A DNA stretch of 62,372 nt, the filler included, from Hausera hauseri (Eukaryota), in NCBI GenBank assembly GCA_046269625.1. It is 12 parts of 12 records of this genome, joined end to end, with 100 filler letters (N's around TTAATTAATTAA, not from the genome) between each part and the next. Parts side by side here need not be neighbours in the genome. Positions count along the whole stretch, not along the records: positions 57,471 to 62,372 come from JBJURY010397367.1; 11 more parts are not named here. One strand, given 5' to 3'. Below, piece after piece: positions 1-62,372 of this stretch; positions within the stretch are counted from its first letter, which is position 1, and each line of letters begins with the position of its first letter. Both the position numbers and the translations under genes were made by a program. The notes under the pieces were generated by a model, which did not search any database, was not told the DNA's origin, and was given only the letters and a program-made list of their open reading frames with translations.

Positions 1-1336
1 TACAATTATCCAAACACAAAATGATATTATAATTCAAAATCTCATTCACGATGATTTAGCAACGTTACAAAGTCGTTTACAGGGTCTGGCTACATTCAAA
101 AATATCGAAGCGGAATATAAAAATTGACAAGAAACAGCACGAGCGACAATTGATAGGAAAGTTCTCAATTTTCCAATGAAATGCGCCGATACTCATTTGG
201 GTAATCGAACAATTTCCTGTCGGCGAACTCATGACATTTCCTTGAAACGTAAATTGACGATATTCAATCCAGATCGACACCAACCAGACAGAAAGAAATT
301 GAATATTTTCGAGAGATCTGAAGAATTGAAACAACAATAAATCTCCAATCCTTCCAAACAAGAAGAAACAACTAGTGCATGGATCAGACCGAAGTGTAGA
401 TCAATAAAAAATTTCGCAAACTCTACACGCAATCTGGTTCAAAGCCGAACACTGTCGCGATCTCAGATCAATCAGAGATCGAAGTTTTGATTTCGTCATC
501 CCGTGTTTGAACTGATCAATCTTTCCTATCTACAAAAGCTCTTCCTTTCAATCAATCATCACTGATTACGTCAGACTACTATTCATCCGACATTCACTTC
601 GGTGTCATTTTAGCCCGAAATCGTTCCTATTCCTATTGGCCAAACACCGCCAGAACGAACTGAAGTCAAGTCACCAGTCAAGGAAACATCGACATTCATC
701 ACTGATACCAGTCGCCAGTTTGTGCCTGACAGTGAATCACCATCGACTATTGTAAAAACTGGTTCACCCGAACGGACTGTTACAAAGATATCTCCATGAA
801 CGTCATCATCTTTAATAGCTTTTGTTAACATAAAAAAATCTGTAGAAACAACGGAGACTCCAATAGTCACTATTAATCAAGGCAGGTCTGCTGATTTGGT
901 AAGTCCAGCAACGGCAATGAGTTGTTGATGATGCGCCGTGGTGGCGGGTAAACATCCACTAATCAAATGGTACCGTGTAGTTCAACAGTAACTATCGCTG
1001 CGACAGACCACATTTTCACCAATCAAATTCTCAAGCCGTTGAAGAGCCAAACACCCCTCTCTAATATACCAAATAAATTTGACTCTCCGCCATCGTACAA
1101 TTATTTCGGCTTCACCACAGTTCTGCAATACAATTCCTACGAAATCGCTGCAAATCAGCCATCCAACCTTTTGTCATCTACAAAACACATCGCAGTAAAA
1201 CAGGTAAGAAATCGGTTACCCCGAAATTTGGGACCCGCCGCGGCGAAGCTGGGGTCCCGGCCGCCCACTCTGTGCCATTGGGTCAGACAGCGCTTTCGTT
1301 GCCGCCCCACAGCAAGCCCCCGGGCATATTACATCT

Positions 1337-1550
1337 CCCTACTTTATCTTTCTTTTTTTAAATAACAAATATATATACATACGAAGCATTACACTTACAT
1401 GCTGCAGCCATTCATAACTTCATCTCTACCTTAACCCACTCCTTTGATTTCAACCTCACATACAATGGATCTGTAGTGCCTTTCGCTGAACCCCTCCAAC
1501 CTTCTACAACTTCCGTCTGCATTCACATTCACATCCGTATTCGTGGTGGC
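1337..1550 (+). pseudogene. Ubiquitin-like domain ending RIRGG directly before the Gag Met
   Basis: YFIFLFLNNK/(frameshift in AT run)/EALHLHAAAIHNFISTLTHSFDFNLTYNGSVVPFAEPLQPSTTSVCIHIHIRIRGG-M; aligns with 34117..34332. Confidence 0.7.
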
Positions 1551-2628
1551 ATGGATTCGTCACCCACAATTGATACCACAGACTAACTCACCATAAAACA
1601 AATCCGCAGCATTCACTAATCCAAACAAAGTGCTTCAAAAACCCCTACACAACACATCCTCCTCACCCATTCGCCCTGCACCAAATACTTCCTCGACAGC
1701 CAAAACTTTACTCAAGCTTGGCTAAAACTGCACCAATTTTGGCTCCATTCACAAAATGTCGTCGACTCTATCCAAAGCCAACAGCCTCTTTTTCCACTTA
1801 CCACCTTCCATTAAAACTAAAATTACCAATATCATCGATATCCTTCATCATACCGACCCATATACTAAACTTTACAATGCCGTTCTGAAGCTTACTGAGC
1901 CTTCAATCGATTCAATCATTCAAAGGTTCTTCAACGATAACGCCATGGGCCTTCAGAAACCTACTGAATTCTTACGCACATCCTTATCTCACCTCAACAT
2001 CCTTGGCGTAATATCTGAGCATAGTCCAGAACTTATTTGACGCTATTTTTTAAATACATTACCCCTTCAAATAAGAGCTTTGCTTACCGTGGTCGAGGAC
2101 TCCACGGCCCTGGACAAGCTAGCCGAACTGGCGGACGAAGCATATAAAGTACTACACTCCCATACAGCACCAACTGTCTTTGCAGCATTAACAACAGATC
2201 TACAACAACAAAATGCAACGCTGCAGCAACAAATTGCTCAATTACGCACGGAAAATAAAAAGTTGCAGAAAACAATTAACAATAGAAATGAAAAATTAAA
2301 CGAATTAACGCTGCCTTGAAGGAGTTTTTCTAGGGCCGCTTCCCCAAATGTATTCAATCAACGTCAAAGACGGTCGCCTTCGCCCGTGCGGTCATCTATT
2401 TGCTATTATCATAGCTAATTTGGTAACAATGCTCAGACATGCTACATCGGTTGCAAATTTTATTCCCATGATTTTAATACAAGCAACATTGTTCGCATCT
2501 ATCAATCAAAATTTGGCACAAAAGCATAATAATGCCTACCTGGCTGTACATACAACACACACAATAAAACCAACACTACTAATTTCACACAGCACAGTAA
2601 AACAAACTCACCAGCTACAAAAAACTGA
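1551..2628 (+). pseudogene. gag: gag (DUF7041-type capsid, coiled coil, two CxxH-x-FG-x-A-x-C-x-C knuckles), interrupted
   Basis: ORF pieces 1756..2040 and 2080..2319; ICYYHS*FGNNAQTCYIGC and IYQSKFGTKA**CLPGC; ends ACA AAA AAC TGA. Confidence 0.85.
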
Positions 2629-2660
2629 TTTCGCCGCTAGAACAGACGGCAAGTCCTAGC
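2619..2660 (+). promoter_or_regulatory. -1 ribosomal frameshift signal: A AAA AAC heptamer plus H-type pseudoknot
   Basis: Gag frame AAA AAC TGA; -1 frame KKLISP...FLIDTGA; stems GCCG/CGGC and CTAG/CTAG; covaries with the copy at 32987..33028. Confidence 0.8.
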
Positions 2661-5142
2661 AAAGGCAACAACCTGCAAAAACATAGCCAACACATTTCAT
2701 TTTCTGTATTCACATTGGAAGCAGCAATCGACACTCCAACAAAGCAAAGTATTAACTTTCTCATCGACACCGGCGCAGTAATCTCTCTACAGCCAACAAC
2801 ATAACACATCCAAAACAATTACACTTCACGAAAGCAACTGTTCACTGCGTGCGGTGAACCTTTACAAATTTTTGGAGTTACCAATTTAACATTCTCTCTT
2901 CCACACATCCCAAACACATTCACACGAAAATTTACAGTAGCCAACGTACGCAAACCTATATTGGGTCCAAACTTTCTGTCCCACTACAATTTACTTGAAG
3001 ATTGCAAACGATGTTCGTTAAAGTCGGAAATAATCTTAATGAAATTAGCAGAATTTCGGTGACCACCCGGGTGATCGCTTCCAACAAGTCAATACTGAAG
3101 CAAGCGACTTTCGATTTAAATTATTTTTACAATCATACATTATACAGAAATTTTTACTACAGTGACAAGTACGATATTGCCGGCTGCGTACACGATCTTC
3201 AACACGAACATCATGCACCAAATACCACCTAGTCACAGTACTTTGTCTACAACTCATACCGAAACTGCATCCAGTTACGATGCATCGACACCATCTGAAA
3301 ATTTTTTATGGTGGCCTTCTGATTTAAAGAAATACATTGCGTCTTCCTGCACGCGTCTGTTGCAAAAGGATAAATCATTCGGACTACCTCAATCCACTTT
3401 CCATAACATAGTAACAGCACATCAAAGACCAATACTTAAAAAGGTCCGTCCCCTATCGCCTCGTCGCAGACAGGCAGTGGAGGCTGAGTTTCTCTAACTG
3501 GAAAGATCAGGAATAATCAGAAGATCCAAATCCACGCGGTCTTCACCACTGCATGTGGTTCAAAAAAAAGTTGGCACTTTTTGCCCATGCGATGATTACC
3601 GCCAACTCAACATCATAACAACCATGGATGTTTATCCTCTACCATTAATCACAATATCCTTCAGAGGCTCCATGGTTCGACCATCTTTTCCTGCATTGAT
3701 TTGCGCAAAGCATACCACAAAATTCCGGTGGCCCCAGCAAACATTCCGAAAACGGCTTTTATTACACCTTTTGGCCTTGTCAAATACCTTTTCATACCTT
3801 TTGGACTCCGTAGCGCTTCTCAGACCTTCCAAAGGCACATTGATACAGTCCTATCAGGTTTAAACTTTGCTTATCCCTATATCGATGATATCTTAATTGC
3901 ATCATCCTCCTCGAAACAACACTCCAAACACTTACGTTTGATCTTTCATCGCTTTCACCAAAACAAGTGGCAAATTAATGTCTCCAAATGCTCTTTTTTC
4001 AACATAAGGTCAACTTCCTAGAAAAATATTATTAGCTGTTCCGGACATTCATCTCAGCCAGACCGCATCACACAGCTCAAAAACATACAGCTACCATGTA
4101 CATCAACAGAGATGCGTTCTTTTCTCGGAACCTTGCACTTCATTTATAAGTATGTTCCACACTTTTCCACTCTAACCGCTCCATTTGCTTCATTAAGCTC
4201 TGGCAAGAAGAAATAGCCTATTCAATGGACAGCCAAGCTAGTCAACGTTTTCGATCACCTCAAAGACAATTTAAAATGGTAGAAATCCTGGTCTATCCAG
4301 ACTCCTATGCAGAACTCTTCTTAACCACGGACGCATCTACAACAGCTGCAAGTGCTGTTCTCCATCAAGTTAAAAATGAATCCCATGAGCTATTGGAATT
4401 CTTTTTTCGAAAATGCACAGCACAAGAGCAAAGATATTCCACCTTTGACCGAGAGTTGTTTGCAATGGTCATTGCCGTAAAACACTTTAAACATTAGGTA
4501 ACCGCACAAACTTTTACAACACAAACGGACCACAAACCGTTGCTTCAAATTTTTACCATGAAATCGCCTTTTCCACATCAGGAGAGGCAAATAATGTATT
4601 TATCAACGTTTAATTTTGTAATCAAGCACCTAAACGGAGTCAGAAACTTAGTAGCTGACTTTTTGTCCCGATTGGTCAGCTCGATTGATTTCACACCAAT
4701 TTTTCCTCAGTCCAAACTTCAACAAAACCAGCCACCGTCTGATATCCTTAAATCTTTTAAATCGTGCAAAACCATCGATGGTGTGACCTTTGACACTTCC
4801 AAACCTAATAATCCTAAAGTCATCCTTTCTGAATCGCTTCAAGAAAAAGCATTCAACAACATTAATTCGTTGCATCATCCCGGTGCCAAGGCCACTTTNN
4901 NNNNNNNNGACAGTGTGTGGCATGCCAAAAATACAAAGTTACTAAGCACCTAAAGACAACTTTATTTCATTTTCCCTGCACGTTTTGTTTCGAATCTGTT
5001 TACATTGACTTTGTAGACCCATTACTCTTAAACAACGACCATCAGTTCATCCTCACAATTATGGACCGTTCCTCGCGATGGCCAGAGGCTGTCCCGCTTC
5101 GGAGCACCAACACAGAAACAATCGCAGACATCTTTATCCGCA
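2619..5142 (+). pseudogene. pol: pol (PR-RT-RNase H-integrase), interrupted, truncated by contig end
   Basis: LIDTGA; AYPYIDDILI; LTTDAS; HHPG..C..CQ zinc motif; IDFV, MDRSSRWPEAVP. Confidence 0.9.
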
Positions 5143-5242
5143 NNNNNNNNNNNNNNNNNNNNNNNNNNNNNNNNNNNNNNNNNNNNTTAATTAATTAANN
5201 NNNNNNNNNNNNNNNNNNNNNNNNNNNNNNNNNNNNNNNNNN
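5143..5242. other. Artificial contig linker N44-TTAATTAATTAA-N44
   Basis: Six-frame stop spacer flanked by Ns; identical 11 times in the window. Confidence 0.98.
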
Positions 5243-5332
5243 CAATTAAGCACCCCTATAAGTCAACGATTAACGAAGGAACGGCACGAAGAACAAACAC
5301 AGTCAGATGATGGATATTCTACTTTAGTACAC

Positions 5333-5704
5333 ATGATGATGGAACATAGAAACCAGAATACACCTCACGAATGCTCCGATCATTTACAAAAGAGACTACC
5401 GTATCCAAATCAAAGAGAGGATTGGAAAGCTATTAGTTCTACATATATACCTCCACCGAAAAAAGGGAAATATAGCTGCCCCAAAGAAATATTACGAAAA
5501 AACTACGCTGACACTGAAGAATGGGGAAAGTTGCCAGAGCCATTAAAGGAAGCAGTGAAAGAATTAAACGAGAATGGTTGTGAATGGGAACCATATAAAA
5601 CTAATAAATGCATAGCACCAGAGCTAATAAAGGTAATACGAGAGGATATCAATTTGATACCAAGGCAAACGACACATGAGACGAAGACGATTTTAATTAT
5701 TTAA
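5333..5704 (+). CDS. Hypothetical ORF fragment, unassigned; abuts the BEL/Pao remnant
   Basis: 123-aa open frame, no recognised motif. Confidence 0.25.
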   Translation: MMMEHRNQNTPHECSDHLQKRLPYPNQREDWKAISSTYIPPPKKGKYSCPKEILRKNYADTEEWGKLPEPLKEAVKELNENGCEWEPYKTNKCIAPELIKVIREDINLIPRQTTHETKTILII

Positions 5705-8245
5705 TTAATTTCCATGTTGTCTCACCAAGTGTAGTACGTCCATATTGTCGCTCCAATAACACAACTTCTTGTTGTCGTACTCTAATGCCGTCGAAATCTT
5801 CTGTCCTACTTTTACTCCTGTCACAGCAGCTAGTAACTCCAATCGCGGTACTGAAACAACTTTTGTTAGTGATATTTTACTTTTTGCTACTATTATATTG
5901 CTAGTTTTTTTATCCCCTGTGATGACCAAGTAAGCGACGGCTCCATAAGCATCCTTGGACGCATCACAGAATATATGTGTTTCATATGGTGACTGATCGA
6001 CTATTAGTACACGTTTTATTTGAACTTTATCTAAATCTTGTTGTTCCGATACCCATTCTTTCGCTTGCTTGATTAAGTGGTCTGGGAGTTGTTCGTCCCA
6101 GTCTGCGCCATGCATCCACATCTCTTAAATAATCAATTTTCCTTTCATTAAATAACTACTGAGAAACCCTAATGGATCAAATATTCTAGCTACTAAGCTC
6201 AAAATTTTTATTTTTCTAGTAATTTCTTCTGATTGGGCTCTTTTATAGAAGAAGAATACATCACTATTAGCGTTTCAACGCATACCTAGAGTTTTCGTCT
6301 TCGTCTCCTCATGTACAATCTGGTAACACGCAGATCTTTCATCTTCCGGTATAATTTCTCGTAATCTCTCGGAATTTGAGACCCATTTTCTTGCTGACAT
6401 ACTGGCCTAACTCCACAACAATTTTAGATCACGGTACATTTTTACTGCCTCCTCTTCTGTCTTAACAGACATCAAGCTGTCATCCATGTATGTCGCGTTT
6501 TTAACAACCCATGCCGCTTCAGGCACACACTCTGTGTGTTTCTTAGCGTTTACACGACTTACTAATTGTGCTAGGTATGACGATGTATTCAGTCCAAATA
6601 CTAATCTTTGGAATTCATAGACTTTCTCGATATTTCCTTCCTTCCAGAGAAATCTTAAGTATCTTCGATCTTCCTGTGCCACTCCAATCTGTAGAAACAT
6701 TTCTGTAATATCACATACCATTGCAATTTCGTATTTTCTAAACCTGATTAATATATCTTCTAAATCTAATTGCAACTTTGGTCCTTGGTGGATCATATCA
6801 TTCAGACTAAGACCCATACTTTTTGAGGCTGCGTCGAACACTATTCTAATTTTTGTCGTTTCTGCATCTCTTCTTACAACCGGAAAATGTGGTAGAATCC
6901 ATCCTGTCGTATTGGCTTCCAGTTCTTCTGTGACGCTCTTAATACACCCCTTCCTTTCGTGCTTGTCTATTTGGTTCTGGTACCCTTCCTTCAAATTCAA
7001 ACCCTTTTCTAATTTATTTTCTAACAGCGGTAACCGTCTCCTAGCAACTCTATTATTATCTGGCAACTCTTGTGGGTTTCCGTTCCATGGAATTTTGACC
7101 TCATACCTGTTGTTTACATATTTCATATCTCCCTGGGATTTCTGCATTATCTTCTCTTCTTCCTCTGTCCACTGTTGGCTCTTTTCTAACATATCTTCTA
7201 GCCTCTATAGCTGCTCTAAATCATCCTTTAATTCTGCTTCGCTTGAGAGGAAACATCTAATAAAGTTAGATCGCTTCTGAAATGGTCTGGTTGTTGATAT
7301 TGGTCCGATACAGGTCCACCCTAGTGGTGTTAATTGAGCCACGGGTTTTCCTTCCTTCCCGGATATTTCTTTGATTGCTCGGTGAAGCTGATTATAATTT
7401 ACTCCTATTAAACCCTCAACTTTCCCTGACTTCATCACATTTGGGAAAGGTATTCCCCTTAAATGGTTCCATTTGTTTCCTGATATATTCCAATTGGTCG
7501 CGTTTAAATTACCTACGACGTTTTAGATTGTCAGTGCTGAGACCTTCACTTCTAAGTTTCTATTTAAACTACAAAGGTGAAATTCGACCCTTGCTGCGCT
7601 TCTCCTCCTTTTCTCACCAAGTAAGACCTCTAACGAAATCGATTCTGGTTCTTGTTCTAAAAGCAACCTTTCTGCTACCGAAGTACTAATGTAACTGTCA
7701 GTGCTAGCATCATCTAGTAAAACATTGATCTTTTCTTCATATTTCCCGTTGCGTACAATCACTGGAATGGTTTTCAGCGAAACTTCATCTTGCTCTTCTG
7801 TGCTATGTCTTCCTGTTACATAACTCTTGTTTTGATCATTCTTAAACTTTTCTGATTCATTCGAACTTCTCTCACTTCCACTTTGGGAGGATTCTCGTAA
7901 CTTTCCCGGATTAATGCTATCTGACGTATGTCTTCGATTACTAGTTCGTCCAACTTGCTTTTCACTCTTCTGTGAGTCTGACTCTGTAGTTTCATGCGCG
8001 AACTGACATTTATCGTCGTTTCTGCAGTTCCCTTGTTGGTAATACCTGCATATCTTCTTATTTTCGCCCTCTTCTTCATTACTTCCATGGGGATATTTGC
8101 ATTTCTTCCCGAAAGTGCAATTCCCCTTTGCGAACGCCCAACATGCTCCTTTAACAATTGGCATTTTCTCCTTGACTTCTGTGAAGTGGTTATAATGCTT
8201 ATTTACTATTTTCTCTTCCGAACCATGATTTTGAAATGTTTATAA
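5705..8245 (-). mobile_element. BEL/Pao LTR retrotransposon fragment (gag C-term, PR, RT, RNase H), decayed
   Basis: LLDDASTDSYI protease; TPLGWTCIGP; LPHFPVVRRDAETTKIRIVFDAAS...GPKLQ...YMDD RT; HIFCDASKDAYGAVAY...VPRLELLAA RNase H. Confidence 0.95.
7994..8143 (-). CDS. Tandem CCCH (C-x7-C-x5-C-x3-H) zinc fingers in the BEL/Pao polyprotein
   Basis: CWAFAKGNCTFGKKCKYPH and CRYYQQGNCRNDDKCQFAH, in frame with the protease in ORF 7523..8164. Confidence 0.9.
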
Positions 8246-8264
8246 TCGGATTCAATTTACGTGC

Positions 8265-8640
8265 TGTGAAATATATCTTTAATAAATGTGATGTGTACTG
8301 TTTAATAAAATTGTGATGTATTCACTGTTAAGTCACTGACCCATCGAAATCGACACTTTGAAAACTTTCGAAATCGACCGCCACATTGTGGTGCAAGAAA
8401 CGCAGGGACACAGGATCTTTAGATACAGATTGGATTAAAACACCATTTAGAACCGGAACAAACAGTGAGTATGATTGATTATTCTATATCTTTTATTGCT
8501 TTGAATTAGTGTAAAACATGTCTGCAGAATTAGATCATTTGAAAGGAAGACGAACCTCGATTAGCGGGCAAAGGACGAAGTTGTGCAAAAAAATTGAAAA
8601 CGTAATAGAATATAAGATAAATGACCCTACATGGGATAAA
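8265..8640 (+). mobile_element. Probable 5' end of a second BEL/Pao-like element: LTR end, PBS, gag start
   Basis: AATAAA x2, ...CCACA at 8385, TGGTGCAAGAAACGCAGGGA (8389..8408; resembles tRNA-Phe PBS TGGTGCCGAAACCCGGGA), ORF MSAELDHLKGRRTSISGQRTKL. Confidence 0.55.
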
Positions 8641-9036
8641 CATTTAAATCCCCAATTTAACCAAAATAATGAAAGCACTTATAATGATTATTATAATCTG
8701 TCATTTGATGTTTCCAGCAAATGAAATTAACTTTACAGTTTTTTTTCTTACTTGGATAAAGTATTGGATAAATATTAATTAATGATTAAAAAGTATTGTT
8801 ATAAATGTGGGGTAATCAAATTCAGTCATAAACAGAAAATAACATACACCTTTTACAGAAATGCCTACAACATAATCACATTTGCTTATTTAATGAAACA
8901 AAAATTAACAACTAGCAAACATATCCACAGACCCACTATAAATCTTCGATGGCGAATTCTGTTTATATGTTTAGTAACATATCACAAGATAAATTAGATT
9001 AAACACTGACTGCCAAATACATTTCAAAGTGCATTT

Positions 9037-9131
9037 ACACACACAAACACACACACACACGCGCGAGCGCGCGCGCGAACGCACCCACGCACGCACCCAC
9101 GCACACACAATGTTTACTAAACACACACACA
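9037..9131. repeat. Compound (CA)n/(CG)n/(CACG)n microsatellite
   Basis: Directly visible. Confidence 0.9.
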
Positions 9132-9260
9132 TACAAATCAAATTGCATATAGGCATCCACGTGCAAATCGAATTTTCACGTTTATTTACCAAACGAACCT
9201 AGACACAAATTATGTATAATAAACTTTAAGCATACACAGACAATGCACGCATTTCATATA

Positions 9261-9360
9261 NNNNNNNNNNNNNNNNNNNNNNNNNNNNNNNNNNNNNNNN
9301 NNNNTTAATTAATTAANNNNNNNNNNNNNNNNNNNNNNNNNNNNNNNNNNNNNNNNNNNN
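9261..9360. other. Artificial contig linker
   Basis: N44-TTAATTAATTAA-N44. Confidence 0.98.
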
Positions 9361-9380
9361 ATATTTTTTATTTTGCTGTT

Positions 9381-11140
9381 ATCAATCAAACTTTTTATTC
9401 AGCCAATACTAGGTCCATAATAAACAAGAACAAACAACAAAACAACAACAAAACACATTAAAAATAGAATGTTCATCCATTGCCATATAAATTAAGGCGC
9501 CAGTGATTCCACAGACTAGAGAAGAACCTAACCGAGCTTTGTACGGGGTTGGTCAGAGTATAAATGATGTTATTTACAGAGTCTGTTAGCCTACACATAC
9601 ATCTGTACATGAGGTTTCGAAGCACAGCAGCACAAGTTGGTACGTTGGCATTTACAAACATCTGACTGGCACTGCTCCATCGCGGCACCTTAAGCAGCAT
9701 CCTCAGGCCATCATTGTACGCCACCTGAAGTTTATGCATACTGCTTTTTCTGTAATGCCGCCACAGGTGGGCAGTATACATTGGAGTACAGTATGCTTTA
9801 AAAAGTACAGTTTTTACAGATGTTGAGCACATAGAGAACTTCCGAAGAAGCATATTAGCTTGTGCATATTGCATACAACGCTGCCTGTAAATGTCCCTAT
9901 CATCAGACAGGTCAGCGGTCATGTAATGTCCCAAATATTTCACCTCATCACTGACTTGGAGGATGCTGCCAGACAGAGTGAAGTCAGGGAAAGATAATTT
10001 TGTGTCCTCTTTGCTCCTGACAATCATGATGTTACTCTTTCTCGCATTATATTTGATGTCAAAATTCAATCCATACTGAGAGCAAACCCTTAACAGTTGC
10101 TGCAGACCAGCGCTATATGGACAAAAGATTACCAGATCATCAGCATACATCAGATGGTTGATGGTTCTATTGCCAACCCGACAGCCTGTCCTACATTGAT
10201 TCAACAGCTTAGATAAATCATCCATATACACATTAAAAAGGCAAGGAGACAAAATGCTGCCTTGTCGCACACCATTACTCACATAAAAAGAAGATGATAC
10301 AAATGTTCCCCATTTTACAGACATAGACTGGTGAGCATACCAATACACTAAAATTCTTAATAAATATTTCGGAACTCCTCTATTGTACAATTTATAAAAC
10401 AATTTTTCATGATTGACACGATCAAATGCTTTTGAGGCATCAATGAAACACATAAAAATTGTGGTATTATGCCTGTTGTATAAATCCAAGATCTCCTTGA
10501 GAGCAAAAATGCACATATCAGTGCCATGGTTTGGTTTGAAGCCAAACTGGTTATCAGATGTGAGAATAAACTTCTCTAATCTATTAAGCATAGCCCTCTC
10601 CAAGACCTTCGATAAAGTACTGGCCAGAGCTATAGGTCGATAATTGTCTTTGCTATTTATTTTGCCAGCCTTATTTTTTACAACAGGCACTAAAATCACT
10701 GACAATATAGAGTTTGGTAAAATGCCATGAATTAAAAACCCAGTGAAACAAATAGCTAGCAAGGGAAAAACTTTTCTGCTTGCAAACTTTAAGTGCTCTG
10801 CAGATATCTTATCTGCCCCACATGCCTTACTATTTTTCAGCTTCATAACAATATCACTAACTTCTTGTGCAGAAATAGTGACATCTTCATGTTTGTCTAT
10901 GTTGTCTATAACGAAGGGATTACTTTTGCTACAATTAAACAGTTCATGATAATGTTCCTTCCATAACTGAATAATTTGGTCTGGTCCGTTTGCACCATCG
11001 ATGTTTGTTGGCAAGGATGTTTTTAGATTATTGATTCTTTTAATTTCTTTCCAAAATTCAGTAGGACTGTTATGTTGTAATTTCCTTGCAAGTGACTCCG
11101 ATTTAAGCATGTTTTCATTCCTCTTAATAAATCATAGAAC
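9381..11140 (-). mobile_element. 5'-truncated non-LTR retrotransposon (LINE, RTE-X-like)
   Basis: RT ORF plus 3' UTR with AATAAA and short (TTGA)n tail. Confidence 0.88.
9473..11110 (-). CDS. LINE reverse transcriptase domain, uninterrupted 545 aa
   Basis: NYRPIAL, QFGFK, DASKAFD, GVRQGSILSP, YADD, KYLGH; C-terminal LFKAYCTPMY as in RTE-X-like elements. Confidence 0.95.
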   Translation of the reverse strand: MLKSESLARKLQHNSPTEFWKEIKRINNLKTSLPTNIDGANGPDQIIQLWKEHYHELFNCSKSNPFVIDNIDKHEDVTISAQEVSDIVMKLKNSKACGADKISAEHLKFASRKVFPLLAICFTGFLIHGILPNSILSVILVPVVKNKAGKINSKDNYRPIALASTLSKVLERAMLNRLEKFILTSDNQFGFKPNHGTDMCIFALKEILDLYNRHNTTIFMCFIDASKAFDRVNHEKLFYKLYNRGVPKYLLRILVYWYAHQSMSVKWGTFVSSSFYVSNGVRQGSILSPCLFNVYMDDLSKLLNQCRTGCRVGNRTINHLMYADDLVIFCPYSAGLQQLLRVCSQYGLNFDIKYNARKSNIMIVRSKEDTKLSFPDFTLSGSILQVSDEVKYLGHYMTADLSDDRDIYRQRCMQYAQANMLLRKFSMCSTSVKTVLFKAYCTPMYTAHLWRHYRKSSMHKLQVAYNDGLRMLLKVPRWSSASQMFVNANVPTCAAVLRNLMYRCMCRLTDSVNNIIYTLTNPVQSSVRFFSSLWNHWRLNLYGNG

Positions 11141-11144
11141 ATGT

Positions 11145-11484
11145 GGGCGGCTGTGGCGGAGTGGTTAAAGGAATCGTCCTGGAACCGGAAGGTCACCGGT
11201 TCGATCCCCGTTCCAGCCGTCTCAGTCGTTGTGTCCTTGGGCAAGACACTTCACCTGCCTTGCCTACTGATGGTGGTCAGAGGGTCCGGTGGCGCCGGTG
11301 CATGGCAGCCCCACCTCTGTCAGTGCGCCCCAGGGCAGCTGTGGCTACAATGTAGTTTGCCATCATCAGTGTGTGAATGTGTGTGTGAATGGGTGAATGT
11401 CTGTAAGTGTAAAGCGCTTTGGGGGTCCGGAGGGACCTGATTAAAGCGCTATATAAGTTCAGTCCATTTACCATTTACCATTTA
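11145..11484 (+). mobile_element. tRNA-derived CORE-SINE resembling the teleost AFC family, apparently full length
   Basis: A box TGGCGGAGTGG (11154), B box GGTTCGATCCC (11198), CORE-like GTGTCCTTGGGCAAGACACTTCACC, GTAAAGCGCTTTG...AAAGCGCTATA tail, (CCATTTA)3 end. Confidence 0.88.
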
Positions 11485-11759
11485 TTTAAAAGCTAAAAGT
11501 ACAGTATGTTGCTAAAGCAAAATTGTGAGCCTTGAAGTAATATAACTCCACTGGAACCAAAATTGATGATTTTTTGAATGATTTATTGTCATGATGAAAA
11601 TTTTGGGCCATCTTATTGTGACATAATACTCCATCTGTTTGGCGAACATAAACATTTTCATAGCGTATAAGTTTCAAGGTCATTCACTGTGCTTGTTGAA
11701 TAGCACCCGATTTCATAAAACTAATACCCGTGGTGGCGTTGCCCTCAATATCATCAAAA

Positions 11760-13300
11760 CGTACTCAGCACATTCACGATAGTCATCTAGTGTAAATTTG
11801 TTCGTAGAACTGCCTGACAGAAGTATAGTAAATTCTTCGATTACGCGTGTTTTCAGTTCAATCAGTCAATGATTGTCGAACTGTAACATTTCAACAGGAG
11901 CTTGAAGGTCAAAATGGCCCCATGATTTTTTTTAATTTGGCTAACAGGTTATTATCTGGTTCAACAACCTTGCCAATCAGAAGTTTCCATATAGCACCTG
12001 AGAGTAATTCCAGGATATGGTGCCGACAAGGTAAGTATAACAATTTTTTTCCAATTTTATCTTCAAGTAGCTTGCTGGCCATCTTTTTATACCACTGTTT
12101 CTGGCTGTGGTGTCAAACACTAGCACTGTAATGTTGGGTAAAATTTCCCACAACTCGAGTAAATGAATTGTTGCTTCAGTCTGTTGCATTACGGTTGGTA
12201 TGATTACAATCTTCCTTTAGTGTAATCAGGAGCCCCTGACACAACAGCAAGGCGTTCACTGGCTGCACCAAGGTGATTCTTTATCAGTTTTCTAACCCAG
12301 TGGAGGGCAGCAAAGCAAGTCGGATTTTCTTTGAACAAGTGAGCAATGTCTTCTGCGATTTGTAGCCTATTAGCCATTCGTTTTCGGCGAGTGGTCTGCC
12401 TTGATATGTCAAAGTCTTTGAGATTGCCATTACCAGCTTTAATTACTGCAAAAAACAACCTTGTTGTTAGATTGTCGGACAGCATGAATCTGTTTGCTGA
12501 ATTTATGGTGGCATCTCACTCCATTATCTTTCTTGGTAGGTTGGTCTTTGCGTATCCCGTTTTTCTCATCTTACACGCTATGAGAATGAACTCGACATCA
12601 TCTTGTGTATCACTTTCCTCCTCTGATTCTTTCACTTCTTGACTATCAATGACTATACCCAATCTTCGTATTTCCATCTCATTCACAGACTGCATTTACA
12701 AAGCTTTCTGTCTCATTTCTTTACTTTCAGACTTACTTCGAAATATCTTGTCATGACTGGATATTGTTGTTGCCCTTTCACTTTTCTGGTCCAAATAGAA
12801 GTTCACATCTTCTCTTTTTTCTCTTTTGACAGCAAGCGACATTTCAATATTTCATCTATAAAATCTGGTGCCCCAATATCAAACGGTTTATCCAGTTTTA
12901 AAACGAAATTTGCTCCTTTTCCACCGGGATCTCTTTCGCGTTTTCTATTCTTTGTCAAACTGTCCCATTCTCGCCAAAGATTCATTACAGATATCATACA
13001 GTTTTGTCGTGTTTTCATTTGATGCGCGCCATCTGCCAAAATACAGCAACACTGTCCATGACTTCATATGCCAATTCTTTATTTGAAACTTGTGACATTA
13101 TCTGGCTCATGTCGAAGATAAAAGAATTTTAAAACATGTTTATTGGTTGGTAGCTTAGATCAACTTATTGATGATGATGGCTGCCCATTTAACCAGAAAT
13201 CGTTCATTGCTTTGGTTAGTGGCTGACGAGATGATGATGATGTAGATGTTGAAGTTGATGATGAAGGAACACATTTTTTCTGTAGTATCCGATTATGACG
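11760..13300 (-). mobile_element. Decayed DNA transposase, Sola2-like
   Basis: KLPTNKHVL...FWQMARI...LDKPFDIG, ALHW(D>V)xKL, VFDTTARNSG, CRHHILEL motifs across frameshifts. Confidence 0.65.
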
Positions 13301-13320
13301 AAGCAGCAATAACTGAAGTT

Positions 13321-13420
13321 NNNNNNNNNNNNNNNNNNNNNNNNNNNNNNNNNNNNNNNNNNNNTTAATTAATTAANNNNNNNNNNNNNNNNNNNNNNNN
13401 NNNNNNNNNNNNNNNNNNNN
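13321..13420. other. Artificial contig linker
   Basis: N44-TTAATTAATTAA-N44. Confidence 0.98.
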
Positions 13421-13809
13421 CGCGTTTCTCAATGTTACCTGGTGTTTTATAATTACAATGGCTGATACGACCATAAATACCAGATTTAACGGGAATATAT
13501 GAAAATAATAGTTCATCATTCAATGCGCGATAATGAATTGAATTGCAAATGAAAACTTTCGATGTTTTTATAAAAAGATCAAAAAATGTTTTTATTAAAA
13601 TTACAATAAAATATTATTTTTGGGAAATTCTGCTGCCTATTACCACCCATTCATGTTTGCCAATAATTTAAGATAATTTAAGTATATAATTCTAAAATTA
13701 ATTAAGGTAATTTTAAAGTACAATATTATTTCAGATAGCATAAAACATTATTAACATTTTTAGACATTGCCTAAAGTCAAGAATTATTTTTAGGCACAAC
13801 ACGCACGGA

Positions 13810-15960
13810 TGATAAGTTTTCCTGGTCCGTAACGAATATCAAAGTGATATGTCATCTTTGCCCGGTAAGATTTCTTTTATGCGCAAAATTGTCCAGATAA
13901 CAGCTAGTGCCTCACACTCTATGTTTGAATAGTTCCTTTAGAATTTTGATAATACTTTTAATACGAATATAACTGGATGGTTTTCGTGTGACATCACTGC
14001 CGCAACACAGTCAGTGGAACATCAGTTGTGACTAATCATCCTATGAAGATCAAATTGTTTCACTAACGGTCTATTTGATATTATCTTTAGATTGATAAAT
14101 TCCTCAATCTTTGATCTATTTAAAAACCTCCTTGGAATTTCTTAGTTTATTGAGATATTGCGTTTTTGTGAGAAATTTGGAATCATACTCCCAAAGTAGT
14201 TGACTAACCCCAAGAAACTTTCCACTTCCTTTCTATTGGATGATCCTTCAATGTGTGACTTTGGATTCCAGGGAATCATCTGGTCTAATTCCTTGATGGG
14301 AAATTTTAAATCCAAGGAATCTGATTTCTTCAGAATATTCAATGCATTTTCCTTTATTTATAGTTGTGATTTTTTTCGTTCGCGTTCTAATTGTCGTCAG
14401 CAGCTTCTTTAATGACTAATCATTCTCTGCGAATACGAGGACATCACCTCGGTATTTAAATAAACCTTTCAAATCTGTCAGTATCGCTTCCATCGTACGT
14501 TGGAAGATTGCCTTGGCATTTTCATTTCCATTTGGAGACGAATAATTTTGTATTGCCCCTTTGATATATTGATAATTGATAGTTCCTTTGATGGTTCGTC
14601 GAGTTCTACTTGCCAGTATGCTGAAGTCATATCAATACGGGCAAATTTCCTTGCATTTTTAACTTCGCAAAGATTGTTTCTCTGTTGGGTAATCGGTAGG
14701 ACACGGTCTTTATTTTGTCATTCATGGGTAACTTGAATTCCACACATATCCGTAAGTTACCATTGCTTTTCTTTGCCCGTAATACTGGTGAACAGTTAGT
14801 TGTGCTACCTTCATGTTTTGACAAAACTCCTAGAGTTTCTAATCTATCCAACACGTTGTTGATTGCCCTTGATATGCCAGAGGAATGCTTCTTACTTTGC
14901 AGAATTTATCCTTAGACCTAGGTTTCAGTTCCATTGAGGCCTTCACTCCTTTTATCACCGGGAGATTTATTTGACTGACCTGGTTGCACATTATTGGTTC
15001 CTGTAATTTAAGGTAATCACTTCGCAACAATCAAAAATCTTGCTTTGCCTTCACGACAGACTTGCTTTAAATTTTCCCAAATTTGTGAAGGTGCGGCCAT
15101 CGTACAGTTGTAATTTCTTATTAGTGGATACGAGTTTGGGTTCATCCAGGTTTTTGTCATGCTGCATCATAATTTGAATGTCATTAATCTTGTATTTTTG
15201 AAAAATATTTTCTTGCGAGTGAGTTCTTATAAGAGTCGCTATATCTTTAGGCACACTTGTATTTTCCAGGTCTTCAGAAAACAAGTGGACTGACTTCATT
15301 GTTTTTAGGCAAACATTCTCAAAGTGATTGCGGCCATTGCATCTCCTACATATCTTACCGTATGCTAGACAATATCCTTTGTTGTGTCAACGGCAACAGT
15401 ATCTGCGTATGTTTCTATCTTTCGACTGATGTTTGGATGAAAAATTCAATGCTTTCATCTCTTGCATTCTTGCTTCTCGTTGGGACGCGAATTGGTCGAT
15501 AAGGCAATACGTTTAAATTCTTTCAAATACGTCATCAGCCGATAAATCCGCAGTGTATCGTTTGCATTTAAAATCATGTAATCCCAAGATTAATCCAATT
15601 TTGATAATTTTGGATTCTGGGCTTTTTGCTTTCCTCAAACCGTTGAATTGACAATTCTTTGCCTTATTCTTCAGTCGCCAATAAAAGTCCACTAAGCTTT
15701 TGGCTTCCTTTTGATGAACTGAATGAAACTCGATCCTTTCAGAGATGACTAGGCGCTTGTTTGGTTGACGAACGTTTCTTAACATTAGAGTATTCAGAGC
15801 ATCGGGAACAATGGACAACTCAAATTATGAATTCTGTACAATTGTATTCATGTCACATGTTGCAGTAAAAGCGTTAGTTATTTGTAAATTTCCGTGATCG
15901 TCTGTCCCTCCGTTATATTTAGTGTAGACCTTGAAAGCTCCTAAACATGCCTTAGCTGGT
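13810..15960 (-). mobile_element. Ty3/Gypsy (Mag-like) gag-pol remnant, heavily decayed
   Basis: ERIEFHSVHQKEAKSLVDFYWRLKNKAKNCQF gag; KFCKVRSIP, KKSNGNLRIC, ESFLGLVNYF RT; RNase H remnants. Confidence 0.85.
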
Positions 15961-17386
15961 GATATCTGTGGTACCCGCGGTGGCCGGTGCACTTAGGCCC
16001 ATTTGGTTTGGTACGGCCGTGCGTCCGTTGCCGCCGCGTCGAGCCCATAGTTGGGCCCGATTCCCCGCCTCGAAAATTTTACAAGAACTTCAACAAATGC
16101 ATTAAGTACATCTACTCTTTCTCCTTTCTCACACTTCTCTACTTCAAACTCGATAACCCCATCGTCAATATCAGTAAGTACTACAACAAAAAGTACATCA
16201 ACACCAGTACCAATATCTACAGTCAAACCAACAACAATGTATGTAATTAACATATTTGGGGTATTTCGAACGCCCCTTATATTTATTAATGATTACAATG
16301 ACTTAATTTCGTGACTCTAAAATAAAAATGAGAGCAACAGAAAATAACTTTACACGTTGAGATCTGGACAATCGTTGTAAAGAAAGTCTATTTTATCGAT
16401 TATGTTGTAACAGTCACATAAAATGTCGAAAGAATTACAAAAGTCCAGTGAAGTCCGAATTGATTTCTGATGAAAGCAAAACGTGTACGTCAAAGAAATT
16501 ATCATTTTAAAAAATGACGATTTTTATGAAAAGATAATGGAAATTGTCGAAAGCTAAAGAGTTTGAATAATATCAATGATATCATTCCCAACGACAAAAC
16601 ACCAAAATCTTTACCGGTACTACGACGTTTTGAACATGTTATTTATGGTTACATACAAAAATACAAAAATTGACATTTACAAATTCCAAAGGCAGTAGTT
16701 CAGTAGATATTCAGTGCACTAGTGGCAATATATCTCCTCCTCCTTTGCCTTTAAAAAGTCCCTTCCAAGTGTAAACAATTTGTGTATTAATTTATACTGT
16801 CAAAGTCTGTAGTCTCATTGTTTGACGAAATGCACTTTCTCCAGGCACTTTCTCCTGCCTTACAGAAAAATAGTTTCTGTAGAGTACGAGTTTTATTTAC
16901 ATCTTGTATAATTGTATGATCAGCCTAGACAAATCTAATCATAAAGTGTGGTAACTGGTATGATCTGTATGACTAACATATTACAAACTATGACGTATAT
17001 ACAAACATCTTGTTGACTGTTTCTCACACCTGCAGCCCTATGTGCTGTTTGGTGTTTGGTGACCCTCACCTTGCAGGTAGAGAGCATAGAAATTTGTCAG
17101 TAGATTTTATAATGAATTTTTAAAACATAAAAACAATGATGTTTCTAGATTGCTATGACTTATTTGTCGGGTACAGATTCATACCTAAAGCCGTATGAGG
17201 GAAAGTGGTGTTGGTGTCCACATTTTTCATCGACCAACAGCATATACTAGATTATGCTTTTAGCATAAAGCCAGGCCAGCCTTACTTTCCCAGAAAAATG
17301 ATTTAGTTTCAAATGTTTGAGGCTTGGTGTATCTCAGAGCCATTTCAGCATGGCTGTGGAGTCGGACACAAAACTTGTATCTCTGG

Positions 17387-17486
17387 NNNNNNNNNNNNNN
17401 NNNNNNNNNNNNNNNNNNNNNNNNNNNNNNTTAATTAATTAANNNNNNNNNNNNNNNNNNNNNNNNNNNNNNNNNNNNNNNNNNNN
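17387..17486. other. Artificial contig linker
   Basis: N44-TTAATTAATTAA-N44. Confidence 0.98.
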
Positions 17487-20400
17487 GAGAAGTCCACGGA
17501 TGATGACGTAGCAGAAAAAGAATTTATAAAACCATTAATACTTAAAATTACGAAAAATAGATGCCGTAGCCCTTTCTTAAAAACGAGACGTAGAAGTCGT
17601 TCAAGCTGCAAAATAACTAGAGAGAAAATCGAAAAAAAACATCCGAATATCGTTGTAGAGAGTAACGTAGACCATAATTTAAATACACCGGACATTGGTT
17701 CACTCACACCTGTCGGAGTAGCGGAGTCTATAAAACCAGTTAATGAAATTAACGAGATTTGTCCACTTCCCATTGGTGAGGAAGAAACAGAGAATACGGA
17801 GGATTTCGACCCAAAAAAGTGGAAAGTCCGGCGTTCGTGGAAAAACGCCGATGAGTTAAAGAAAACAAGAATTAGATGTTATAAACCAGAATTATTGCAA
17901 CGAAATTTAAAAAGGCTCAAGCAAATCCGTGAACAAGTAGACATATCCGGAAAAGAACAACAGTATGCGGAGAGACTATATAAATGCCTAAAACTATACG
18001 GTGAAGGTAAGCTCGCAGAAGCAATCGACTTAGAACAACCAGAAGAGGTATCAACCGAAACGTTGTTAAAATGGAAGCAGGAATTAGAATCCTGGATTAA
18101 AAGCGGAGTAGAATTTTCGGAAAGATGGAATAAAAATGAAGATAGAGTCGACATAAAAGTCACCAAGGCTCAGACGCTATTGTCTGCTTTGGAGGCAAAC
18201 CCAAAATTGAAGAGAGTGGCCCGAAACTTAGAACGTATGATAAACGAAATTCGTTACGCAGTGATCAACCGGCTTAGGCAAAACCGGTTAACCATCGCAG
18301 TAAGATCGATTTAGAAATATTGGATATAGACCCATTGGATATTCCTCCCTTAACGGAGATAATAAAAATCGCATTTGCTACGCCCAAACAATATACAAGC
18401 CTAGAAAATCAAATTAAGACAGAAAATGAAAAGCGAGCTCAGATTTATAGCTTCAGGAATCAAATCATGTCCCCAAATCATAAGGAGACTCAATATCTAA
18501 TAAAAGCTTGTATCGTAGAGTTGGATGATTAAAAGGACGAGTTTAGTTATGTCGGCCGGATTATGAACTTCGTAAAGGACCGGACGATGAGTTAGAAGAT
18601 GCATATAAGATGCTAGATAAGGCTATACTGGCCAAGCCAGTTATCGCAAATCAATTGTCGGAATGGTCCGAATTAGTAACGCGATTAAGCTGGCTTGTAG
18701 AAGATCGGAAAAAGGAATTTCCGCAAAGCGAGCCAATGGTAAGGAAGCAATTAAAAGAAAGTGCACATGATTTAGGCACTATGCGAATAGAAATAGACAT
18801 CCGTACTCAATTTGAAGCGCAAAGACGACTAAAATTTATGGAAAATGAACGAGAAGAGTTGATATTGGAGGAGATCTAAAAACTGATTGAGGAGACGAAT
18901 TTTACGGAAAAGCAAAATATGATTTACTATGTGAACTCAAGGTTAAGGGTTGTTCGACTAGAAAGAGTCCAATATTTAACGGGAAAACCGATCGACAAAA
19001 TCATTGGCCAAGACATTAAAATCTTGGACATTTGTTTAGGACATCGAGATACGTTAACGGACGCAATAAAATTCTTTCACAAACCACAAGAATGGATGGC
19101 TGGATCAGATCAGAACTTCCATACCAAGTTGGCGAAAATATGGGACGATCCACATTTTAGTTTTCAGGAACACAAGTTCGTAAAAAAATTGTAGGTTCAA
19201 TGGACCCTGACTCAAAGGTTATAAATGAGATGTATTGGTGGAAATGGCAGAAATCAGTAAGAGAAGATGAGGCAATTGATTCCAAAGATACAGAAAGTAG
19301 AAAAAACATGTATCAAAACGAAACAGAGAGCGACAAGGTTAAACGAAATAACAAAAGTGCTTGAAGTCTACCCAAACAAATATGCTTTTACCGAGTCAGA
19401 AATCAAGAATAAAGGAGAATTTGTACAGAAATGGCAAAAAGATGTAGTCATTTAATTAACAAATTATCACCAGAAGGGACTCATCAACTCTAACGAATTC
19501 GGAGAATTACTGAAAATGACTCAATATGACTGTGGAAATGAAGTAGGGTTCCGAACTACGCAGATGAAGGAAATACAACCCAGGTTGAAAAAATTCGAGA
19601 AAATGTGCAAAGAACAAGTGTAGCCTTAGTAGGCGTTGGACTCCCAGATGTCGGTAATGAGACAGAATGGGATGCATACTTCGACGCAATGCTGATCAAA
19701 AGCCCATGACTCCAGTACAACTGAATGAGATAGAAACTAGCCCACGGAACAGAAGATTCAATGTGGAGATGCTACTAGATTCACCGCTAACTGAAAAAGA
19801 TTTGATTCAATTAATTAACATAAATATTACTGAAAATAAATTAAGACAACTTATTCCAATTTTAACTAAATTATCTAGTGAGAACACAATTTATAGCACG
19901 ATGCCAAAACTTTTGATAAAAAAATCTGCTAAAATATTAAGGACTAAACTGGAAGTAACGATGAAAGTAATGATATCATCCGAGTGGATGGATGAAAAAG
20001 AATGTGAATTAACTACATATTCCTATGTAACAGATGTGAGAGAATGGTTGTTAAACAATAATGGAACAAACGAACTAAATTACAGATTTTACTTTAGAGG
20101 TAGAATACTCGACGACCTAGAACAGCTAATAGATGTCGGGATTATTCCCGACGAAACAAACCGGATAGTAGCAATAATAGCTAACGAACAGACAAAAGAA
20201 GAAGCCATACGTAAGGCCAAAGCGGAACAATGCATAGGACAAATTATGGGAGTCCGCGATTCTGCAATGTATTTTGAGTACTTACAAACGGATGAGGATA
20301 AGGAACAATATGACATAAATTTAGTACCACTGAGCGAAATAACATCAAAAAGGCCGAGGCCAAAAGGTCCAATCGGTAGGCCTAAGAAAACGCGAGAAGA

Positions 20401-20898
20401 AATGGACTATAATGGAGAACTGATTACAGAATTAAGACAGATGTCGATTCCGACCCTTAGTACAGATAATGAAAAAGTAACCAAATTAATGAAGAATTTA
20501 ATACGAATCGTGAATTACTCCAGTCTTCGAGGTGATGTATTAGATGATAAAGAAAAAAATAATATTCGATGCAGCCAAAATGATGCGAAGCTCACGTTTC
20601 AAACTATCAAAAAGTAACCCAACCGATGAATCGGTAATCGAAAAGATTATGATAGAGAACACCAGCGAAGAATTGAGAAATGTATTATTATACATAGCTA
20701 TCAAAATAAATCCTAACCGAGAGAGTGAAATCAATAGAGCTATAAGCTTGGCACGAAAAGCAGCAAGAAGAATGCTTTGTGAAGTAAATTGGGCAAGACT
20801 GTTTGACAGGGAAGAAGATAGGCGGACCAGTAATAAATTCGACGATATATTACGTAATTTAACAACGACGGATGTTGGCCACCGGAAAAATGAGTCAA
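17487..20898 (+). pseudogene. Large helical/coiled-coil ORF1 (>1100 codons, interrupted) with an internal UBL and AT-hook-like motif
   Basis: Chain of ORF pieces 17895..20993; no canonical Gag motif recognised. Confidence 0.55.
19949..20182 (+). CDS. Integral ubiquitin-like domain (no terminal GG)
   Basis: LEVTMKV...YVTDVREWL...NYRFYFRGRILDDLEQLIDVGI...IVAII matches the beta-grasp pattern (RLIFxGKxLxDxxTLxDxGI). Confidence 0.7.
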
Positions 20899-22760
20899 AT
20901 TGGTTAATCAGCTTACTTACATTAATGATGCTAATAAAACACATAAGCGCAGTTACAGTCTATGATTGCGATAAGTTTAAACTAGGACAGTGATATTTCC
21001 TAATGGATCTGAAAGCATGTGAAGATACCAGACCACACAAGTTGGAGACAAAAGAGAGAAATTACTTCCTGTATCAGCAGCAAGAACTGATATCACTAGA
21101 TGGAATGGAATGTATGCTGAGACGATGGCATAGTATTTTTCACTGTGGGTTGGTTTATGGACACTCATCTATAATCAAGCCAACGACTCCACTAATTCCA
21201 ATGAACTTAGAACGCCAACACTGTATGCAAGCCAAGGAAACTGGAAGAATACAATGGGAGAGTATACAATTAGAAATGCAGCCAGGAAAAATAATCAGGG
21301 CATATAAAATAGTGGCCGGAAGACTAGATATGTATAGCGGACATTGTAATGAAGCAGAATACGACACTGGGAAAGGATTGGAGGCAAACGTAGTGGTTGT
21401 GGATTTCTACGAATCAGAAATGCCATCGCAGAAGGTAATGTTCCATAGTGTCACCAAACTATATACAGAAAATCAAAAATGTCATTTACAAGACGGAACC
21501 TGTACTTTTAGAAGTTCGGTTACAATATGGGAACCTCCCTCTGGAAGAAATTGTAATTTTATTAAAATTAAAGAACTAAAGTTCAATAAGATTACAAGAA
21601 AGAGATATGTGGACAAATCAGAAACCAATTCGAGGACACGTGAGGACGTATCAGAACACACTACACCTACTATATTAATTTCGGATCAGGATGGATTGAA
21701 ATTTATTAAGAAAGAGATGATATCTCGCTGTGATGTAGTGATGTTTGCTACGAACTATGAGGCGTTTTTCGTCGAAGAAACGGAGATAAGTGCGAAAACG
21801 TATAAGCTAGAAACACAGGATGTCCGCATCAAAGATTACCTGAAGAATAGAGACGATTACTTTTACTAAAAAGGACAAGTTGGAATAACGGAATTATATC
21901 ATAAAATGATAATAAATGAATGAAAATTGGATACAAAAATCATGAGAACTAAAATGGCTCTGATATATGCAAACCCAGAGTTGGCTTCACTAATAATTCC
22001 AATGAGAGAAGGAATTTTCGGTAGGGTAACAGACGAAGTATTGCTAACCTATGAATGTGAAAAGAGTTATGTACCCATCAACATGGAAGAAAAACGTTGC
22101 ATTCAGGAGCTTCCTGTGATTTACCAGAATATTCCGAGATTAGCTACACCATTGACAAGAATGTAGTTGGATAATGCTACCCAACCAACCATCCTTAAAA
22201 ATTGTAAGGCAAGCTTAGGAGAACCTATGTTTAGACGTAGTGAGACGGACTGGGTCAGCTTGACAAATGGAGGTATTATTGCCGCTCCAAATAAATTAAC
22301 AGGAGCAAATCTAGCGAAAGGAATTACAGGTGATAAATTTCAAGACATCTCATAGAAAGGTATATACAGGCCGAAGGAAATTGAGGCCTTTAAACAATTC
22401 CTTTCCCTTCCGCGACAACGAACACATGAGCTAAATCGAGCTATGGCTTCTGTAGTAGATGATACACGATACCAGGCTAAATGGGAATCTCTACTTGGTG
22501 TAAATCATTACCAGCGAGTAACCACAGAAATACTCTATAAAGTTTGGGGAAGATTTTTGATTTTTGGACAAGCCGCATCCGGATTTTTAGCGTTATATTT
22601 TCTGATACAAATGATTAAGGTAGTCATCCAAGCAGTAATTAATGGGTACGAAATATTTACATGAACTGGATTTTCTTGCAAGATACTGACTGTATCATAA
22701 CGCCTTTTGGGAAATTCTTAAAGGCATACGAAGAGAACAGATGGAAATCAAACGTATAAC
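20899..22760 (+). pseudogene. env: Chuvirus-like / gB-type class III fusion glycoprotein (env), interrupted
   Basis: Internal signal peptide WLISLLTLMMLIKHISA then VYDC; HCG..GHSS; EVLLTYEC..CIQELPV..PLTR; TM WGRFLIFGQAASGFLALYFLIQMIKVVIQAVING. Confidence 0.82.
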
Positions 22761-23419
22761 GTCACGTTGGATATCATAACCGTAAACGAAGGAGAAGACC
22801 TATATTTCTGCGTAAGCGGAAATCTATAAAGCATATTACACGAAGAAATAACTCAGACGATGACGAGCCTAAGGGAGGAGAAGCACTTCCAGGAATAAAG
22901 AGACACAAGATGTATTCGGTCATTAAGGCGCCATTGCCCATGCTACCTCCTACTGCTCCATTCTATGATGATTGCGACAAACGATCCATGAATTCATATC
23001 AGACGGACATTTATAAAATAACAATTAATGTAGAAGATCCTTATGAAGGAACGAAACGTTACGGAATCTTATGGAAAATGTGTTATCGACAATCCACAGA
23101 CGGCCCAAAGATGTTGTATTCTCCGAGAGAACCTCGGAACATAGAAACTAAATGAACGGTTTCGGAAAATCCAAGATTAAAATCTTTCCAGAATACTGAA
23201 TTACACATTAACAATCGAGAACCATTAATTAGCACACACGAAGCGGAAGAGTTGCACATAGAAAATAACAAATTATATTCAAACGAAGAATTAAGACAGC
23301 TATCGGAGAACATAGTATCCTCCCCCGAGATCCGAATCAACGGACACAAAATATCGGCGGTGAAACGCTCGAAAGATACATCAAACTGTTTTGGAACAGT
23401 AATAGAAGGAAGATCCTTC

Positions 23420-23755
23420 GCCAAAATCATTATTGAAGATGGGAAAGTTTATGCCTTAATCGATAGAGGATTGGAAATGTCTTACATAAAAATGATTCAA
23501 TACCNNNNNNNNNNCGAACGCTGCGAGGGCAATTATACCCACCGTCTCCTAAAGACCCAGGCAGTACAGGAGCTTTTGGTCAAATGTCAAAACCAATGTT
23601 TAAGTGGAACCAAGAAATTCAAATAGTTGGACAATTTTTCCATCACGAGTTTGCAGTTATGAAGCAATTAACCGACGACGTAGTTCTAGGATGTCATCTC
23701 CTAAAAAGACTGCAAATATAGCAATTGACTTACAAACAGGAAGGCTAATAGAAAT
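23420..23755 (+). pseudogene. Retropepsin-type aspartic protease (DRG variant)
   Basis: ALIDRGLEMSYI ... VVLG ... IAIDLQTGRL, homologous to 58114..58788. Confidence 0.65.
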
Positions 23756-23816
23756 CAGGCCGAACAGAGGCGTGAAAAGCGCTAAGGATGGAAAATTTGG
23801 AGAAGTGTAGATACCA

Positions 23817-23916
23817 NNNNNNNNNNNNNNNNNNNNNNNNNNNNNNNNNNNNNNNNNNNNTTAATTAATTAANNNNNNNNNNNNNNNNNNNNNNNNNNNN
23901 NNNNNNNNNNNNNNNN
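23817..23916. other. Artificial contig linker
   Basis: N44-TTAATTAATTAA-N44. Confidence 0.98.
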
Positions 23917-23954
23917 TCTGGTTGAGACATTTTCATAAGTGACACTTACACAGC

Positions 23955-24135
23955 GGTATTTATAGAAAATTGGTGAAATTTAAACAAAATTTTTTGGCAC
24001 AAACTGACCAATCAGATTATGTTTACCGCGAAAGTTAAACAAAGTGGGGTGGGAATAGTGAAACCCAATCTGTGCTAGAAATCCCTTTGTTCACAGCAAC
24101 AATTTAAACAAATTTTTTCGCGCCAAATTCAAATT
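23955..24135. promoter_or_regulatory. Promoter-like region: TATA (- strand), CCAAT, GTGGGAA motif, E2F site TTTCGCGCCAAA plus TTCAAA
   Basis: Motifs at ~23958, 24008, 24046..24067, 24116..24133. Confidence 0.5.
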
Positions 24136-24323
24136 TTTTATACCGCCCTGAATCCATACAATACGCCTAATTGTGTGTATCGCTTTCATAACTGTGCGTC
24201 TGCAATCTTTGCCCTATTAACCGTGTATGTGTGTATCATTTTTTTACCCAATGACTCACCTTCGAACCCCTGTTTTTCTTCCTTCTCTGGGAGGGGGTGT
24301 GACGCAAAGATGCCACATCTACC

Positions 24324-24466
24324 TACTTGCTACGACTTAGTCACAAGGATACTTGTTCGTCGACTTTACTCAACAGTTTCCCGATGACATGCGTGTACGA
24401 ACAGAGATTTTCAATAAGAAAGGTGCATGTGTCTATAAACAAATTCAAAAATCGACAACACGATAA
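24324..24466 (+). pseudogene. Packaging ATPase C-terminal fragment (copy 1)
   Basis: GYLFVDFTQQFPDDMRVRTEIF. Confidence 0.7.
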
Positions 24467-24512
24467 TGATAAAATGAAAAATTTCCGACAAACAATTGTT
24501 AAACCTAAACCT

Positions 24513-24718
24513 ACAATATCGTTGTGGGTCACGTTGACATGGGTAGTGGAAAGAGAAATTTACCAAAGTATCAAAAACGACTCATTGGCCTTGCCAACAC
24601 CCGTAGTAAACGACTTAAACGAGAGGTCATGTACCAGCAAGATGGCGGATTCTTTGGTGCAATTCTACCTTTTGTCACGTCATTAGTGGGTGGACTTATT
24701 GATTCTCCAGCAGCATAG
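24513..24718 (+). pseudogene. Polinton core/membrane-active protein with QxGGF amphipathic tail (copy 1, N-terminus deleted)
   Basis: KREVMYQQDGGFFGAILPFVTSLVGGL. Confidence 0.7.
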
Positions 24719-24829
24719 TATAAACAATGACGGTAAGTATGTGGCGATTCGGCGACATAGGTGCATGGTTTTCATCATTTTGTCCCAGTTTACCGAATCT
24801 TTCATTTTCGTTTCGTTCTAATTGTTGTA

Positions 24830-25500
24830 ATGCAAGCCAAACCGGCACCATCGACGACAACGATGGGCAAGGTGTGGTTCGACCCGCGTCATCCCGTCAG
24901 ATATACTGACGTCGACAAACTGGCAAAGACTATTAAACAGACTCGGCAACAGACCCAACGTTTGCTCAAGAAACAGTTAGCACAAAGTCTAAACAAACCG
25001 ATACTAAGGCGGTTTTCAACTCGTACATACCGTGCTTCCGGTGTAAATAACGTATGGCAAATGAATCTGATTGAAACGATTCCGTACGCCCGCATCAACG
25101 ATGGGTATCGGTACGTGCTAACATGCGTTGATGCGTTTAGTCTTTTTGCACGTACAATTGCCGTGAAATCTAAATTCGGTAAAGAGATTGCCGATGCTGT
25201 TCAGACACTGATACAACAACAGCAGCCGAAGCATTTACAAACGAATTTGGGTAGAGAATTCTACAACGCCCACGTTGCAGCGGTCTTGAAACGGTTTGGC
25301 GTGAACCACTACTCGGTGTTTTCCCAATAAAAAGCTGCACTCGTTGAACGATTTAATTTAACATTGCGCAATCGCCTAAACAAATTCTTCATGAAGCACG
25401 GCAACAAACGCTGGATAGATGTACTACCGGATATTATTCATGCATACAATCAGTCGACACATCGTGGCATCAATAGATTACTGCCGGTTGACGTAATCAG
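24830..25500 (+). pseudogene. Polinton retroviral-like integrase (copy 1, truncated)
   Basis: VWQMNL, YVLTCVDAFS, LQTNLGREFYN, ERFN.TL, WIDVLPDII. Confidence 0.9.
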
Positions 25501-25524
25501 GCGGACAGCATCGAACAAAAAATC

Positions 25525-25781
25525 TAAACGTACATTATTTCGTGCTGTTTAAAAATCCCCGTGATCAGACTATCATTGATTATTCTGCACAACAAAGTTT
25601 TCGTCACAACCGAGCCTACTTGATACATGCATATGATGATGATACGAACAAACCGCATGGATATATGTTTATTAACTTTACACTAGAGTGTCCCGATAAC
25701 ATGCGTGTATGAACAGACACTTTCAATCAGAAAAATGTACGTGTCTATAAACAAATTCAAAAATCGACGACACGATAGTGA
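25525..25781 (+). pseudogene. Packaging ATPase C-terminal fragment (copy 2)
   Basis: VLFKNPRD arginine finger, KPHGYMFINF..CPDNMR. Confidence 0.8.
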
Positions 25782-25785
25782 TAAA

Positions 25786-25947
25786 ATGAACAATTTTCGA
25801 AAAACAATTGTTAAGCGTAAACCTACCAAGCGGGTGTCCGGCGGCAAGAAACGTGTATCAAAACGATCCGCCGCTATAGTCAAGCTATTAATCAATTCTG
25901 TGCTTGGAACAATAACAATTAGACGCAAATTACCGTCACAGTGGTAA
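25786..25947 (+). CDS. Small K/R-rich putative virion core protein
   Basis: MNNFRKTIVKRKPTKRVSGGKKRVSKRS; VSGG resembles an adenain site. Confidence 0.45.
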   Translation: MNNFRKTIVKRKPTKRVSGGKKRVSKRSAAIVKLLINSVLGTITIRRKLPSQW

Positions 25948-25988
25948 CGGTTATAAACAGCTACGTCTTAGCATCAATACGTCCAAAA

Positions 25989-26312
25989 ATGCGATTCAAA
26001 CGTAGTAAGCCGTACTTTATTTCTTTGCTCAAGGCACCTACGAAACATAACCGAAACATGCTACGATCATTTCCGCAATTTATCGTAAACGGTTTGATGG
26101 AAATTTTATACAATATCGTTTTGGGTCACGTTGACATTGGTCGTGGAATGCGGAATTTACTATAGTATCAAAAACGGCTCACTGGCCTTGCCAACGCTCG
26201 TAGTAAACGACTGAAGCGAGAGGTCATGTACCAGCAAAATTGCGGATTCCTTGGTGAAGTTCTATCGGTTGTCACGACATTACTGGATGGACTCACTGGT
26301 GGAACAGTTTAG
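25989..26312 (+). pseudogene. Polinton core/membrane-active protein (copy 2)
   Basis: LMEILYNIVLGHV...KREVMYQQNCGFLG...; one internal stop. Confidence 0.7.
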
Positions 26313-26423
26313 TATAAACAGTGACGGTAAGTATATGATGATTTAAAGACATGGGTGCATGGTTTTCATATTTCTGTCCCAGTTTACCGAATTTTTGATT
26401 AACGTTTCTTTCTAATTATAGCA

Positions 26424-27471
26424 ATGTAAATAAAAAAGACATCATCGACGACAACGACGGGCAACGTGTGGTTTGATCCGCATCGTCCCATCGGGTACAC
26501 TGGCGTCGACAAACTGGCAAAGACTGTCAAACAGATTCGGCAACAGACCTAACATTTGCTCAAGAAACAGTTAGCATACAGCCTAAACAAACCGATAAGA
26601 AGGCAATTTCCAACTTGTACATACCGTGCTTCACGTGTAAATAATGCATGTCAAATGGATCTCATGGAAATGATTCCGTACTAAAGCATCAGCGATGGGT
26701 ATCAGTACATGCCTTGATATGTTTAGTCGTTTTGCAATGTGCAAATGTCGTGAAATCTAAACCGGGTAAAGCGATTGCCGACGCTGTTTAGACACTGATA
26801 CAACAACAACAGCCGATGCATTTACAAACGGATTTGGGAAAGGAATTCTACAACGCTAACGTTTCAGTGGTCTTGAAACGGTTTGGCGTAAACCACTACT
26901 CCTTGTTTTCCCAATACAAGGCTGCATTCGTTGAACAATTTAATCGAACATTGCGCGGTCGCCTAAACAAATTCTTTACGAAGCAAAGCAAAAAGCACTG
27001 GGTAGATGTACTGCCGGATATTATTTATGCACTCAATCATTCGACACAACATGGAATCAACGGAATGCGTCCGGTTGACGCAATCGGTGATTTGGACATG
27101 TGGCTTTATGAAAACCGAACACAACGACAACAGATAATTAAATGCCCAAAATATAAAATCGGTGCTTACGTACGTATTTCAAAAATAAGTACGACGCCAT
27201 TCATTAAGAATTTCAATCAGAAATTGAGCGACGAGGTTTTCCGCAATTAACAGAAAACAAACGCCTATCATGTACGTTTTAGAGGACGAAAACGATGAGG
27301 AAATACGCGGTAAATTCTACGGACAGGAACTGCAGGTACAGCCCGAGAAACCCCATGTGTCGTATTCAGGAAATTCTACGTTCACGTGGCAAAGGTTCTA
27401 ATAAACAATACCTCGTCAAGTGGCACGGATACACTGCATCGAGATGGATTTTTGCACCACAGATTCAATGA
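26424..27471 (+). pseudogene. Polinton integrase with C-terminal chromodomain (copy 2)
   Basis: LQTDLGKEFYN, EQFNRTL, PKYKIGAYVRIS, GKFYGQEL, YLVKWHGY. Confidence 0.92.
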
Positions 27472-28522
27472 GTAGCAGCAATTACTTGGTACTTGATAGT
27501 AAGAGATCATTATCACAACATGACGACAATGACGATAATACCGCTAAACAGTTTACCATGCACTTGGACCAACCGGTCGATTTACGCCAGTGAGACTGGA
27601 AAGTGCCTTTGACGGAATTCACATTTACATTTTCACCAATGACAATACGTTAGAACAGTGGTATTTACTTTACCTGACAAGAAACGTACCCTATTTCAAG
27701 CCGTTTGCAGACAATCCGACACAATAACCGATATATTCTTCGCAATTATTCGCGACATTTCTCGGTTTATGCTTATTTTTCAAACTACCGTATGAAACTA
27801 ATGCATCGAAATCCCATTGAAATGCAGGTTAAATCTATAGCTGATGCTCAGGCATTGGGTTTTCAATCAGTTAATGTACACTCAAAACGTCTACAGCTAG
27901 GTGGACATGTTATAATTAGTGAAAAATTGGACTTTTCATCCAATGCGGAATCTGATATTATAGTAAAGTGGACTAAGTCAGAATCAGTCTTCCGCTCTTA
28001 TATTATACCACACGATTTACTAATGTAAATGGAACTGGAATTGTGAGTACGTCAAGAAAACGGCTACATTAGCCGTAAAGACATGTGAAATAAACGCATA
28101 TGGTCATATTTCGATTATACTACATGACAATGTTACATATTTTCCCTTTGATGAATTATTGGCTCGGAATCTGCGTTTTTCAAAACGCTAATTCTATCAA
28201 AACATTGTTGGACGATCTATTGTTGCCAAATACAAACCACCACTCTGGAGCATTTTATAGAATGAACATTTTAACGCACTTAACCGAATCCGTACTTGTT
28301 GGTGGAGAACGTAAACAACTACTGGCTTCTATCGAACTGGATTCTAACACGTACAAAATATCTGGTAAAACTGTTCGTATTAATATGTTCAGACTCATGT
28401 ACTTATCATTGCCTCACAATATTGTGCACAGTATTTCCGTGTATATGCTTGATGAATTTTGGAAAACCATTAAATTTCTGCTTGGAGCCAAGACACATTT
28501 GATGCTACATTTTCGTTGTTGA
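27468..28522 (+). pseudogene. Minor capsid protein (penton) 1
   Basis: YLVLDS..N...F...LDQP..WEV.LTE; C-terminal ESVLVGGERKQLL...THLMLHFR. Confidence 0.8.
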
Positions 28523-28570
28523 TAATAAACAAACTGCATCATCACTATCATCATCATCATCATCGAGATC

Positions 28571-29653
28571 ATGAGTATTTACATGGTGTTGCCGAGCAAC
28601 AGTTGTCCGACGACCCGTCCGAACAATTCAGCCAGTGAATACGTTGTAGATTGGAACAATCCTTTGGATTTATCTCGAAAATGGGAGGTTGCACTGACGG
28701 AATTTAACTTTCCCTACGCACCGATGACATTGACAAGTAGTATGAAAATAACGTACTAAAAGACTGTTACTGAAACCAAAACACATTCTTGTCCTCTGAC
28801 ACTTACTAACAATAAAGTAGCAGTTGGAGAATCGACCGTTTGCACGACCGAAGCAAATTACTGTTCACACGGCAAAATCGGTGTTTTTATTTTAGATCAA
28901 AACGTATATTTTATGGCAGATTTTGAATTAACTGTTACCTTTGAGTCCTCTGAGATGGCGCAGAAATTTGGATTCAAAAATACAGAGTACAAAGGTCAAC
29001 ATATTAAAAGTGAACATTTAGTTGGTCCAAGATTAAGTCCCGTATATTACCAGACAACTATGAAATATACCTATACAACCCAAAGGGTGTCAACGTCATA
29101 CGTATCGATTGGAGACAATGTCTATTGCGAATCTGTAGCACATCTCTGTCAACATTTTTCTTCAAATTAAAAGTACAAGGAGATATTTAAAGTTTTCGAG
29201 TCAGATGCATATGGGTACATTAAATTTGAACTGGCTAAGGATATTGTCGACATTTAATTGGACAAAGCTTTGGCCATGGTATTGAGTTTTGAAAAACAAC
29301 GGTTTGAGGCATCGAATAAGAAGACGGCGGAACATGCTGCAACACATAAACCCAAACTAAAAACTGGACAAAGTCAAATGTACATTTACGTGAACGTCAC
29401 CGAACCGATTTTGGTGGGTGGAGTAAGTGTACCGCTACTCCGTGCAATTTAACCGGAAAGCAGCAAGTATACTGCTGGCGACAATGTCACAGTCAAGCTC
29501 GATAATCCAATGTACCTACCTGCGGCATCTACATCTATAAACAATGTTGAAGTAAATATCCGATGTGACACGGGCTAACTTATTTAATTTCCGTACAGTA
29601 CCACAACCAGTCTAACTCTTCATTTCCGTCGAATCCAACAACAAAATGATTGA
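28571..29653 (+). pseudogene. Minor capsid protein (penton) 2
   Basis: YMVLPSNS..PNNSASEY..WEVALTE; YIYVNVTEPILVGGVSVPLLR...TLHFRR. Confidence 0.85.
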
Positions 29654-29995
29654 TTCTGAAATCGTTTCCATTTACAGTAAACTCCAGCAAGGCCGTGAAC
29701 TGCCGTATTTCGTTGGTACACAATATGGCTCTGGATGGTTGCGTACATTGGCACGTTCAGCATTTCCGGTGTTGAAGCGTATCGGACCCATGGAAGAAAA
29801 ACAGTACTTGATGTACTACATGAAAACAAATCAATTTTACCATCATTGAAGGAACACTCCTTGACAAAAGTAAAAACCGCTGCACCGGGAGTCGTTGAAT
29901 CGGTCAGAAAGCAATTCGCTTGTATGAGAAAACGTGGTAGATCAGCTAGCTTTTCAACTATAAACAAAAGCCTTCGTCGTACGATTTTCGATTGA
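29646..29995 (+). pseudogene. Adintovirus core protein (QYGSG-type)
   Basis: QQGRELPYFVGTQYGSGWLRTLARSAFPVLK; basic C-terminus ending RRTIFD. Confidence 0.7.
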
Positions 29996-30002
29996 TAGAC
30001 AA

Positions 30003-30602
30003 ATGGCATCTGCAAAATCTGAATCGTGTATATTCGACAAAGCCGCACCACAGGTTTTTATTGACAATGCAGCATATGAAGACATCTATCCCGTTGATTC
30101 GGTTTCAACGGACGACAACATTGACATTCAATTTAGCATTATGGCATCGGACAATGAATACCTGGATTTGAATGATACGCTACTGTATGTAAAAGTCATT
30201 GCTAAAAATGATGCATCAACGGTTCTTGCTGCAACAGACACTGTCACACCGGCCAATTACATTTTCCTCACACTGTTCCAGGAGACTTCACTGACTCTAA
30301 ACAGCGTCAAAACTGAATGCAACACCAGTCTATACAGTATCGAAGCACTCATTGAAACGGCTCTGAATTACAGTACAGACACGAAAACTACTCATTGGAC
30401 AAGAACCTTAGGATACGATGCCACAGCGGCAAACCGTCAGGCACGGGTGGCAGAATCAAAAGCACTTACCATGTATGGACCGCTGTACTTTGATTTTTTC
30501 GACCAGCCGAAATACCTACTGCCCGGTGTTAAAGCCATGATTCGATTCAGACTCAGTGACAATGTCTTTTGTTTGAAAACCGCCGTTGCAAATATCAAAG
30601 AT
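30003..30602 (+). CDS. Major capsid protein (double jelly-roll), N-terminal half, cut by contig end
   Basis: KSESCIFD..PQV, YLDLNDTLLYVKV, DFFDQPKYLLPGV. Confidence 0.88.
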
Positions 30603-30702
30603 NNNNNNNNNNNNNNNNNNNNNNNNNNNNNNNNNNNNNNNNNNNNTTAATTAATTAANNNNNNNNNNNNNNNNNNNNNNNNNNNNNNNNNNNNNNNNNN
30701 NN
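30603..30702. other. Artificial contig linker
   Basis: N44-TTAATTAATTAA-N44. Confidence 0.98.
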
Positions 30703-32986
30703 CAGGATGATGTAACGAATGTACATTATAAAATGCTTGTTTATGTAAAGATGGAGCAAGAATTATTTTGTATTGTCCTCGTTTGGAAGTATCTAAGGCC
30801 ACGCCGTCGATTATCTGATGAGATTTGAACGCTTTGAGAATATCTTGCGATGGCTGATTTTCCTGGAGCTTTGTCTGAGTGAAGATTGGCGAAAAATTGA
30901 TCGAACCGACTGATCTGGATAGGAAATCGGAATCTAGATTGTCAACAACCTCAATATGTTTGATGGCAAAAGTTGAATGTGGACAAATATGAACTTTGCC
31001 GTTCTTGTCGAGTTGAAGGGTGTTTCATTGCCATTATATTAATCAACGGCTTGTGATCAGTCTGTACAACAAAATAGCGGGCTGTAAGTAAATGAGAAAA
31101 ATGTCTTAAAGCGAGGACTATTTCCAAAATTTCCCTATCGAAAGTTCAATATCTAGTTTCTAGTGGCGTTAATTTTCGGGAAAAGAATTCTACAGGTTGA
31201 TTTTCTCCTTTGTACAACTTGTGTAATACAGCACCTACTGCGATGTTTGATGCATCTGTAATTAAAATTAACTTGACGTCAGGTTTAGGAAATGCTAAAA
31301 TTTCGACAGTCTTTAGTTTTTCTTGTAGTCTATCGAATTTATTGACTAGCTGTGGTGACCATACGATTTTCCGGTGTTTTTTCCACCGCTTAAATGTGCA
31401 AAAGGTGCCTTGAGTTCCGAACAATATGGTATATATTTGTGGACGAAATGCCCGGTACCGAGAAAACTGCGAATTTCTGTTGTTGTCTTGGGTAGTTGGA
31501 CATTTTTAAGGGACTCGACTCGATCAGGCTGAGGTGAATGGCCGTTTGAAGAGATAATGTGTCCGAGGAAATTAACGCGCTTTTAAAAGAAGTTACATTT
31601 CGCGAAATTGATCTGCAGGTTGAACTGGTTAAGTCGTTTGAAAATGGATCGTATGTGTTCCTCGTGTTGTTTAACTGATGAAGAGGCAACCAAGATATCG
31701 TCAATATATGGATGCGCAAAGGTTAAATCTGAAAGTATTGAATCGATGTGTCGGTGAAAAGTCTGCGCGGCATTCTGGATTCCGAAAGGCATATACAAGT
31801 ACTCATAAAGACCGAAAGGTGTGGTAACTGCAGCTTTCTCGATATCTTCCGGTGCGACAGGAATTTGGTGGTAAGGTTTGGCTAAATCGATTGTCGAATA
31901 AACTGAAGTAGTATTAAGCCGATGTAATATGTCTTTGATTAATGGCAGTGGATATGCGTCCACTGTGATTAAAGTATTAAGTTGGCGGTAATCGCCGCAT
32001 GGTCGGAAGGATCCATCTGCAACGTGGAGAGGCGAAGACCATGGTGATTTAGATCTGCGGACGATACCTGATTTTTTGAGTTCCATAAATTCAGCTTCTA
32101 TTGCCTTTATGCGTCGCGGTGACAATGGACAGACCTTTTATCTAATTGGCCTTTGATGTCTTGTAATTATATGGTGGTAAATGCTGTTTACTGGAGTGAA
32201 ATCCCTATCTTTCTGAAGTATACGAGGACAAGAAGTATGGACGAATTGTTGTAAACTTGCGGGTAGTTGTTGGAATATTATAACTGACGATGAACCGAGG
32301 TTGCTAGCAATACTTGGTATATGGTGATTGGTTACTGATGAGGAATCAAGTGGAGTTTGGAGTAGGATGGTCGGGTCCGGAACCGTGTTTGTGTAGGTGT
32401 TATTGTTCAATGATTTTACGGAAAATACCATATTGTCGGTGTAGATATTGAGCTTTGATTGGCTGTCGACATTGTCCTTTGGAAGCTTACAATGTAAAAC
32501 GTGATATTTATTGAAATTAGAACGGGGTATTGACCGTTTTAAAATAGATTGCTTACTTACTGTTGACTGTGGTGTCGTTGGGATGTTGTCTATACCTGTG
32601 CTACAGTCTACAGGTGTATTCGCTTTCAGGCAGCGTCGGTTACAATCGACTAGCTAATTATAGTGCAAAAGGAAATCTGAGCCAAGTATTGCCGTCTGGA
32701 CGTTAACGACTGTAAACATCCAATGAAGTGAATAGGAAAAGTTTGGTAGAGTGAAAGCTAATTTGCAAGTTCCGGAAATACGGAGAAATTGATCAGATGC
32801 AGTGCATAAAGGTTTTATTTTAGGTGAAGAATGCTGAACAGGAAAAGAAAGTGGTAGTAGTGAGATCGCTGCGCCAGTATCTATGAGAAAATCTACGGAT
32901 TGAATATTATAATTAGAGATAGCAGCTTTTAGTGTGAAGATTGCAAATGAAGTGTGTCGGCAAAAGAAACTAGACAAGTTGCCTTT

Positions 32987-33028
32987 GCCAGGATCTGCCG
33001 ATAATACTGGCGGCGAAATCAGTTTTTT
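32987..33028 (-). promoter_or_regulatory. -1 frameshift heptamer AAAAAAC plus pseudoknot
   Basis: AAAAAAC TGA TTTC GCCG CCAG TATTAT CGGC AGATC CTGG; same spacing as 2619..2660. Confidence 0.8.
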
Positions 33029-34116
33029 GGATTGGTGAGTTAGAACGGTTACTGTTAGAGACATTGGGACGTCTATCAGTGGTATAGTTTTTGTTAGTTT
33101 TATAGATACAGCCGGAAATACAATTCAGAGCATTAGATCCGAATTTTGCATGATAGATGCAAATTATGTTATCTGAGGGTAGATTCGATGAATAATATCT
33201 ACACCGTAAACAGCATTTATTTGCTTTGTTGTTAAATTTGTTGTGGTAATAACATATGAATGACCGCGTTGGTGACGGTGTTCGATTTCTGGAAGGAGAA
33301 CGTGTTCGATGAGGGAGGGAGCATTCCGTCAATATAAAGAAAGGTCATTCAGCTTATCATTGATGGTGTTGATTGTGTGTTGGAGAGCCGCATTTTCGGC
33401 GCGTAATTGGTTCATTTGGTGTTCGATGGATGTATGTCGTTGATTGTCATCGGTCGTAATAGCGGCTAATATGATGGGTTGTGATTGGATTGTAAGACTT
33501 CGTGTGCTTTATCTGCCAATTCAGCCAGTTTACATAAGGCTGTAGAATTTTCAAAAACGGTAAGTAAAGCCCTAATTTGAATGGGTAAGGCATTAAGGAA
33601 ATATCATCGAAGTAGATCTGGTTTATGTTCCTTGGTGACGCCTAAAGTACGTAAGTGAACCAAAAAGGTGCGTAGGAAATCACTTGGTTTTTGTGTCCCC
33701 ATTGCGTTTTCGTCAAAGAACCGTTGAATTATAGAGTCAATTGTTGGTTCTGTTAGTTTTAATACAGCATCGAACAATTGGGTATAAGGGTCAGAGTGTT
33801 GAAATATGTTCAATAAGTTATGTATTGAGGCCTTTGTAGAGTTTGGTAGAAGATAGAGTAGATTATGGGCTTTGGATAACAAGTCTGTGATACCATTGGA
33901 CTGTAACCAGAGTTGATGGAAGTGGAGCCAGGTTTTGCTAGACTTCTCATTGTCTATAAAATATTCAGAGCAATGTGGTGAAGTACTGATAGGATTTTTG
34001 TGAGAAAAATTTGTATCGGTTGAAGTAGGTGAATGGCTTGATTTGGGATGGTAGAGAATGAACTTGGGTTTTGTGGTCACCTTATCAGTGGTGTCACTGG
34101 TTGGTTGAGAAATCAT

Positions 34117-34332
34117 ACCGCCGCGGATTCTAGAATTGATATGTATACATAGATAGTTATGTGAAGCCATGATGCGTTGGAGGTCGGTTAAAATAAAACC
34201 GTTATGAGTCAGATAAAAATCACTGAAGACAGAGGTATTATAAATGATACCGTATAGTTGTGATGTTTCGATACGTTGTCTGACATGTACAATTTGTATT
34301 AGATTATTATGAACATAAAGGTAGAAGGGGAA
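34117..34332 (-). CDS. 72-aa ubiquitin-like domain ending RIRGG, in frame with gag
   Basis: FPFYLYVHNNLIQIVHVRQRIETSQLYGIIYNTSVFSDFYLTHNGFILTDLQRIMASHNYLCIHINSRIRGG|MISQP. Confidence 0.75.
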
Positions 34333-34713
34333 TGATAATGATGTACTGTAAACCGGGTAGTGTGATATATCGATGTGGTCATTCGAAGGTAAGAGAGTTG
34401 CTGTTTCTTTTAAAAAATATGTCCGGCCTGTGGACTCACTATGGTTAATGGATCTATTGAGCTTATAATCGATGCGTACTGAAAAATATCGACAATAACT
34501 AGAAGGGGACGGATTCTGTCCATAATCAGAAGCTCTAGCAAGGTACTCCCTNNNNNNNNNNGGGCCGACTTTACAATAACTTGCGTTACTTCTACCTCTT
34601 CTCATTACAGATTCATCGAATTTCATATATGATTCGTTGTCGAATTTTGTAGGTTTGGCAAGACAAAGTACGGGTGATATACAATTAGCAATGCCGCGAC
34701 CTGACTGGGCTAT

Positions 34714-35235
34714 TTTATTAATTTCTACGTGGCCATCATTGAATTCACGCATTCCTACGAGAGTCAAACACCTCCGAACGTAAAAGTATAGTTTACCAAT
34801 TTTGTCCAATGAAGCTAATTTAAATTTCAATGTAGAATAAGTAACTTTGTCAACAATAGCAAGATATCTTGAAAAACGATGTCGTGGACAAAGAATAAAG
34901 TGAAACAACTGTTGAATAGAATACACGAAATTTATGATCTGAGGAATAAAAAAAAGAAGTGTTTTGCTGAAATGGCCTAGAATTGCAACGAAGGTAAAAG
35001 TGGTGTTGAAATAATTGCAAAATGTATCACCAACGAACGCCTTTGCTGGATATCGATTGTATTAAAAAAAACCGAGGCAACAGAAAACGTACGGAATCAT
35101 AAAAATCAAAGAGAAAAGATTATTCTGCCGAGACGGACCGGTAACAAATGCAATAAAATTGAAGCAAGAAATAGACCCTGCAATAACCGAAGTTTGGTCA
35201 ACTTCTATTCCATTAATACCTGCGTAAATATTGAT
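34714..35235 (-). pseudogene. DPAGT1: Intronless fragment of UDP-GlcNAc:dolichyl-phosphate GlcNAc-1-P transferase
   Basis: INIYAGINGIE..Q, NRYPAKAFVGDTFC, ILGHFSKTLL, FIPQIINFVYSIQQLFHFILCPRHR are DPAGT1/ALG7 signature motifs; one stop plus indels. Confidence 0.9.
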
Positions 35236-35279
35236 GGGAAGTAGTAGGAAGGGAGCGCATGACCCCACCCCCCCCCCAT

Positions 35280-35379
35280 NNNNNNNNNNNNNNNNNNNNN
35301 NNNNNNNNNNNNNNNNNNNNNNNTTAATTAATTAANNNNNNNNNNNNNNNNNNNNNNNNNNNNNNNNNNNNNNNNNNNN
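35280..35379. other. Artificial contig linker
   Basis: N44-TTAATTAATTAA-N44. Confidence 0.98.
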
Positions 35380-36605
35380 AATCATATACTTATCCCAAAG
35401 CTATGTTCGTACAGATATTTAGATGGTCATAATTTTCCCTAATAAATAAATACGTCTATAGTCAGTCAAACACCTGTCGAATGTTACTATCGATATTGCA
35501 GATTTAGCTAGTATTCGGATAAATGAATACGGATATACTGATGGAGACTTTATCAGATGAGAACCTGCATCTAGTACACAGTTAATGAGGAAATAACATG
35601 GTTTAAGGGTATCTACCCTACGAGACATGTATGTGAACTGAAACGATAATTGCAGCTTTGATACGATAATTACCCATGAACGGTGAAAGTCTGAATAAAT
35701 CAATGTTTTGTGTCCATACTGTAATTATTGTCGAATATTAATGACAGCAACTCATGAATTATTACCTTGTAGGAAAATACCATTAGAGTATGTTGGGAGG
35801 GATAGAACTGTTGAATGATAACAAACGTTAGAAAGGTAAACCATTTATACATTGTAGATTAAATAAACTGGTAGCAAGATGGGTTGAAAGTAGAATAGAA
35901 CGAATATAAATAACCACAATAGTTGGGTAATTTCATCTTGATGCTTTATAGAGATTTCGCATAAAAATTTTTAGTAAATCAATACTAGAGATATTGAGAC
36001 TGATTCATTTCCGTCATTGTAGATAAGATTTTATCATTGAAGAGATAGAAAAACGATAATTTTACTAGATATAGTTATGTACATGTCGTAATTTAAGTAA
36101 AACTTTTAAGGATACCAATAATGAATAATTGGAGGTATAACTTAATCAGGCATAGACTAAACATAAGGAGTAACACATGTAGAATAAATAATAAGTTTAC
36201 TCCAAGATATAAATAAGTCACGTTTATATGTGGGATGTTTAATTGAAGGTTGTTTATAATCCCTCATCCTAACATATAAACCACACCCAGTTTACTTTTG
36301 ATAAGATATGAGTTCTTTCAAAGCGTTTTAATGAATCAGATTGTATTATTTATAAATCCTTATATTCCATCATGATGTAAGAATGTATTGTACATTTGAG
36401 TTCTCATCAATGATAAAATTGTAACTTTTAAAGTTGTCTCATAGTTTTCTTCACCTGCTAATGTTTCAAAGCTAGTATGTAGTCATGTTTAGTCGAATTA
36501 AAATTTTCCACCCAATTTACTACTCTGACTTGGTTGTCACCCTTGTAAAAATAAATTTGGTTTAAAACATGAGTGAAATAAAATAGTGCAAGGCTAAATA
36601 TTCTT

Positions 36606-36785
36606 TAAGTTCCGAGTTTACAAGGGGGTATGAGACTAGTACCTCCCGGTGACTGAAGGAATATTGTAAAAGTACCAGTTATTTTTTTGGGGAGGGGGGG
36701 TATGAAACAAGTACCTTTCGGTTTCTGAGGGAATATTGTATAAGTGCCGAGTTTACGTGGGAATATGAGGTAAGTACCGTTTTGA
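36606..36785. repeat. Degenerate tandem repeat, ~30-40-bp units alternating as a ~63-70-bp dimer
   Basis: Recurrent (t/a)AGT(A/G/T)CC, GGGGGTATGA and GGAATATTGTA blocks. Confidence 0.65.
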
Positions 36786-38619
36786 CTTTTCCGTGTTTTC
36801 TGTGCAAATTGTGGAGAGGATAATTTAGAAAAACGTGCCAAACGTTTTACTTGCAATATTTAGATGTGCAGCAAAGTGAATGAATATGACGAATTTTTTG
36901 AATGATACTGTACAAATATGGCAAAAATATGACGTCAGATATTCGAAAGGAGGCTGAAATAAAAAAGCTGATTTTCGATCGAATTCGAATATTCGAATAG
37001 TACCATCGGATTCCCGATGTCAGAAAACCTTTGTAGACCAAAAATTGGGTGTGCAAAGTATTTACAAGTGTCTCAAAATGAATAAAACAGAGAAAATTTC
37101 GAAAATGTTTGGTCAAGCACGCATTATTCGAAGAATCTGATGGCTTTAATCGATTCCCCATGTTTCGTTTTGGTTGGTACAATTATAGCATTAACGTCCT
37201 TAGGGAAAATAAAACCTCGATATTGAGGCTTGTACGTTCGATGCAACCTTCTACTACCGATTGTGTTGTCAAAATTTCCCTGGTGATCTAACAAATTTCA
37301 ATGATTTTTATTACTATTACACTGACTAACAACGTTTGTTTGCAGTTTAAACTGTTGCATGTTACCGTCATTACGGTTACGTGTCTCCAAGCAACTCTGA
37401 AGATTATTAAATTCAATTCCGCGTGAATCTGATATAGGTTTAGCGGGGTTGATGTAATTTCTTCTGTTGTGCCTGATATGGGAATAGTGTGGCAAGTCGT
37501 CCGAGATGTGGTACTCAGTCAATGAATGGAGGTGCGAAACGTAAATGAAGTATCGGCCTATCCGAAGTTTTATGAACGAAAAATGGGCATTAGTTGACAC
37601 ACGTTTGACAACAAAACGGTAGCAAAAATAAAATGACATTGGCAAGAAAAATAGATAATAATACGCAATCTTCAAAACTTACAAAAACCACACTGTCACG
37701 CAAAGAAAAAATAATGTGATAGTTTGTTCTGGCTGGAAATGAGACGTCTGATGATGCCGAGCCTGGCGTGCAAAGTATCTTCTGACACCAATGTAGTTCT
37801 TACTTAAATTCTGAACGATCATACAAGAATCTTTTTAAGTTAAAAGGAACCAACATTGTAGCTGACCGGATTTCTTTGTTGGCGTTATCCGGTACAGCTA
37901 GTATCAGAATCGGGTCCATCTGTTCCCTCGATAATGAAAACCTATACAACGGTTGAAACCGAATCTGTGTAAAAAGGTTGCCTGATTTCCTGGCACAACG
38001 ATCTCGTCGGAGTCTGTCATCCTCACGCAACTGCTGAGACAATTGTTAATATCTGATACCCTACGAGTATCAAGGATCCAACAGATTCTGTCGTTGAACA
38101 AATTCCAATAATTCACTATAAATGAAATATCCAACGTTGGAAATTATTCTACAAAAATTAACTCAGGTGAATGTTTATTTATTTAATTTTTTATTTGAAC
38201 ATCTTTACATAACTTGATCCAGTGAAACAAATTGAATTCCAACAAAAAAACGAACAATAACAAAAAATATAGTACATTTATATATGCACATGCACAACAA
38301 GCGTTTACAATGCATGCATACCGACTGCCATGTGTGTTGTTCTGCCACTTTCACGTGCAAAACGCAAAAGAATAGACATGAATAGTGTCGGTTTTACACG
38401 TTATTAGAACAAGTTCTGCCCGAGGAACCACCCCTGTTCAAAAATCCGAGATCCTGTTTGTTCTTCGTATAGGATTTTTCACAGTCCCCACGACCGCCAA
38501 ATAAAACCCGGGGAAAGGGAGGCGTTCGGTCCCGGACTTGCGCGCCGCACGGGGAACAACAAACCCCTGATCTCATCCGGCTAGGCGGGCCAGGAGCAAA
38601 CCATGTGGGTACCACAGTT

Positions 38620-40098
38620 GGTATACATGAAACTCGATGTCTACTTGTAAGATATGTTTTTGAACAGTTTGAAAAGGAGGTTAAGTTACAGAATGGTTTA
38701 GAAGCCGTGAATTTTGTTTAAATTCCCGAATTATCTTAGGCAACAGCACTGAAAACAAATCCCTGTAAGATTGAGCTTATAGAGGATTCTGAAATGTGCA
38801 GTTTCTTTCAATTAGGTATTCGCGGTGGTATGACTTTTGTAAATAAGCATAGGGTTACCACTGATGAAAGCACCGGTCTCTTGTATATAGATGTAAATAA
38901 TTTGTACGGCTGGGCCTTATCATAACCTTTACCGTTTGATAATTTAACTTGGATTTATGATGAGGAAAAATTAAATAGTCTTATTGAGCAATTACCCTTT
39001 ATTGACACTGTTAGGGAAAAATTTGGTTTAGTCTTTGAAGTCGATTTAAGAATTTCAGCTGATAAACATGACAAATTAGACCAACTGCCTTTAGTTTCAA
39101 TCAATCAATGTTTTCCTGGTTCCAAAGTAAAGAAATTATTGCTGACACACAAGCGTATGTTATTCACTATCGGCTCTTACAGTTTTACATCAAGTTAGGT
39201 GTTGTAGTTGAGAATGCACATCGGGCTGTTGAGTTTGACCAGGATTATGTTTTTAGGGGTTACATAGATATAAATACTGCTAAGATGGCTGCAGCAAATA
39301 ATGCTTTTGAGAAGGACTTTTTAAGGTTAAAAGCAACAACCTGTATGGGAAAACGGTTGAAAACCTGTTGAAAGGGTCAAATTTGAGACTCTGTTATAAT
39401 GCTAAGAAGCTTATTACATATGCCAGAAAAGCCCAGTTTAAAGATAGTATTATAATAGCCGATGATCTGGTTGCCGTTCTTCTCGATAAAGATATTGTTA
39501 CATTAGATATGCCTTGTACACTGGTCAGGCCGTACTTGATCTTTCCAAGTTACGGATGTATGATGTGATTTATATCGAGTTATAGACGTATAATCAACAG
39601 TTTAATTGCGAGATTAATATTGTAGCCGGTGTCACAGACAACTTTTTCCTCGAATGCCGTGATGTGGATTTGCGATCACAGCTATTGCCAGCAATGATAG
39701 CTAATGAACAGTTGGCCACTTCGAACTATGATAAAAGTGATTCGCTCTTCTCAACTCGTTTCGCATCTGTAATAGGAAAATTTTAAGACGATAATAAGGG
39801 CTGTGTCCAGTATCAAAAGGGGATTTTCCTACGGCTGAAATCATGTGCCTTGAAAACCCAAAGGAAATCAGTGCTCAAATGCAAAGAGATCTATCTCAAA
39901 CAGACTGACTTACAGTTGGACAGGTATCTGCACGCATCGAAACCTGTTGTAGCACTATGGTGGATCCGGAGCGAATTGGGACCAAAAACCGCCAGCTGAT
40001 GAAAATCCAATCGAGAAAAAAGGCGTTGGACCCCTTTGACGACAAACGACACCGGATACAGAAAACTAAAAGTGTCGCATATGGACTTTATTGTATAA
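38620..40098 (+). pseudogene. Protein-primed DNA polymerase B, C-terminal half (Polinton/adintovirus)
   Basis: GIRGGMTFVNKH, YIDVNNLYG, FEKDF..K..N..YGK, GxTD, DDKR. Confidence 0.9.
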
Positions 40099-40429
40099 AT
40101 ATGTGAACATTTTTTGTACATTTCTTTTATTTCTTTGTATATTTCATAGCAATAAAAGTTTCGAATCTGTCATATATTGTTTGTCTTATTTAGGCTTACA
40201 GTAAATATGTACACTTTCAGTAATAGTGATTTATATGAACTTTGCGAACTTAAAACAAATTGAGAATCCATAATGTGGCCTAAAATGCTTTGTACTCGGG
40301 AGTGAGAATAGTGAAATTATGATGAAATCAGAAAACACAGTTACTTTTCCTGTGGGGGTCTTGGATAGAAAATGCTTTGTTCTCACGCCAAAAATACAGA
40401 GAATTTTCCTATGGGGGGTTCCGATCTGG

Positions 40430-40614
40430 TGTGCTCCTATCTACCTACTATGTTATATTAGTCCAATTTTCCCACCTCTACTTTGATGCCAAAATATCCT
40501 ATTAAATTTGATTTTAAACATGTCTTCTTTCTGCAATAACTGGCATACAAAGGTGGTTTTCCCACTACCACTAGGTCCAACTATCTGGAATACTGCAGTG
40601 TTATTAAGATCCAT
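40430..40614 (-). pseudogene. Packaging ATPase N-terminal fragment
   Basis: MDLNNTAVFQIVGPSGSGKTTFVCQLL Walker A. Confidence 0.75.
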
Positions 40615-40619
40615 TTTTA

Positions 40620-40719
40620 NNNNNNNNNNNNNNNNNNNNNNNNNNNNNNNNNNNNNNNNNNNNTTAATTAATTAANNNNNNNNNNNNNNNNNNNNNNNNN
40701 NNNNNNNNNNNNNNNNNNN
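40620..40719. other. Artificial contig linker
   Basis: N44-TTAATTAATTAA-N44. Confidence 0.98.
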
Positions 40720-40895
40720 TTGGCCACCAAGCCGGCGCAGTTTTATTGGGATGGAATCCATAAATTGCCCGAAAGATGGGGAAAAGTTTTAGTTTCAGAT
40801 GGTCAATACTTTGAATAACATGATATTTAGAAATTTCTTAAAATAAAGTTTTATTTTCACAAATAAATTCCGGTTTTTAAGTTGCGCTCCCAATA
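40720..40895 (+). mobile_element. Mariner transposon 3' end (transposase C-terminus and TIR)
   Basis: FYWDGIHKLPERWGKVLVSDGQYFE*, then ...GCGCTCCCAATA followed by TA. Confidence 0.9.
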
Positions 40896-41169
40896 TACAA
40901 ATGAAAAAAAATTCTTCTGCGAAATGACGTAACGTTCAAATGGTCTCATTTTATGATTTTGATTCTCCTGACAAAGTTTTAAGGATTTTCAGGCATTTAT
41001 AAATGCAAAAAGGTACTTAACAGTTGTCATCAGTTATGTACGGTATGAACGGCAAAATGATTTGAATTATCTGAATGATCGCTCAACGTCAATCGATGCA
41101 CTGTGCCAAGATATTTGTCTGTGTGGCCAAAATTGAAAATTTTCAATTTGCTCTTTAAAATGCAATATT

Positions 41170-41790
41170 CATTGATCTTCAACAACACCGTGCTATCTAA
41201 TCTACAAACGGTAGATTATGATTGTCTTTGTATGAAATCTTTATCAATCTTTCTTAAACAAAACTTTATTCTATTCTTCAGCTGTTCAATATTTATCGTT
41301 TTCCAACCATTCTTGTAAACATCTCTTCGAAATAGATCAAAAGTTCTCAATAAGTCTTGCTTCTGGTAAATTAACTAGGTTGTCATCATCAAAGATCCAG
41401 TTATGATTTGGAAATTTGCGCAAAAGTCGGCCACACTTGGTTTTCGCAAGCTGTCTTTGGGCTTCTGTTCGCTTAGGAATCTTAGTTTTCCTTCGCTTTT
41501 TGAATTGGAGATTTTGTTTTGATTATTTTATATAACATTGTGGTGTGAAGTTGAATTTACTCTCAGCTAGTCGGTATGAAACATTGTCCTTTTCCAGCTG
41601 GTCAATTTTCTTTCTGGTCATCTTCATAGCTTTGCGACCACTACCAACACGTCTCTTGTATCCTGATTCATTCTCAACATGTCCAATAACACGGTAGATG
41701 ATGGATTTGGGTACATTTTCTTGTAAAAAATGATCTACCGTGTACTTTTTATCTTTTCCTCGACTCGTTTTCAAAGCGATTTTAAATTCG
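41170..41790 (-). mobile_element. Internally deleted Tc1/mariner-superfamily (DD37E-like) transposase
   Basis: HTH region and RRVGSGRK, WIFDD joined directly to NLPEARLIENF..KR.VY..GW. Confidence 0.7.
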
Positions 41791-42100
41791 TTCTAAAAAT
41801 AAATATAAAAACCATATAAAACATTCTCATTTTTTAGTGAACACTCGGTAACGGTCCGTCGAAAAATACCCCCCTTACACAAACGCCACGTTAGAATTAC
41901 ATTCAATGATGCCATATTTGGACTACTTATGTTTTACAATGTTATGATTTAATAGGGATTATAAATTAATCTTTTTATTTATGGTTATTTCAAATTTAAA
42001 GTTGTCGAATTTATGGATCGACAAAAAGTTGCAACTGAAGTGAAAGTTATTGATTTATTCATTGGCACTTATTTTTCGTCACTGGTGATTATGTAAAAAA

Positions 42101-43360
42101 AACTCTGCTGTCGTTGGTGCCTTTGACGTGTCATCCACGGTAAGATTCACTTTGAGATTTCCTATCAACATTCAACAAATAAAATCGAATCCCGAAATTC
42201 ATCAAATACGTTTCGGATCCTGGGACTTTAGACGGGTTTCTGAAAAAAAAAGTCAAATGAAATCTATTAGTTATTTTCGTATTGATTTTCAGGTTCCTCT
42301 TGAAAAATTTTCGAAACTTCTTGGATTTGAAAGCGTAAATGAAGCAGCACAATTTTGCAGAAAGATTAAAATTCGTTGTGTTATTGATAATGACAAAAAT
42401 GTCATGATTATACCAGGTTCCGAAATGGATTTTACCAACGGGCCGATTATGCGATTCAAAGTAATTCAATAAGTTAACCAAAATATAAACGAATGGACAC
42501 TTCAGTTAACCGAGGACAAGATTGGCGGCCGAAAATTATCGGCGATATTGAGCGGTTCGAACGATATTTTAACAAATCCATTTGTTTTGAAAGAATGTCG
42601 TATGGTGTCCTTTGATGTTAATGATACATATGTCGGCACCAGGAAATTGCCTGACATACCAATTAAAATTAAGACAACGATAAAGGATGATAAAAATTTG
42701 AAAAGACCAAAATTATTAAAGAACAAACAGGATTTCGTTGATGATGATGATGATGTCATTGAAGTTCCAATAAAAAAGAATCAGTTCATTGATCTGACTG
42801 ATGATCGTAGCAGTCCACCGACCCATCCAACATTATCGATATCAAATAATCATTTCAGTCGTCTAGAAAAAATCTACAATACTGGAATGGGAAACATAGC
42901 CAATTTATTTAAGAAAAGCAAAACTGATGTTGTTAATTCTTCAGTGACGGAAGTTGGCTTGTTTTCCCAATCAGTCTCAACCGCTATAACGCAGCAGTCT
43001 TTGTTTGTGACAACTCCGTCATCTGTCAATTTATTCCCGTCGACGATTTCAGGTGGTATCAATCTGTTTTCACAAAGCTCATGCTCAACGAACACGAATT
43101 TGTTTGGTCAGAGTTCGTCGTTTTCCGGCTCAACTGGACAGTCTTTCCTTGCACCAACAGTATCGATTTGTTCATCGGATCAAACAACAGAAATGAACTA
43201 TGACGAGGAGGAGGAAGAAGAAGACGATGAATATATTAATGAGGATGAATATATTAATGAGGATGAAGACATTAATGAGGATATCGGTAATGTCTGATCT
43301 TGTTACTACAACTTTGTAATTGGGCCATTTCAGAAGCTGTCGAACTTCAGCCAGAAACTG
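42101..43360 (+). CDS. Host gene fragment, GANP/SAC3 (MCM3AP)-like, multi-exon
   Basis: AVVGAFDVSST|VPLEKFSKLLGFESVNEAAQFC...|...SFDVNDTYVG resembles the SAC3/GANP domain end; GT-AG introns 42140..42292, 42461..42505, 43287..43333 keep frame; LFxQ low-complexity and acidic tracts. Confidence 0.65.
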
Positions 43361-43732
43361 TAAGTATAGCCTGAATTGTTTTAACTTACCATAATGACAA
43401 TTTTAGCATTTCAAAAAGATTATAAATATCAAAATGACAAGTCATTGAAATGAATGATAGAATGGATTTTTTTTTTCTAATATCCAAAGAGAATTGAACA
43501 TTTTGAGTTTTTAAACAATTTTTCGAACTGCAGTAAAACTTCGTCATAATGACTTTTTTTCGTGGAAACGAAAAAATTGCTTTTATGAACAGAACGAAAC
43601 AAAAACTATAGAAATTTATATTTATTATACCAATAATACGTGAATTCATTCTGATCATTGATGTATATTCTGCAAGAAAGTAATCCACAACAGAGGTCTA
43701 CTGTGTGCATCGCGTAGAACGACGAATATTAA

Positions 43733-43801
43733 CCATTTGCACTCTGAGGTCGCCGCTGTAGCGACATTATAAGACATTAAAATTGCTCAGAGCGTAAAGG
43801 G
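43733..43801. mobile_element. 69-bp piggyBac-type MITE
   Basis: TTAA on both sides (43729, 43802); imperfect 16-bp TIR CCATTTGCACTCTGAG / CTCAGAGCGTAAAGGG. Confidence 0.8.
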
Positions 43802-44389
43802 TTAAATGAATATTTTCTAGTAGAAATTAATGTTAAATTTTACATAAAATTTACTATCCATCAGACTACAGTTGGGAAAGTATTAAATAACCAAATAATT
43901 CAATTTTAGATTTAGAACGGAATGTGGATTTTTATAAGAAATTGTCAGAAACGTGCAAAATATACTGTTGATTAATAATATGAAAAAACTTTTTTCCCAA
44001 GTTAAAATGTTACAACTTTTCGCGCATGTTCAAGTCCCTCACAAAAATATCCAGGAATTTTGACATTTTCGGTAATTTTCTCGAGTTAAAATTTTTTAAT
44101 ATTCGATTAATAATGTTTGTTTGTTGTGCTGAAATAAAAAATATCCATCGACTATTTGGCTAACAGTTTGTAGTCTCGTGTGCATAGCCAAAATGTGTAC
44201 ATGAGAGAATGTACGATTGATAATAAGACTAATACATTTTAAATTGACAGAATTTCTAGAAAACAAATTAAATATTTAAAGAATTTTAAGAAATCAATAT
44301 AAATTAATTATTTAATGAACAGTAACTCTGTTGAAATCAGGGAAACCTAGTATTGGCGGTGTGGCTAAGGCTCTTTTTCATTGACTCGA

Positions 44390-45665
44390 AAGCCTCATTA
44401 CATTGTTCAGCCCATACTAGTTTCTTGTTAATCAATCCGCATAGTTGCTCCAATGTCTTGGCCTTTGCTGCGTAACCTTGGATAAATCTTCTAGATCCCT
44501 AAGAAGCTTCTCAAATTCTTGACACATTTTGGTTTTTCAAAGAACTTAATTGCTTCCAGTTTTGATGGGTCTGTCTGTATCCCCTTGTCATTCACTATAT
44601 GCCCTAAAAATTTTACTTCTTTCTTGAGAATGTGACATTTCTCTGGGTTTACTCTGGACCTGCCTCCCTGATCCGCTGCAATACCTTTTCTAGTATCCTA
44701 TAATGCTCTTCTAGAGTCTTAGAGAAGATCCATATATCATCTAGGTATACCACTGTTTGTGCAATGTACCCTAGTACTTTATTCATTAGTTCTTGGAAGG
44801 TGCCCTGGGCTGCTGCTATACCGAATGGCATCCTGTTGAAACAACTGTCCTAATTTGATTGAAAACGCCGTCTTCAATTTGGAGTCTTCCTCTAACTCGA
44901 CTTGATAGTATGCATTCCATAGGTCGATTGACGTGAAAAACTTGGTCCCGTATAACCTGTCTCTCTACCACATTAGGCATGGGGAAGGCCTGCCGTTCCG
45001 TTATAAGATTCAGTTATCTAAAGTCCAGGCATATTCTGACATCGTTCTTGTCTTTCTTCCTTACGCATATCATTGGTGTATTCCATGCTGTTACATGGCT
45101 TGATAATGTCGTTTTCCCATAAGTTTCGGATAGTCTCGTGGATCTTCTTTTCTAGGTTTACTGGTTGCCTGTGAGGTTTGATATTAATCGGCGCTCCTGT
45201 CGTGTCTATTAGGTGTTTGATGAGAGATGTGCACCCTATGTTTCACTTGTCGGCCATGAATACTTCTGGGTATTTCTGTAGATCTTTATCGTCACTCACC
45301 CGAAGAGCTTCCTTCGCCCTGTTGACTCGTTCTTGGTTAGTCACCTTACGGCCGAACTTGGCTTCCAGATTGCATATATCTTGCTGTAATGTTTCCGTTT
45401 CTGTGCGTTTCCATTCCAGTTTTATTCCGAATGCCTTTTGCAGGTCCACGCCACCTATTATTTCTGGGCGTAATTCCGACACTACCAGAAATGTTACACG
45501 TCTCCTTAGACCCTCGATTTTTACGTCTGTTGTCAGTGTGCCTAGGCAATCTAAGAGGCTATTGTTCGAACATCGTAGTGTGGTATCTGATTTCTCTATG
45601 TGTGTCTTTGCAAGTTTATCCACGGTTTTCTTGCTAATGACGTTTACTTTGGCACCCGTGTCCTA
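44390..45665 (-). mobile_element. Ty3/Gypsy pol remnant (PR-RT)
   Basis: DTGAKVNVI, IIGGVD, CLDFR.LN, MPFGIAAA, VYLDDI, KFLGHIV. Confidence 0.9.
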
Positions 45666-46712
45666 TAACGGTGTATAGTAGTCCAAATGATAAACAGTGA
45701 GAGGCTCCACGAGGAGAGACACCTCGAAAACAGTGATCATGAATGATTCAACATTTAATATGGATGTATTTTCCTTTTATAAATATTTTATTTGCTGTTC
45801 GTTGCGAAATGATGAGTTAATAAAGGAATTAAAACGAATGGTAATACGGTATTCGATAAAACAAACAAATTTTGTAAATCGAAATTAAATCGAATTGTAA
45901 TTTTATTTTGTGACCTTCGGGTAAAAGTTCTCACACATTGCTATACTGTAAAACAAATAAGCAACGGCTGAAAAGGCTTATATACTTGCGTGGGAAATTA
46001 TAGAATTAAGGATGTAATTGATACATTTAAACAAAAGTATAGAATGTTCCGGAAGTCCATAGATTTTGTAAAATGTATATTTTATATAAAAATGTCCGTA
46101 AACTTTTGCAACACCGTAATATTAGGATGTTGATTTGTCATCGTTTATGTATAAAGTCAACATTTATAAATTTAACGGATTCTGTGTCAGACAACTAAAA
46201 ACAAATACCAGATTTGCTTATTTTTGGAAGTATATAGTGAATATATAATTTGCACACATACACGTCATTTAACAGTATTTGGCTTTAAAAATCGGATCAA
46301 AGCACCATTCATGTTCTACAAGACAAAAGCATCACTAAACTATCAACATCGTATTCAATTGGCGGAAAATATATTTTTCACAAAATGTCTAACAAAATAT
46401 CCATGGAAATGACATTTATTATTCCAATACATAAAATAATTCCAATACTTACTAAATATGTGCATTCCTATTACTCTGTACATGATCGAGCTAAGCTATT
46501 ATCAAAATAAAATAAACAAAATAGAATAAATAGAAAGCACTTACAATAAACTTCCAGTGAATTTCAATTTGTAATCTAAATGGACTAAATGGAAAAATAA
46601 ATAAACAAAAGCTACTTACTGCTATTTTCTTAATTTCTCTCATTGTTACCTGATAAATGAATAATGGATTATAACATTTAAATAAATTTACCTTGTCATT
46701 TTTTGGTGATTA

Positions 46713-46812
46713 NNNNNNNNNNNNNNNNNNNNNNNNNNNNNNNNNNNNNNNNNNNNTTAATTAATTAANNNNNNNNNNNNNNNNNNNNNNNNNNNNNNNN
46801 NNNNNNNNNNNN
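46713..46812. other. Artificial contig linker
   Basis: N44-TTAATTAATTAA-N44. Confidence 0.98.
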
Positions 46813-46992
46813 GGTGAAGAAATACGCGGTAAATTCTACGAACAGGAACTGCAGGTACTGCCCGAGAAACCCGATGTATATCGTATTCAAAAAATTCTAC
46901 GTTCACGCGGAGAAGGTTCGAATAAACAATATCTCGTCAAGTGGCATGGATACACTACACCCAGTTGGACATTTGCATCGCAGATTGAGTGA
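46813..46992 (+). pseudogene. Integrase C-terminal chromodomain
   Basis: GKFYEQELQ...YRIQKILR...QYLVKWHGY. Confidence 0.85.
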
Positions 46993-48062
46993 TGAGCATT
47001 TATTTGATACTTGATAGTAACAAATTATTGGAACATGACAACAACAATAACAATACTGCTGATCAGTTTACCATGGCATTGGACCAGCAGCTCGACTTAC
47101 GCCAGGGAGCCTGGGAAGTGGCTTTGGCGGAATTTACGTTTACATTTTCACAAATAAGAATACGTGAGAACAGTAGAATATACTATACTCTGGTAAGACA
47201 ATCTCCTGCATCTAGTCGTTTGCAGTTAGTCCGAGACTCTAATGGAACATTTTATGTTCTCAATTATCAACGGCAATATTTTCTTGTATACATATTTTAT
47301 TTAAACAATCGATTGGTGCTAAAACACAAATATCCGATTGAATTGCAATTTAAATCACTAGCCGACTCTCAAGCATGGGGTTTTTAATCATCTGCCAATG
47401 TGCACGCGAAAGGTTTACAGCTCGGTTGACAGAGTATAATTAGTGAAAAACTGAACTTTTCCACTGCGAAAACCACCGATATTACAGTGAACTGGCAAGA
47501 GGCTGAATCATTCTTTTACTATCATATAACAGGAATTGGTTATCTTACAGACACAAAAACAGAATTCTGTGAAACCATCAAAACAGTAGCTAAATTGGTT
47601 CTCAAGACATTTGAATTAAACTCTAATGGTCGTACTTCCTTTACACTACATGATAATATTACATATTTTGCCTTTGATAAACTATTAACACGGAATCTGG
47701 GTTTTAAGAAACGAGAATTCGGTCAAACCGGCGGCGAACGGCCCATTGTTGCTAAACACAAACCACGTCTTTACGAAGCATTTTATCGAATCAATATTTT
47801 AACGGATCTAACCGAACCACTATATGTTGGCGGAGACCGTAAACAACTATTGGCTTCTATTGGACTGGATTTGGACACGTACAAAACACCGTGCGAAACT
47901 GCTTATGTAAATATCATCCGGCCCATGTATTTATCGTTGTCTCACAATATTGTGAACAGTATTTCCGTGTATATGATAGACGAATTTTGGAAACCCTTAA
48001 AATTTCTGTTCGGAGCCAAGACACATTTGATGCTACATTTTTGTCATCTTCGCCATCGATAA
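46992..48062 (+). pseudogene. Minor capsid protein (penton) 1
   Basis: IYLILDSN..NTADQF..WEVALAEF; EPLYVGGDRKQLL..THLMLHF. Confidence 0.82.
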
Positions 48063-48110
48063 TAAACAAACTGCGTCATCATCACCATCATCATCATCAT
48101 CATCGAGATC

Positions 48111-49202
48111 ACGAGTATTTACATGGTGTTGCCGCGCAACAGTTGTTCGACGACTCGCCCGAACAATTCAGCCAGTGAATACCTAATAGATTGGAACAAT
48201 CCTATGGATTTTTCTACTGGAAAATTGGAGGTTGCACTGACGGAATTTAACTTTCCTTACGCACCAGTGACATTGAAAAGTAGTATGAAAATAACGTACA
48301 ACAAGACTGTTACTGAAACCAAAACACATTCTTGTCCTCTGACGCTTACTAACAATAAAATAACAGTTGGAGAATCGGCCATTTGCACAACCGAAACAGG
48401 TCCGGTTCACAGGGCAAAATTGGTTTTTATATTTTAGGGAAAAACTTAGTTCTTATGGCAAATTTTGAATTTACTGTTACCTTTTCGTTCTCTGAGATGG
48501 CGCAGAAATTTGGATTCAACAATAGAGTACGAAGACAATCATATTAAAAGTGAAAATATAGTTGCTCCAAGATTAAGTCCCGTATATTACTAGACAACGG
48601 TGAAATTTACTTATATAACAGAAGGTGTGTCAACGTCATACGTATCGATTAGAGACAATGTCTATTGCAAATCTTTAGCACAGCTCTGTCAATACTTTTC
48701 CAATCAAAAGTACAAGGCGATATTTAAAGTTTTCGAGTCAGATAAAAATTGGTACATTAAATTTGAACTGGTTATGGATATTGTTGACATTTCATTGGAC
48801 ACAGCTTTGTCCATGGTGTTGGGTTTTGAAAAACAGCGGTTTGAGACATTGACGAATACGAAGACGGCGGCGGTACATGTTGCAACACTCAAACCCAAAC
48901 TGAAAACGGGACAAAGTCAAATGTACGTTTACGTGAACGTCACCGAACCAGTTTTGGTCGGTGGAGTACGTGTACCGCTACTTCGTGCTATTTATCTGGA
49001 AAGCAGCAAGTATACTGATGGTGACAATGGCACTGTCAAACTCGATAATCCAATGTACCTACTGGTGGCGTCTACATCTATAAACAATGTTGAAGTGAAT
49101 ATCCGATGTGACGCGGGCTACCTTATTGAATTCCTGTACGGTACCAAAACCAGCCTAACTCTTCACTTTCGTCGAATCCAACAACAACGACAACATGATT
49201 GA
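48111..49202 (+). pseudogene. Minor capsid protein (penton) 2 (start ATG>ACG)
   Basis: PNNSASEY..EVALTEF; YVYVNVTEPVLVGGVRVPLLR..TLHFRR. Confidence 0.85.
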
Positions 49203-49555
49203 TTCCGAAATCGTTTCCATTTACAGTAAACCGAAGCAGGGCGGGGAATTGCCGTATTTCTTCGGTAAACAGTACGGCTCTGGCTGGTTGCATATATTGG
49301 TACGTTTAGCATTTCCGGTGTTGAAACGTATTGGTGCCGTGGCAGCAAAAACAGCACAGGACGTACTATATTAAAACAAATCGATTTTACCATCGTTGAA
49401 GGAACGCCTTGTGCAAAATAAAAAGTGCTGCACCGGGAGTTGTTGAATCAGTCAAAAAACCGTTCGCTGGCAGTGGCTTGATGCGGAAACGCCGTAGAGC
49501 ATCATCGAACTCATTAGCTATAAACAAACGTCGTCGTTGTACGATTTTCGAGTGA
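49195..49555 (+). pseudogene. Adintovirus core protein (QYGSG-type)
   Basis: QGGELPYFFGKQYGSGWL; basic tail. Confidence 0.7.
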
Positions 49556-49556
49556 T

Positions 49557-50789
49557 ATGGCATCTGCAAAATCTGAATTGTGCATATTTGACAAAGCGTC
49601 GCCAAAAGTTGTTATTGACAATGCGGCATTTGAAGAAATCTACCCCGTTGATTCGGTTTCAACGGACGATAACATTGACATTTAATTCAACATAATGGCA
49701 TGGGACAATGAATACATGGATTTGAACGATACGTTACTCTATGTAAAGTCATTGTTAAAAAGGATGCATCAATGGTTCTGTCTGCAACAAACACTGTCAC
49801 AACGGCCAATTACTTTTTCCTCACACTGTTCCAAGAGGCTTCACTGACTCTGAACAGCGTCAAAATCGAAGACAACACCAGTCTGTACAGTATCAAAGCA
49901 TTCATTGAAATGATTCTGAATTACAGTACTGACACGAAAACTACTCATTTGACGAAAACTATCGGATACGATGCCACAGAGGCAAACAGTCAGACATGTG
50001 TGGCAAAATCAAAAACATTTACAGTGTGTGGACCGCTATACTTTGACTTTTTCGATCAGTCAAAATACCTACTGCCTGGTGTTAAAGCCATGATTCGGCT
50101 CAAACGCAGGGACAATGTCTTTTGTTTGTAAACCGCCGTAGAAAATCTTAAACCCATATTGAAAATTTCCGAGGCACGATTATACGTACGTCGTGTAAAG
50201 ATAGAACTATCCGTGCTCATGGAACATCGATTGGGTTTGGAAGCGCAAAATGCCTGTTACCCGATACAACGCACAGAACTCGTCTGTTACACCATACCCA
50301 AAGGTTCGACAGCTTTTTACTAATATGCACTGTTTGGCAACATGCGATTGCCGAAATTTGTGCTCGTTACATTTCCAACAACTGTTCAACAAACGGGCAG
50401 TTATATCGCCGATTCGGAAACGTTTACCCCTAGCAATGTGAATTACATCAGTTTGGGTCTGAATGCGGATGTCGTTGAGACGTACAAACAAGACTTTGAG
50501 TCTAATGATTGTTTGAACATGTATGCAATCTATCGTGCGCAACATGGGTTTGCTTAACAAAAACATCAACCATGGCATATCGATGGATTTGTTCAAGTCC
50601 ACCTATCCAATCGTCACCTTCATGCTAGCTCCGGATTATGACGTTGAACAGACTCATCTACATCAGGGGGAAAACCTGCAACTGGAAATTCACTTTGCCA
50701 AAGCGTTGGAACAGTCTACCGTGATGTAAATTTACGGTGTATTTGATGCCGAAGTTAAAATAACGAAAAACGGAACCGTCATTGTATAG
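49557..50789 (+). pseudogene. Major capsid protein, full span, interrupted
   Basis: MASAKSELCIFD...FFDQSKYLLPGV...LYVRRVK...GENLQLEIHFAKAL. Confidence 0.9.
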
Positions 50790-50910
50790 ACAAAATCTGA
50801 AGTGTCTCATTTCTTCGTCGTCGTACTATAAAGTAATTTATTACTACTATTACTATTATACTTAATTCACATTTAGCTTCACCGAGCTCAGTTACTAAGG
50901 AAAACTGCTT

Positions 50911-51227
50911 ATGGGCGTGAAATTTCGTGGCGTCTTTCCACTGGACTGTGTGCCGCATGANNNNNNNNNNAATACACAGACTTCATCTTTTCCGAATGAA
51001 CATTGGATTGCTGTGTACGTCCGCCGTCCGACTAACGTCGTCATAGTATTCGATCAGCTTGGATTTTACTATCCGTCATCGTTAGTTTTTCAAATTCATC
51101 ATTTTTCATCATTTTTCAATCATCATCATACCGTGTTGAATATAATCGAGTTCATTATCAACATCCAATGACTATTCTGTGTGGACTTTACTGCTTATTG
51201 TGGCTTACATTACAATCACTTTTGTGA
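50911..51227 (+). pseudogene. Adenain-like cysteine maturation protease
   Basis: FRGVFPLD, NT..S..P.EHWIA (His), VFD (Asp), YQ....LCGLYC (Gln, Cys). Confidence 0.88.
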
Positions 51228-51426
51228 AATATATATGTGTATTATTTTATTGCTATTGTTTTTTTGAGAAAAGATATGATATGTGTGACTTTTCGTCACA
51301 ATCATTTTCCTTGTGAGTCGTGATTACTCAGTCACGAGCTCATCATCGTCGTCATCGCCGTCGTCGTACACGACGTTTTACAAAACAAAACAAAACGAGA
51401 TTTTGACTTTTTAACAATGCATTTTT

Positions 51427-51476
51427 TCGTTCTTTCGTTCGTTCGTTCGTTCGTTCGTTCGTTCGTTCGTTCGTTG
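51427..51476. repeat. (TTCG)n microsatellite
   Basis: ~11 units visible. Confidence 0.95.
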
Positions 51477-51549
51477 CACATTTTTCACACTCCGACCCAT
51501 TGGCCTGATCGTGAGGCGGCTATAATATGAAATGCTCAACTTCTGATGG

Positions 51550-51649
51550 NNNNNNNNNNNNNNNNNNNNNNNNNNNNNNNNNNNNNNNNNNNNTTAATTA
51601 ATTAANNNNNNNNNNNNNNNNNNNNNNNNNNNNNNNNNNNNNNNNNNNN
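51550..51649. other. Artificial contig linker
   Basis: N44-TTAATTAATTAA-N44. Confidence 0.98.
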
Positions 51650-51748
51650 AATGTAGTGCTTGAAACGTGATCGCCCTGGAGGAGTTAGCGGGTCGGTGAG
51701 GAGAATTTCCCCGCCATGTGACACGTAAAAATTTTAATATCTGGAAAT

Positions 51749-52141
51749 TTGGTTAATTTGTTTCGTTGTGGTGTTGTCGGACATGACTCGGAAAGAATGA
51801 AAAAAAAAGCGGCAATAACAAGATTTTCCATTTGTCTTCATCGACCCAGCTGCGTTGCTGTAACATGTCTGTTAATGTATTACAAAGAGAATATTCCATC
51901 TTACTTAAGGGACCGTGTTGATATTTTTAATAGCGATGTTAAAACAATAAAATTCCTCAGTTTACTAATATCCGAACCGTATTTTACAAATTTGGCAAGA
52001 CTGTGTGAAGATCATAGTTCAGAACGTTTGTTATGGTTTATAAGTCGTAAAACGCTAAATAGTATTCGCGCAGCTAGTCCTCCATTGCTTGAGACAATCT
52101 CGAAAAAAAGGAAAAAGATGATGACAGAAGTGATAATTTGA
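51749..52141 (+). CDS. Hypothetical Polinton-associated protein with NLS-like tail
   Basis: 130-aa frame, KKRKK near the end, AATAAA at ~52163. Confidence 0.35.
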   Translation: MVNLFRCGVVGHDSERMKKKAAITRFSICLHRPSCVAVTCLLMYYKENIPSYLRDRVDIFNSDVKTIKFLSLLISEPYFTNLARLCEDHSSERLLWFISRKTLNSIRAASPPLLETISKKRKKMMTEVII

Positions 52142-52309
52142 AACACTATAATTTTTATCCCGAATAAATACTAATGCTACTTCAATCGTNNNNNNNNNNG
52201 CTTTTGTTTAAAATGTAGAAATGTTGATATTGATGAGAAATGATTTTTTAAAAGTTTAAATAAAGAATTGTTGTTATGAGTCTGTTTCTATCATCGTTGG
52301 AATTGCATT

Positions 52310-52888
52310 ATGCCTTTACAATGCAGGATCCACACCTGTATCCCGCATGTTTTATTCAAAACACGTCCGTACGCCGACTTTTATGAGATGCACTAGTATC
52401 ATCTCGGTCCGTTCACGCGATCCAAGAAGATGATGCATGTGCATTACCCCACATATCCACGTTACTATACTTGTAAGGTGCATGACGTTGATGGTTACAA
52501 TAGTGCAGTGGAGCAGTACTATGGAGCCACAACGGTGCACTGTAAACGGGCCTATGTATGTCCCGGTTGTTCTATAGTTGAGACTCAAGTCAACTATAAA
52601 CAATTATACAACAACCACAAAGACCAATTGAACCAGTTTCAGAGGTCCAGAAAGCAAATATTAATGGACACAGCAAGAAACCGCAGAAAAAGTCAAGCAT
52701 CAGAAAGCCTTAACAAATACTTTCAAAACAACAGAAGTCAGCAGCAGAAGGAACGTGAACCACCCATTACTGTCAAGTATTACCTGAACAGATCATACGT
52801 GGACATGAACGTGGACATGTCGCCGAAAACAGCAACGCAATTAAAAAATGTACCGCTAATGTACGTAACCGGTTGGAGTCAGAGGTAG
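52310..52888 (+). pseudogene. Cys/His-containing ORF upstream of, or N-terminal to, pPolB
   Basis: MPLQCRIHTC...CKVH...VCPGC; one internal stop. Confidence 0.35.
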
Positions 52889-52889
52889 C

Positions 52890-55800
52890 CAAATTATAAC
52901 AACAACACCATGGCAAAGTGTAATATTATTCACTTGCAGAATTTGAAAATCTGCAGGGTGACAGGAAACAATGACACCTGTCACATCGAGCCGTACCATA
53001 CTCTGAGGATTTTATTGTTGATGTAGAAGAAAAGCTTGATGAAAAAATCGCCAACTACATCGAAAAGGGCAGTGGTTGGCGAATTGTAAAGATTGTCACT
53101 CTCGGCTTTATTCTGATCAAAACGAGTCACATGATTTACCTGTCCGGACATTCATTCATACCGACACCTGCATCCTTGAAGCAGTCTCTGGTGGTAGTGA
53201 ATGTACAAAATACTAAAAACGAATACTGCTTTATTTACAGCATTCTGGCCATATTGAAATATGATCAAGTATCCAGACATCATGCAAATTATCCAAAGCA
53301 GTACAGTAAGTATTTCTCAGAATTGGACTACGACGACTGTTGGATGCCGATAAAACTCAAAACCATTCCGGCTTTTGAACTGCGTAATCTGACACTGGAA
53401 ATCAACGTGTTCCGGTTCAACACAATCGTAGAGGTACCGGTGGATGAGGAAATTTACAAGAATCCTCACGTGGACATAATTCACCGCAGTCAAAATCCAA
53501 TTTGACGCCAGGTAAAATTGTTGCTGTTTGAGAATGAAGAAAAGTTTCATTACACGACCGTGACCAATTTGGACAGATTGTTGAACATGGAGGATGACCA
53601 GTTTATAAAAAAGCGTATACGGTGCAAATGGTGTCCCGTGTGTCTGTATTGATTCCGTTCAAATGAGACATGGGAAAGGCATGCGACGCTGTGCAGGCAA
53701 AGTTCTTCAGGAACCACAATGTATGTTATGAATGTCAAAAAGGAGTTGAGATTCAGTGACTGGTCAAAAACGGACAGTCCGACATAGGTGGTGTATGCCG
53801 ATATCGCAGAACGTCTACCACGACACAATGTATACGATTAAAAGCACGTTCCAATTGCTGTCGGTATGTTGCCAGTACCAATAAAAGCCGCCGAACAACC
53901 GCAGTATTACGTTTTGCATGGTTGGAACTGTGTACACGATTTTCTCCAGCAGTTGAAAACAGTAGTAGAAACGGAAATCGCACCCTGGTACACTAGAAAT
54001 AGCAATAAACCTTTGATGTGGATAGATAAAAATGAACGTCTGATGTTTGCAGCCACAGATGAATGTTACCTGTGCCACAAAATATTACCGTTTGATGCAA
54101 AAGAGCAGCTCATACCAGATTATGATCATTTTACCAGCCGATATCTCGGAGCAGCATGCAATTCGTGCAATTTGGCAAGGCGTGTGCGGCCATTCCTGCA
54201 GGTGATTTTCCTTACTTCCGGGGTTATGATTGTCACCATATTTGAAAATGGGCCATAAACGGATTTCCACACTGGGAACTACCCATAATTCCGACTGCGA
54301 TGGCGAAACACCTTTCACTGTCTGCTCGTATTAACGGGTTCCAGGTACACTTCTTTTATCCATTACAATTTCTCAATGAATCTTTGGCAAAGCTGGTAAA
54401 TTCCTTGCCAGATGTGCCGCTAACATTGACTGAGTTCCCCACACATATTGCACGTAGCAAAGGTATGTCCCTGTATGACTTTGCGATATTGTACGAGTGG
54501 CTCCACACGACAGACGAATTACCACCGCAATGGCCCGGTATCACAGAAGAAGAAGATTATCACAAAGCACAGTCGTTTTGGGCAGAGCTCGACTGCAGAA
54601 ACCTGTTGGACTACATGCTTCAATATCTGAAATTGGACGTGTACCTGTTAGCCGATGTGATCCCAGAGTTTCGCGTGAAAGCTTTGGCTGAAAATAAGCT
54701 GGAGCCAATCAACTTTTATTCCATACTGGGAATGAGTAATGCGTCAGCTCCAATGTCACTGGATCGAGACACTGAGCTACTAGACCCGGAAATGTACCAA
54801 CTGTTTGATGCTGGTATTCGCGGCGGCATGACATTTGTCAACAAGCATCAGGTCAATGCTACCGATACAACATCATTGCTGTATATTGAATGTTAATAAC
54901 CTGTACGGCTGGGCGCTTTCGCAACCCTTGCAGTACAGTTCATTTGAATGGATAGTCGGCAGACAAGATTTGGACGACATAATGGTCAACCTACCACCAG
55001 CAGACTTGGCAGGCTCAGTCGGATACCTGATGGAGGTCGATCTCGTGATACCAGATGAGCTGCATGACGTTTCTGATGATTTACCGGTCGCACCATTTAA
55101 CCAATGTCCGCCAGGCTCAAAAGTGAAGAAACTGCTCATGACGCGTGAACCGAAGCTGAATTACGTGGTCCATTGGCGTCTGCTACAGTTCTACATGCAG
55201 CTCGGTGTATGCGTCACACAGTTGCATCATGCAATCCGATTAGCTTAGACTCCCATATTCAAGGCGTACATAGATGAAAATTTGGAGAAACAAGCCGCAG
55301 CTTGTACAAAGTTCGAAAAGGACTACTACAAGCTGAAAAACAATTCTCTGTACGGAAAACAGTGGAGAATCTGAAAAGCGACTCAATGTGTGCCTATGCC
55401 ATAGCGAAAAGCAGTTGGTTATGTACACGATTATGGCGCAGTTTCGGTGGCCAATGCACATTGCCGTTGGATTGGTTGCAGTATTGTTCAGCCGGGAAGA
55501 AGTCTTTCTGGGCCGGCCAAGTTACATCGGACAAGTGGTATTGGACCTGAGCAAGTTGCAAATATGTGACCTACAGTATCGCGATTTGGCACGTTACCGG
55601 CAAATGTTTGACGGCTGTGACATTAGTATAATTTCCGGTGACACAGGCAGTTTTTTCCTGCGGCTAAAAAAAGTCAATCGCGAAAAACTACTGCAGCAAA
55701 TGCAGTCAGATGGATTACTGGACACGTCCAACTACCCACCGGATCATCCGTTGTACAGTAGCGCCATCACCAACAAAATCGGCTGCTTCAAGGATGAAAG

Positions 55801-56116
55801 TGAAATCAGGGTTCAGTATCTGGAATGGATATTCCTACGCCCAAAGTGCTACAGTCTTCTGACGGACTGTGGACCGAAAATGCGGGAAAAAAGAGTCCAG
55901 GTGAAGCAGATGGAAATCGGCCACGGTGATTATCGCCTTGTATATGAAGAAGGAGGATAATCAGTGGTTGTTGTGTCTCAAACTATCATCCGATCAATTG
56001 AGCACCAGCTATACACAATAACTAGTGCGAAAGTCGCTTTGTCATGTAATGATGATAAGCGAAATTGGGTGGGGCGAAAAAAGAATTGGGCGTACGGACA
56101 TTGGCGGCTAAAATAA
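52890..56116 (+). pseudogene. Protein-primed DNA polymerase B (Polinton/adintovirus), near full span, decayed
   Basis: KGSGW, NVQN...CFIYSILA, endoVII-like CYLC..DH..GAACNSCNL, YLKLDVYLL, GIRGG, NNLYG, KNNSLYGK, GDTGS, FKDE, LRPKCY, DDKR. Confidence 0.95.
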
Positions 56117-56417
56117 ACGTACGTCCAAACAATCAGTTCAGTTCAGCTCAGTTACTGTGACAATCATTGACAATTATCCATTATTTTGTTGTATATTTCA
56201 GTAACGTATTTTGTTTAGTGCCTTTTGTGTTTTGTTTTCGGTAACTTACTTAATCTATTATTATTATTAAGTAAGACAGAAGTAAAAGTAAAACGATAAC
56301 CTTGCTCTAGAAAACAAAACATGTAACACGAATACATTTATTTATTTATCGGAGAAAAACTAAAATCACAAAAAACACAAGGTAAGTCAGTTAAATCATA
56401 GTAAACTTTCCCATTTT

Positions 56418-56852
56418 TCATATTGGAGATTTGACGCCGGTCCTTCCCTTGAATCCTTTAAGCTTCTGTATCAGGTAGCCTTTAGCTCCTTCCGCTGGCA
56501 AAACTGCTGCTGTTCCTCCGCCATGTAAACTGACAATTTTCGCCATATTTCCTTTGAGAAAAATCAATGATGCGTCTCGGATATCGTTACTCAATACCAA
56601 ATCACTGCCAACTTTTCTAATTGTGTCGTCAATTGTTTCCAAATCATCGTTACTGATCTTTTTCACCAATAGACCATGCTTCACCGATTTTGTTGTGACC
56701 GTTTGCGTCAATGGCAATTGAATAGCGTTGTGCATATAATGTAAGTTGTATTCATTATACAAGCGGGAATTTCTGAGCAAATATTCGCTATACCGTGGCT
56801 TTTTTGAGAGATTCGCAGAACTGTCACCTGCTGAATTGTTTTTAAAAGACAT
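56418..56852 (-). CDS. Intact orphan ORF (144 aa) convergent on pPolB
   Basis: ATG start, TATAAATA ~35-40 nt upstream, downstream AATAAA on the same strand. Confidence 0.55.
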   Translation of the reverse strand: MSFKNNSAGDSSANLSKKPRYSEYLLRNSRLYNEYNLHYMHNAIQLPLTQTVTTKSVKHGLLVKKISNDDLETIDDTIRKVGSDLVLSNDIRDASLIFLKGNMAKIVSLHGGGTAAVLPAEGAKGYLIQKLKGFKGRTGVKSPI

Positions 56853-57032
56853 TGTTTAAAGACAAAAGTAAAATGGAATTGCATCCATATTTATATCAGA
56901 TTTGTTCATACCGGTTTGTTTTTATTGTAAACAATAGATATTTACGTTGTGAGTATTGTCACATTCACAATGATACATGTTGTCACATTACAATGATACA
57001 TACCAGTTAAAATTACCCCCATGTCATAGACG

Positions 57033-57227
57033 TCAATCGTAATAAATGTGTACAATTTCCATTATAGCACATTTACATTCTGGACAACATTGGGTTACTT
57101 TGGTGGAACACATTTGACAAACAACGAGATGGCCGCACATTAAGAATACCGTATCCATTAGTTTTCGTTTACATAGTACACACATAAACTGACAGTCTTG
57201 TACTTTGTCAATTATTTTCTCTTTCAA
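57033..57227 (-). CDS. IAP/MDM2-type C3HC4 RING finger (C-terminal), 5' part unresolved
   Basis: CVLC...TVFLMCGHLVVCQMC....CPECKCAI...HIY. Confidence 0.85.
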   Translation of the reverse strand: MKEKIIDKVQDCQFMCVLCKRKLMDTVFLMCGHLVVCQMCSTKVTQCCPECKCAIMEIVHIYYD

Positions 57228-57370
57228 GGTCTTTAATTCGCCGCGTACCTTTTAGACAATATTAAAGTAATTCGTATCATACAATCGGTGAATGTATATT
57301 TGATTTATCACAATAATTTGATTTTCTCTAGAACTGCAATTTATTGTTGTTGTTGTTGTTTTCATCAATG

Positions 57371-57470
57371 NNNNNNNNNNNNNNNNNNNNNNNNNNNNNN
57401 NNNNNNNNNNNNNNTTAATTAATTAANNNNNNNNNNNNNNNNNNNNNNNNNNNNNNNNNNNNNNNNNNNN
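57371..57470. other. Artificial contig linker
   Basis: N44-TTAATTAATTAA-N44. Confidence 0.98.
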
Positions 57471-60400
57471 ATGTAGGTGCCGTTTTTAATCCGAATGGCA
57501 TGCGCGTAAATTGATAAACGCCTGCATGCGTTTTAAATGCAGTTTTCCAACGATCCTTTTCGGCTACGGAAATCTGCCAAAATCTTCTCTCCAGATCCTT
57601 TCAATTCATCAATAATATCTCTTATTCGTAGTATTGGATAAGCATTGTTCGCCAAATGTTTGTTCAATGTAAAGTAATTTACGAAAAACGGTGTTTCGTA
57701 GTATTAGCTTTCTTAGCCATAACTATAGGCGACGGCCATGGTGATTGGCTAGGTTCAATGATGCCTTTTTCTAGCATGGCTTGTATTTTCTCCTCAACTT
57801 CCTTTTGGCGTGCTTTTGGAGGTGAGTACCATTTTGGTATCGGTTGTCGTGGTAAGTCTATTTCTCTTTCAGTTTGAGGATCCATCATGAATGGTAGTTT
57901 GAACTTGACTAAGTCAGTTCGGCCAATGTCCGTTTCATTTTTGGCAAATATGTCAGTGTATTCAAGGATGAGATCTGAGAAGTTCTCAAGATATTCAGCG
58001 ACTAGATTTTTCTTTACACTAATGAGAACAACATCGAATATATAATCTGCTTTAGTTTCCTTATCTTCAGTGTTGCTGCGATTTTATTATCATGTTCAGA
58101 TTGACGGATAGTTTCATATGAATTGGCCTAGTTTCGTTCTTGCAAACATTGTAATATACTTAGAAGATAAATTTAAAACTGCGATTTGAACTGTTCCTCC
58201 AGTTACATAAACGCAATAGTGTGGCAATAACAGTCCGTTTTGAAATGTCCGTGGTACAAATTCAATTATTTTATTATCTGGAAATATTGTTCTAGCATGT
58301 ATAACCTTCCTAGAATTAGGTGGTATTTTCTCCATATGACCTATCCAAATGTCCGTTTCGTCGTACTTATCCAGAATATTCTCATTATTTGGACAAAGCG
58401 ATCCTGACTGCAAGTTTATGTGAAATCCTTCTAAATTTCTTAATACATTCATTCCTAAAATACATCGGAGATCTACAGTTGTCATCACATCTAAAGTCAC
58501 TTTTAGTTTTTTACCACAAATTATAAATTTGCATTTCCAATACTTATATGATTTCGGATATTGCTGAAAGGCTGCTGTCGTGCCAATACAATCTGTGGAA
58601 GCCAATTTTGTTTGTGACTGATACTCGTCTGGTATCGCATGTTCTGCTATTAATGAAACTCTGGCTCCTCTATGTACCATTACATTTATATCGAATGTAC
58701 CAAAGTAAACTGTCGTATGATGTCGATTATCTCTTATTAACTCGAGGAAAGTGGCGATGCCATTAAGATCATCTATATGCGGCTCCATTAAGGTATAACT
58801 TGTTGCACAACAACTTGGTGACCCATTGGATAATATGACCGTTAAACTATCTAAAGTTTGTGTATCATTTGTTGATTCTTTCGTTCGTTGTTTGAATTCA
58901 GTTAAATCTGGGTAATAACTTGTACATTATGTAGAGTTTTGTTGTAATTTACCAGGTATCATCATTGAAATCGAATAACTTGTCCTTCCGTTTGGTTGTT
59001 CGATATCATTATAGTTGGTTTGTCTAATTAGTTTTACTCTATGATGAAGTATAGGTGGCAACGTACATAATTTTGGAGAGATTGGTAGTGATACTCTATT
59101 CCTTTCCATACTTTGAGTAATAATAGATTGAAGTATTTCTTCTTGCAAACATTTAGGAATACTGCGTAGCCTTATGTACTCTTCTCATTTAGCATATGGA
59201 TTATTCAAATCAGATAACTTTGGTAGTTTGTCAATTGTCTGTTCGTCAATCGAACGTGTTTTATTTTCATACGGAGCGTCTGGTACTATACAATTGCACT
59301 TTAGTCTTGTTTTCTTTATTATGAAAATTTTTCGGATTTTCTGATTCTTTTTCTTAGAAATACTTGGTTTTGAGTAATGTCCAGGTGCGTCATCACCATC
59401 GTCTGAACTTGATGAGGTATCTTCCAATATCGGATTGCCTTTCTTATAATCCACATGTTTTTCTAATTTACCTTGCAATTGATTTTCATGATAAGCTTTA
59501 ATAAATTTGCCAAGAGGAAAAAATAGAGTACCAATTATGCTCAAAGATAATCCTGTCAGATTGGAAATTTCCTAAGCATTTAATACCGAATTGATACAGA
59601 TCTTCAACGTTTGCAGGATAAAGTAAATAGCCAGAAATCCGGAAGCAACTTGTCCAAATTTTAGAAATCCACCCGACATTTTGTGCCACAAACTGAAAAC
59701 TATTTTTGTATAAGTGTCGGGTGTCCACAATCGATCCCATTTTCCTTCTCCAGTGGAATCATCAATTACTCTATGTATTTCTCTGTTTATTACCTGTTCT
59801 CGTTGTTTGGGATATGCCGGAAATTTTACAAATAAGTCAATTTCTTTTTTTCTATACAAAGCTGACTTTGATACATCAGTAAACATATTCGTTTTGATGG
59901 CATTTCTGAGATTAGTAATCGTCAATTTTTTGGTTGTTCCTTTACTCTATCTCTATCAGGTAGTCTAACCCATAAGTCTTGATTATCATATTTGATAAAT
60001 GGTTTGTTCAGTATTGTACAGTTTTGAATTTCCGTTGGTATTGTATGTGGTGCCAACAATACTCTAGTTATTGGCTGAAAATATCGAATTTCATCTTTAT
60101 ATTTAACAGGTATTTCTGAACTGCACGGGGTACCCGTGACTAAAGATAGTTCCAGTTTCTTACATTTGTAGGTAAATAACACTTCTCCCTGGATTCCTTC
60201 ACCATATGGTAATGTTATCGTTATCATTTCTGAATTTGAAGCGTAAATAGTCAATCGATTCCTCAATGTCTCAAAATTCATCTAACAAAAATTTTGTATT
60301 ATCTCAGAATATATTTCCTCTACCGTTTTGTGGGTGAGTTAAAATAAGAAATCGGCTCTGTTAGCAATATAGTCGTCAGCAATGTTCACTAATATGGTTT

Positions 60401-61122
60401 TGTTGATCGGCGAATTATCTGCCTGTGCGATCTCTTTTTCCGACATAAAATAATTTTTATAAAATGTGCTGAACACTTGTTGTCCACATGTAATAGTTAC
60501 ATCTTGTTGTATGAATTTGATACCTCCTTTGATATCTTTTGATATTATAATTTTAGGAGTTTGTTTTCAAAATTTGTTTCGTAATGTCGAACATAACGTT
60601 TTCCTGCCGTTACATTGAATTCACCTTTTCGAATCTGTACCAATGAGCAATCCTAGCTCTTAGGGGGTGTACATACTATCGTAGATGACTTTGTGTGACA
60701 ATGTTCAATTTCTAATTTTCAAAAAGATGCATCCATCATTGTGTTTCTACTCGTTTCGAAAATAAAGGTATTTTCTTTGATTTCTACTTTATATTGGTCA
60801 TATACTACCACTCCTGAAATGACATATTCCCCAGTATCAAGATTTCCTCCTCGGCAATTTCCTTTTTCATCCTTATGTCCGGTAATCCATTTTTCTTGTT
60901 AAGAAATGTGGCCTTTAATCGCTGTTAATAGTATGTCTCCCCATTTTACTTGTTGAGTTTCAGCTGCATCTCGACAATGAGTGGGATTAAGCGACACATA
61001 TCTTGGCATTGTAGTCGTCTGTATTAAAGAATCATGGTGTAAGTGTCCACAATATGTTATAGTGCGGGATACTCGCAACGAGTATTGTAGTACTTTTATA
61101 TGGAGCGTGCTTTTGTCATTAT
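57471..61122 (-). mobile_element. Ty3/Gypsy-type retroelement with env upstream of PR-RT, decayed
   Basis: Order on - strand: glycoprotein (61122..59500), linker, protease (VMVHRGA..ILGMN), RT (GIIEPSQSPWPSPIVM..MPFGLKTAP). Confidence 0.85.
59500..61122 (-). pseudogene. env: Chuvirus-like / gB-type glycoprotein (env), N-terminus cut by Polinton insertion
   Basis: ITYCGHLHHDSLI..HCRDAAET..W; GEVLFTYKC..CSSEIPV..PITRVL; TM FLKFGQVASGFLAIYFILQTLKICINSVLNA. Confidence 0.82.
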
Positions 61123-61165
61123 AGTAGTTAGAACGGAGGACTTCGCATTAACCCCCCCCCAGAAA

Positions 61166-61270
61166 AGGAAGGAAGCCAATGGGAGGAGAACACGTCATCG
61201 TGGGGAAGGAAAACTGGCGAATGGGAGGAATACACGTCATCGTGGGAAGGAAGGAAGCCAATGGGAGTAG
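61166..61270. repeat. ~42-bp subterminal tandem repeat with CCAAT, CACGTCA and CGTGGG(A)A motifs
   Basis: GGAAGGAAGCCAATGGGAG and ACACGTCATCGTGGG each occur twice. Confidence 0.8.
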
Positions 61271-61402
61271 AGGACCAATCAGGGAGCATTGGTGCCAAGT
61301 GGGTTTCACTATTCCCACCCCTTATTTGTTTTAATTTTGGTGGACGGGTATAAATATAGATGTGTAAATAGCATGGCGTTGTTTCAAGGAATAGTACGAT
61401 AA

Positions 61403-61703
61403 ATGGTAAGTTTTTGTACTACTAAATAATTTATATACTTAGAATTACAAAATAGATTTAGAAGCTGAAATTAAACGGCTCACGAAGGAAATATGCAGTG
61501 GGAAAATAGACTGTGTCCAGTTTCTTAATGAAATGGACAATGGATACTATCTGTCAAAAGAAGACTATGTTGAACTTGTTGTTCGTTCGATACTAATGAC
61601 AAAGATTAAAGAAGAGTTTAGAAAAAGACAGAGAAATATTATACTTGCGTGTAGTATACTTACTGGTGCATTTGTAGTATTTTTATCTAGATTTGTTCAT
61701 TAA
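61403..61703 (+). CDS. Spliced 87-aa tail-anchored membrane protein (not in the ORF track)
   Basis: TATAAATA 61349; ATG|GTAAGT intron 61406..61442; open exon NYKIDLEAEIKRL...RKRQRNIILACSILTGAFVVFLSRFVH*; AATAAA overlaps the stop. Confidence 0.6.
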
Positions 61704-61762
61704 TAAATGTTTTACGTGTCAATCTTGTTCACAACCAATAAAGAATAACATGAAATATTTAT

Positions 61763-62314
61763 TTACAAGTCTTTTTTTACAAAATCAGTGATTGTAGAAA
61801 TAAGCTTATTCTGTTTTGTCGCAGTCGAAGACAATTCCTGTAACAAATGCAGTAGATATCGGTATTCTTCCCGTTGTAAGGTTAGATTTTCCAATGCTTT
61901 TTCTGCTGGAATCAATTCAAATTGGATCCGTAACGTATCATTTGTTAAAATTGATTCTAAGTTTCGTAATGGGAAAAATTGCGGAAAACCACTTGCTATG
62001 TTGCGATCACTTTCAGGTTTTATATAACAAACCGAACTGCTGTCTGTTGTTATTTGGTTTGAACATATACAATTGCCTATTTCATTAAGTAGTGTCATTT
62101 CTATTTTTCCACGTAAAGGCCATTCCAGCTTATCATCATTTTCTCCTTTCACCAAGGCAAAAAATACCGATAAATGTGTATATCTTCCAATACCATCACC
62201 ATCTGGATAGATTCTAATACAGAAGTTGTACCCACAGATACTGAAAGTCTCACTGGTAATTACGTCCTTGATATTTTTAGTGAAGTTAGGTAATTCGAAA
62301 ATGTAGGTATTCAT
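61763..62314 (-). CDS. Stand-alone TRAF-type MATH domain protein with C-terminal coiled coil, intronless and intact
   Basis: GYNFCIRIYPDGDGIGRYTHLSVFFALVKGENDDKLEWP...KP...NIASGFPQF..NDTL; TATA ~62345 and CCAAT ~62363. Confidence 0.92.
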   Translation of the reverse strand: MNTYIFELPNFTKNIKDVITSETFSICGYNFCIRIYPDGDGIGRYTHLSVFFALVKGENDDKLEWPLRGKIEMTLLNEIGNCICSNQITTDSSSVCYIKPESDRNIASGFPQFFPLRNLESILTNDTLRIQFELIPAEKALENLTLQREEYRYLLHLLQELSSTATKQNKLISTITDFVKKDL

Positions 62315-62372
62315 AATGAATGAGAACTTGTTATATGTACGTGCTTATATACTTGATTGTAGCCAATCAGAG

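Follow-up and report, generated by a model that had tools for sequence, protein, structure and literature searches.

Two retrotransposon remnants in the window

The window, that is, the whole stretch of 62,372 nucleotides of Hausera hauseri DNA analysed here (assembly GCA_046269625.1), is a chain of contigs of 4-7 kb, and adjacency across the spacers between them is without meaning. Each spacer has 100 bases, in which a six-frame stop of 12 bases is flanked by 44 N on either side. Two contigs carry the retrotransposon remnants listed in Table 1: element A lies in the contig 1-5142 and element B on the minus strand of the contig 30703-35279. Both contigs stop inside pol, with N spacers at 5143 (A) and 30702 (B). 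A DTGA protease, a YIDD reverse transcriptase (RT) and the Pfam domains RVT_1 and RT_RNaseH follow each other in gag-pol order in both elements, and the integrase part can be aligned between them by tblastx. Judged from the Gag knuckle and the domain order, A and B are decayed Ty3/Gypsy elements of the CsRn1 type. The first-pass annotation had regarded A as a second divergent copy of one element. By sequence comparison, A and B are instead separate, distant families, about 60% identical in Gag and RT (63% in the Gag block, 60% in RT) and saturated at synonymous sites.

In front of Gag, both elements encode a putative ubiquitin-like domain (UBL), giving the in-frame layout of UBL, Gly-Gly, flexible linker, capsid and CHCC knuckles. 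The UBLs of A and B are only 33% identical, against about 60% for Gag and RT, and neither contains a lysine. The UBL of A is broken by a single stop at 1359-1361.

Table 1. Features of elements A and B and of the DNA upstream of them, in window positions
Feature	Position	Strand	Evidence or remark
A: primer-binding-site-like 11-mer (tRNA-Trp type)	1213..1223	+	2 mismatches in 11
A: predicted ubiquitin-like domain	1338..1550	+	Profile built without window sequences, E 2e-4
A: RIRGG tail and ATG, predicted cleavage junction	1536..1553	+	Sequence
A: linker and Gag	1551..2454	+	Broken by stops and frameshifts
A: DUF7041-like capsid part	1726-2037	+	Pfam DUF7041 E 6e-4, under the curated cut-off
A: CHCC knuckle CX2HX9CX3C	2401-2454	+	One match, stop inside
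A: pol remnant	2619..4881	+	Pfam RVT_1 E 1e-23, RT_RNaseH_2 E 1e-18; motifs; tblastx with B
A: pol parts	Protease DTGA 2766; RT YIDD 3878; RNase H 4150-4494; probable integrase start	+	
Intronless DPAGT1 (ALG7) host-gene fragment	34729..35277	-	phmmer to solved DPAGT1, E 2e-27
B: stop-free stretch in the UBL frame, DPAGT1 fragment to UBL	34336..34728	-	10-N gap 34552-34561
B: predicted ubiquitin-like domain, ending in RIRGG (34131-34117)	34117..34347	-	Stop-free; AlphaFold, fold matches, profile, synonymous excess
B: Gag (ATG 34116, disordered linker of about 47 aa, capsid helices)	33108..34116	-	Broken from 33606 on
B: two CHCC knuckles CX2HX9CX3C	From 33254 and 33161	-	
B: pol remnant	30703..33124	-	Pfam, motifs
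B: pol parts	Protease DTGA 32881; RT YIDD 31708; RNase H 31505-31146	-	

Other contigs hold unrelated features. A second, unrelated ubiquitin-like stretch without Gly-Gly lies at 19961-20200 (+; Pfam ubiquitin E 0.04). The later ORFs of the contig 17487-23816 have no Pfam hit and presumably resemble a viral glycoprotein. The layout of this contig recalls the giant Gypsy element Burro as far as the available text of PMC6431247 describes it. At 57471-62372 (-), a MATH/TRAF domain (Pfam E 1e-27) stands upstream of a retroviral-type protease (E 3e-4) and an RT-like piece, an arrangement that is also Burro-like and would point to a flatworm as host. Integrase (rve E 2e-7), capsid-like and DNA-polymerase-B-like ORFs occur in 23917-30602, 46813-51549, 51650-57370 and 38780-40060, and we take them to resemble Polinton/adintovirus elements; 27296-30599 and 46815-50152 are 81% identical. 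The contig 9361-13320, which may come from another organism, has an intact-looking non-LTR RT ORF (11131-9473, Pfam E 6e-41) and beside it, at 11138-11440, a tRNA-derived-SINE-like stretch that we assume to resemble fish repeats. At 5243-9260 (-) lies what remains of a Bel/Pao-like gag-pol, with two CCCH zinc fingers encoded in the ORF 8239-7523.

Predicted fold of the domain and its likeness to ubiquitin

The AlphaFold model of B computed with 12 sequences (pLDDT about 80) has the order strand-strand-helix-strand-helix-strand, with strands at residues 6-12, 15-22, 44-48 and 66-72 and helices at 28-38 and 56-62. The Gly-Gly at 76-77 is located just past the last strand, and a disordered linker (76-122) leads to the capsid helices. 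A model from the single B sequence (pLDDT 54, all-beta, resembling protease-like barrels with Z up to 6.0) was of low confidence and was set aside. When we compared the B model with 48,161 solved chains by VIA-align, PB1 domains matched best (Z 10.2, rmsd 2.1, 72 residues aligned; further PB1 domains at 9.9 and 9.7), followed by the UBLs of midnolin (Z 9.1, rmsd 2.2, 73 aligned) and BAG6 (Z 9.0). SUMO, FAT10, ISG15, ubiquitin and Fubi gave Z 8.0-8.7 (ISG15 8.5; Fubi 8.0, rmsd 2.2, 67 aligned). Overall, the beta-grasp matches had Z 8-10 and rmsd 1.7-2.7 over about 70 residues, and the capsid helices of B matched PEG10 and dArc1 (Z 8.4 and 8.3) and copia capsids. Beta-grasp proteins also head the Foldseek list, with rmsd 2.5-3.0 and a TM, normalised by target length, of up to 0.72; none of its matches had an E below 0.001. 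Judging by the model, the UBL very probably adopts the beta-grasp fold. The best ESM Atlas values, 0.78 for the UBL and 0.84 for UBL-Gag (DUF7041), were taken as leads only.

The sequence likeness to ubiquitin is weak. Structural alignments with ubiquitin and its kin gave 7-20% identity, and the UBLs of A and B alone found no match in Pfam, in a PDB sequence search or with a two-sequence profile. Among the relatives described below, the best score against the Pfam ubiquitin family PF00240 was 21.6 bits (P0015, E 2e-4), under the curated cut-off of 25.4 bits. With a profile of the family, 32 of 37 PDB rows were ubiquitin entries aligned end to end; these entries are near-copies of one protein and the best E-values sum polyubiquitin repeats, the best single-copy ubiquitin entry having E 0.022. 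After removal of the last five residues, the family profile no longer told 96 ubiquitins from shuffles, and the hhalign probability fell from 46 to 0.1. Against a profile made from the 96 distinct ubiquitins of 121 viral loci, the window UBLs scored 0.8 and 3.3 bits, nearly all of it owed to the tail. The resemblance resides mostly in the tail. In the profile register, the position of ubiquitin Ile44 is Thr in both A and B, and that of Lys48 is Ser and Phe. The domain is a predicted beta-grasp with a ubiquitin-type tail, standing outside the Pfam ubiquitin family.

Codon pattern and protein-level constraint

RIRGG is followed by ATG in both elements. It reads CGT ATT CGT GGT GGC at 1536-1550 (+) in A, with the ATG at 1551, and AGA ATC CGC GGC GGT at 34131-34117 (-) in B, with the ATG at 34116. 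The first-pass annotation correctly stated that all five codons differ and that DFxLTxNG and CIHI are common to both copies, and it argued from there for purifying selection on the protein. By itself, the five-codon argument is weak. As 210 of the 370 identical gag-pol residues also use different codons in A and B, five synonymous differences in the tail are expected at this distance (P 0.06 for five of five, or 0.11 counting R/I/G only).

The alignment as a whole is more informative than the tail. The stop-free stretches of A and B aligned locally with a score of 83, whereas the best of 5000 shuffles scored 57; without RIRGG the score was 59, still reached by none of the 5000 shuffles (maximum 57). 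In an ungapped block of 52 codons, 17 residues are the same in A and B, and for 16 of these the codons differ. Codon positions 1, 2 and 3 agree in 23/52, 35/52 and 13/52 codons, a contrast with a Fisher P of 3e-5 (8e-4 if the tail is omitted). With the register that maximises protein identity, there are 17 identities where shuffles reach at most 15, and only two of 3000 codon shuffles reached the gap between positions 2 and 3 when the register was freely chosen. The ratio dN/dS had been proposed as a measure of constraint; with pN 0.41 and pS 0.99, no finite value is obtained because dS is saturated between A and B, whereas the codon pattern does show constraint.

Family B is also carried by one public sequencing run (X1), which we aligned with an identity floor of 80% and whose contigs are related rather than independent. 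Over 34095-34350, 194 contigs aligned, with no indels and 37 differences at a share of at least 12%. In the Gag frame, 20 of these 37 are synonymous, where 10.9 are expected from the same mutation spectrum (P 0.0005); for the 27 differences that vary between X1 contigs, the numbers are 15 and 8.1 (P 0.003). The other two frames have 7/37 and 8/37 synonymous differences, and no difference creates a stop. The UBL and leader have a smaller summed X1 depth than Gag, which faster divergence or domain-free copies could both cause.

The proposed selection on the protein ahead of the apparent Gag Met is thus supported by the codon positions in A and B, by the synonymous excess in X1 and by the shared domain and invariant Gly-Gly of the 12 relatives. 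That the UBL was translated and is not a 5' UTR, as the annotation had also held, we infer from this selection.

Relatives and the conserved Gly-Gly junction

A phmmer search with the UBL-Gag of B against 1.84 billion representative proteins gave 17 hits, two of which were excluded as not Gag (P0005, MBG repeats; P0014, LMBR1). The relatives are predicted proteins from ENA or JGI records, known as protein only. In 12 of the 15 Gag relatives, Gly-Gly is found roughly 20-50 residues ahead of the capsid start. P0016 and P0017 have no UBL and were counted as misses among the 15, and P0011 begins inside Gag and is uninformative in this respect. UBL-bearing hits were favoured because the query contained the UBL; the best-scoring stretch starts only after the UBL in five of the 12. 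Four of the 12 are predicted from a Met within the domain, which is partial there. A profile of the domain from which the window sequences had been kept out recovered B (E 8e-12) and A (E 2e-4), the window giving no further hit below E 0.1.

Together with A and B, the UBL is present in 14 Gag sequences at 20-60% identity. Gly-Gly occurs in all 14, while the glycine frequency in the rest of the domain is 3%, and G76-G77 are the sole invariant columns before the capsid in the 12-sequence alignment. The tail follows the pattern R/K/Q, L/I/A, variable, G, G; P5 is R/K in 13/14, P4 is L/I in 13/14 and P3 is R in 5/14. The R/K-L/I pair matches Arg72-Leu73 of ubiquitin (residue numbers from the available text of PMC10611586). 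The residue after Gly-Gly is M in six sequences, S in three, N in two, G in two and A in one. Because it varies, what is conserved is the junction and not a start codon: the ATG after Gly-Gly, from which the first-pass annotation took its apparent Gag Met, exists in A and B but is replaced by S, N, G or A in 8/14. Pro follows Gly-Gly in none of the 14 (P 0.09), which was not used as evidence. The UBLs of the relatives contain 0-7 lysines. Of the 12 representatives with a UBL, 9 have two CHCC knuckles, as B does.

The UBL is not general among CsRn1-like Gags. A metagenome scan covering 38 of 64 parts found three CsRn1-like DNA loci (L122-L124); these and P0017 have a Met-started Gag and no UBL. 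Word-based protein searches gave 0/1285 candidates with B and 2/8000 with the family profile, both known already; viral contigs gave three pattern matches, none related. On a Gag tree of 19 rows, built without P0011 and without P0018-P0020, which are cluster members, the 14 bearers need two changes, as few as in 5/500 shuffles. The branch has a support of 80/91, with P0016 nested inside on a long branch, and a single origin of the UBL seems plausible on this tree. P0016/P0024 is a Gag capsid fragment without UBL among the UBL-bearing Gags, joined to leucine-rich repeats.

Leader, start codon and upstream host-gene fragments

The homology reported between the two leaders (SPPSYNYF/SPSSYCRYF and LLSSTKHI/LLPSNDHI) did not survive comparison with shuffles, scoring 25 against a mean of 25.5 and being equalled by 2586 of 5000. 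The leader peptides of A are also in a frame different from that of the UBL and lie upstream of the primer-binding-site (PBS)-like site at 1213. This site was matched with the Trp-type motif, with a P of about 0.03 if the 190 nt ahead of the UBL are considered and 0.07 over 1550 nt; an exact match precedes gag in the control locus L123. No Trp-type PBS with under 3 mismatches was found in B, where the 10-N gap lies upstream. The PBS-like 11-mer stands at the start of the GC-rich stretch 1205-1325 of A, which is probably a post-PBS leader. An intron beginning at 1204 (CAG/GTAAGA) was considered and fits the stretch less well, though splicing may occur. The stretch folds no better than shuffles (z 0.77) and has no real Rfam match.

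The UBL frame of A is open from 1083 through the PBS-like site, bar the stop in the domain, and contains no ATG before 1551. No in-frame AUG opens the UBL in A or B, and the nearest upstream in-frame ATGs of B, at 34605 and 34626, are beyond the 10-N gap. A stop-free ORF runs from 35061 to 33604 (-) in B, and two X1 contigs span the gap with nine extra letters, so that the frame is kept across it. The upstream frame of B gave no sign of coding constraint in the 40 of 841 rows of X1 differences covered: 8/8 of those listed over 34415-34839 are non-synonymous, but as they are mostly private to the window copy they weigh little either way. In four relatives whose domain is complete, no Met lies within 95 residues of Gly-Gly, and blastp among 11 upstream sequences gave no match at E 0.05. 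In A and B, the ATG after Gly-Gly could serve as a direct start of Gag without the UBL. UBL-Gag may depend on non-AUG initiation or on splicing.

The DPAGT1 fragment lies directly upstream of B, in the same strand and frame as UBL-Gag, with a stop at 35064-35062. Its best relatives are 52-57% identical and come from invertebrate animals where named, which marks the host as an animal without close representation in the databases. It is covered by many X1 contigs, and because up to 32 of them differ at one position among the differences listed, it looks repeated; it may have been captured by element B or by another repeat. Some relatives are also headed by host-gene pieces, namely DIS3-like and CNOT1 in P0002/P0018 (Pfam E 1e-4 and 2e-18), HSP90 in P0009 (E 8e-10) and ARP8 in P0012 (E 1e-3). 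Either the elements captured these pieces or gene predictors joined them to UBL-Gag. P0002 and P0018 show no difference in the first 351 residues and 16 aligned differences thereafter.

Discussion

Retrotransposon Gag normally has its own AUG start and is trimmed by the protease of the element. For the elements described here, we consider it likely that the UBL is placed in front of Gag for a host deubiquitinase (DUB) to cut after Gly-Gly and release Gag. UBL-Gag would be translated as one precursor, which a host DUB or ULP would cut after Gly-Gly, as happens in the fusions of ubiquitin or Fubi with ribosomal proteins. The cut would give Gag a fixed N-terminus regardless of the leader peptide upstream. 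We see a purpose in this fixed end because in most members the UBL does not begin with an AUG and what lies upstream is unrelated from one member to the next. Ubiquitin and UBL fusions improve the expression or folding of ribosomal proteins, and the same benefit may add to the purpose here. Cleavage by the host enzyme is probably also the main role of the domain. With Thr at the Ile44 position and a variable P3, the host protease would have to accept a very diverged substrate.

A bolder extension, which we hold to be rather improbable, is that a captured ubiquitin acts as an N-terminal reset switch: translation would start far upstream, in the LTR or in captured host fragments such as DPAGT1 in B, and read through the primer site, and the DUB would then free Gag. 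If so, such elements could carry and express arbitrary host fragments in frame, and a lysine-poor ubiquitin mimic would be released in every Gag-making cell.

Release of Gag is compatible with a further idea, namely that the freed UBL is itself the point, being conjugated to host proteins or occupying host E1 or DUBs as a counter-defence or chain stopper. Arg72 is the residue that gates the ubiquitin E1, and its position is R/K in 13/14 sequences; the lysine-free UBLs of the window, with F or S at the Lys48 position, and the fast evolution of the domain (33% identity between A and B against about 60% in Gag and RT) would also suit such a function. The relatives, however, hold 0-7 lysines, so that the loss of lysines is no general feature; any shared target is hidden by the strong divergence of the surface, and the tail, the only part kept, is all that a cleavage signal needs. 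Although Fubi is reported in the available text of PMC10611586 to be conjugated to a few substrates, we regard this idea as unlikely, somewhat more so than the reset switch.

Still less probable is a beta-grasp that is never removed from Gag and works as a matrix-like module, a PB1-like polymerising one or an adaptor, with Gly-Gly as a hinge left from a captured ubiquitin. PB1 domains are not known to be cleaved, they head the structural list (Z 10.2, 9.9 and 9.7) and they score as high as or above true UBLs against the B model. Many uncleaved proteins have an N-terminal UBL, with BAG6, midnolin and parkin among the matches. Yet B lacks both marks of PB1 domains, the lysine in the first strand and the acidic cluster, and given the long disordered linker a hinge needs no exact Gly-Gly behind R-L, as found in 14/14.

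We give very little weight to the UBL as a degradation or dosage tag, by which uncut or slowly cut UBL-Gag would go to the proteasome and Gag started or cut at the junction would survive, limiting the copy number. Structurally, the neighbours of the domain include FAT10 and the UBL of midnolin at the proteasome, and an ATG right after Gly-Gly in 6/14 permits two products. The 8/14 members without the junction Met must make all their Gag through the UBL, however, and the window UBLs lack the lysines and the Ile44 residue that are used in degradation targeting. Finally, the reading of the stretch as an untranslated leader, with RIRGG a chance or RNA-level motif, could appeal to the absence of an in-frame AUG opening the UBL in A or B and of any X1 variant listed in 34095-34133, synonymous sites included (P 0.10 for the 15 tail bases), but it retains practically no probability, being refuted by the codon pattern (all five tail codons and 16 of the 17 identical residues of the block differ in codon, and the synonymous excess with P 0.0005 occurs in the Gag frame only) and by the UBL-GG of the 12 relatives.

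If Gag is indeed released by host cleavage, transposition would be tied to the host ubiquitin system, the host would gain a point of control, and the ubiquitin-fusion trick, otherwise seen in ribosomal proteins and in chance captures by pestiviruses, would have persisted in a mobile element through a long evolution. For UBL-bearing Gags, an annotation that begins at the first Met leaves out the real N-terminus.

In the open-licence literature, the scope of our search, we found no diglycine UBL before a retrotransposon Gag and no description, for retrotransposons, of a capsid protein released at Gly-Gly by a host enzyme, as is likely here. The word ubiquitin is absent from PMC12471100, PMC2577118 and PMC2582038, and for errantivirus Gag only a SUMO site is mentioned (PMC3383448). 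According to the available part of PMC2582038, the CHCC knuckle CX2HX9CX3C in Gag marks the CsRn1 clade (CsRn1, PwRn1, AgCR, Boudicca). A and B share this knuckle, and they are also like the clade in their DUF7041-like capsid and PR-RT-RH order and, for A, perhaps in the Trp-type PBS-like site. They and their relatives differ from the clade in the ubiquitin-fold domain and Gly-Gly before Gag, which ordinary CsRn1-like Gags (L122-L124) lack, and in the two CHCC knuckles of B and 9/12 UBL-bearing representatives. The nearest case is Burro/GYPSM1, a giant Gypsy of planarians, which has a ubiquitin/SUMO-like domain (PF11976) in a Gypsy-type polyprotein as well; as far as the available text of PMC6431247 goes, this Ubi2/SUMO-like domain is internal, whereas the UBL described here stands ahead of a CHCC Gag and has a conserved Gly-Gly as its end.

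The arrangement of a diglycine UBL ahead of a working protein is shared with FUBI-eS30 (FAU) and the ubiquitin-ribosomal fusions (PMC8354635 and PMC10611586, each in its available part). USP36 cuts FUBI-eS30, and a change of the diglycine blocks the cleavage (available text of PMC8354635). In our case, the passenger is a retrotransposon Gag and the cleavage is predicted. The A/B-type UBL is also far more diverged, with 7-20% identity to ubiquitin and its kin in structural alignments against 36% for Fubi, which only some human DUBs accept (available text of PMC10611586). Another parallel in function would be the cytopathogenic pestiviruses BVDV Osloss, CP1 and CP Rit, in which captured ubiquitin is a processing signal for host hydrolases. 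As laid out in the available text of PMC8310069, these enzymes make the authentic N-terminus of NS3 from ubiquitin-NS3, and the ubiquitin gives an exact N-terminus whatever precedes it, including the S27a fragment in CP Rit. The pestivirus captures described there are recent, nearly identical to ubiquitin and confined to single isolates, whereas the domain of UBL-Gag appears to be old, diverged and lineage-wide.

Follow-up and report, generated by a model that had tools for sequence, protein, structure and literature searches.

Whether a retroelement envelope gene can precede the protease within one polyprotein, and whether such an arrangement is new, are the questions raised by this stretch of Hausera hauseri DNA (62,372 nucleotides; hereafter the window), in which the initial annotation had proposed an undescribed architecture. 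The window consists of 12 short contigs joined by 100-base spacers, has a GC content of ~38%, and is dense in fragments of retroelements and other repeats. Contig A (17487-23816, plus strand) and contig B (57471-62372, minus strand) carry copies A and B, respectively; their domain order is also that of intact relatives. Our reading, to which we give a probability of roughly 85%, is that both are decayed, mutually divergent copies of Burro-like Ty3/Gypsy LTR retroelements, whose layout would be Gag (CA, CCHC), Ubl/SUMO-like, AT-hook and Bcl-2-like domains, signal peptide, Env, transmembrane segment (TM), protease(s), RT, RNase H, and integrase in a single giant ORF. Both copies are dead. The contigs end before Gag, RNase H, integrase, and the LTRs, none of which lies within copies A or B; no long direct or LTR-like repeats were detected within either contig, and Rfam and tRNA searches gave no match.

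The gag-env-pol layout itself is already published. In the planarian Burro/GYPSM1 elements, env lies in frame between gag and pol (Arkhipova and Yushenova, 2019; PMC6431247), and this review gives the anatomy as Gag-Ubl-BCL2-env-PR-RT, with Ubl/SUMO-like and BCL2-like domains ahead of an env with mononegavirus-type fusion homology, a dUTPase-like domain between PR and RT, and MATH_TRAF_C either in the polyprotein or in an upstream ORF (PMC6431247). In the same account, Burro elements are giant (ORF of ~4900-5100 aa, 25-30 kb), possess LTRs and BIR/ankyrin domains, and inhabit dugesiid planarians, with decayed copies known from Dugesia japonica; that the Ubl/Bcl-2-like domains act in ubiquitin and apoptosis pathways is a speculation made in the review (PMC6431247). 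GAG-ENV-POL gB-type Ty3/Gypsy elements were also described in Nematoda, Bryozoa, and Platyhelminthes (Chary and Hayashi, eLife, PMC13524379; Sacco et al., 2022, therein), with at least 9 flatworm and 10 bryozoan rows listed in that paper, where the POL tree does not group these elements as a single clade. The same paper lists ENV-GAG-POL elements with a short Gag from two oribatid mites (6 rows, all with F-type env; PMC13524379). Because of the Burro and GAG-ENV-POL publications, the proposal of an undescribed architecture is unsupported, and what is new here is the divergent (~31% identity), dead members.

The glycoprotein of copy A occupies a frame of ~600 codons from 20898. A predicted internal env signal peptide (20898..20960, plus strand), with its hydrophobic segment at 20904, stands before the [YF]DC motif (YDC at 20961), and is followed by the chuvirus-G/gB-type (class III) env (20961..22697, plus strand), in which six in-frame stops fall among the ~580 codons after the motif. 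Env A matched PF24664 (Monjiviricetes_fusion) in Pfam with an E value of 7.9e-54 over profile positions 6-589 of 653, contains 14 Cys and a C-terminal hydrophobic/transmembrane segment at 22584, and is depleted of stops far above chance (P 6e-17). The internal signal peptide with YDC and the ~600-aa Cys-rich chuvirus-like glycoprotein of the initial annotation are both borne out by these data. A hydrophobic signal before [YF]DC was also internal in 14/14 relatives examined. In phmmer comparisons, env A was 31% identical to the polyprotein P0004 (E 1e-86) vs. ~20-24% to stand-alone glycoproteins. A sequence search of the PDB with env A returned 0 matches, and a word-indexed homologue search of env against longer proteins returned nothing, which is a weak negative.

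Upstream of env, the ORF1 that had been described as running in frame into the signal peptide does so for only 118 codons (20544-20897); the contig A ORF at 19661-20617 is in a frame other than that of env and ends in a stop. ORF1 is tied to the same element as env by the homology of 19796..20177 (plus strand) to the domain that precedes env in relatives. This stretch, a predicted helical and ubiquitin/SUMO-like domain, matched a pre-env profile of four relatives with an iE of 4.1e-9 (next best 0.036 in 72 frames) and a profile from five relatives with an iE of 4.7e-11, so that the case for homology, as judged from these profiles, is strong. Its identity as a ubiquitin-like domain is suggested by sub-threshold leads, in that ESM Atlas ubiquitin/Rad60-SLD clusters scored 0.84-0.85, beneath unnamed clusters at 0.85-0.86. 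The single-sequence fold of the window region had a pLDDT of 46, the Ubl region came out as helices in the model of relative P0019, and the word-indexed homologue search with the Ubl ORF found nothing (a weak negative). An AT-hook-like GRP motif, recognized by pattern match at 20363..20386 (plus strand), also occurs upstream of env in 5 of the 11 relatives scanned. Further downstream, 20622..20774 (plus strand) may be a degenerate Bcl-2-like domain; hhalign aligned it to the Bcl-2-like segment of relatives with an E value of 0.009, a probability of 4%, and 0/100 shuffles, pairwise significance was reached with 1/4 relatives, and the stretch was missed by hmmsearch and by Pfam, so that we regard this assignment as a weak candidate. 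The reading of one short motif as a Bcl-2 BH1 box is unsupported; in the alignments, this motif falls where the domain ends.

The 5' part of contig A (17487..19620, plus strand) is a decayed coding region, with an open frame at 17487-18314 followed by frame changes; stop depletion is clear to ~18300 and weak across 18387-19736. It had no Pfam match and no clear match to the N-termini of 9 relatives (best iE 0.02), and neither this region nor contig A as a whole matched CA, CCHC, or MATH. The 5' region probably represents the variable part that separates Gag from the Ubl domain; Gag is at the far N-terminus of intact relatives, and contig A probably starts downstream of it.

Downstream of env A, where the reading frame changes near 22700, the cytoplasmic tail and spacer (22700..23410, plus strand) are homologous to those of copy B, the alignment score being reached in 0/500 shuffles, and they showed no Gag signature, i.e., no CA, CCHC, or Pfam match. 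The spacer between env and protease measures ~240-260 codons. It is followed by a decayed retropepsin (23420..23725, plus strand) with an N10 gap inside, recognized with a profile built on 25 protease segments of relatives; the C-half (23596-23725) matched with an iE of 8.1e-5, and the N-half (23420-23489), whose catalytic motif is degenerate, with an iE of 2.7. The linker and retropepsin of the initial annotation are thus confirmed, the latter as a remnant. RT was not found on contig A. Because of the frame changes at the ORF1/env and env/spacer boundaries, we infer the single-ORF origin of copy A from its relatives.

Copy B reaches into the start of RT. Its env (59512..61123, minus strand), detected by tblastn of relatives and PF24664 (E 2e-11 and 3e-15), is spread over three frames, lacks the first ~50 residues, and abuts non-homologous DNA on its upstream side; it is 28-41% identical to env A. 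The env tail and spacer (58720..59511, minus strand), which share one frame with both the env TM and the protease, gave no CA or CCHC match, so that the absence of a recognizable Gag between env and protease, as first noted, holds for both spacers. The retropepsin (58407..58716, minus strand) matched RVP with an E value of 0.0011 and the protease profile of relatives with an iE of 2.5e-10. A spacer domain between PR and RT (58125..58371, minus strand), at the position of the dUTPase-like domain of Burro, matched the corresponding profile of relatives (iE 4.6e-5) and had no dUTPase match in Pfam. The N-terminal part of an RT, probably of the Ty3/Gypsy type (57472..57981, minus strand; RVT_1, E 2.6e-6), is cut at the contig end after only ~170 codons, and its identity to the RTs of 7 relatives is 31-48%, the corresponding figure for an unrelated gypsy RT of the window being 30-38%. 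From 59922 to 57682, the env tail, spacer, protease, and RT start form one frame of 747 codons with 8 stops (stop depletion, P 5e-16). This frame, together with the intact relatives, supports the view that env lies upstream of PR-RT in one polyprotein; as to whether env-PR-RT was one ORF, copy B argues for it; copy A is interrupted by frame changes, six env stops, and the N10 gap. The same order had been claimed for an independent contig, and copy B does have this order; it is 5'-truncated, and the contigs are short ones placed end to end with spacers between them.

Other features lie near copy B and elsewhere in the window. An open 193-codon ORF (61763-62344, minus strand) encodes a MATH/TRAF-C domain (PF22486, E 1.5e-27) and a helical tail; it lies 640 nt upstream of the truncated env B, in the same orientation and separated from it by non-homologous DNA. 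Its best and only match in the word-indexed homologue search was a TRAF-like protein (41%), and it may represent an accessory ORF of the Burro type, an exon of the host, or a piece of another insertion. Directly upstream of env B are three imperfect repeats of ~30 nt that contain CCAAT-like boxes (61175-61337), and a 38-nt G-rich motif (24031-24067) is common to another contig; these may mark the terminus or promoter of some other repeat. The contigs at 23917-30602 and 46813-51549 are 81% identical across 3.4 kb and carry a tandemly duplicated rve integrase unit; their ORFs, without a Pfam match, resemble what we take to be Polinton capsid genes. The related contigs at 51650-57370 and 35380-40619, presumably Polinton-like, contain a decayed DNA polymerase B of the protein-primed type (E 0.02) and an endonuclease VII (E 1e-4). 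A BEL/Pao element with Peptidase_A17 and RT was found at 5243-9260 (minus strand), in which the ORF upstream (7523-8239) encodes two zinc fingers of the CCCH type instead of CCHC knuckles, and the longest open frame of the window is a 552-codon RT ORF at 9473-11131 (minus strand; RVT_1, E 6e-41). A fragment of host DPAGT1 (GlcNAc-1-phosphate transferase) at 34729-35061 (minus strand; E 2e-27 to PDB chains) lies upstream of a Ty3/Gypsy PR-RT-RH region at 30969-33124.

A phmmer search of 1.84 billion proteins gave 526 matches at E values up to 0.001, and relatives were taken from the best 150 of the 526, in which the best matches to the window env were long polyproteins (24-31% identity). We scanned 18 of the best 150 with Pfam, namely 14 top-ranked and 4 lower-ranked proteins. 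Among the top-ranked 14, an aspartyl protease follows env in 11, env-PR-RT-RH-IN lies in one protein in four, and three stop in or just past env; env 3' of integrase, which would have spoken against the order read from the window, occurs in none (0/14). The canonical position of env after integrase was seen in 2/4 lower-ranked proteins. Two cluster members also extend from env to integrase, namely P0159 and the 4844-aa P0154, which has ankyrin repeats and several proteases. Gag was located upstream of env by CCHC in P0009, P0018, and P0019 and by Retrotrans_gag in P0013. In the P0019 model, residues 54-181 adopt a capsid-like fold (RSV CA: Z 8.5, rmsd 2.8, 77 aligned; MLV, HERV-K, and PEG10: 8.1-8.3), all of these being middling scores for a helical domain. 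The order in P0019 is CCHC-ubiquitin (E 0.031)-AT-hook-Bcl-2 (E 0.055)-env, and Pfam Bcl-2 also matched P0007 (E 0.001) and P0006 (0.2); the ubiquitin and Bcl-2 matches of relatives are all under the curated cut-offs, and the model of P0019 had low confidence in both regions, with no ubiquitin or Bcl-2 structure in the best 50 rows. Multiple tandem retropepsin domains, some past integrase, were observed in P0005, P0006, P0009, and P0154, the last with 6 retropepsin stretches as counted by Pfam. P0004 (HBK71150.1), an env-pol polyprotein, is recorded as hypothetical and as coming from a Flavobacteriaceae MAG; this label probably reflects eukaryotic contamination of the bin, and a scan of prokaryotic genomes with P0004 gave 21 pattern matches, 0 of them confirmed.

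An env tree was built with FastTree (67 sequences, 583 columns, midpoint root), mostly from the top-ranked of 124 regions that passed a length filter, for which P0019 was too short. Env A and env B are sisters (SH-like 1.0) and form a long-branched pair of their own, inside a clade (SH-like 1.0) with 16 others, of which 14 are of the polyprotein type and two are unscanned env fragments. This clade stands apart from the stand-alone ~650-aa glycoproteins, and the env-after-integrase proteins P0027 and P0083 are outside it. The Ubl-like domain and AT-hook-like motif before env match an accessory-rich subclade (SH-like 0.97). A fold comparison with chuvirus G, gB, and gp64, as had been suggested, was run on the model of P0019, and its env half matched all three (chuvirus G, E 4e-23; gB/GP64, E 2e-7).

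How the two copies came to have this order has been weighed against other explanations. That an EVE of a chuvirus glycoprotein, or an env from the 3' end of one element, came by chance to lie beside the pol of another might be imagined from the mixed repeat fragments of the window and from the junction of the env B 5' end with unrelated DNA. Against this stand the one reading frame that joins the env tail to RT in copy B, the homology of tail and spacer between A and B, and the grouping of both envs away from stand-alone glycoproteins, P0027, and P0083; the intact polyproteins with the same order refute chance nesting, which we consider scarcely credible and which the initial annotation had already disfavored. 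The spacer of ~240-260 codons could instead be a short, diverged Gag, giving ENV-GAG-POL as in the oribatid mite elements, since short-Gag elements of this type exist (PMC13524379). The 6 mite elements listed in that paper all have F-type env, neither spacer of the window matches CA/CCHC, and the Gag of relatives is upstream of env, so that this explanation is largely refuted and very improbable.

To which family the copies belong is less settled. They may represent an unsampled sister lineage of Burro outside dugesiid planarians, in which case the giant Gag-Ubl-Bcl2-Env-Pol polyprotein would mark a wider animal clade of enveloped retroelements that packages Pol via the Env tail, but this extended proposal seems to us rather unlikely. 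It is a tentative possibility that they are instead gB-type GAG-ENV-POL elements of some other lineage, be it one of nematodes, bryozoans, or a new host group, sharing only the common order and the Ubl-like domain. The errantivirus survey, in which GAG-ENV-POL elements are non-monophyletic on the POL tree (PMC13524379), favors this alternative, as do the ~38% GC of the window and the isolation of A and B, which are at most 31% identical to their best relatives (best 150 of 526); the affinity of the Ubl-like domain and AT-hook-like motif to the accessory-rich subclade argues against it, and so does the occurrence of a Ubl domain between Gag and env as a Burro trait in the review (PMC6431247). 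The other-lineage explanation differs from the Burro-like reading in family label only. Strict membership in Burro is likely, as judged on its published description, not its sequence.

Standard signal-peptide topology is the basis of the topology that we propose for these polyproteins. The ribosome would make the cytosolic Gag and accessory domains first; the internal signal would then send Env into the ER lumen, where signal peptidase would cut Env from Gag, and the Env anchor would bring the chain back to the cytosol, so that Pol would start as the cytoplasmic tail of Env until the protease of the element frees it. Pol would thereby be carried into budding particles by Env, with no Gag-Pol fusion involved, and entry of the particles into other cells would be mediated by Env. 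We infer this topology and processing from predicted domains and segments, among them the two hydrophobic segments that flank env. A second predicted signal and membrane anchor, C-terminal to integrase in several relatives, is consistent with repeated membrane crossing. Our literature search, which was not aimed at processing, found no experimental test of the proposed topology in the portions of text it covered, and the packaging of Pol as the cytoplasmic tail of Env was not found described in that literature.

The discovery value of the window is small, as the architecture was already published in 2019 and both copies are dead fragments. What they contribute is a divergent lineage in a group with sparse sampling, of which at least a dozen unannotated relatives exist in public protein sets, and a host outside the flatworms would widen the range of Burro-type elements. 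The predicted topology, in which Gag is cut off and Pol is tethered to Env, offers an alternative to Gag-Pol packaging that can be put to the test.

Class III glycoproteins are known from several other systems. The glycoproteins of Jingchuvirales/Monjiviricetes, gB, and GP64 have the class III fold in common with that of the window, which differs in being an internal domain of a retroelement polyprotein. PF24664 is shared with Anakin and other mosquito BEL/Pao elements that carry a chuvirus glycoprotein, whose RT is of the different BEL/Pao type, and with arthropod GAG-POL-ENV gypsy elements with gB-type env, in which env is 3' of integrase. The mite ENV-GAG-POL elements differ in combining F-type env with a short Gag, whereas the window env is gB-type and its spacer has no Gag signature. 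GAG-ENV-POL gB-type errantiviruses, as described in their survey, resemble our copies in having a gB-type env upstream of pol, which is Ty3/Gypsy in the errantiviruses and probably so in copy B; unlike them, the window copies are not intact. The relevant passages of the survey mention neither a single ORF nor accessory Ubl/Bcl-2 domains. Burro1-4/GYPSM1 share with the copies an in-frame env upstream of pol, a Ubl-like domain ahead of it, and a PR-RT spacer, a likeness drawn from the published description of Burro, and differ from copy A in its lack of a detectable MATH domain.

Follow-up and report, generated by a model that had tools for sequence, protein, structure and literature searches.

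A decayed Ty3/gypsy copy from Hausera hauseri with envelope ahead of protease and reverse transcriptase, probably of the gag-env-pol type

Envelope, protease and reverse transcriptase at the locus

The window is the whole stretch of 62,372 nucleotides from Hausera hauseri (assembly GCA_046269625.1) analysed here; it joins 12 contigs of 4.0-6.7 kb with N spacers between them, and the contigs that we inspected hold eukaryotic mobile elements. We focused on a copy in the last contig (57471-62372, 4.9 kb, JBJURY010397367.1), where the minus strand from 61123 to 57472 carries an envelope (env) region, then a protease (PR), a dUTPase-like domain and the beginning of a reverse transcriptase (RT) of Ty3/gypsy type, confirming the order proposed in a first-pass annotation. 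Env is a PF24664 (Monjiviricetes_fusion) protein of the chuvirus/herpesvirus gB type, related to mononegavirus-type fusion glycoproteins, and it survives as three pieces in three frames. The N-terminal piece (60572-61123, minus) contains stops, matches profile positions 69-190 (E = 1.8e-08) and aligns to residues 432-606 of the database protein P0121. The middle piece (59928-60566, minus) lies in another frame, also with stops (E = 3.7e-13; 30% identity to the sister copy described below), and the C-terminal piece (59533-59931, minus; E = 2.8e-15; 41% identity to the sister copy) includes a transmembrane (TM) anchor placed by hydropathy at about 59670-59581. The env tail and linker (58720-59532, minus) follow in frame with both env and protease. 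A profile scan and a comparison with 273 proteins found no recognised domain in the linker of 260-290 codons, and a zinc knuckle is absent from the linker of either copy. A second protease hidden in the linker was considered and rejected, as it scored under the best shuffles against a profile of the relatives' proteases.

The aspartic protease (58414-58719, minus) matches PF00077 above the cut-off (E = 4.9e-05) and scores 35.9 bits against a profile built from the relatives' proteases, with its canonical catalytic motif not intact. The next domain (58117-58356, minus) has a predicted fold with a pLDDT of 85.5; the Foldseek matches listed were dUTPases and one dCTP deaminase (best E = 8.7e-04), and 23 of 28 PDB profile matches were named dUTPase (best E = 5.1e-04). 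A dUTPase-like domain between PR and RT also occurs in env-less gypsy Pol proteins, so it is not diagnostic alone. The RT fragment (57472-57849, minus; PF00078) is the N-terminal part of the enzyme, frameshifted and cut by the contig end. Its best PDB match was Ty3 RT (E = 1.7e-11), followed by what we take to be a caulimovirus-type enzyme (3.6e-05) and, third, MLV (0.002). All of the 120 matches listed, from a total of 188, carry PF00078, and none among these has PF05380 or PF03564, which we presume to be BEL markers. The RT is thus of Ty3/gypsy (Metaviridae) type, as judged on the fragment only. Belpaoviridae of the Anakin type, in which env reportedly lies behind pol, were rejected because the RT matches are gypsy-type and env stands before PR.

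The copy is dead: it is truncated and interrupted by stops, the frame shifts within env and within RT, and the protease motif is broken as noted. Env lacks approximately the first 70 PF24664 profile positions, with the 5' cut near 61120, and RT runs out at 57471. Because env is 5'-truncated on the contig, nothing here places env first in the element. Gag, LTRs, RNase H and integrase are absent from both contigs (4.9 and 6.3 kb), and the host, the LTRs, gag and the total size of the element lie beyond the reach of a 4.9-kb contig.

The sister copy lies on the plus strand of a 6.3-kb contig (17487-23816), which is one kind of multi-copy sequence end to end, with 3.4 kb of it before env. A ubiquitin-like stretch and a helical stretch precede env (19661-20900, plus; PF00240 E = 0.056, below the cut-off; atlas leads of 0.77-0.79). 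The pre-env part ends with an in-frame, signal-like hydrophobic stretch, identified by hydropathy, that together with the whole of env occupies 20901-22688 (plus; PF24664 E = 5.8e-54), with stops. The linker and a broken protease then extend to near the contig end (22703-23760, plus), with two stops in a stretch of 258 codons (a count reached by none of 2000 shuffles) and a C-terminal protease half scoring 22.4 bits. The database protein P0136 (zinc knuckle at residues 197-212) is collinear with the sister copy over 19772-21866, the stretches before env included. A single-sequence query gave no Pfam or PDB match to Bcl-2 in the sister copy. By eye, the ubiquitin-like stretch (19940-20230) and a short basic GRP-containing motif after it (about 20350-20400, plus) recur as a pair in P0136.

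The rest of the window contains other mobile elements. Retroelement fragments lie at 1-5142, 5243-9260, 9361-13320, 30703-35279 and 40720-46712, and by eye we take them to include gypsy-like PR-RT, BEL-like pol and a non-LTR-like RT frame of 552 codons. Contigs 23917-30602, 46813-51549 and 51650-57370 contain, by eye, integrase, capsid-like and family B polymerase-like frames and are presumably Polinton/Maverick-like; the first two have 73-94% identical blocks in common. A RING-like motif lies near 57080-57140 (minus).

The junction between env and pol

If env and pol had come together by insertion, the sequence between them should contain a boundary, and the first-pass annotation had pointed to 59185-58788 as the interval in which one might lie. 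From 59946 to 57683, a single frame has eight stops in 755 codons, compared with 58 and 64 in the other two frames, and none of 2000 shuffles was as low. The part from TM to protease (59571-58675) has two stops in 299 codons against 23 and 27, again with 0 of 2000 shuffles as low; the 133-codon interval used in the first-pass annotation gives a weaker signal (11 of 2000 shuffles). Since one frame is nearly open from the C-terminal part of env to the RT start, the junction reads as decayed coding sequence rather than as an insertion boundary. Neither a primer-binding-site-like (PBS-like) motif (CA..TGG) nor a long direct repeat was found in the junction, 59185-58788 included, and the sole LTR-like signal was an 11-nt purine run within a lysine-rich coding stretch.

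Contigs from two public sequencing runs also cover the locus. We placed 16,655 and 1,397 contigs on 57471-62372, and they covered 30 of 30 bins; one run, X1, is possibly the source sample itself, and summed depth does not equal copy number. In both runs the junction is tiled by divergent contigs with identities of about 85-88% (in X1, 58714-58905, 58812-59190 and 59050-59235). No single contig in the two runs spans the whole junction, and at least four single-contig skips fall inside it (15 of 38 joints listed). We conclude that the copy is one of many in a family whose linker varies, and that it does not mark a unique insertion site. Neither the search for LTR signals nor the tiling contigs revealed an LTR-like boundary in the interval.

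Comparison of the two copies gave a more mixed picture of what they share. The quoted motifs stand where they had been reported: TM at 59658 (minus) and 22563 (plus), the protease tails at 58422 (minus) and 23721 (plus), GIIEPSQSPWPSP at 57765 and MPFGL at 57501. The TM motif is indeed present in both copies; it makes no special tie between them, as a loose form occurs in 25 of the 150 env matches listed, including an env-last one. Likewise, the protease-tail motifs are found in both, while the tail alone aligns weakly (E = 0.78). The linkers are of similar length, with 286 codons from the env end to the protease motif here and 258 in the sister copy. This similarity does not extend to the relatives, as the distance from env to the first protease motif ranged from 82 to 342 residues in ten of them, and in some of these proteins that gap contains further proteases, ankyrin repeats or a zinc finger. 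The env proteins of the two copies align at 29-41% identity (E = 7e-20 to 2e-31), with no useful match at the nucleotide level. An old and stable arrangement had been proposed; the pairwise alignment agrees with an old split and the domain order is stable, and it is the linker that is not.

Database relatives and their placement

A HMMER search with the sister copy's env returned 531 matches, of which 150 were listed; among these 150, env identity to the nearest relatives does not exceed about 31%. Searches of word-indexed protein sets with the same env found no match of near or longer length, and we attribute these blanks to a sensitivity limit because the full HMMER search gave 531 matches. 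An IMG/VR scan produced 46 pattern matches with none confirmed, and a search of sequencing runs listed no RNA dataset carrying the sequence.

We scanned domain order in 18 env relatives taken from the 150 listed of 531, namely 14 from the 16 best matches plus four that are long but weaker. Protease follows env in 11 of the 18; in five the protein continues to RT and RNase H, and four of these five also have integrase. Intact relatives thus carry env, PR, RT, RNase H and integrase in one protein, and P0271, with 4844 residues, has the same domain order. Four of the 18 have a gag marker ahead of env, which in two cases scores under the curated cut-off. P0124 has a Bcl-2 match directly before env (E = 0.00096, below the cut-off). 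Two weaker env matches, P0144 and P0199, have env last. Some intact relatives contain more than one aspartic protease domain, with seven in P0271 (two beyond integrase), four in P0126 and three in P0122, and more than one in P0123 as well. P0121, a polyprotein of gag-env-pol type, is recorded at NCBI under a Flavobacteriaceae MAG as a hypothetical protein and is probably animal DNA binned with a bacterium.

The pol side of the copy points to the same proteins as the env side. P0121, P0122, P0129, P0134 and P0135 align with both its env and its PR-RT. The best PR-RT match among 273 proteins was P0122 (124.9 bits), which had been retrieved by env alone, and ordinary Pol proteins came next at 97.3 and 93.1 bits. 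Below the top, gypsy Pol proteins interleave with env-pol proteins: P0001 and P0002 rank above P0121, and P0134 and P0135 fall outside the top 12. Searching the env pieces against 120 RT-selected proteins (of 188 matches) gave no match. In a PR-to-RT tree of 33 rows, the copy and all six env-pol polyproteins lie on one side and 26 other Pol proteins on the other (90/95), with the support unstarred, the bootstrap unsettled, the copy on a long branch and the 26 drawn from 120 ordinary Pol matches. An RT-only tree left the copy unplaced, with the BEL outgroup drawn to it on long branches, and its careful search is unfinished. The shared frame, the relatives aligning with both parts and the PR-to-RT tree uphold the proposal that env and the gypsy-type PR-RT are one element.

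The env tree contains 46 rows from 48 candidates among the 150 matches listed (P0150, P0151, P0162 and P0169 were left out). Both copies fall in an 18-row group with 11 of 11 env-then-protease proteins (93/87), and stand-alone and env-last glycoproteins are set apart (100/97). The two copies are sisters in env (96/94), which does not support an independent origin for the copy in the last contig. On their env sequences, we conclude that the two copies represent sister families rather than independent origins.

Architecture, alternatives and meaning

Gag-env-pol architecture is already in print (PMC6431247, PMC13524379). PMC6431247 describes Burro/GYPSM1, giant gypsy-like elements of planarians, which are traced within that paper (Arkhipova and Yushenova 2019) to Jurka 2007 and Grohme 2018. 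There, env lies in frame between gag and pol and a dUTPase-like domain between PR and RT; the internal region between the LTRs reaches 25 kb, gag CCHC knuckles stand upstream of env in the same ORF, Ubi/SUMO-like and BCL2-like domains come just before env, and infectivity is put forward as a hypothesis (PMC6431247). The copy resembles this description in its mononegavirus-fusion-type env in frame before PR, its dUTPase-like domain between PR and RT and its many copies, and decayed Burro copies with stops and frameshifts are also described (PMC6431247). Further possible likenesses are the ubiquitin-like stretch before env in the sister copy, below the cut-off, and the MATH frame upstream of env, which sits in a much deeper repeat. 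The single-sequence query of the sister copy gave no Bcl-2 match, and the comparison is by description, with gag and LTRs off the contigs. No named Burro sequence was among the listed matches of the RT and env protein searches, and section 7 of PMC6431247, on Burro, makes no mention in its text of multiple protease domains. We consider the copy likely to be a distant relative of Burro.

Other described elements resemble the copy in part. Gypsy errantiviruses of GAG-ENV-POL order with an HSV/gB-type ENV are reported from Nematoda, Bryozoa and Platyhelminthes and are not monophyletic, and ENV-GAG-POL order is reported for two mites (Chary and Hayashi 2026, PMC13524379). The copy shares with the former a chuvirus/gB-type env before a gypsy pol, and its distance of about 860 nt from the env end to protease lies within the 2000 nt that the paper allows between a gB-type env and a downstream gypsy pol. 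By eye, six Schmidtea mediterranea env rows in supplement 2 of PMC13524379 are nearer to both copies than the bryozoan and nematode rows shown, and a short pattern from the Schmidtea rows matches both copies and 4 of the 150 env matches listed. The visual likeness hints, at little better than even odds, at a flatworm host. Their elements are intact, unlike ours, and the available text speaks of ORF order without the words 'in frame', 'fused' or 'polyprotein'. A metavirus is likewise reported to have env before pol, with a glycoprotein that is, by the title of the paper, of RNA-virus type (Sacco 2022, doi 10.1099/jgv.0.001739). Anakin BEL/Pao elements are reported to have the same chuvirus glycoprotein family with a BEL-type pol (Dezordi et al. 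2020, PMC7642597), whereas the RT of the present copy is of gypsy type and lies, with PR, downstream of env. Troyka was rejected because it is without an envelope gene and the copy has one. PMC12440569 and PMC11410931 are peripheral.

Taken together, these results make it very likely that the locus is a truncated, no longer functional member of a multi-copy Ty3/gypsy family that encodes env, protease, dUTPase-like domain and RT in this order, in one frame from the env anchor to the RT start. The element is likely a Burro-like one of gag-env-pol type that produced a single long polyprotein. The direct basis is the domain order, the shared frame, the domain identities, the many copies and the intact relatives. 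That one gag-env-pol-type Ty3/gypsy element working like Burro is present is well supported.

The 5' end admits another reading. Summed contig depth is some twenty times higher, or more, from the 61079 bin onwards, and 61079-62372 is a repeat that abuts the env 5' break and is far commoner than the env family. It holds a short tandem repeat just past the break (61165-61274; period 45 bp, 2.6 copies), where the much commoner repeat starts, and an uninterrupted MATH/TRAF-C frame (61763-62344, minus; PF22486 E = 1.5e-27) whose link to the element is uncertain. A nine-G run lies near 61150-61158 (minus). The copy could be an internally deleted Burro-like element in which the MATH frame is its own accessory gene, brought beside env by loss of gag and accessory domains: the frame shares its strand with env and lies 640 bases ahead of the break, and Burro has MATH in its polyprotein or in an upstream accessory ORF (PMC6431247). 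We regard such a deletion as unlikely, given that the MATH side is far deeper than the env side and that loose ends pile up at 61290-61339 (12 of 865 listed), as in a separate and commoner repeat. In addition, the frame has no stops whereas the element is decayed, and it matched none of 273 proteins. A deletion would bear on the 5' end only and is compatible with a gag-env-pol element.

The first-pass annotation called the layout env-first. A true env-first element would have no upstream gag or, as in the two mites with ENV-GAG-POL order (PMC13524379), a short gag hidden in the linker, and neither contig has gag while the linker is long and has no recognised domain. We consider this very improbable, as env in the sister copy comes after about 3.4 kb that belong to its own multi-copy family and end in frame with a signal-like stretch, gag markers stand before env in 4 of 18 relatives, neither linker has a zinc knuckle, and the gap from env to protease shrinks to 82 residues in relatives. 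Chance neighbours, meaning the env end of an Anakin-type BEL/Pao or other env-last element beside an inserted env-less gypsy pol, would suit the mosaic of repeats on this contig, with its break near 61150, and the PF24664 env at the 3' end of P0144 and P0199, and this reading is the least probable of all and largely refuted by the open frame across a junction without LTR, PBS-like motif or long repeat, the same order in the sister copy and 11 of 18 relatives, the place of env-last proteins on the opposite side of the env tree (100/97) and the grouping of PR-RT with env-pol proteins.

Judged from sequence, then, the layout is probably gag-env-pol rather than env-first, because the relatives carry env, PR, RT, RNase H and integrase in one protein, some with gag markers ahead. 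We infer that the family of this copy has gag, LTRs, RNase H and integrase as well. A model for processing such a gag-env-pol product can be drawn from its topology and from what is generally known of viral polyproteins. A single RNA would be translated into Gag and accessory domains first, and an internal signal sequence would then send the env ectodomain into the ER. The transmembrane anchor would act as a stop-transfer sequence, returning the chain to the cytosol and leaving Pol cytosolic, and Gag, Env and the Pol enzymes would be released by signal peptidase and the protease that the element encodes. A class III-type Env could produce particles that fuse with other cells, allowing spread from cell to cell.

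The copy and its sister represent two more decayed families of a published, little-studied architecture. In retroviruses and insect errantiviruses env is a separate 3' gene, whereas this architecture encodes Gag, a membrane glycoprotein and Pol in one reading frame, whose product has to be threaded across the ER membrane. Intact planarian elements suit the question of infectivity better than a broken fragment does. It is possible, though we hold it only tentatively, that the two families form their own deep in-frame gag-env-pol branch in an animal outside the dugesiid planarians. If so, Burro-like single-polyprotein retroviruses would have a wider host range, and the stacks of up to seven proteases in the relatives may point to modular cutting of membrane-crossing polyproteins.
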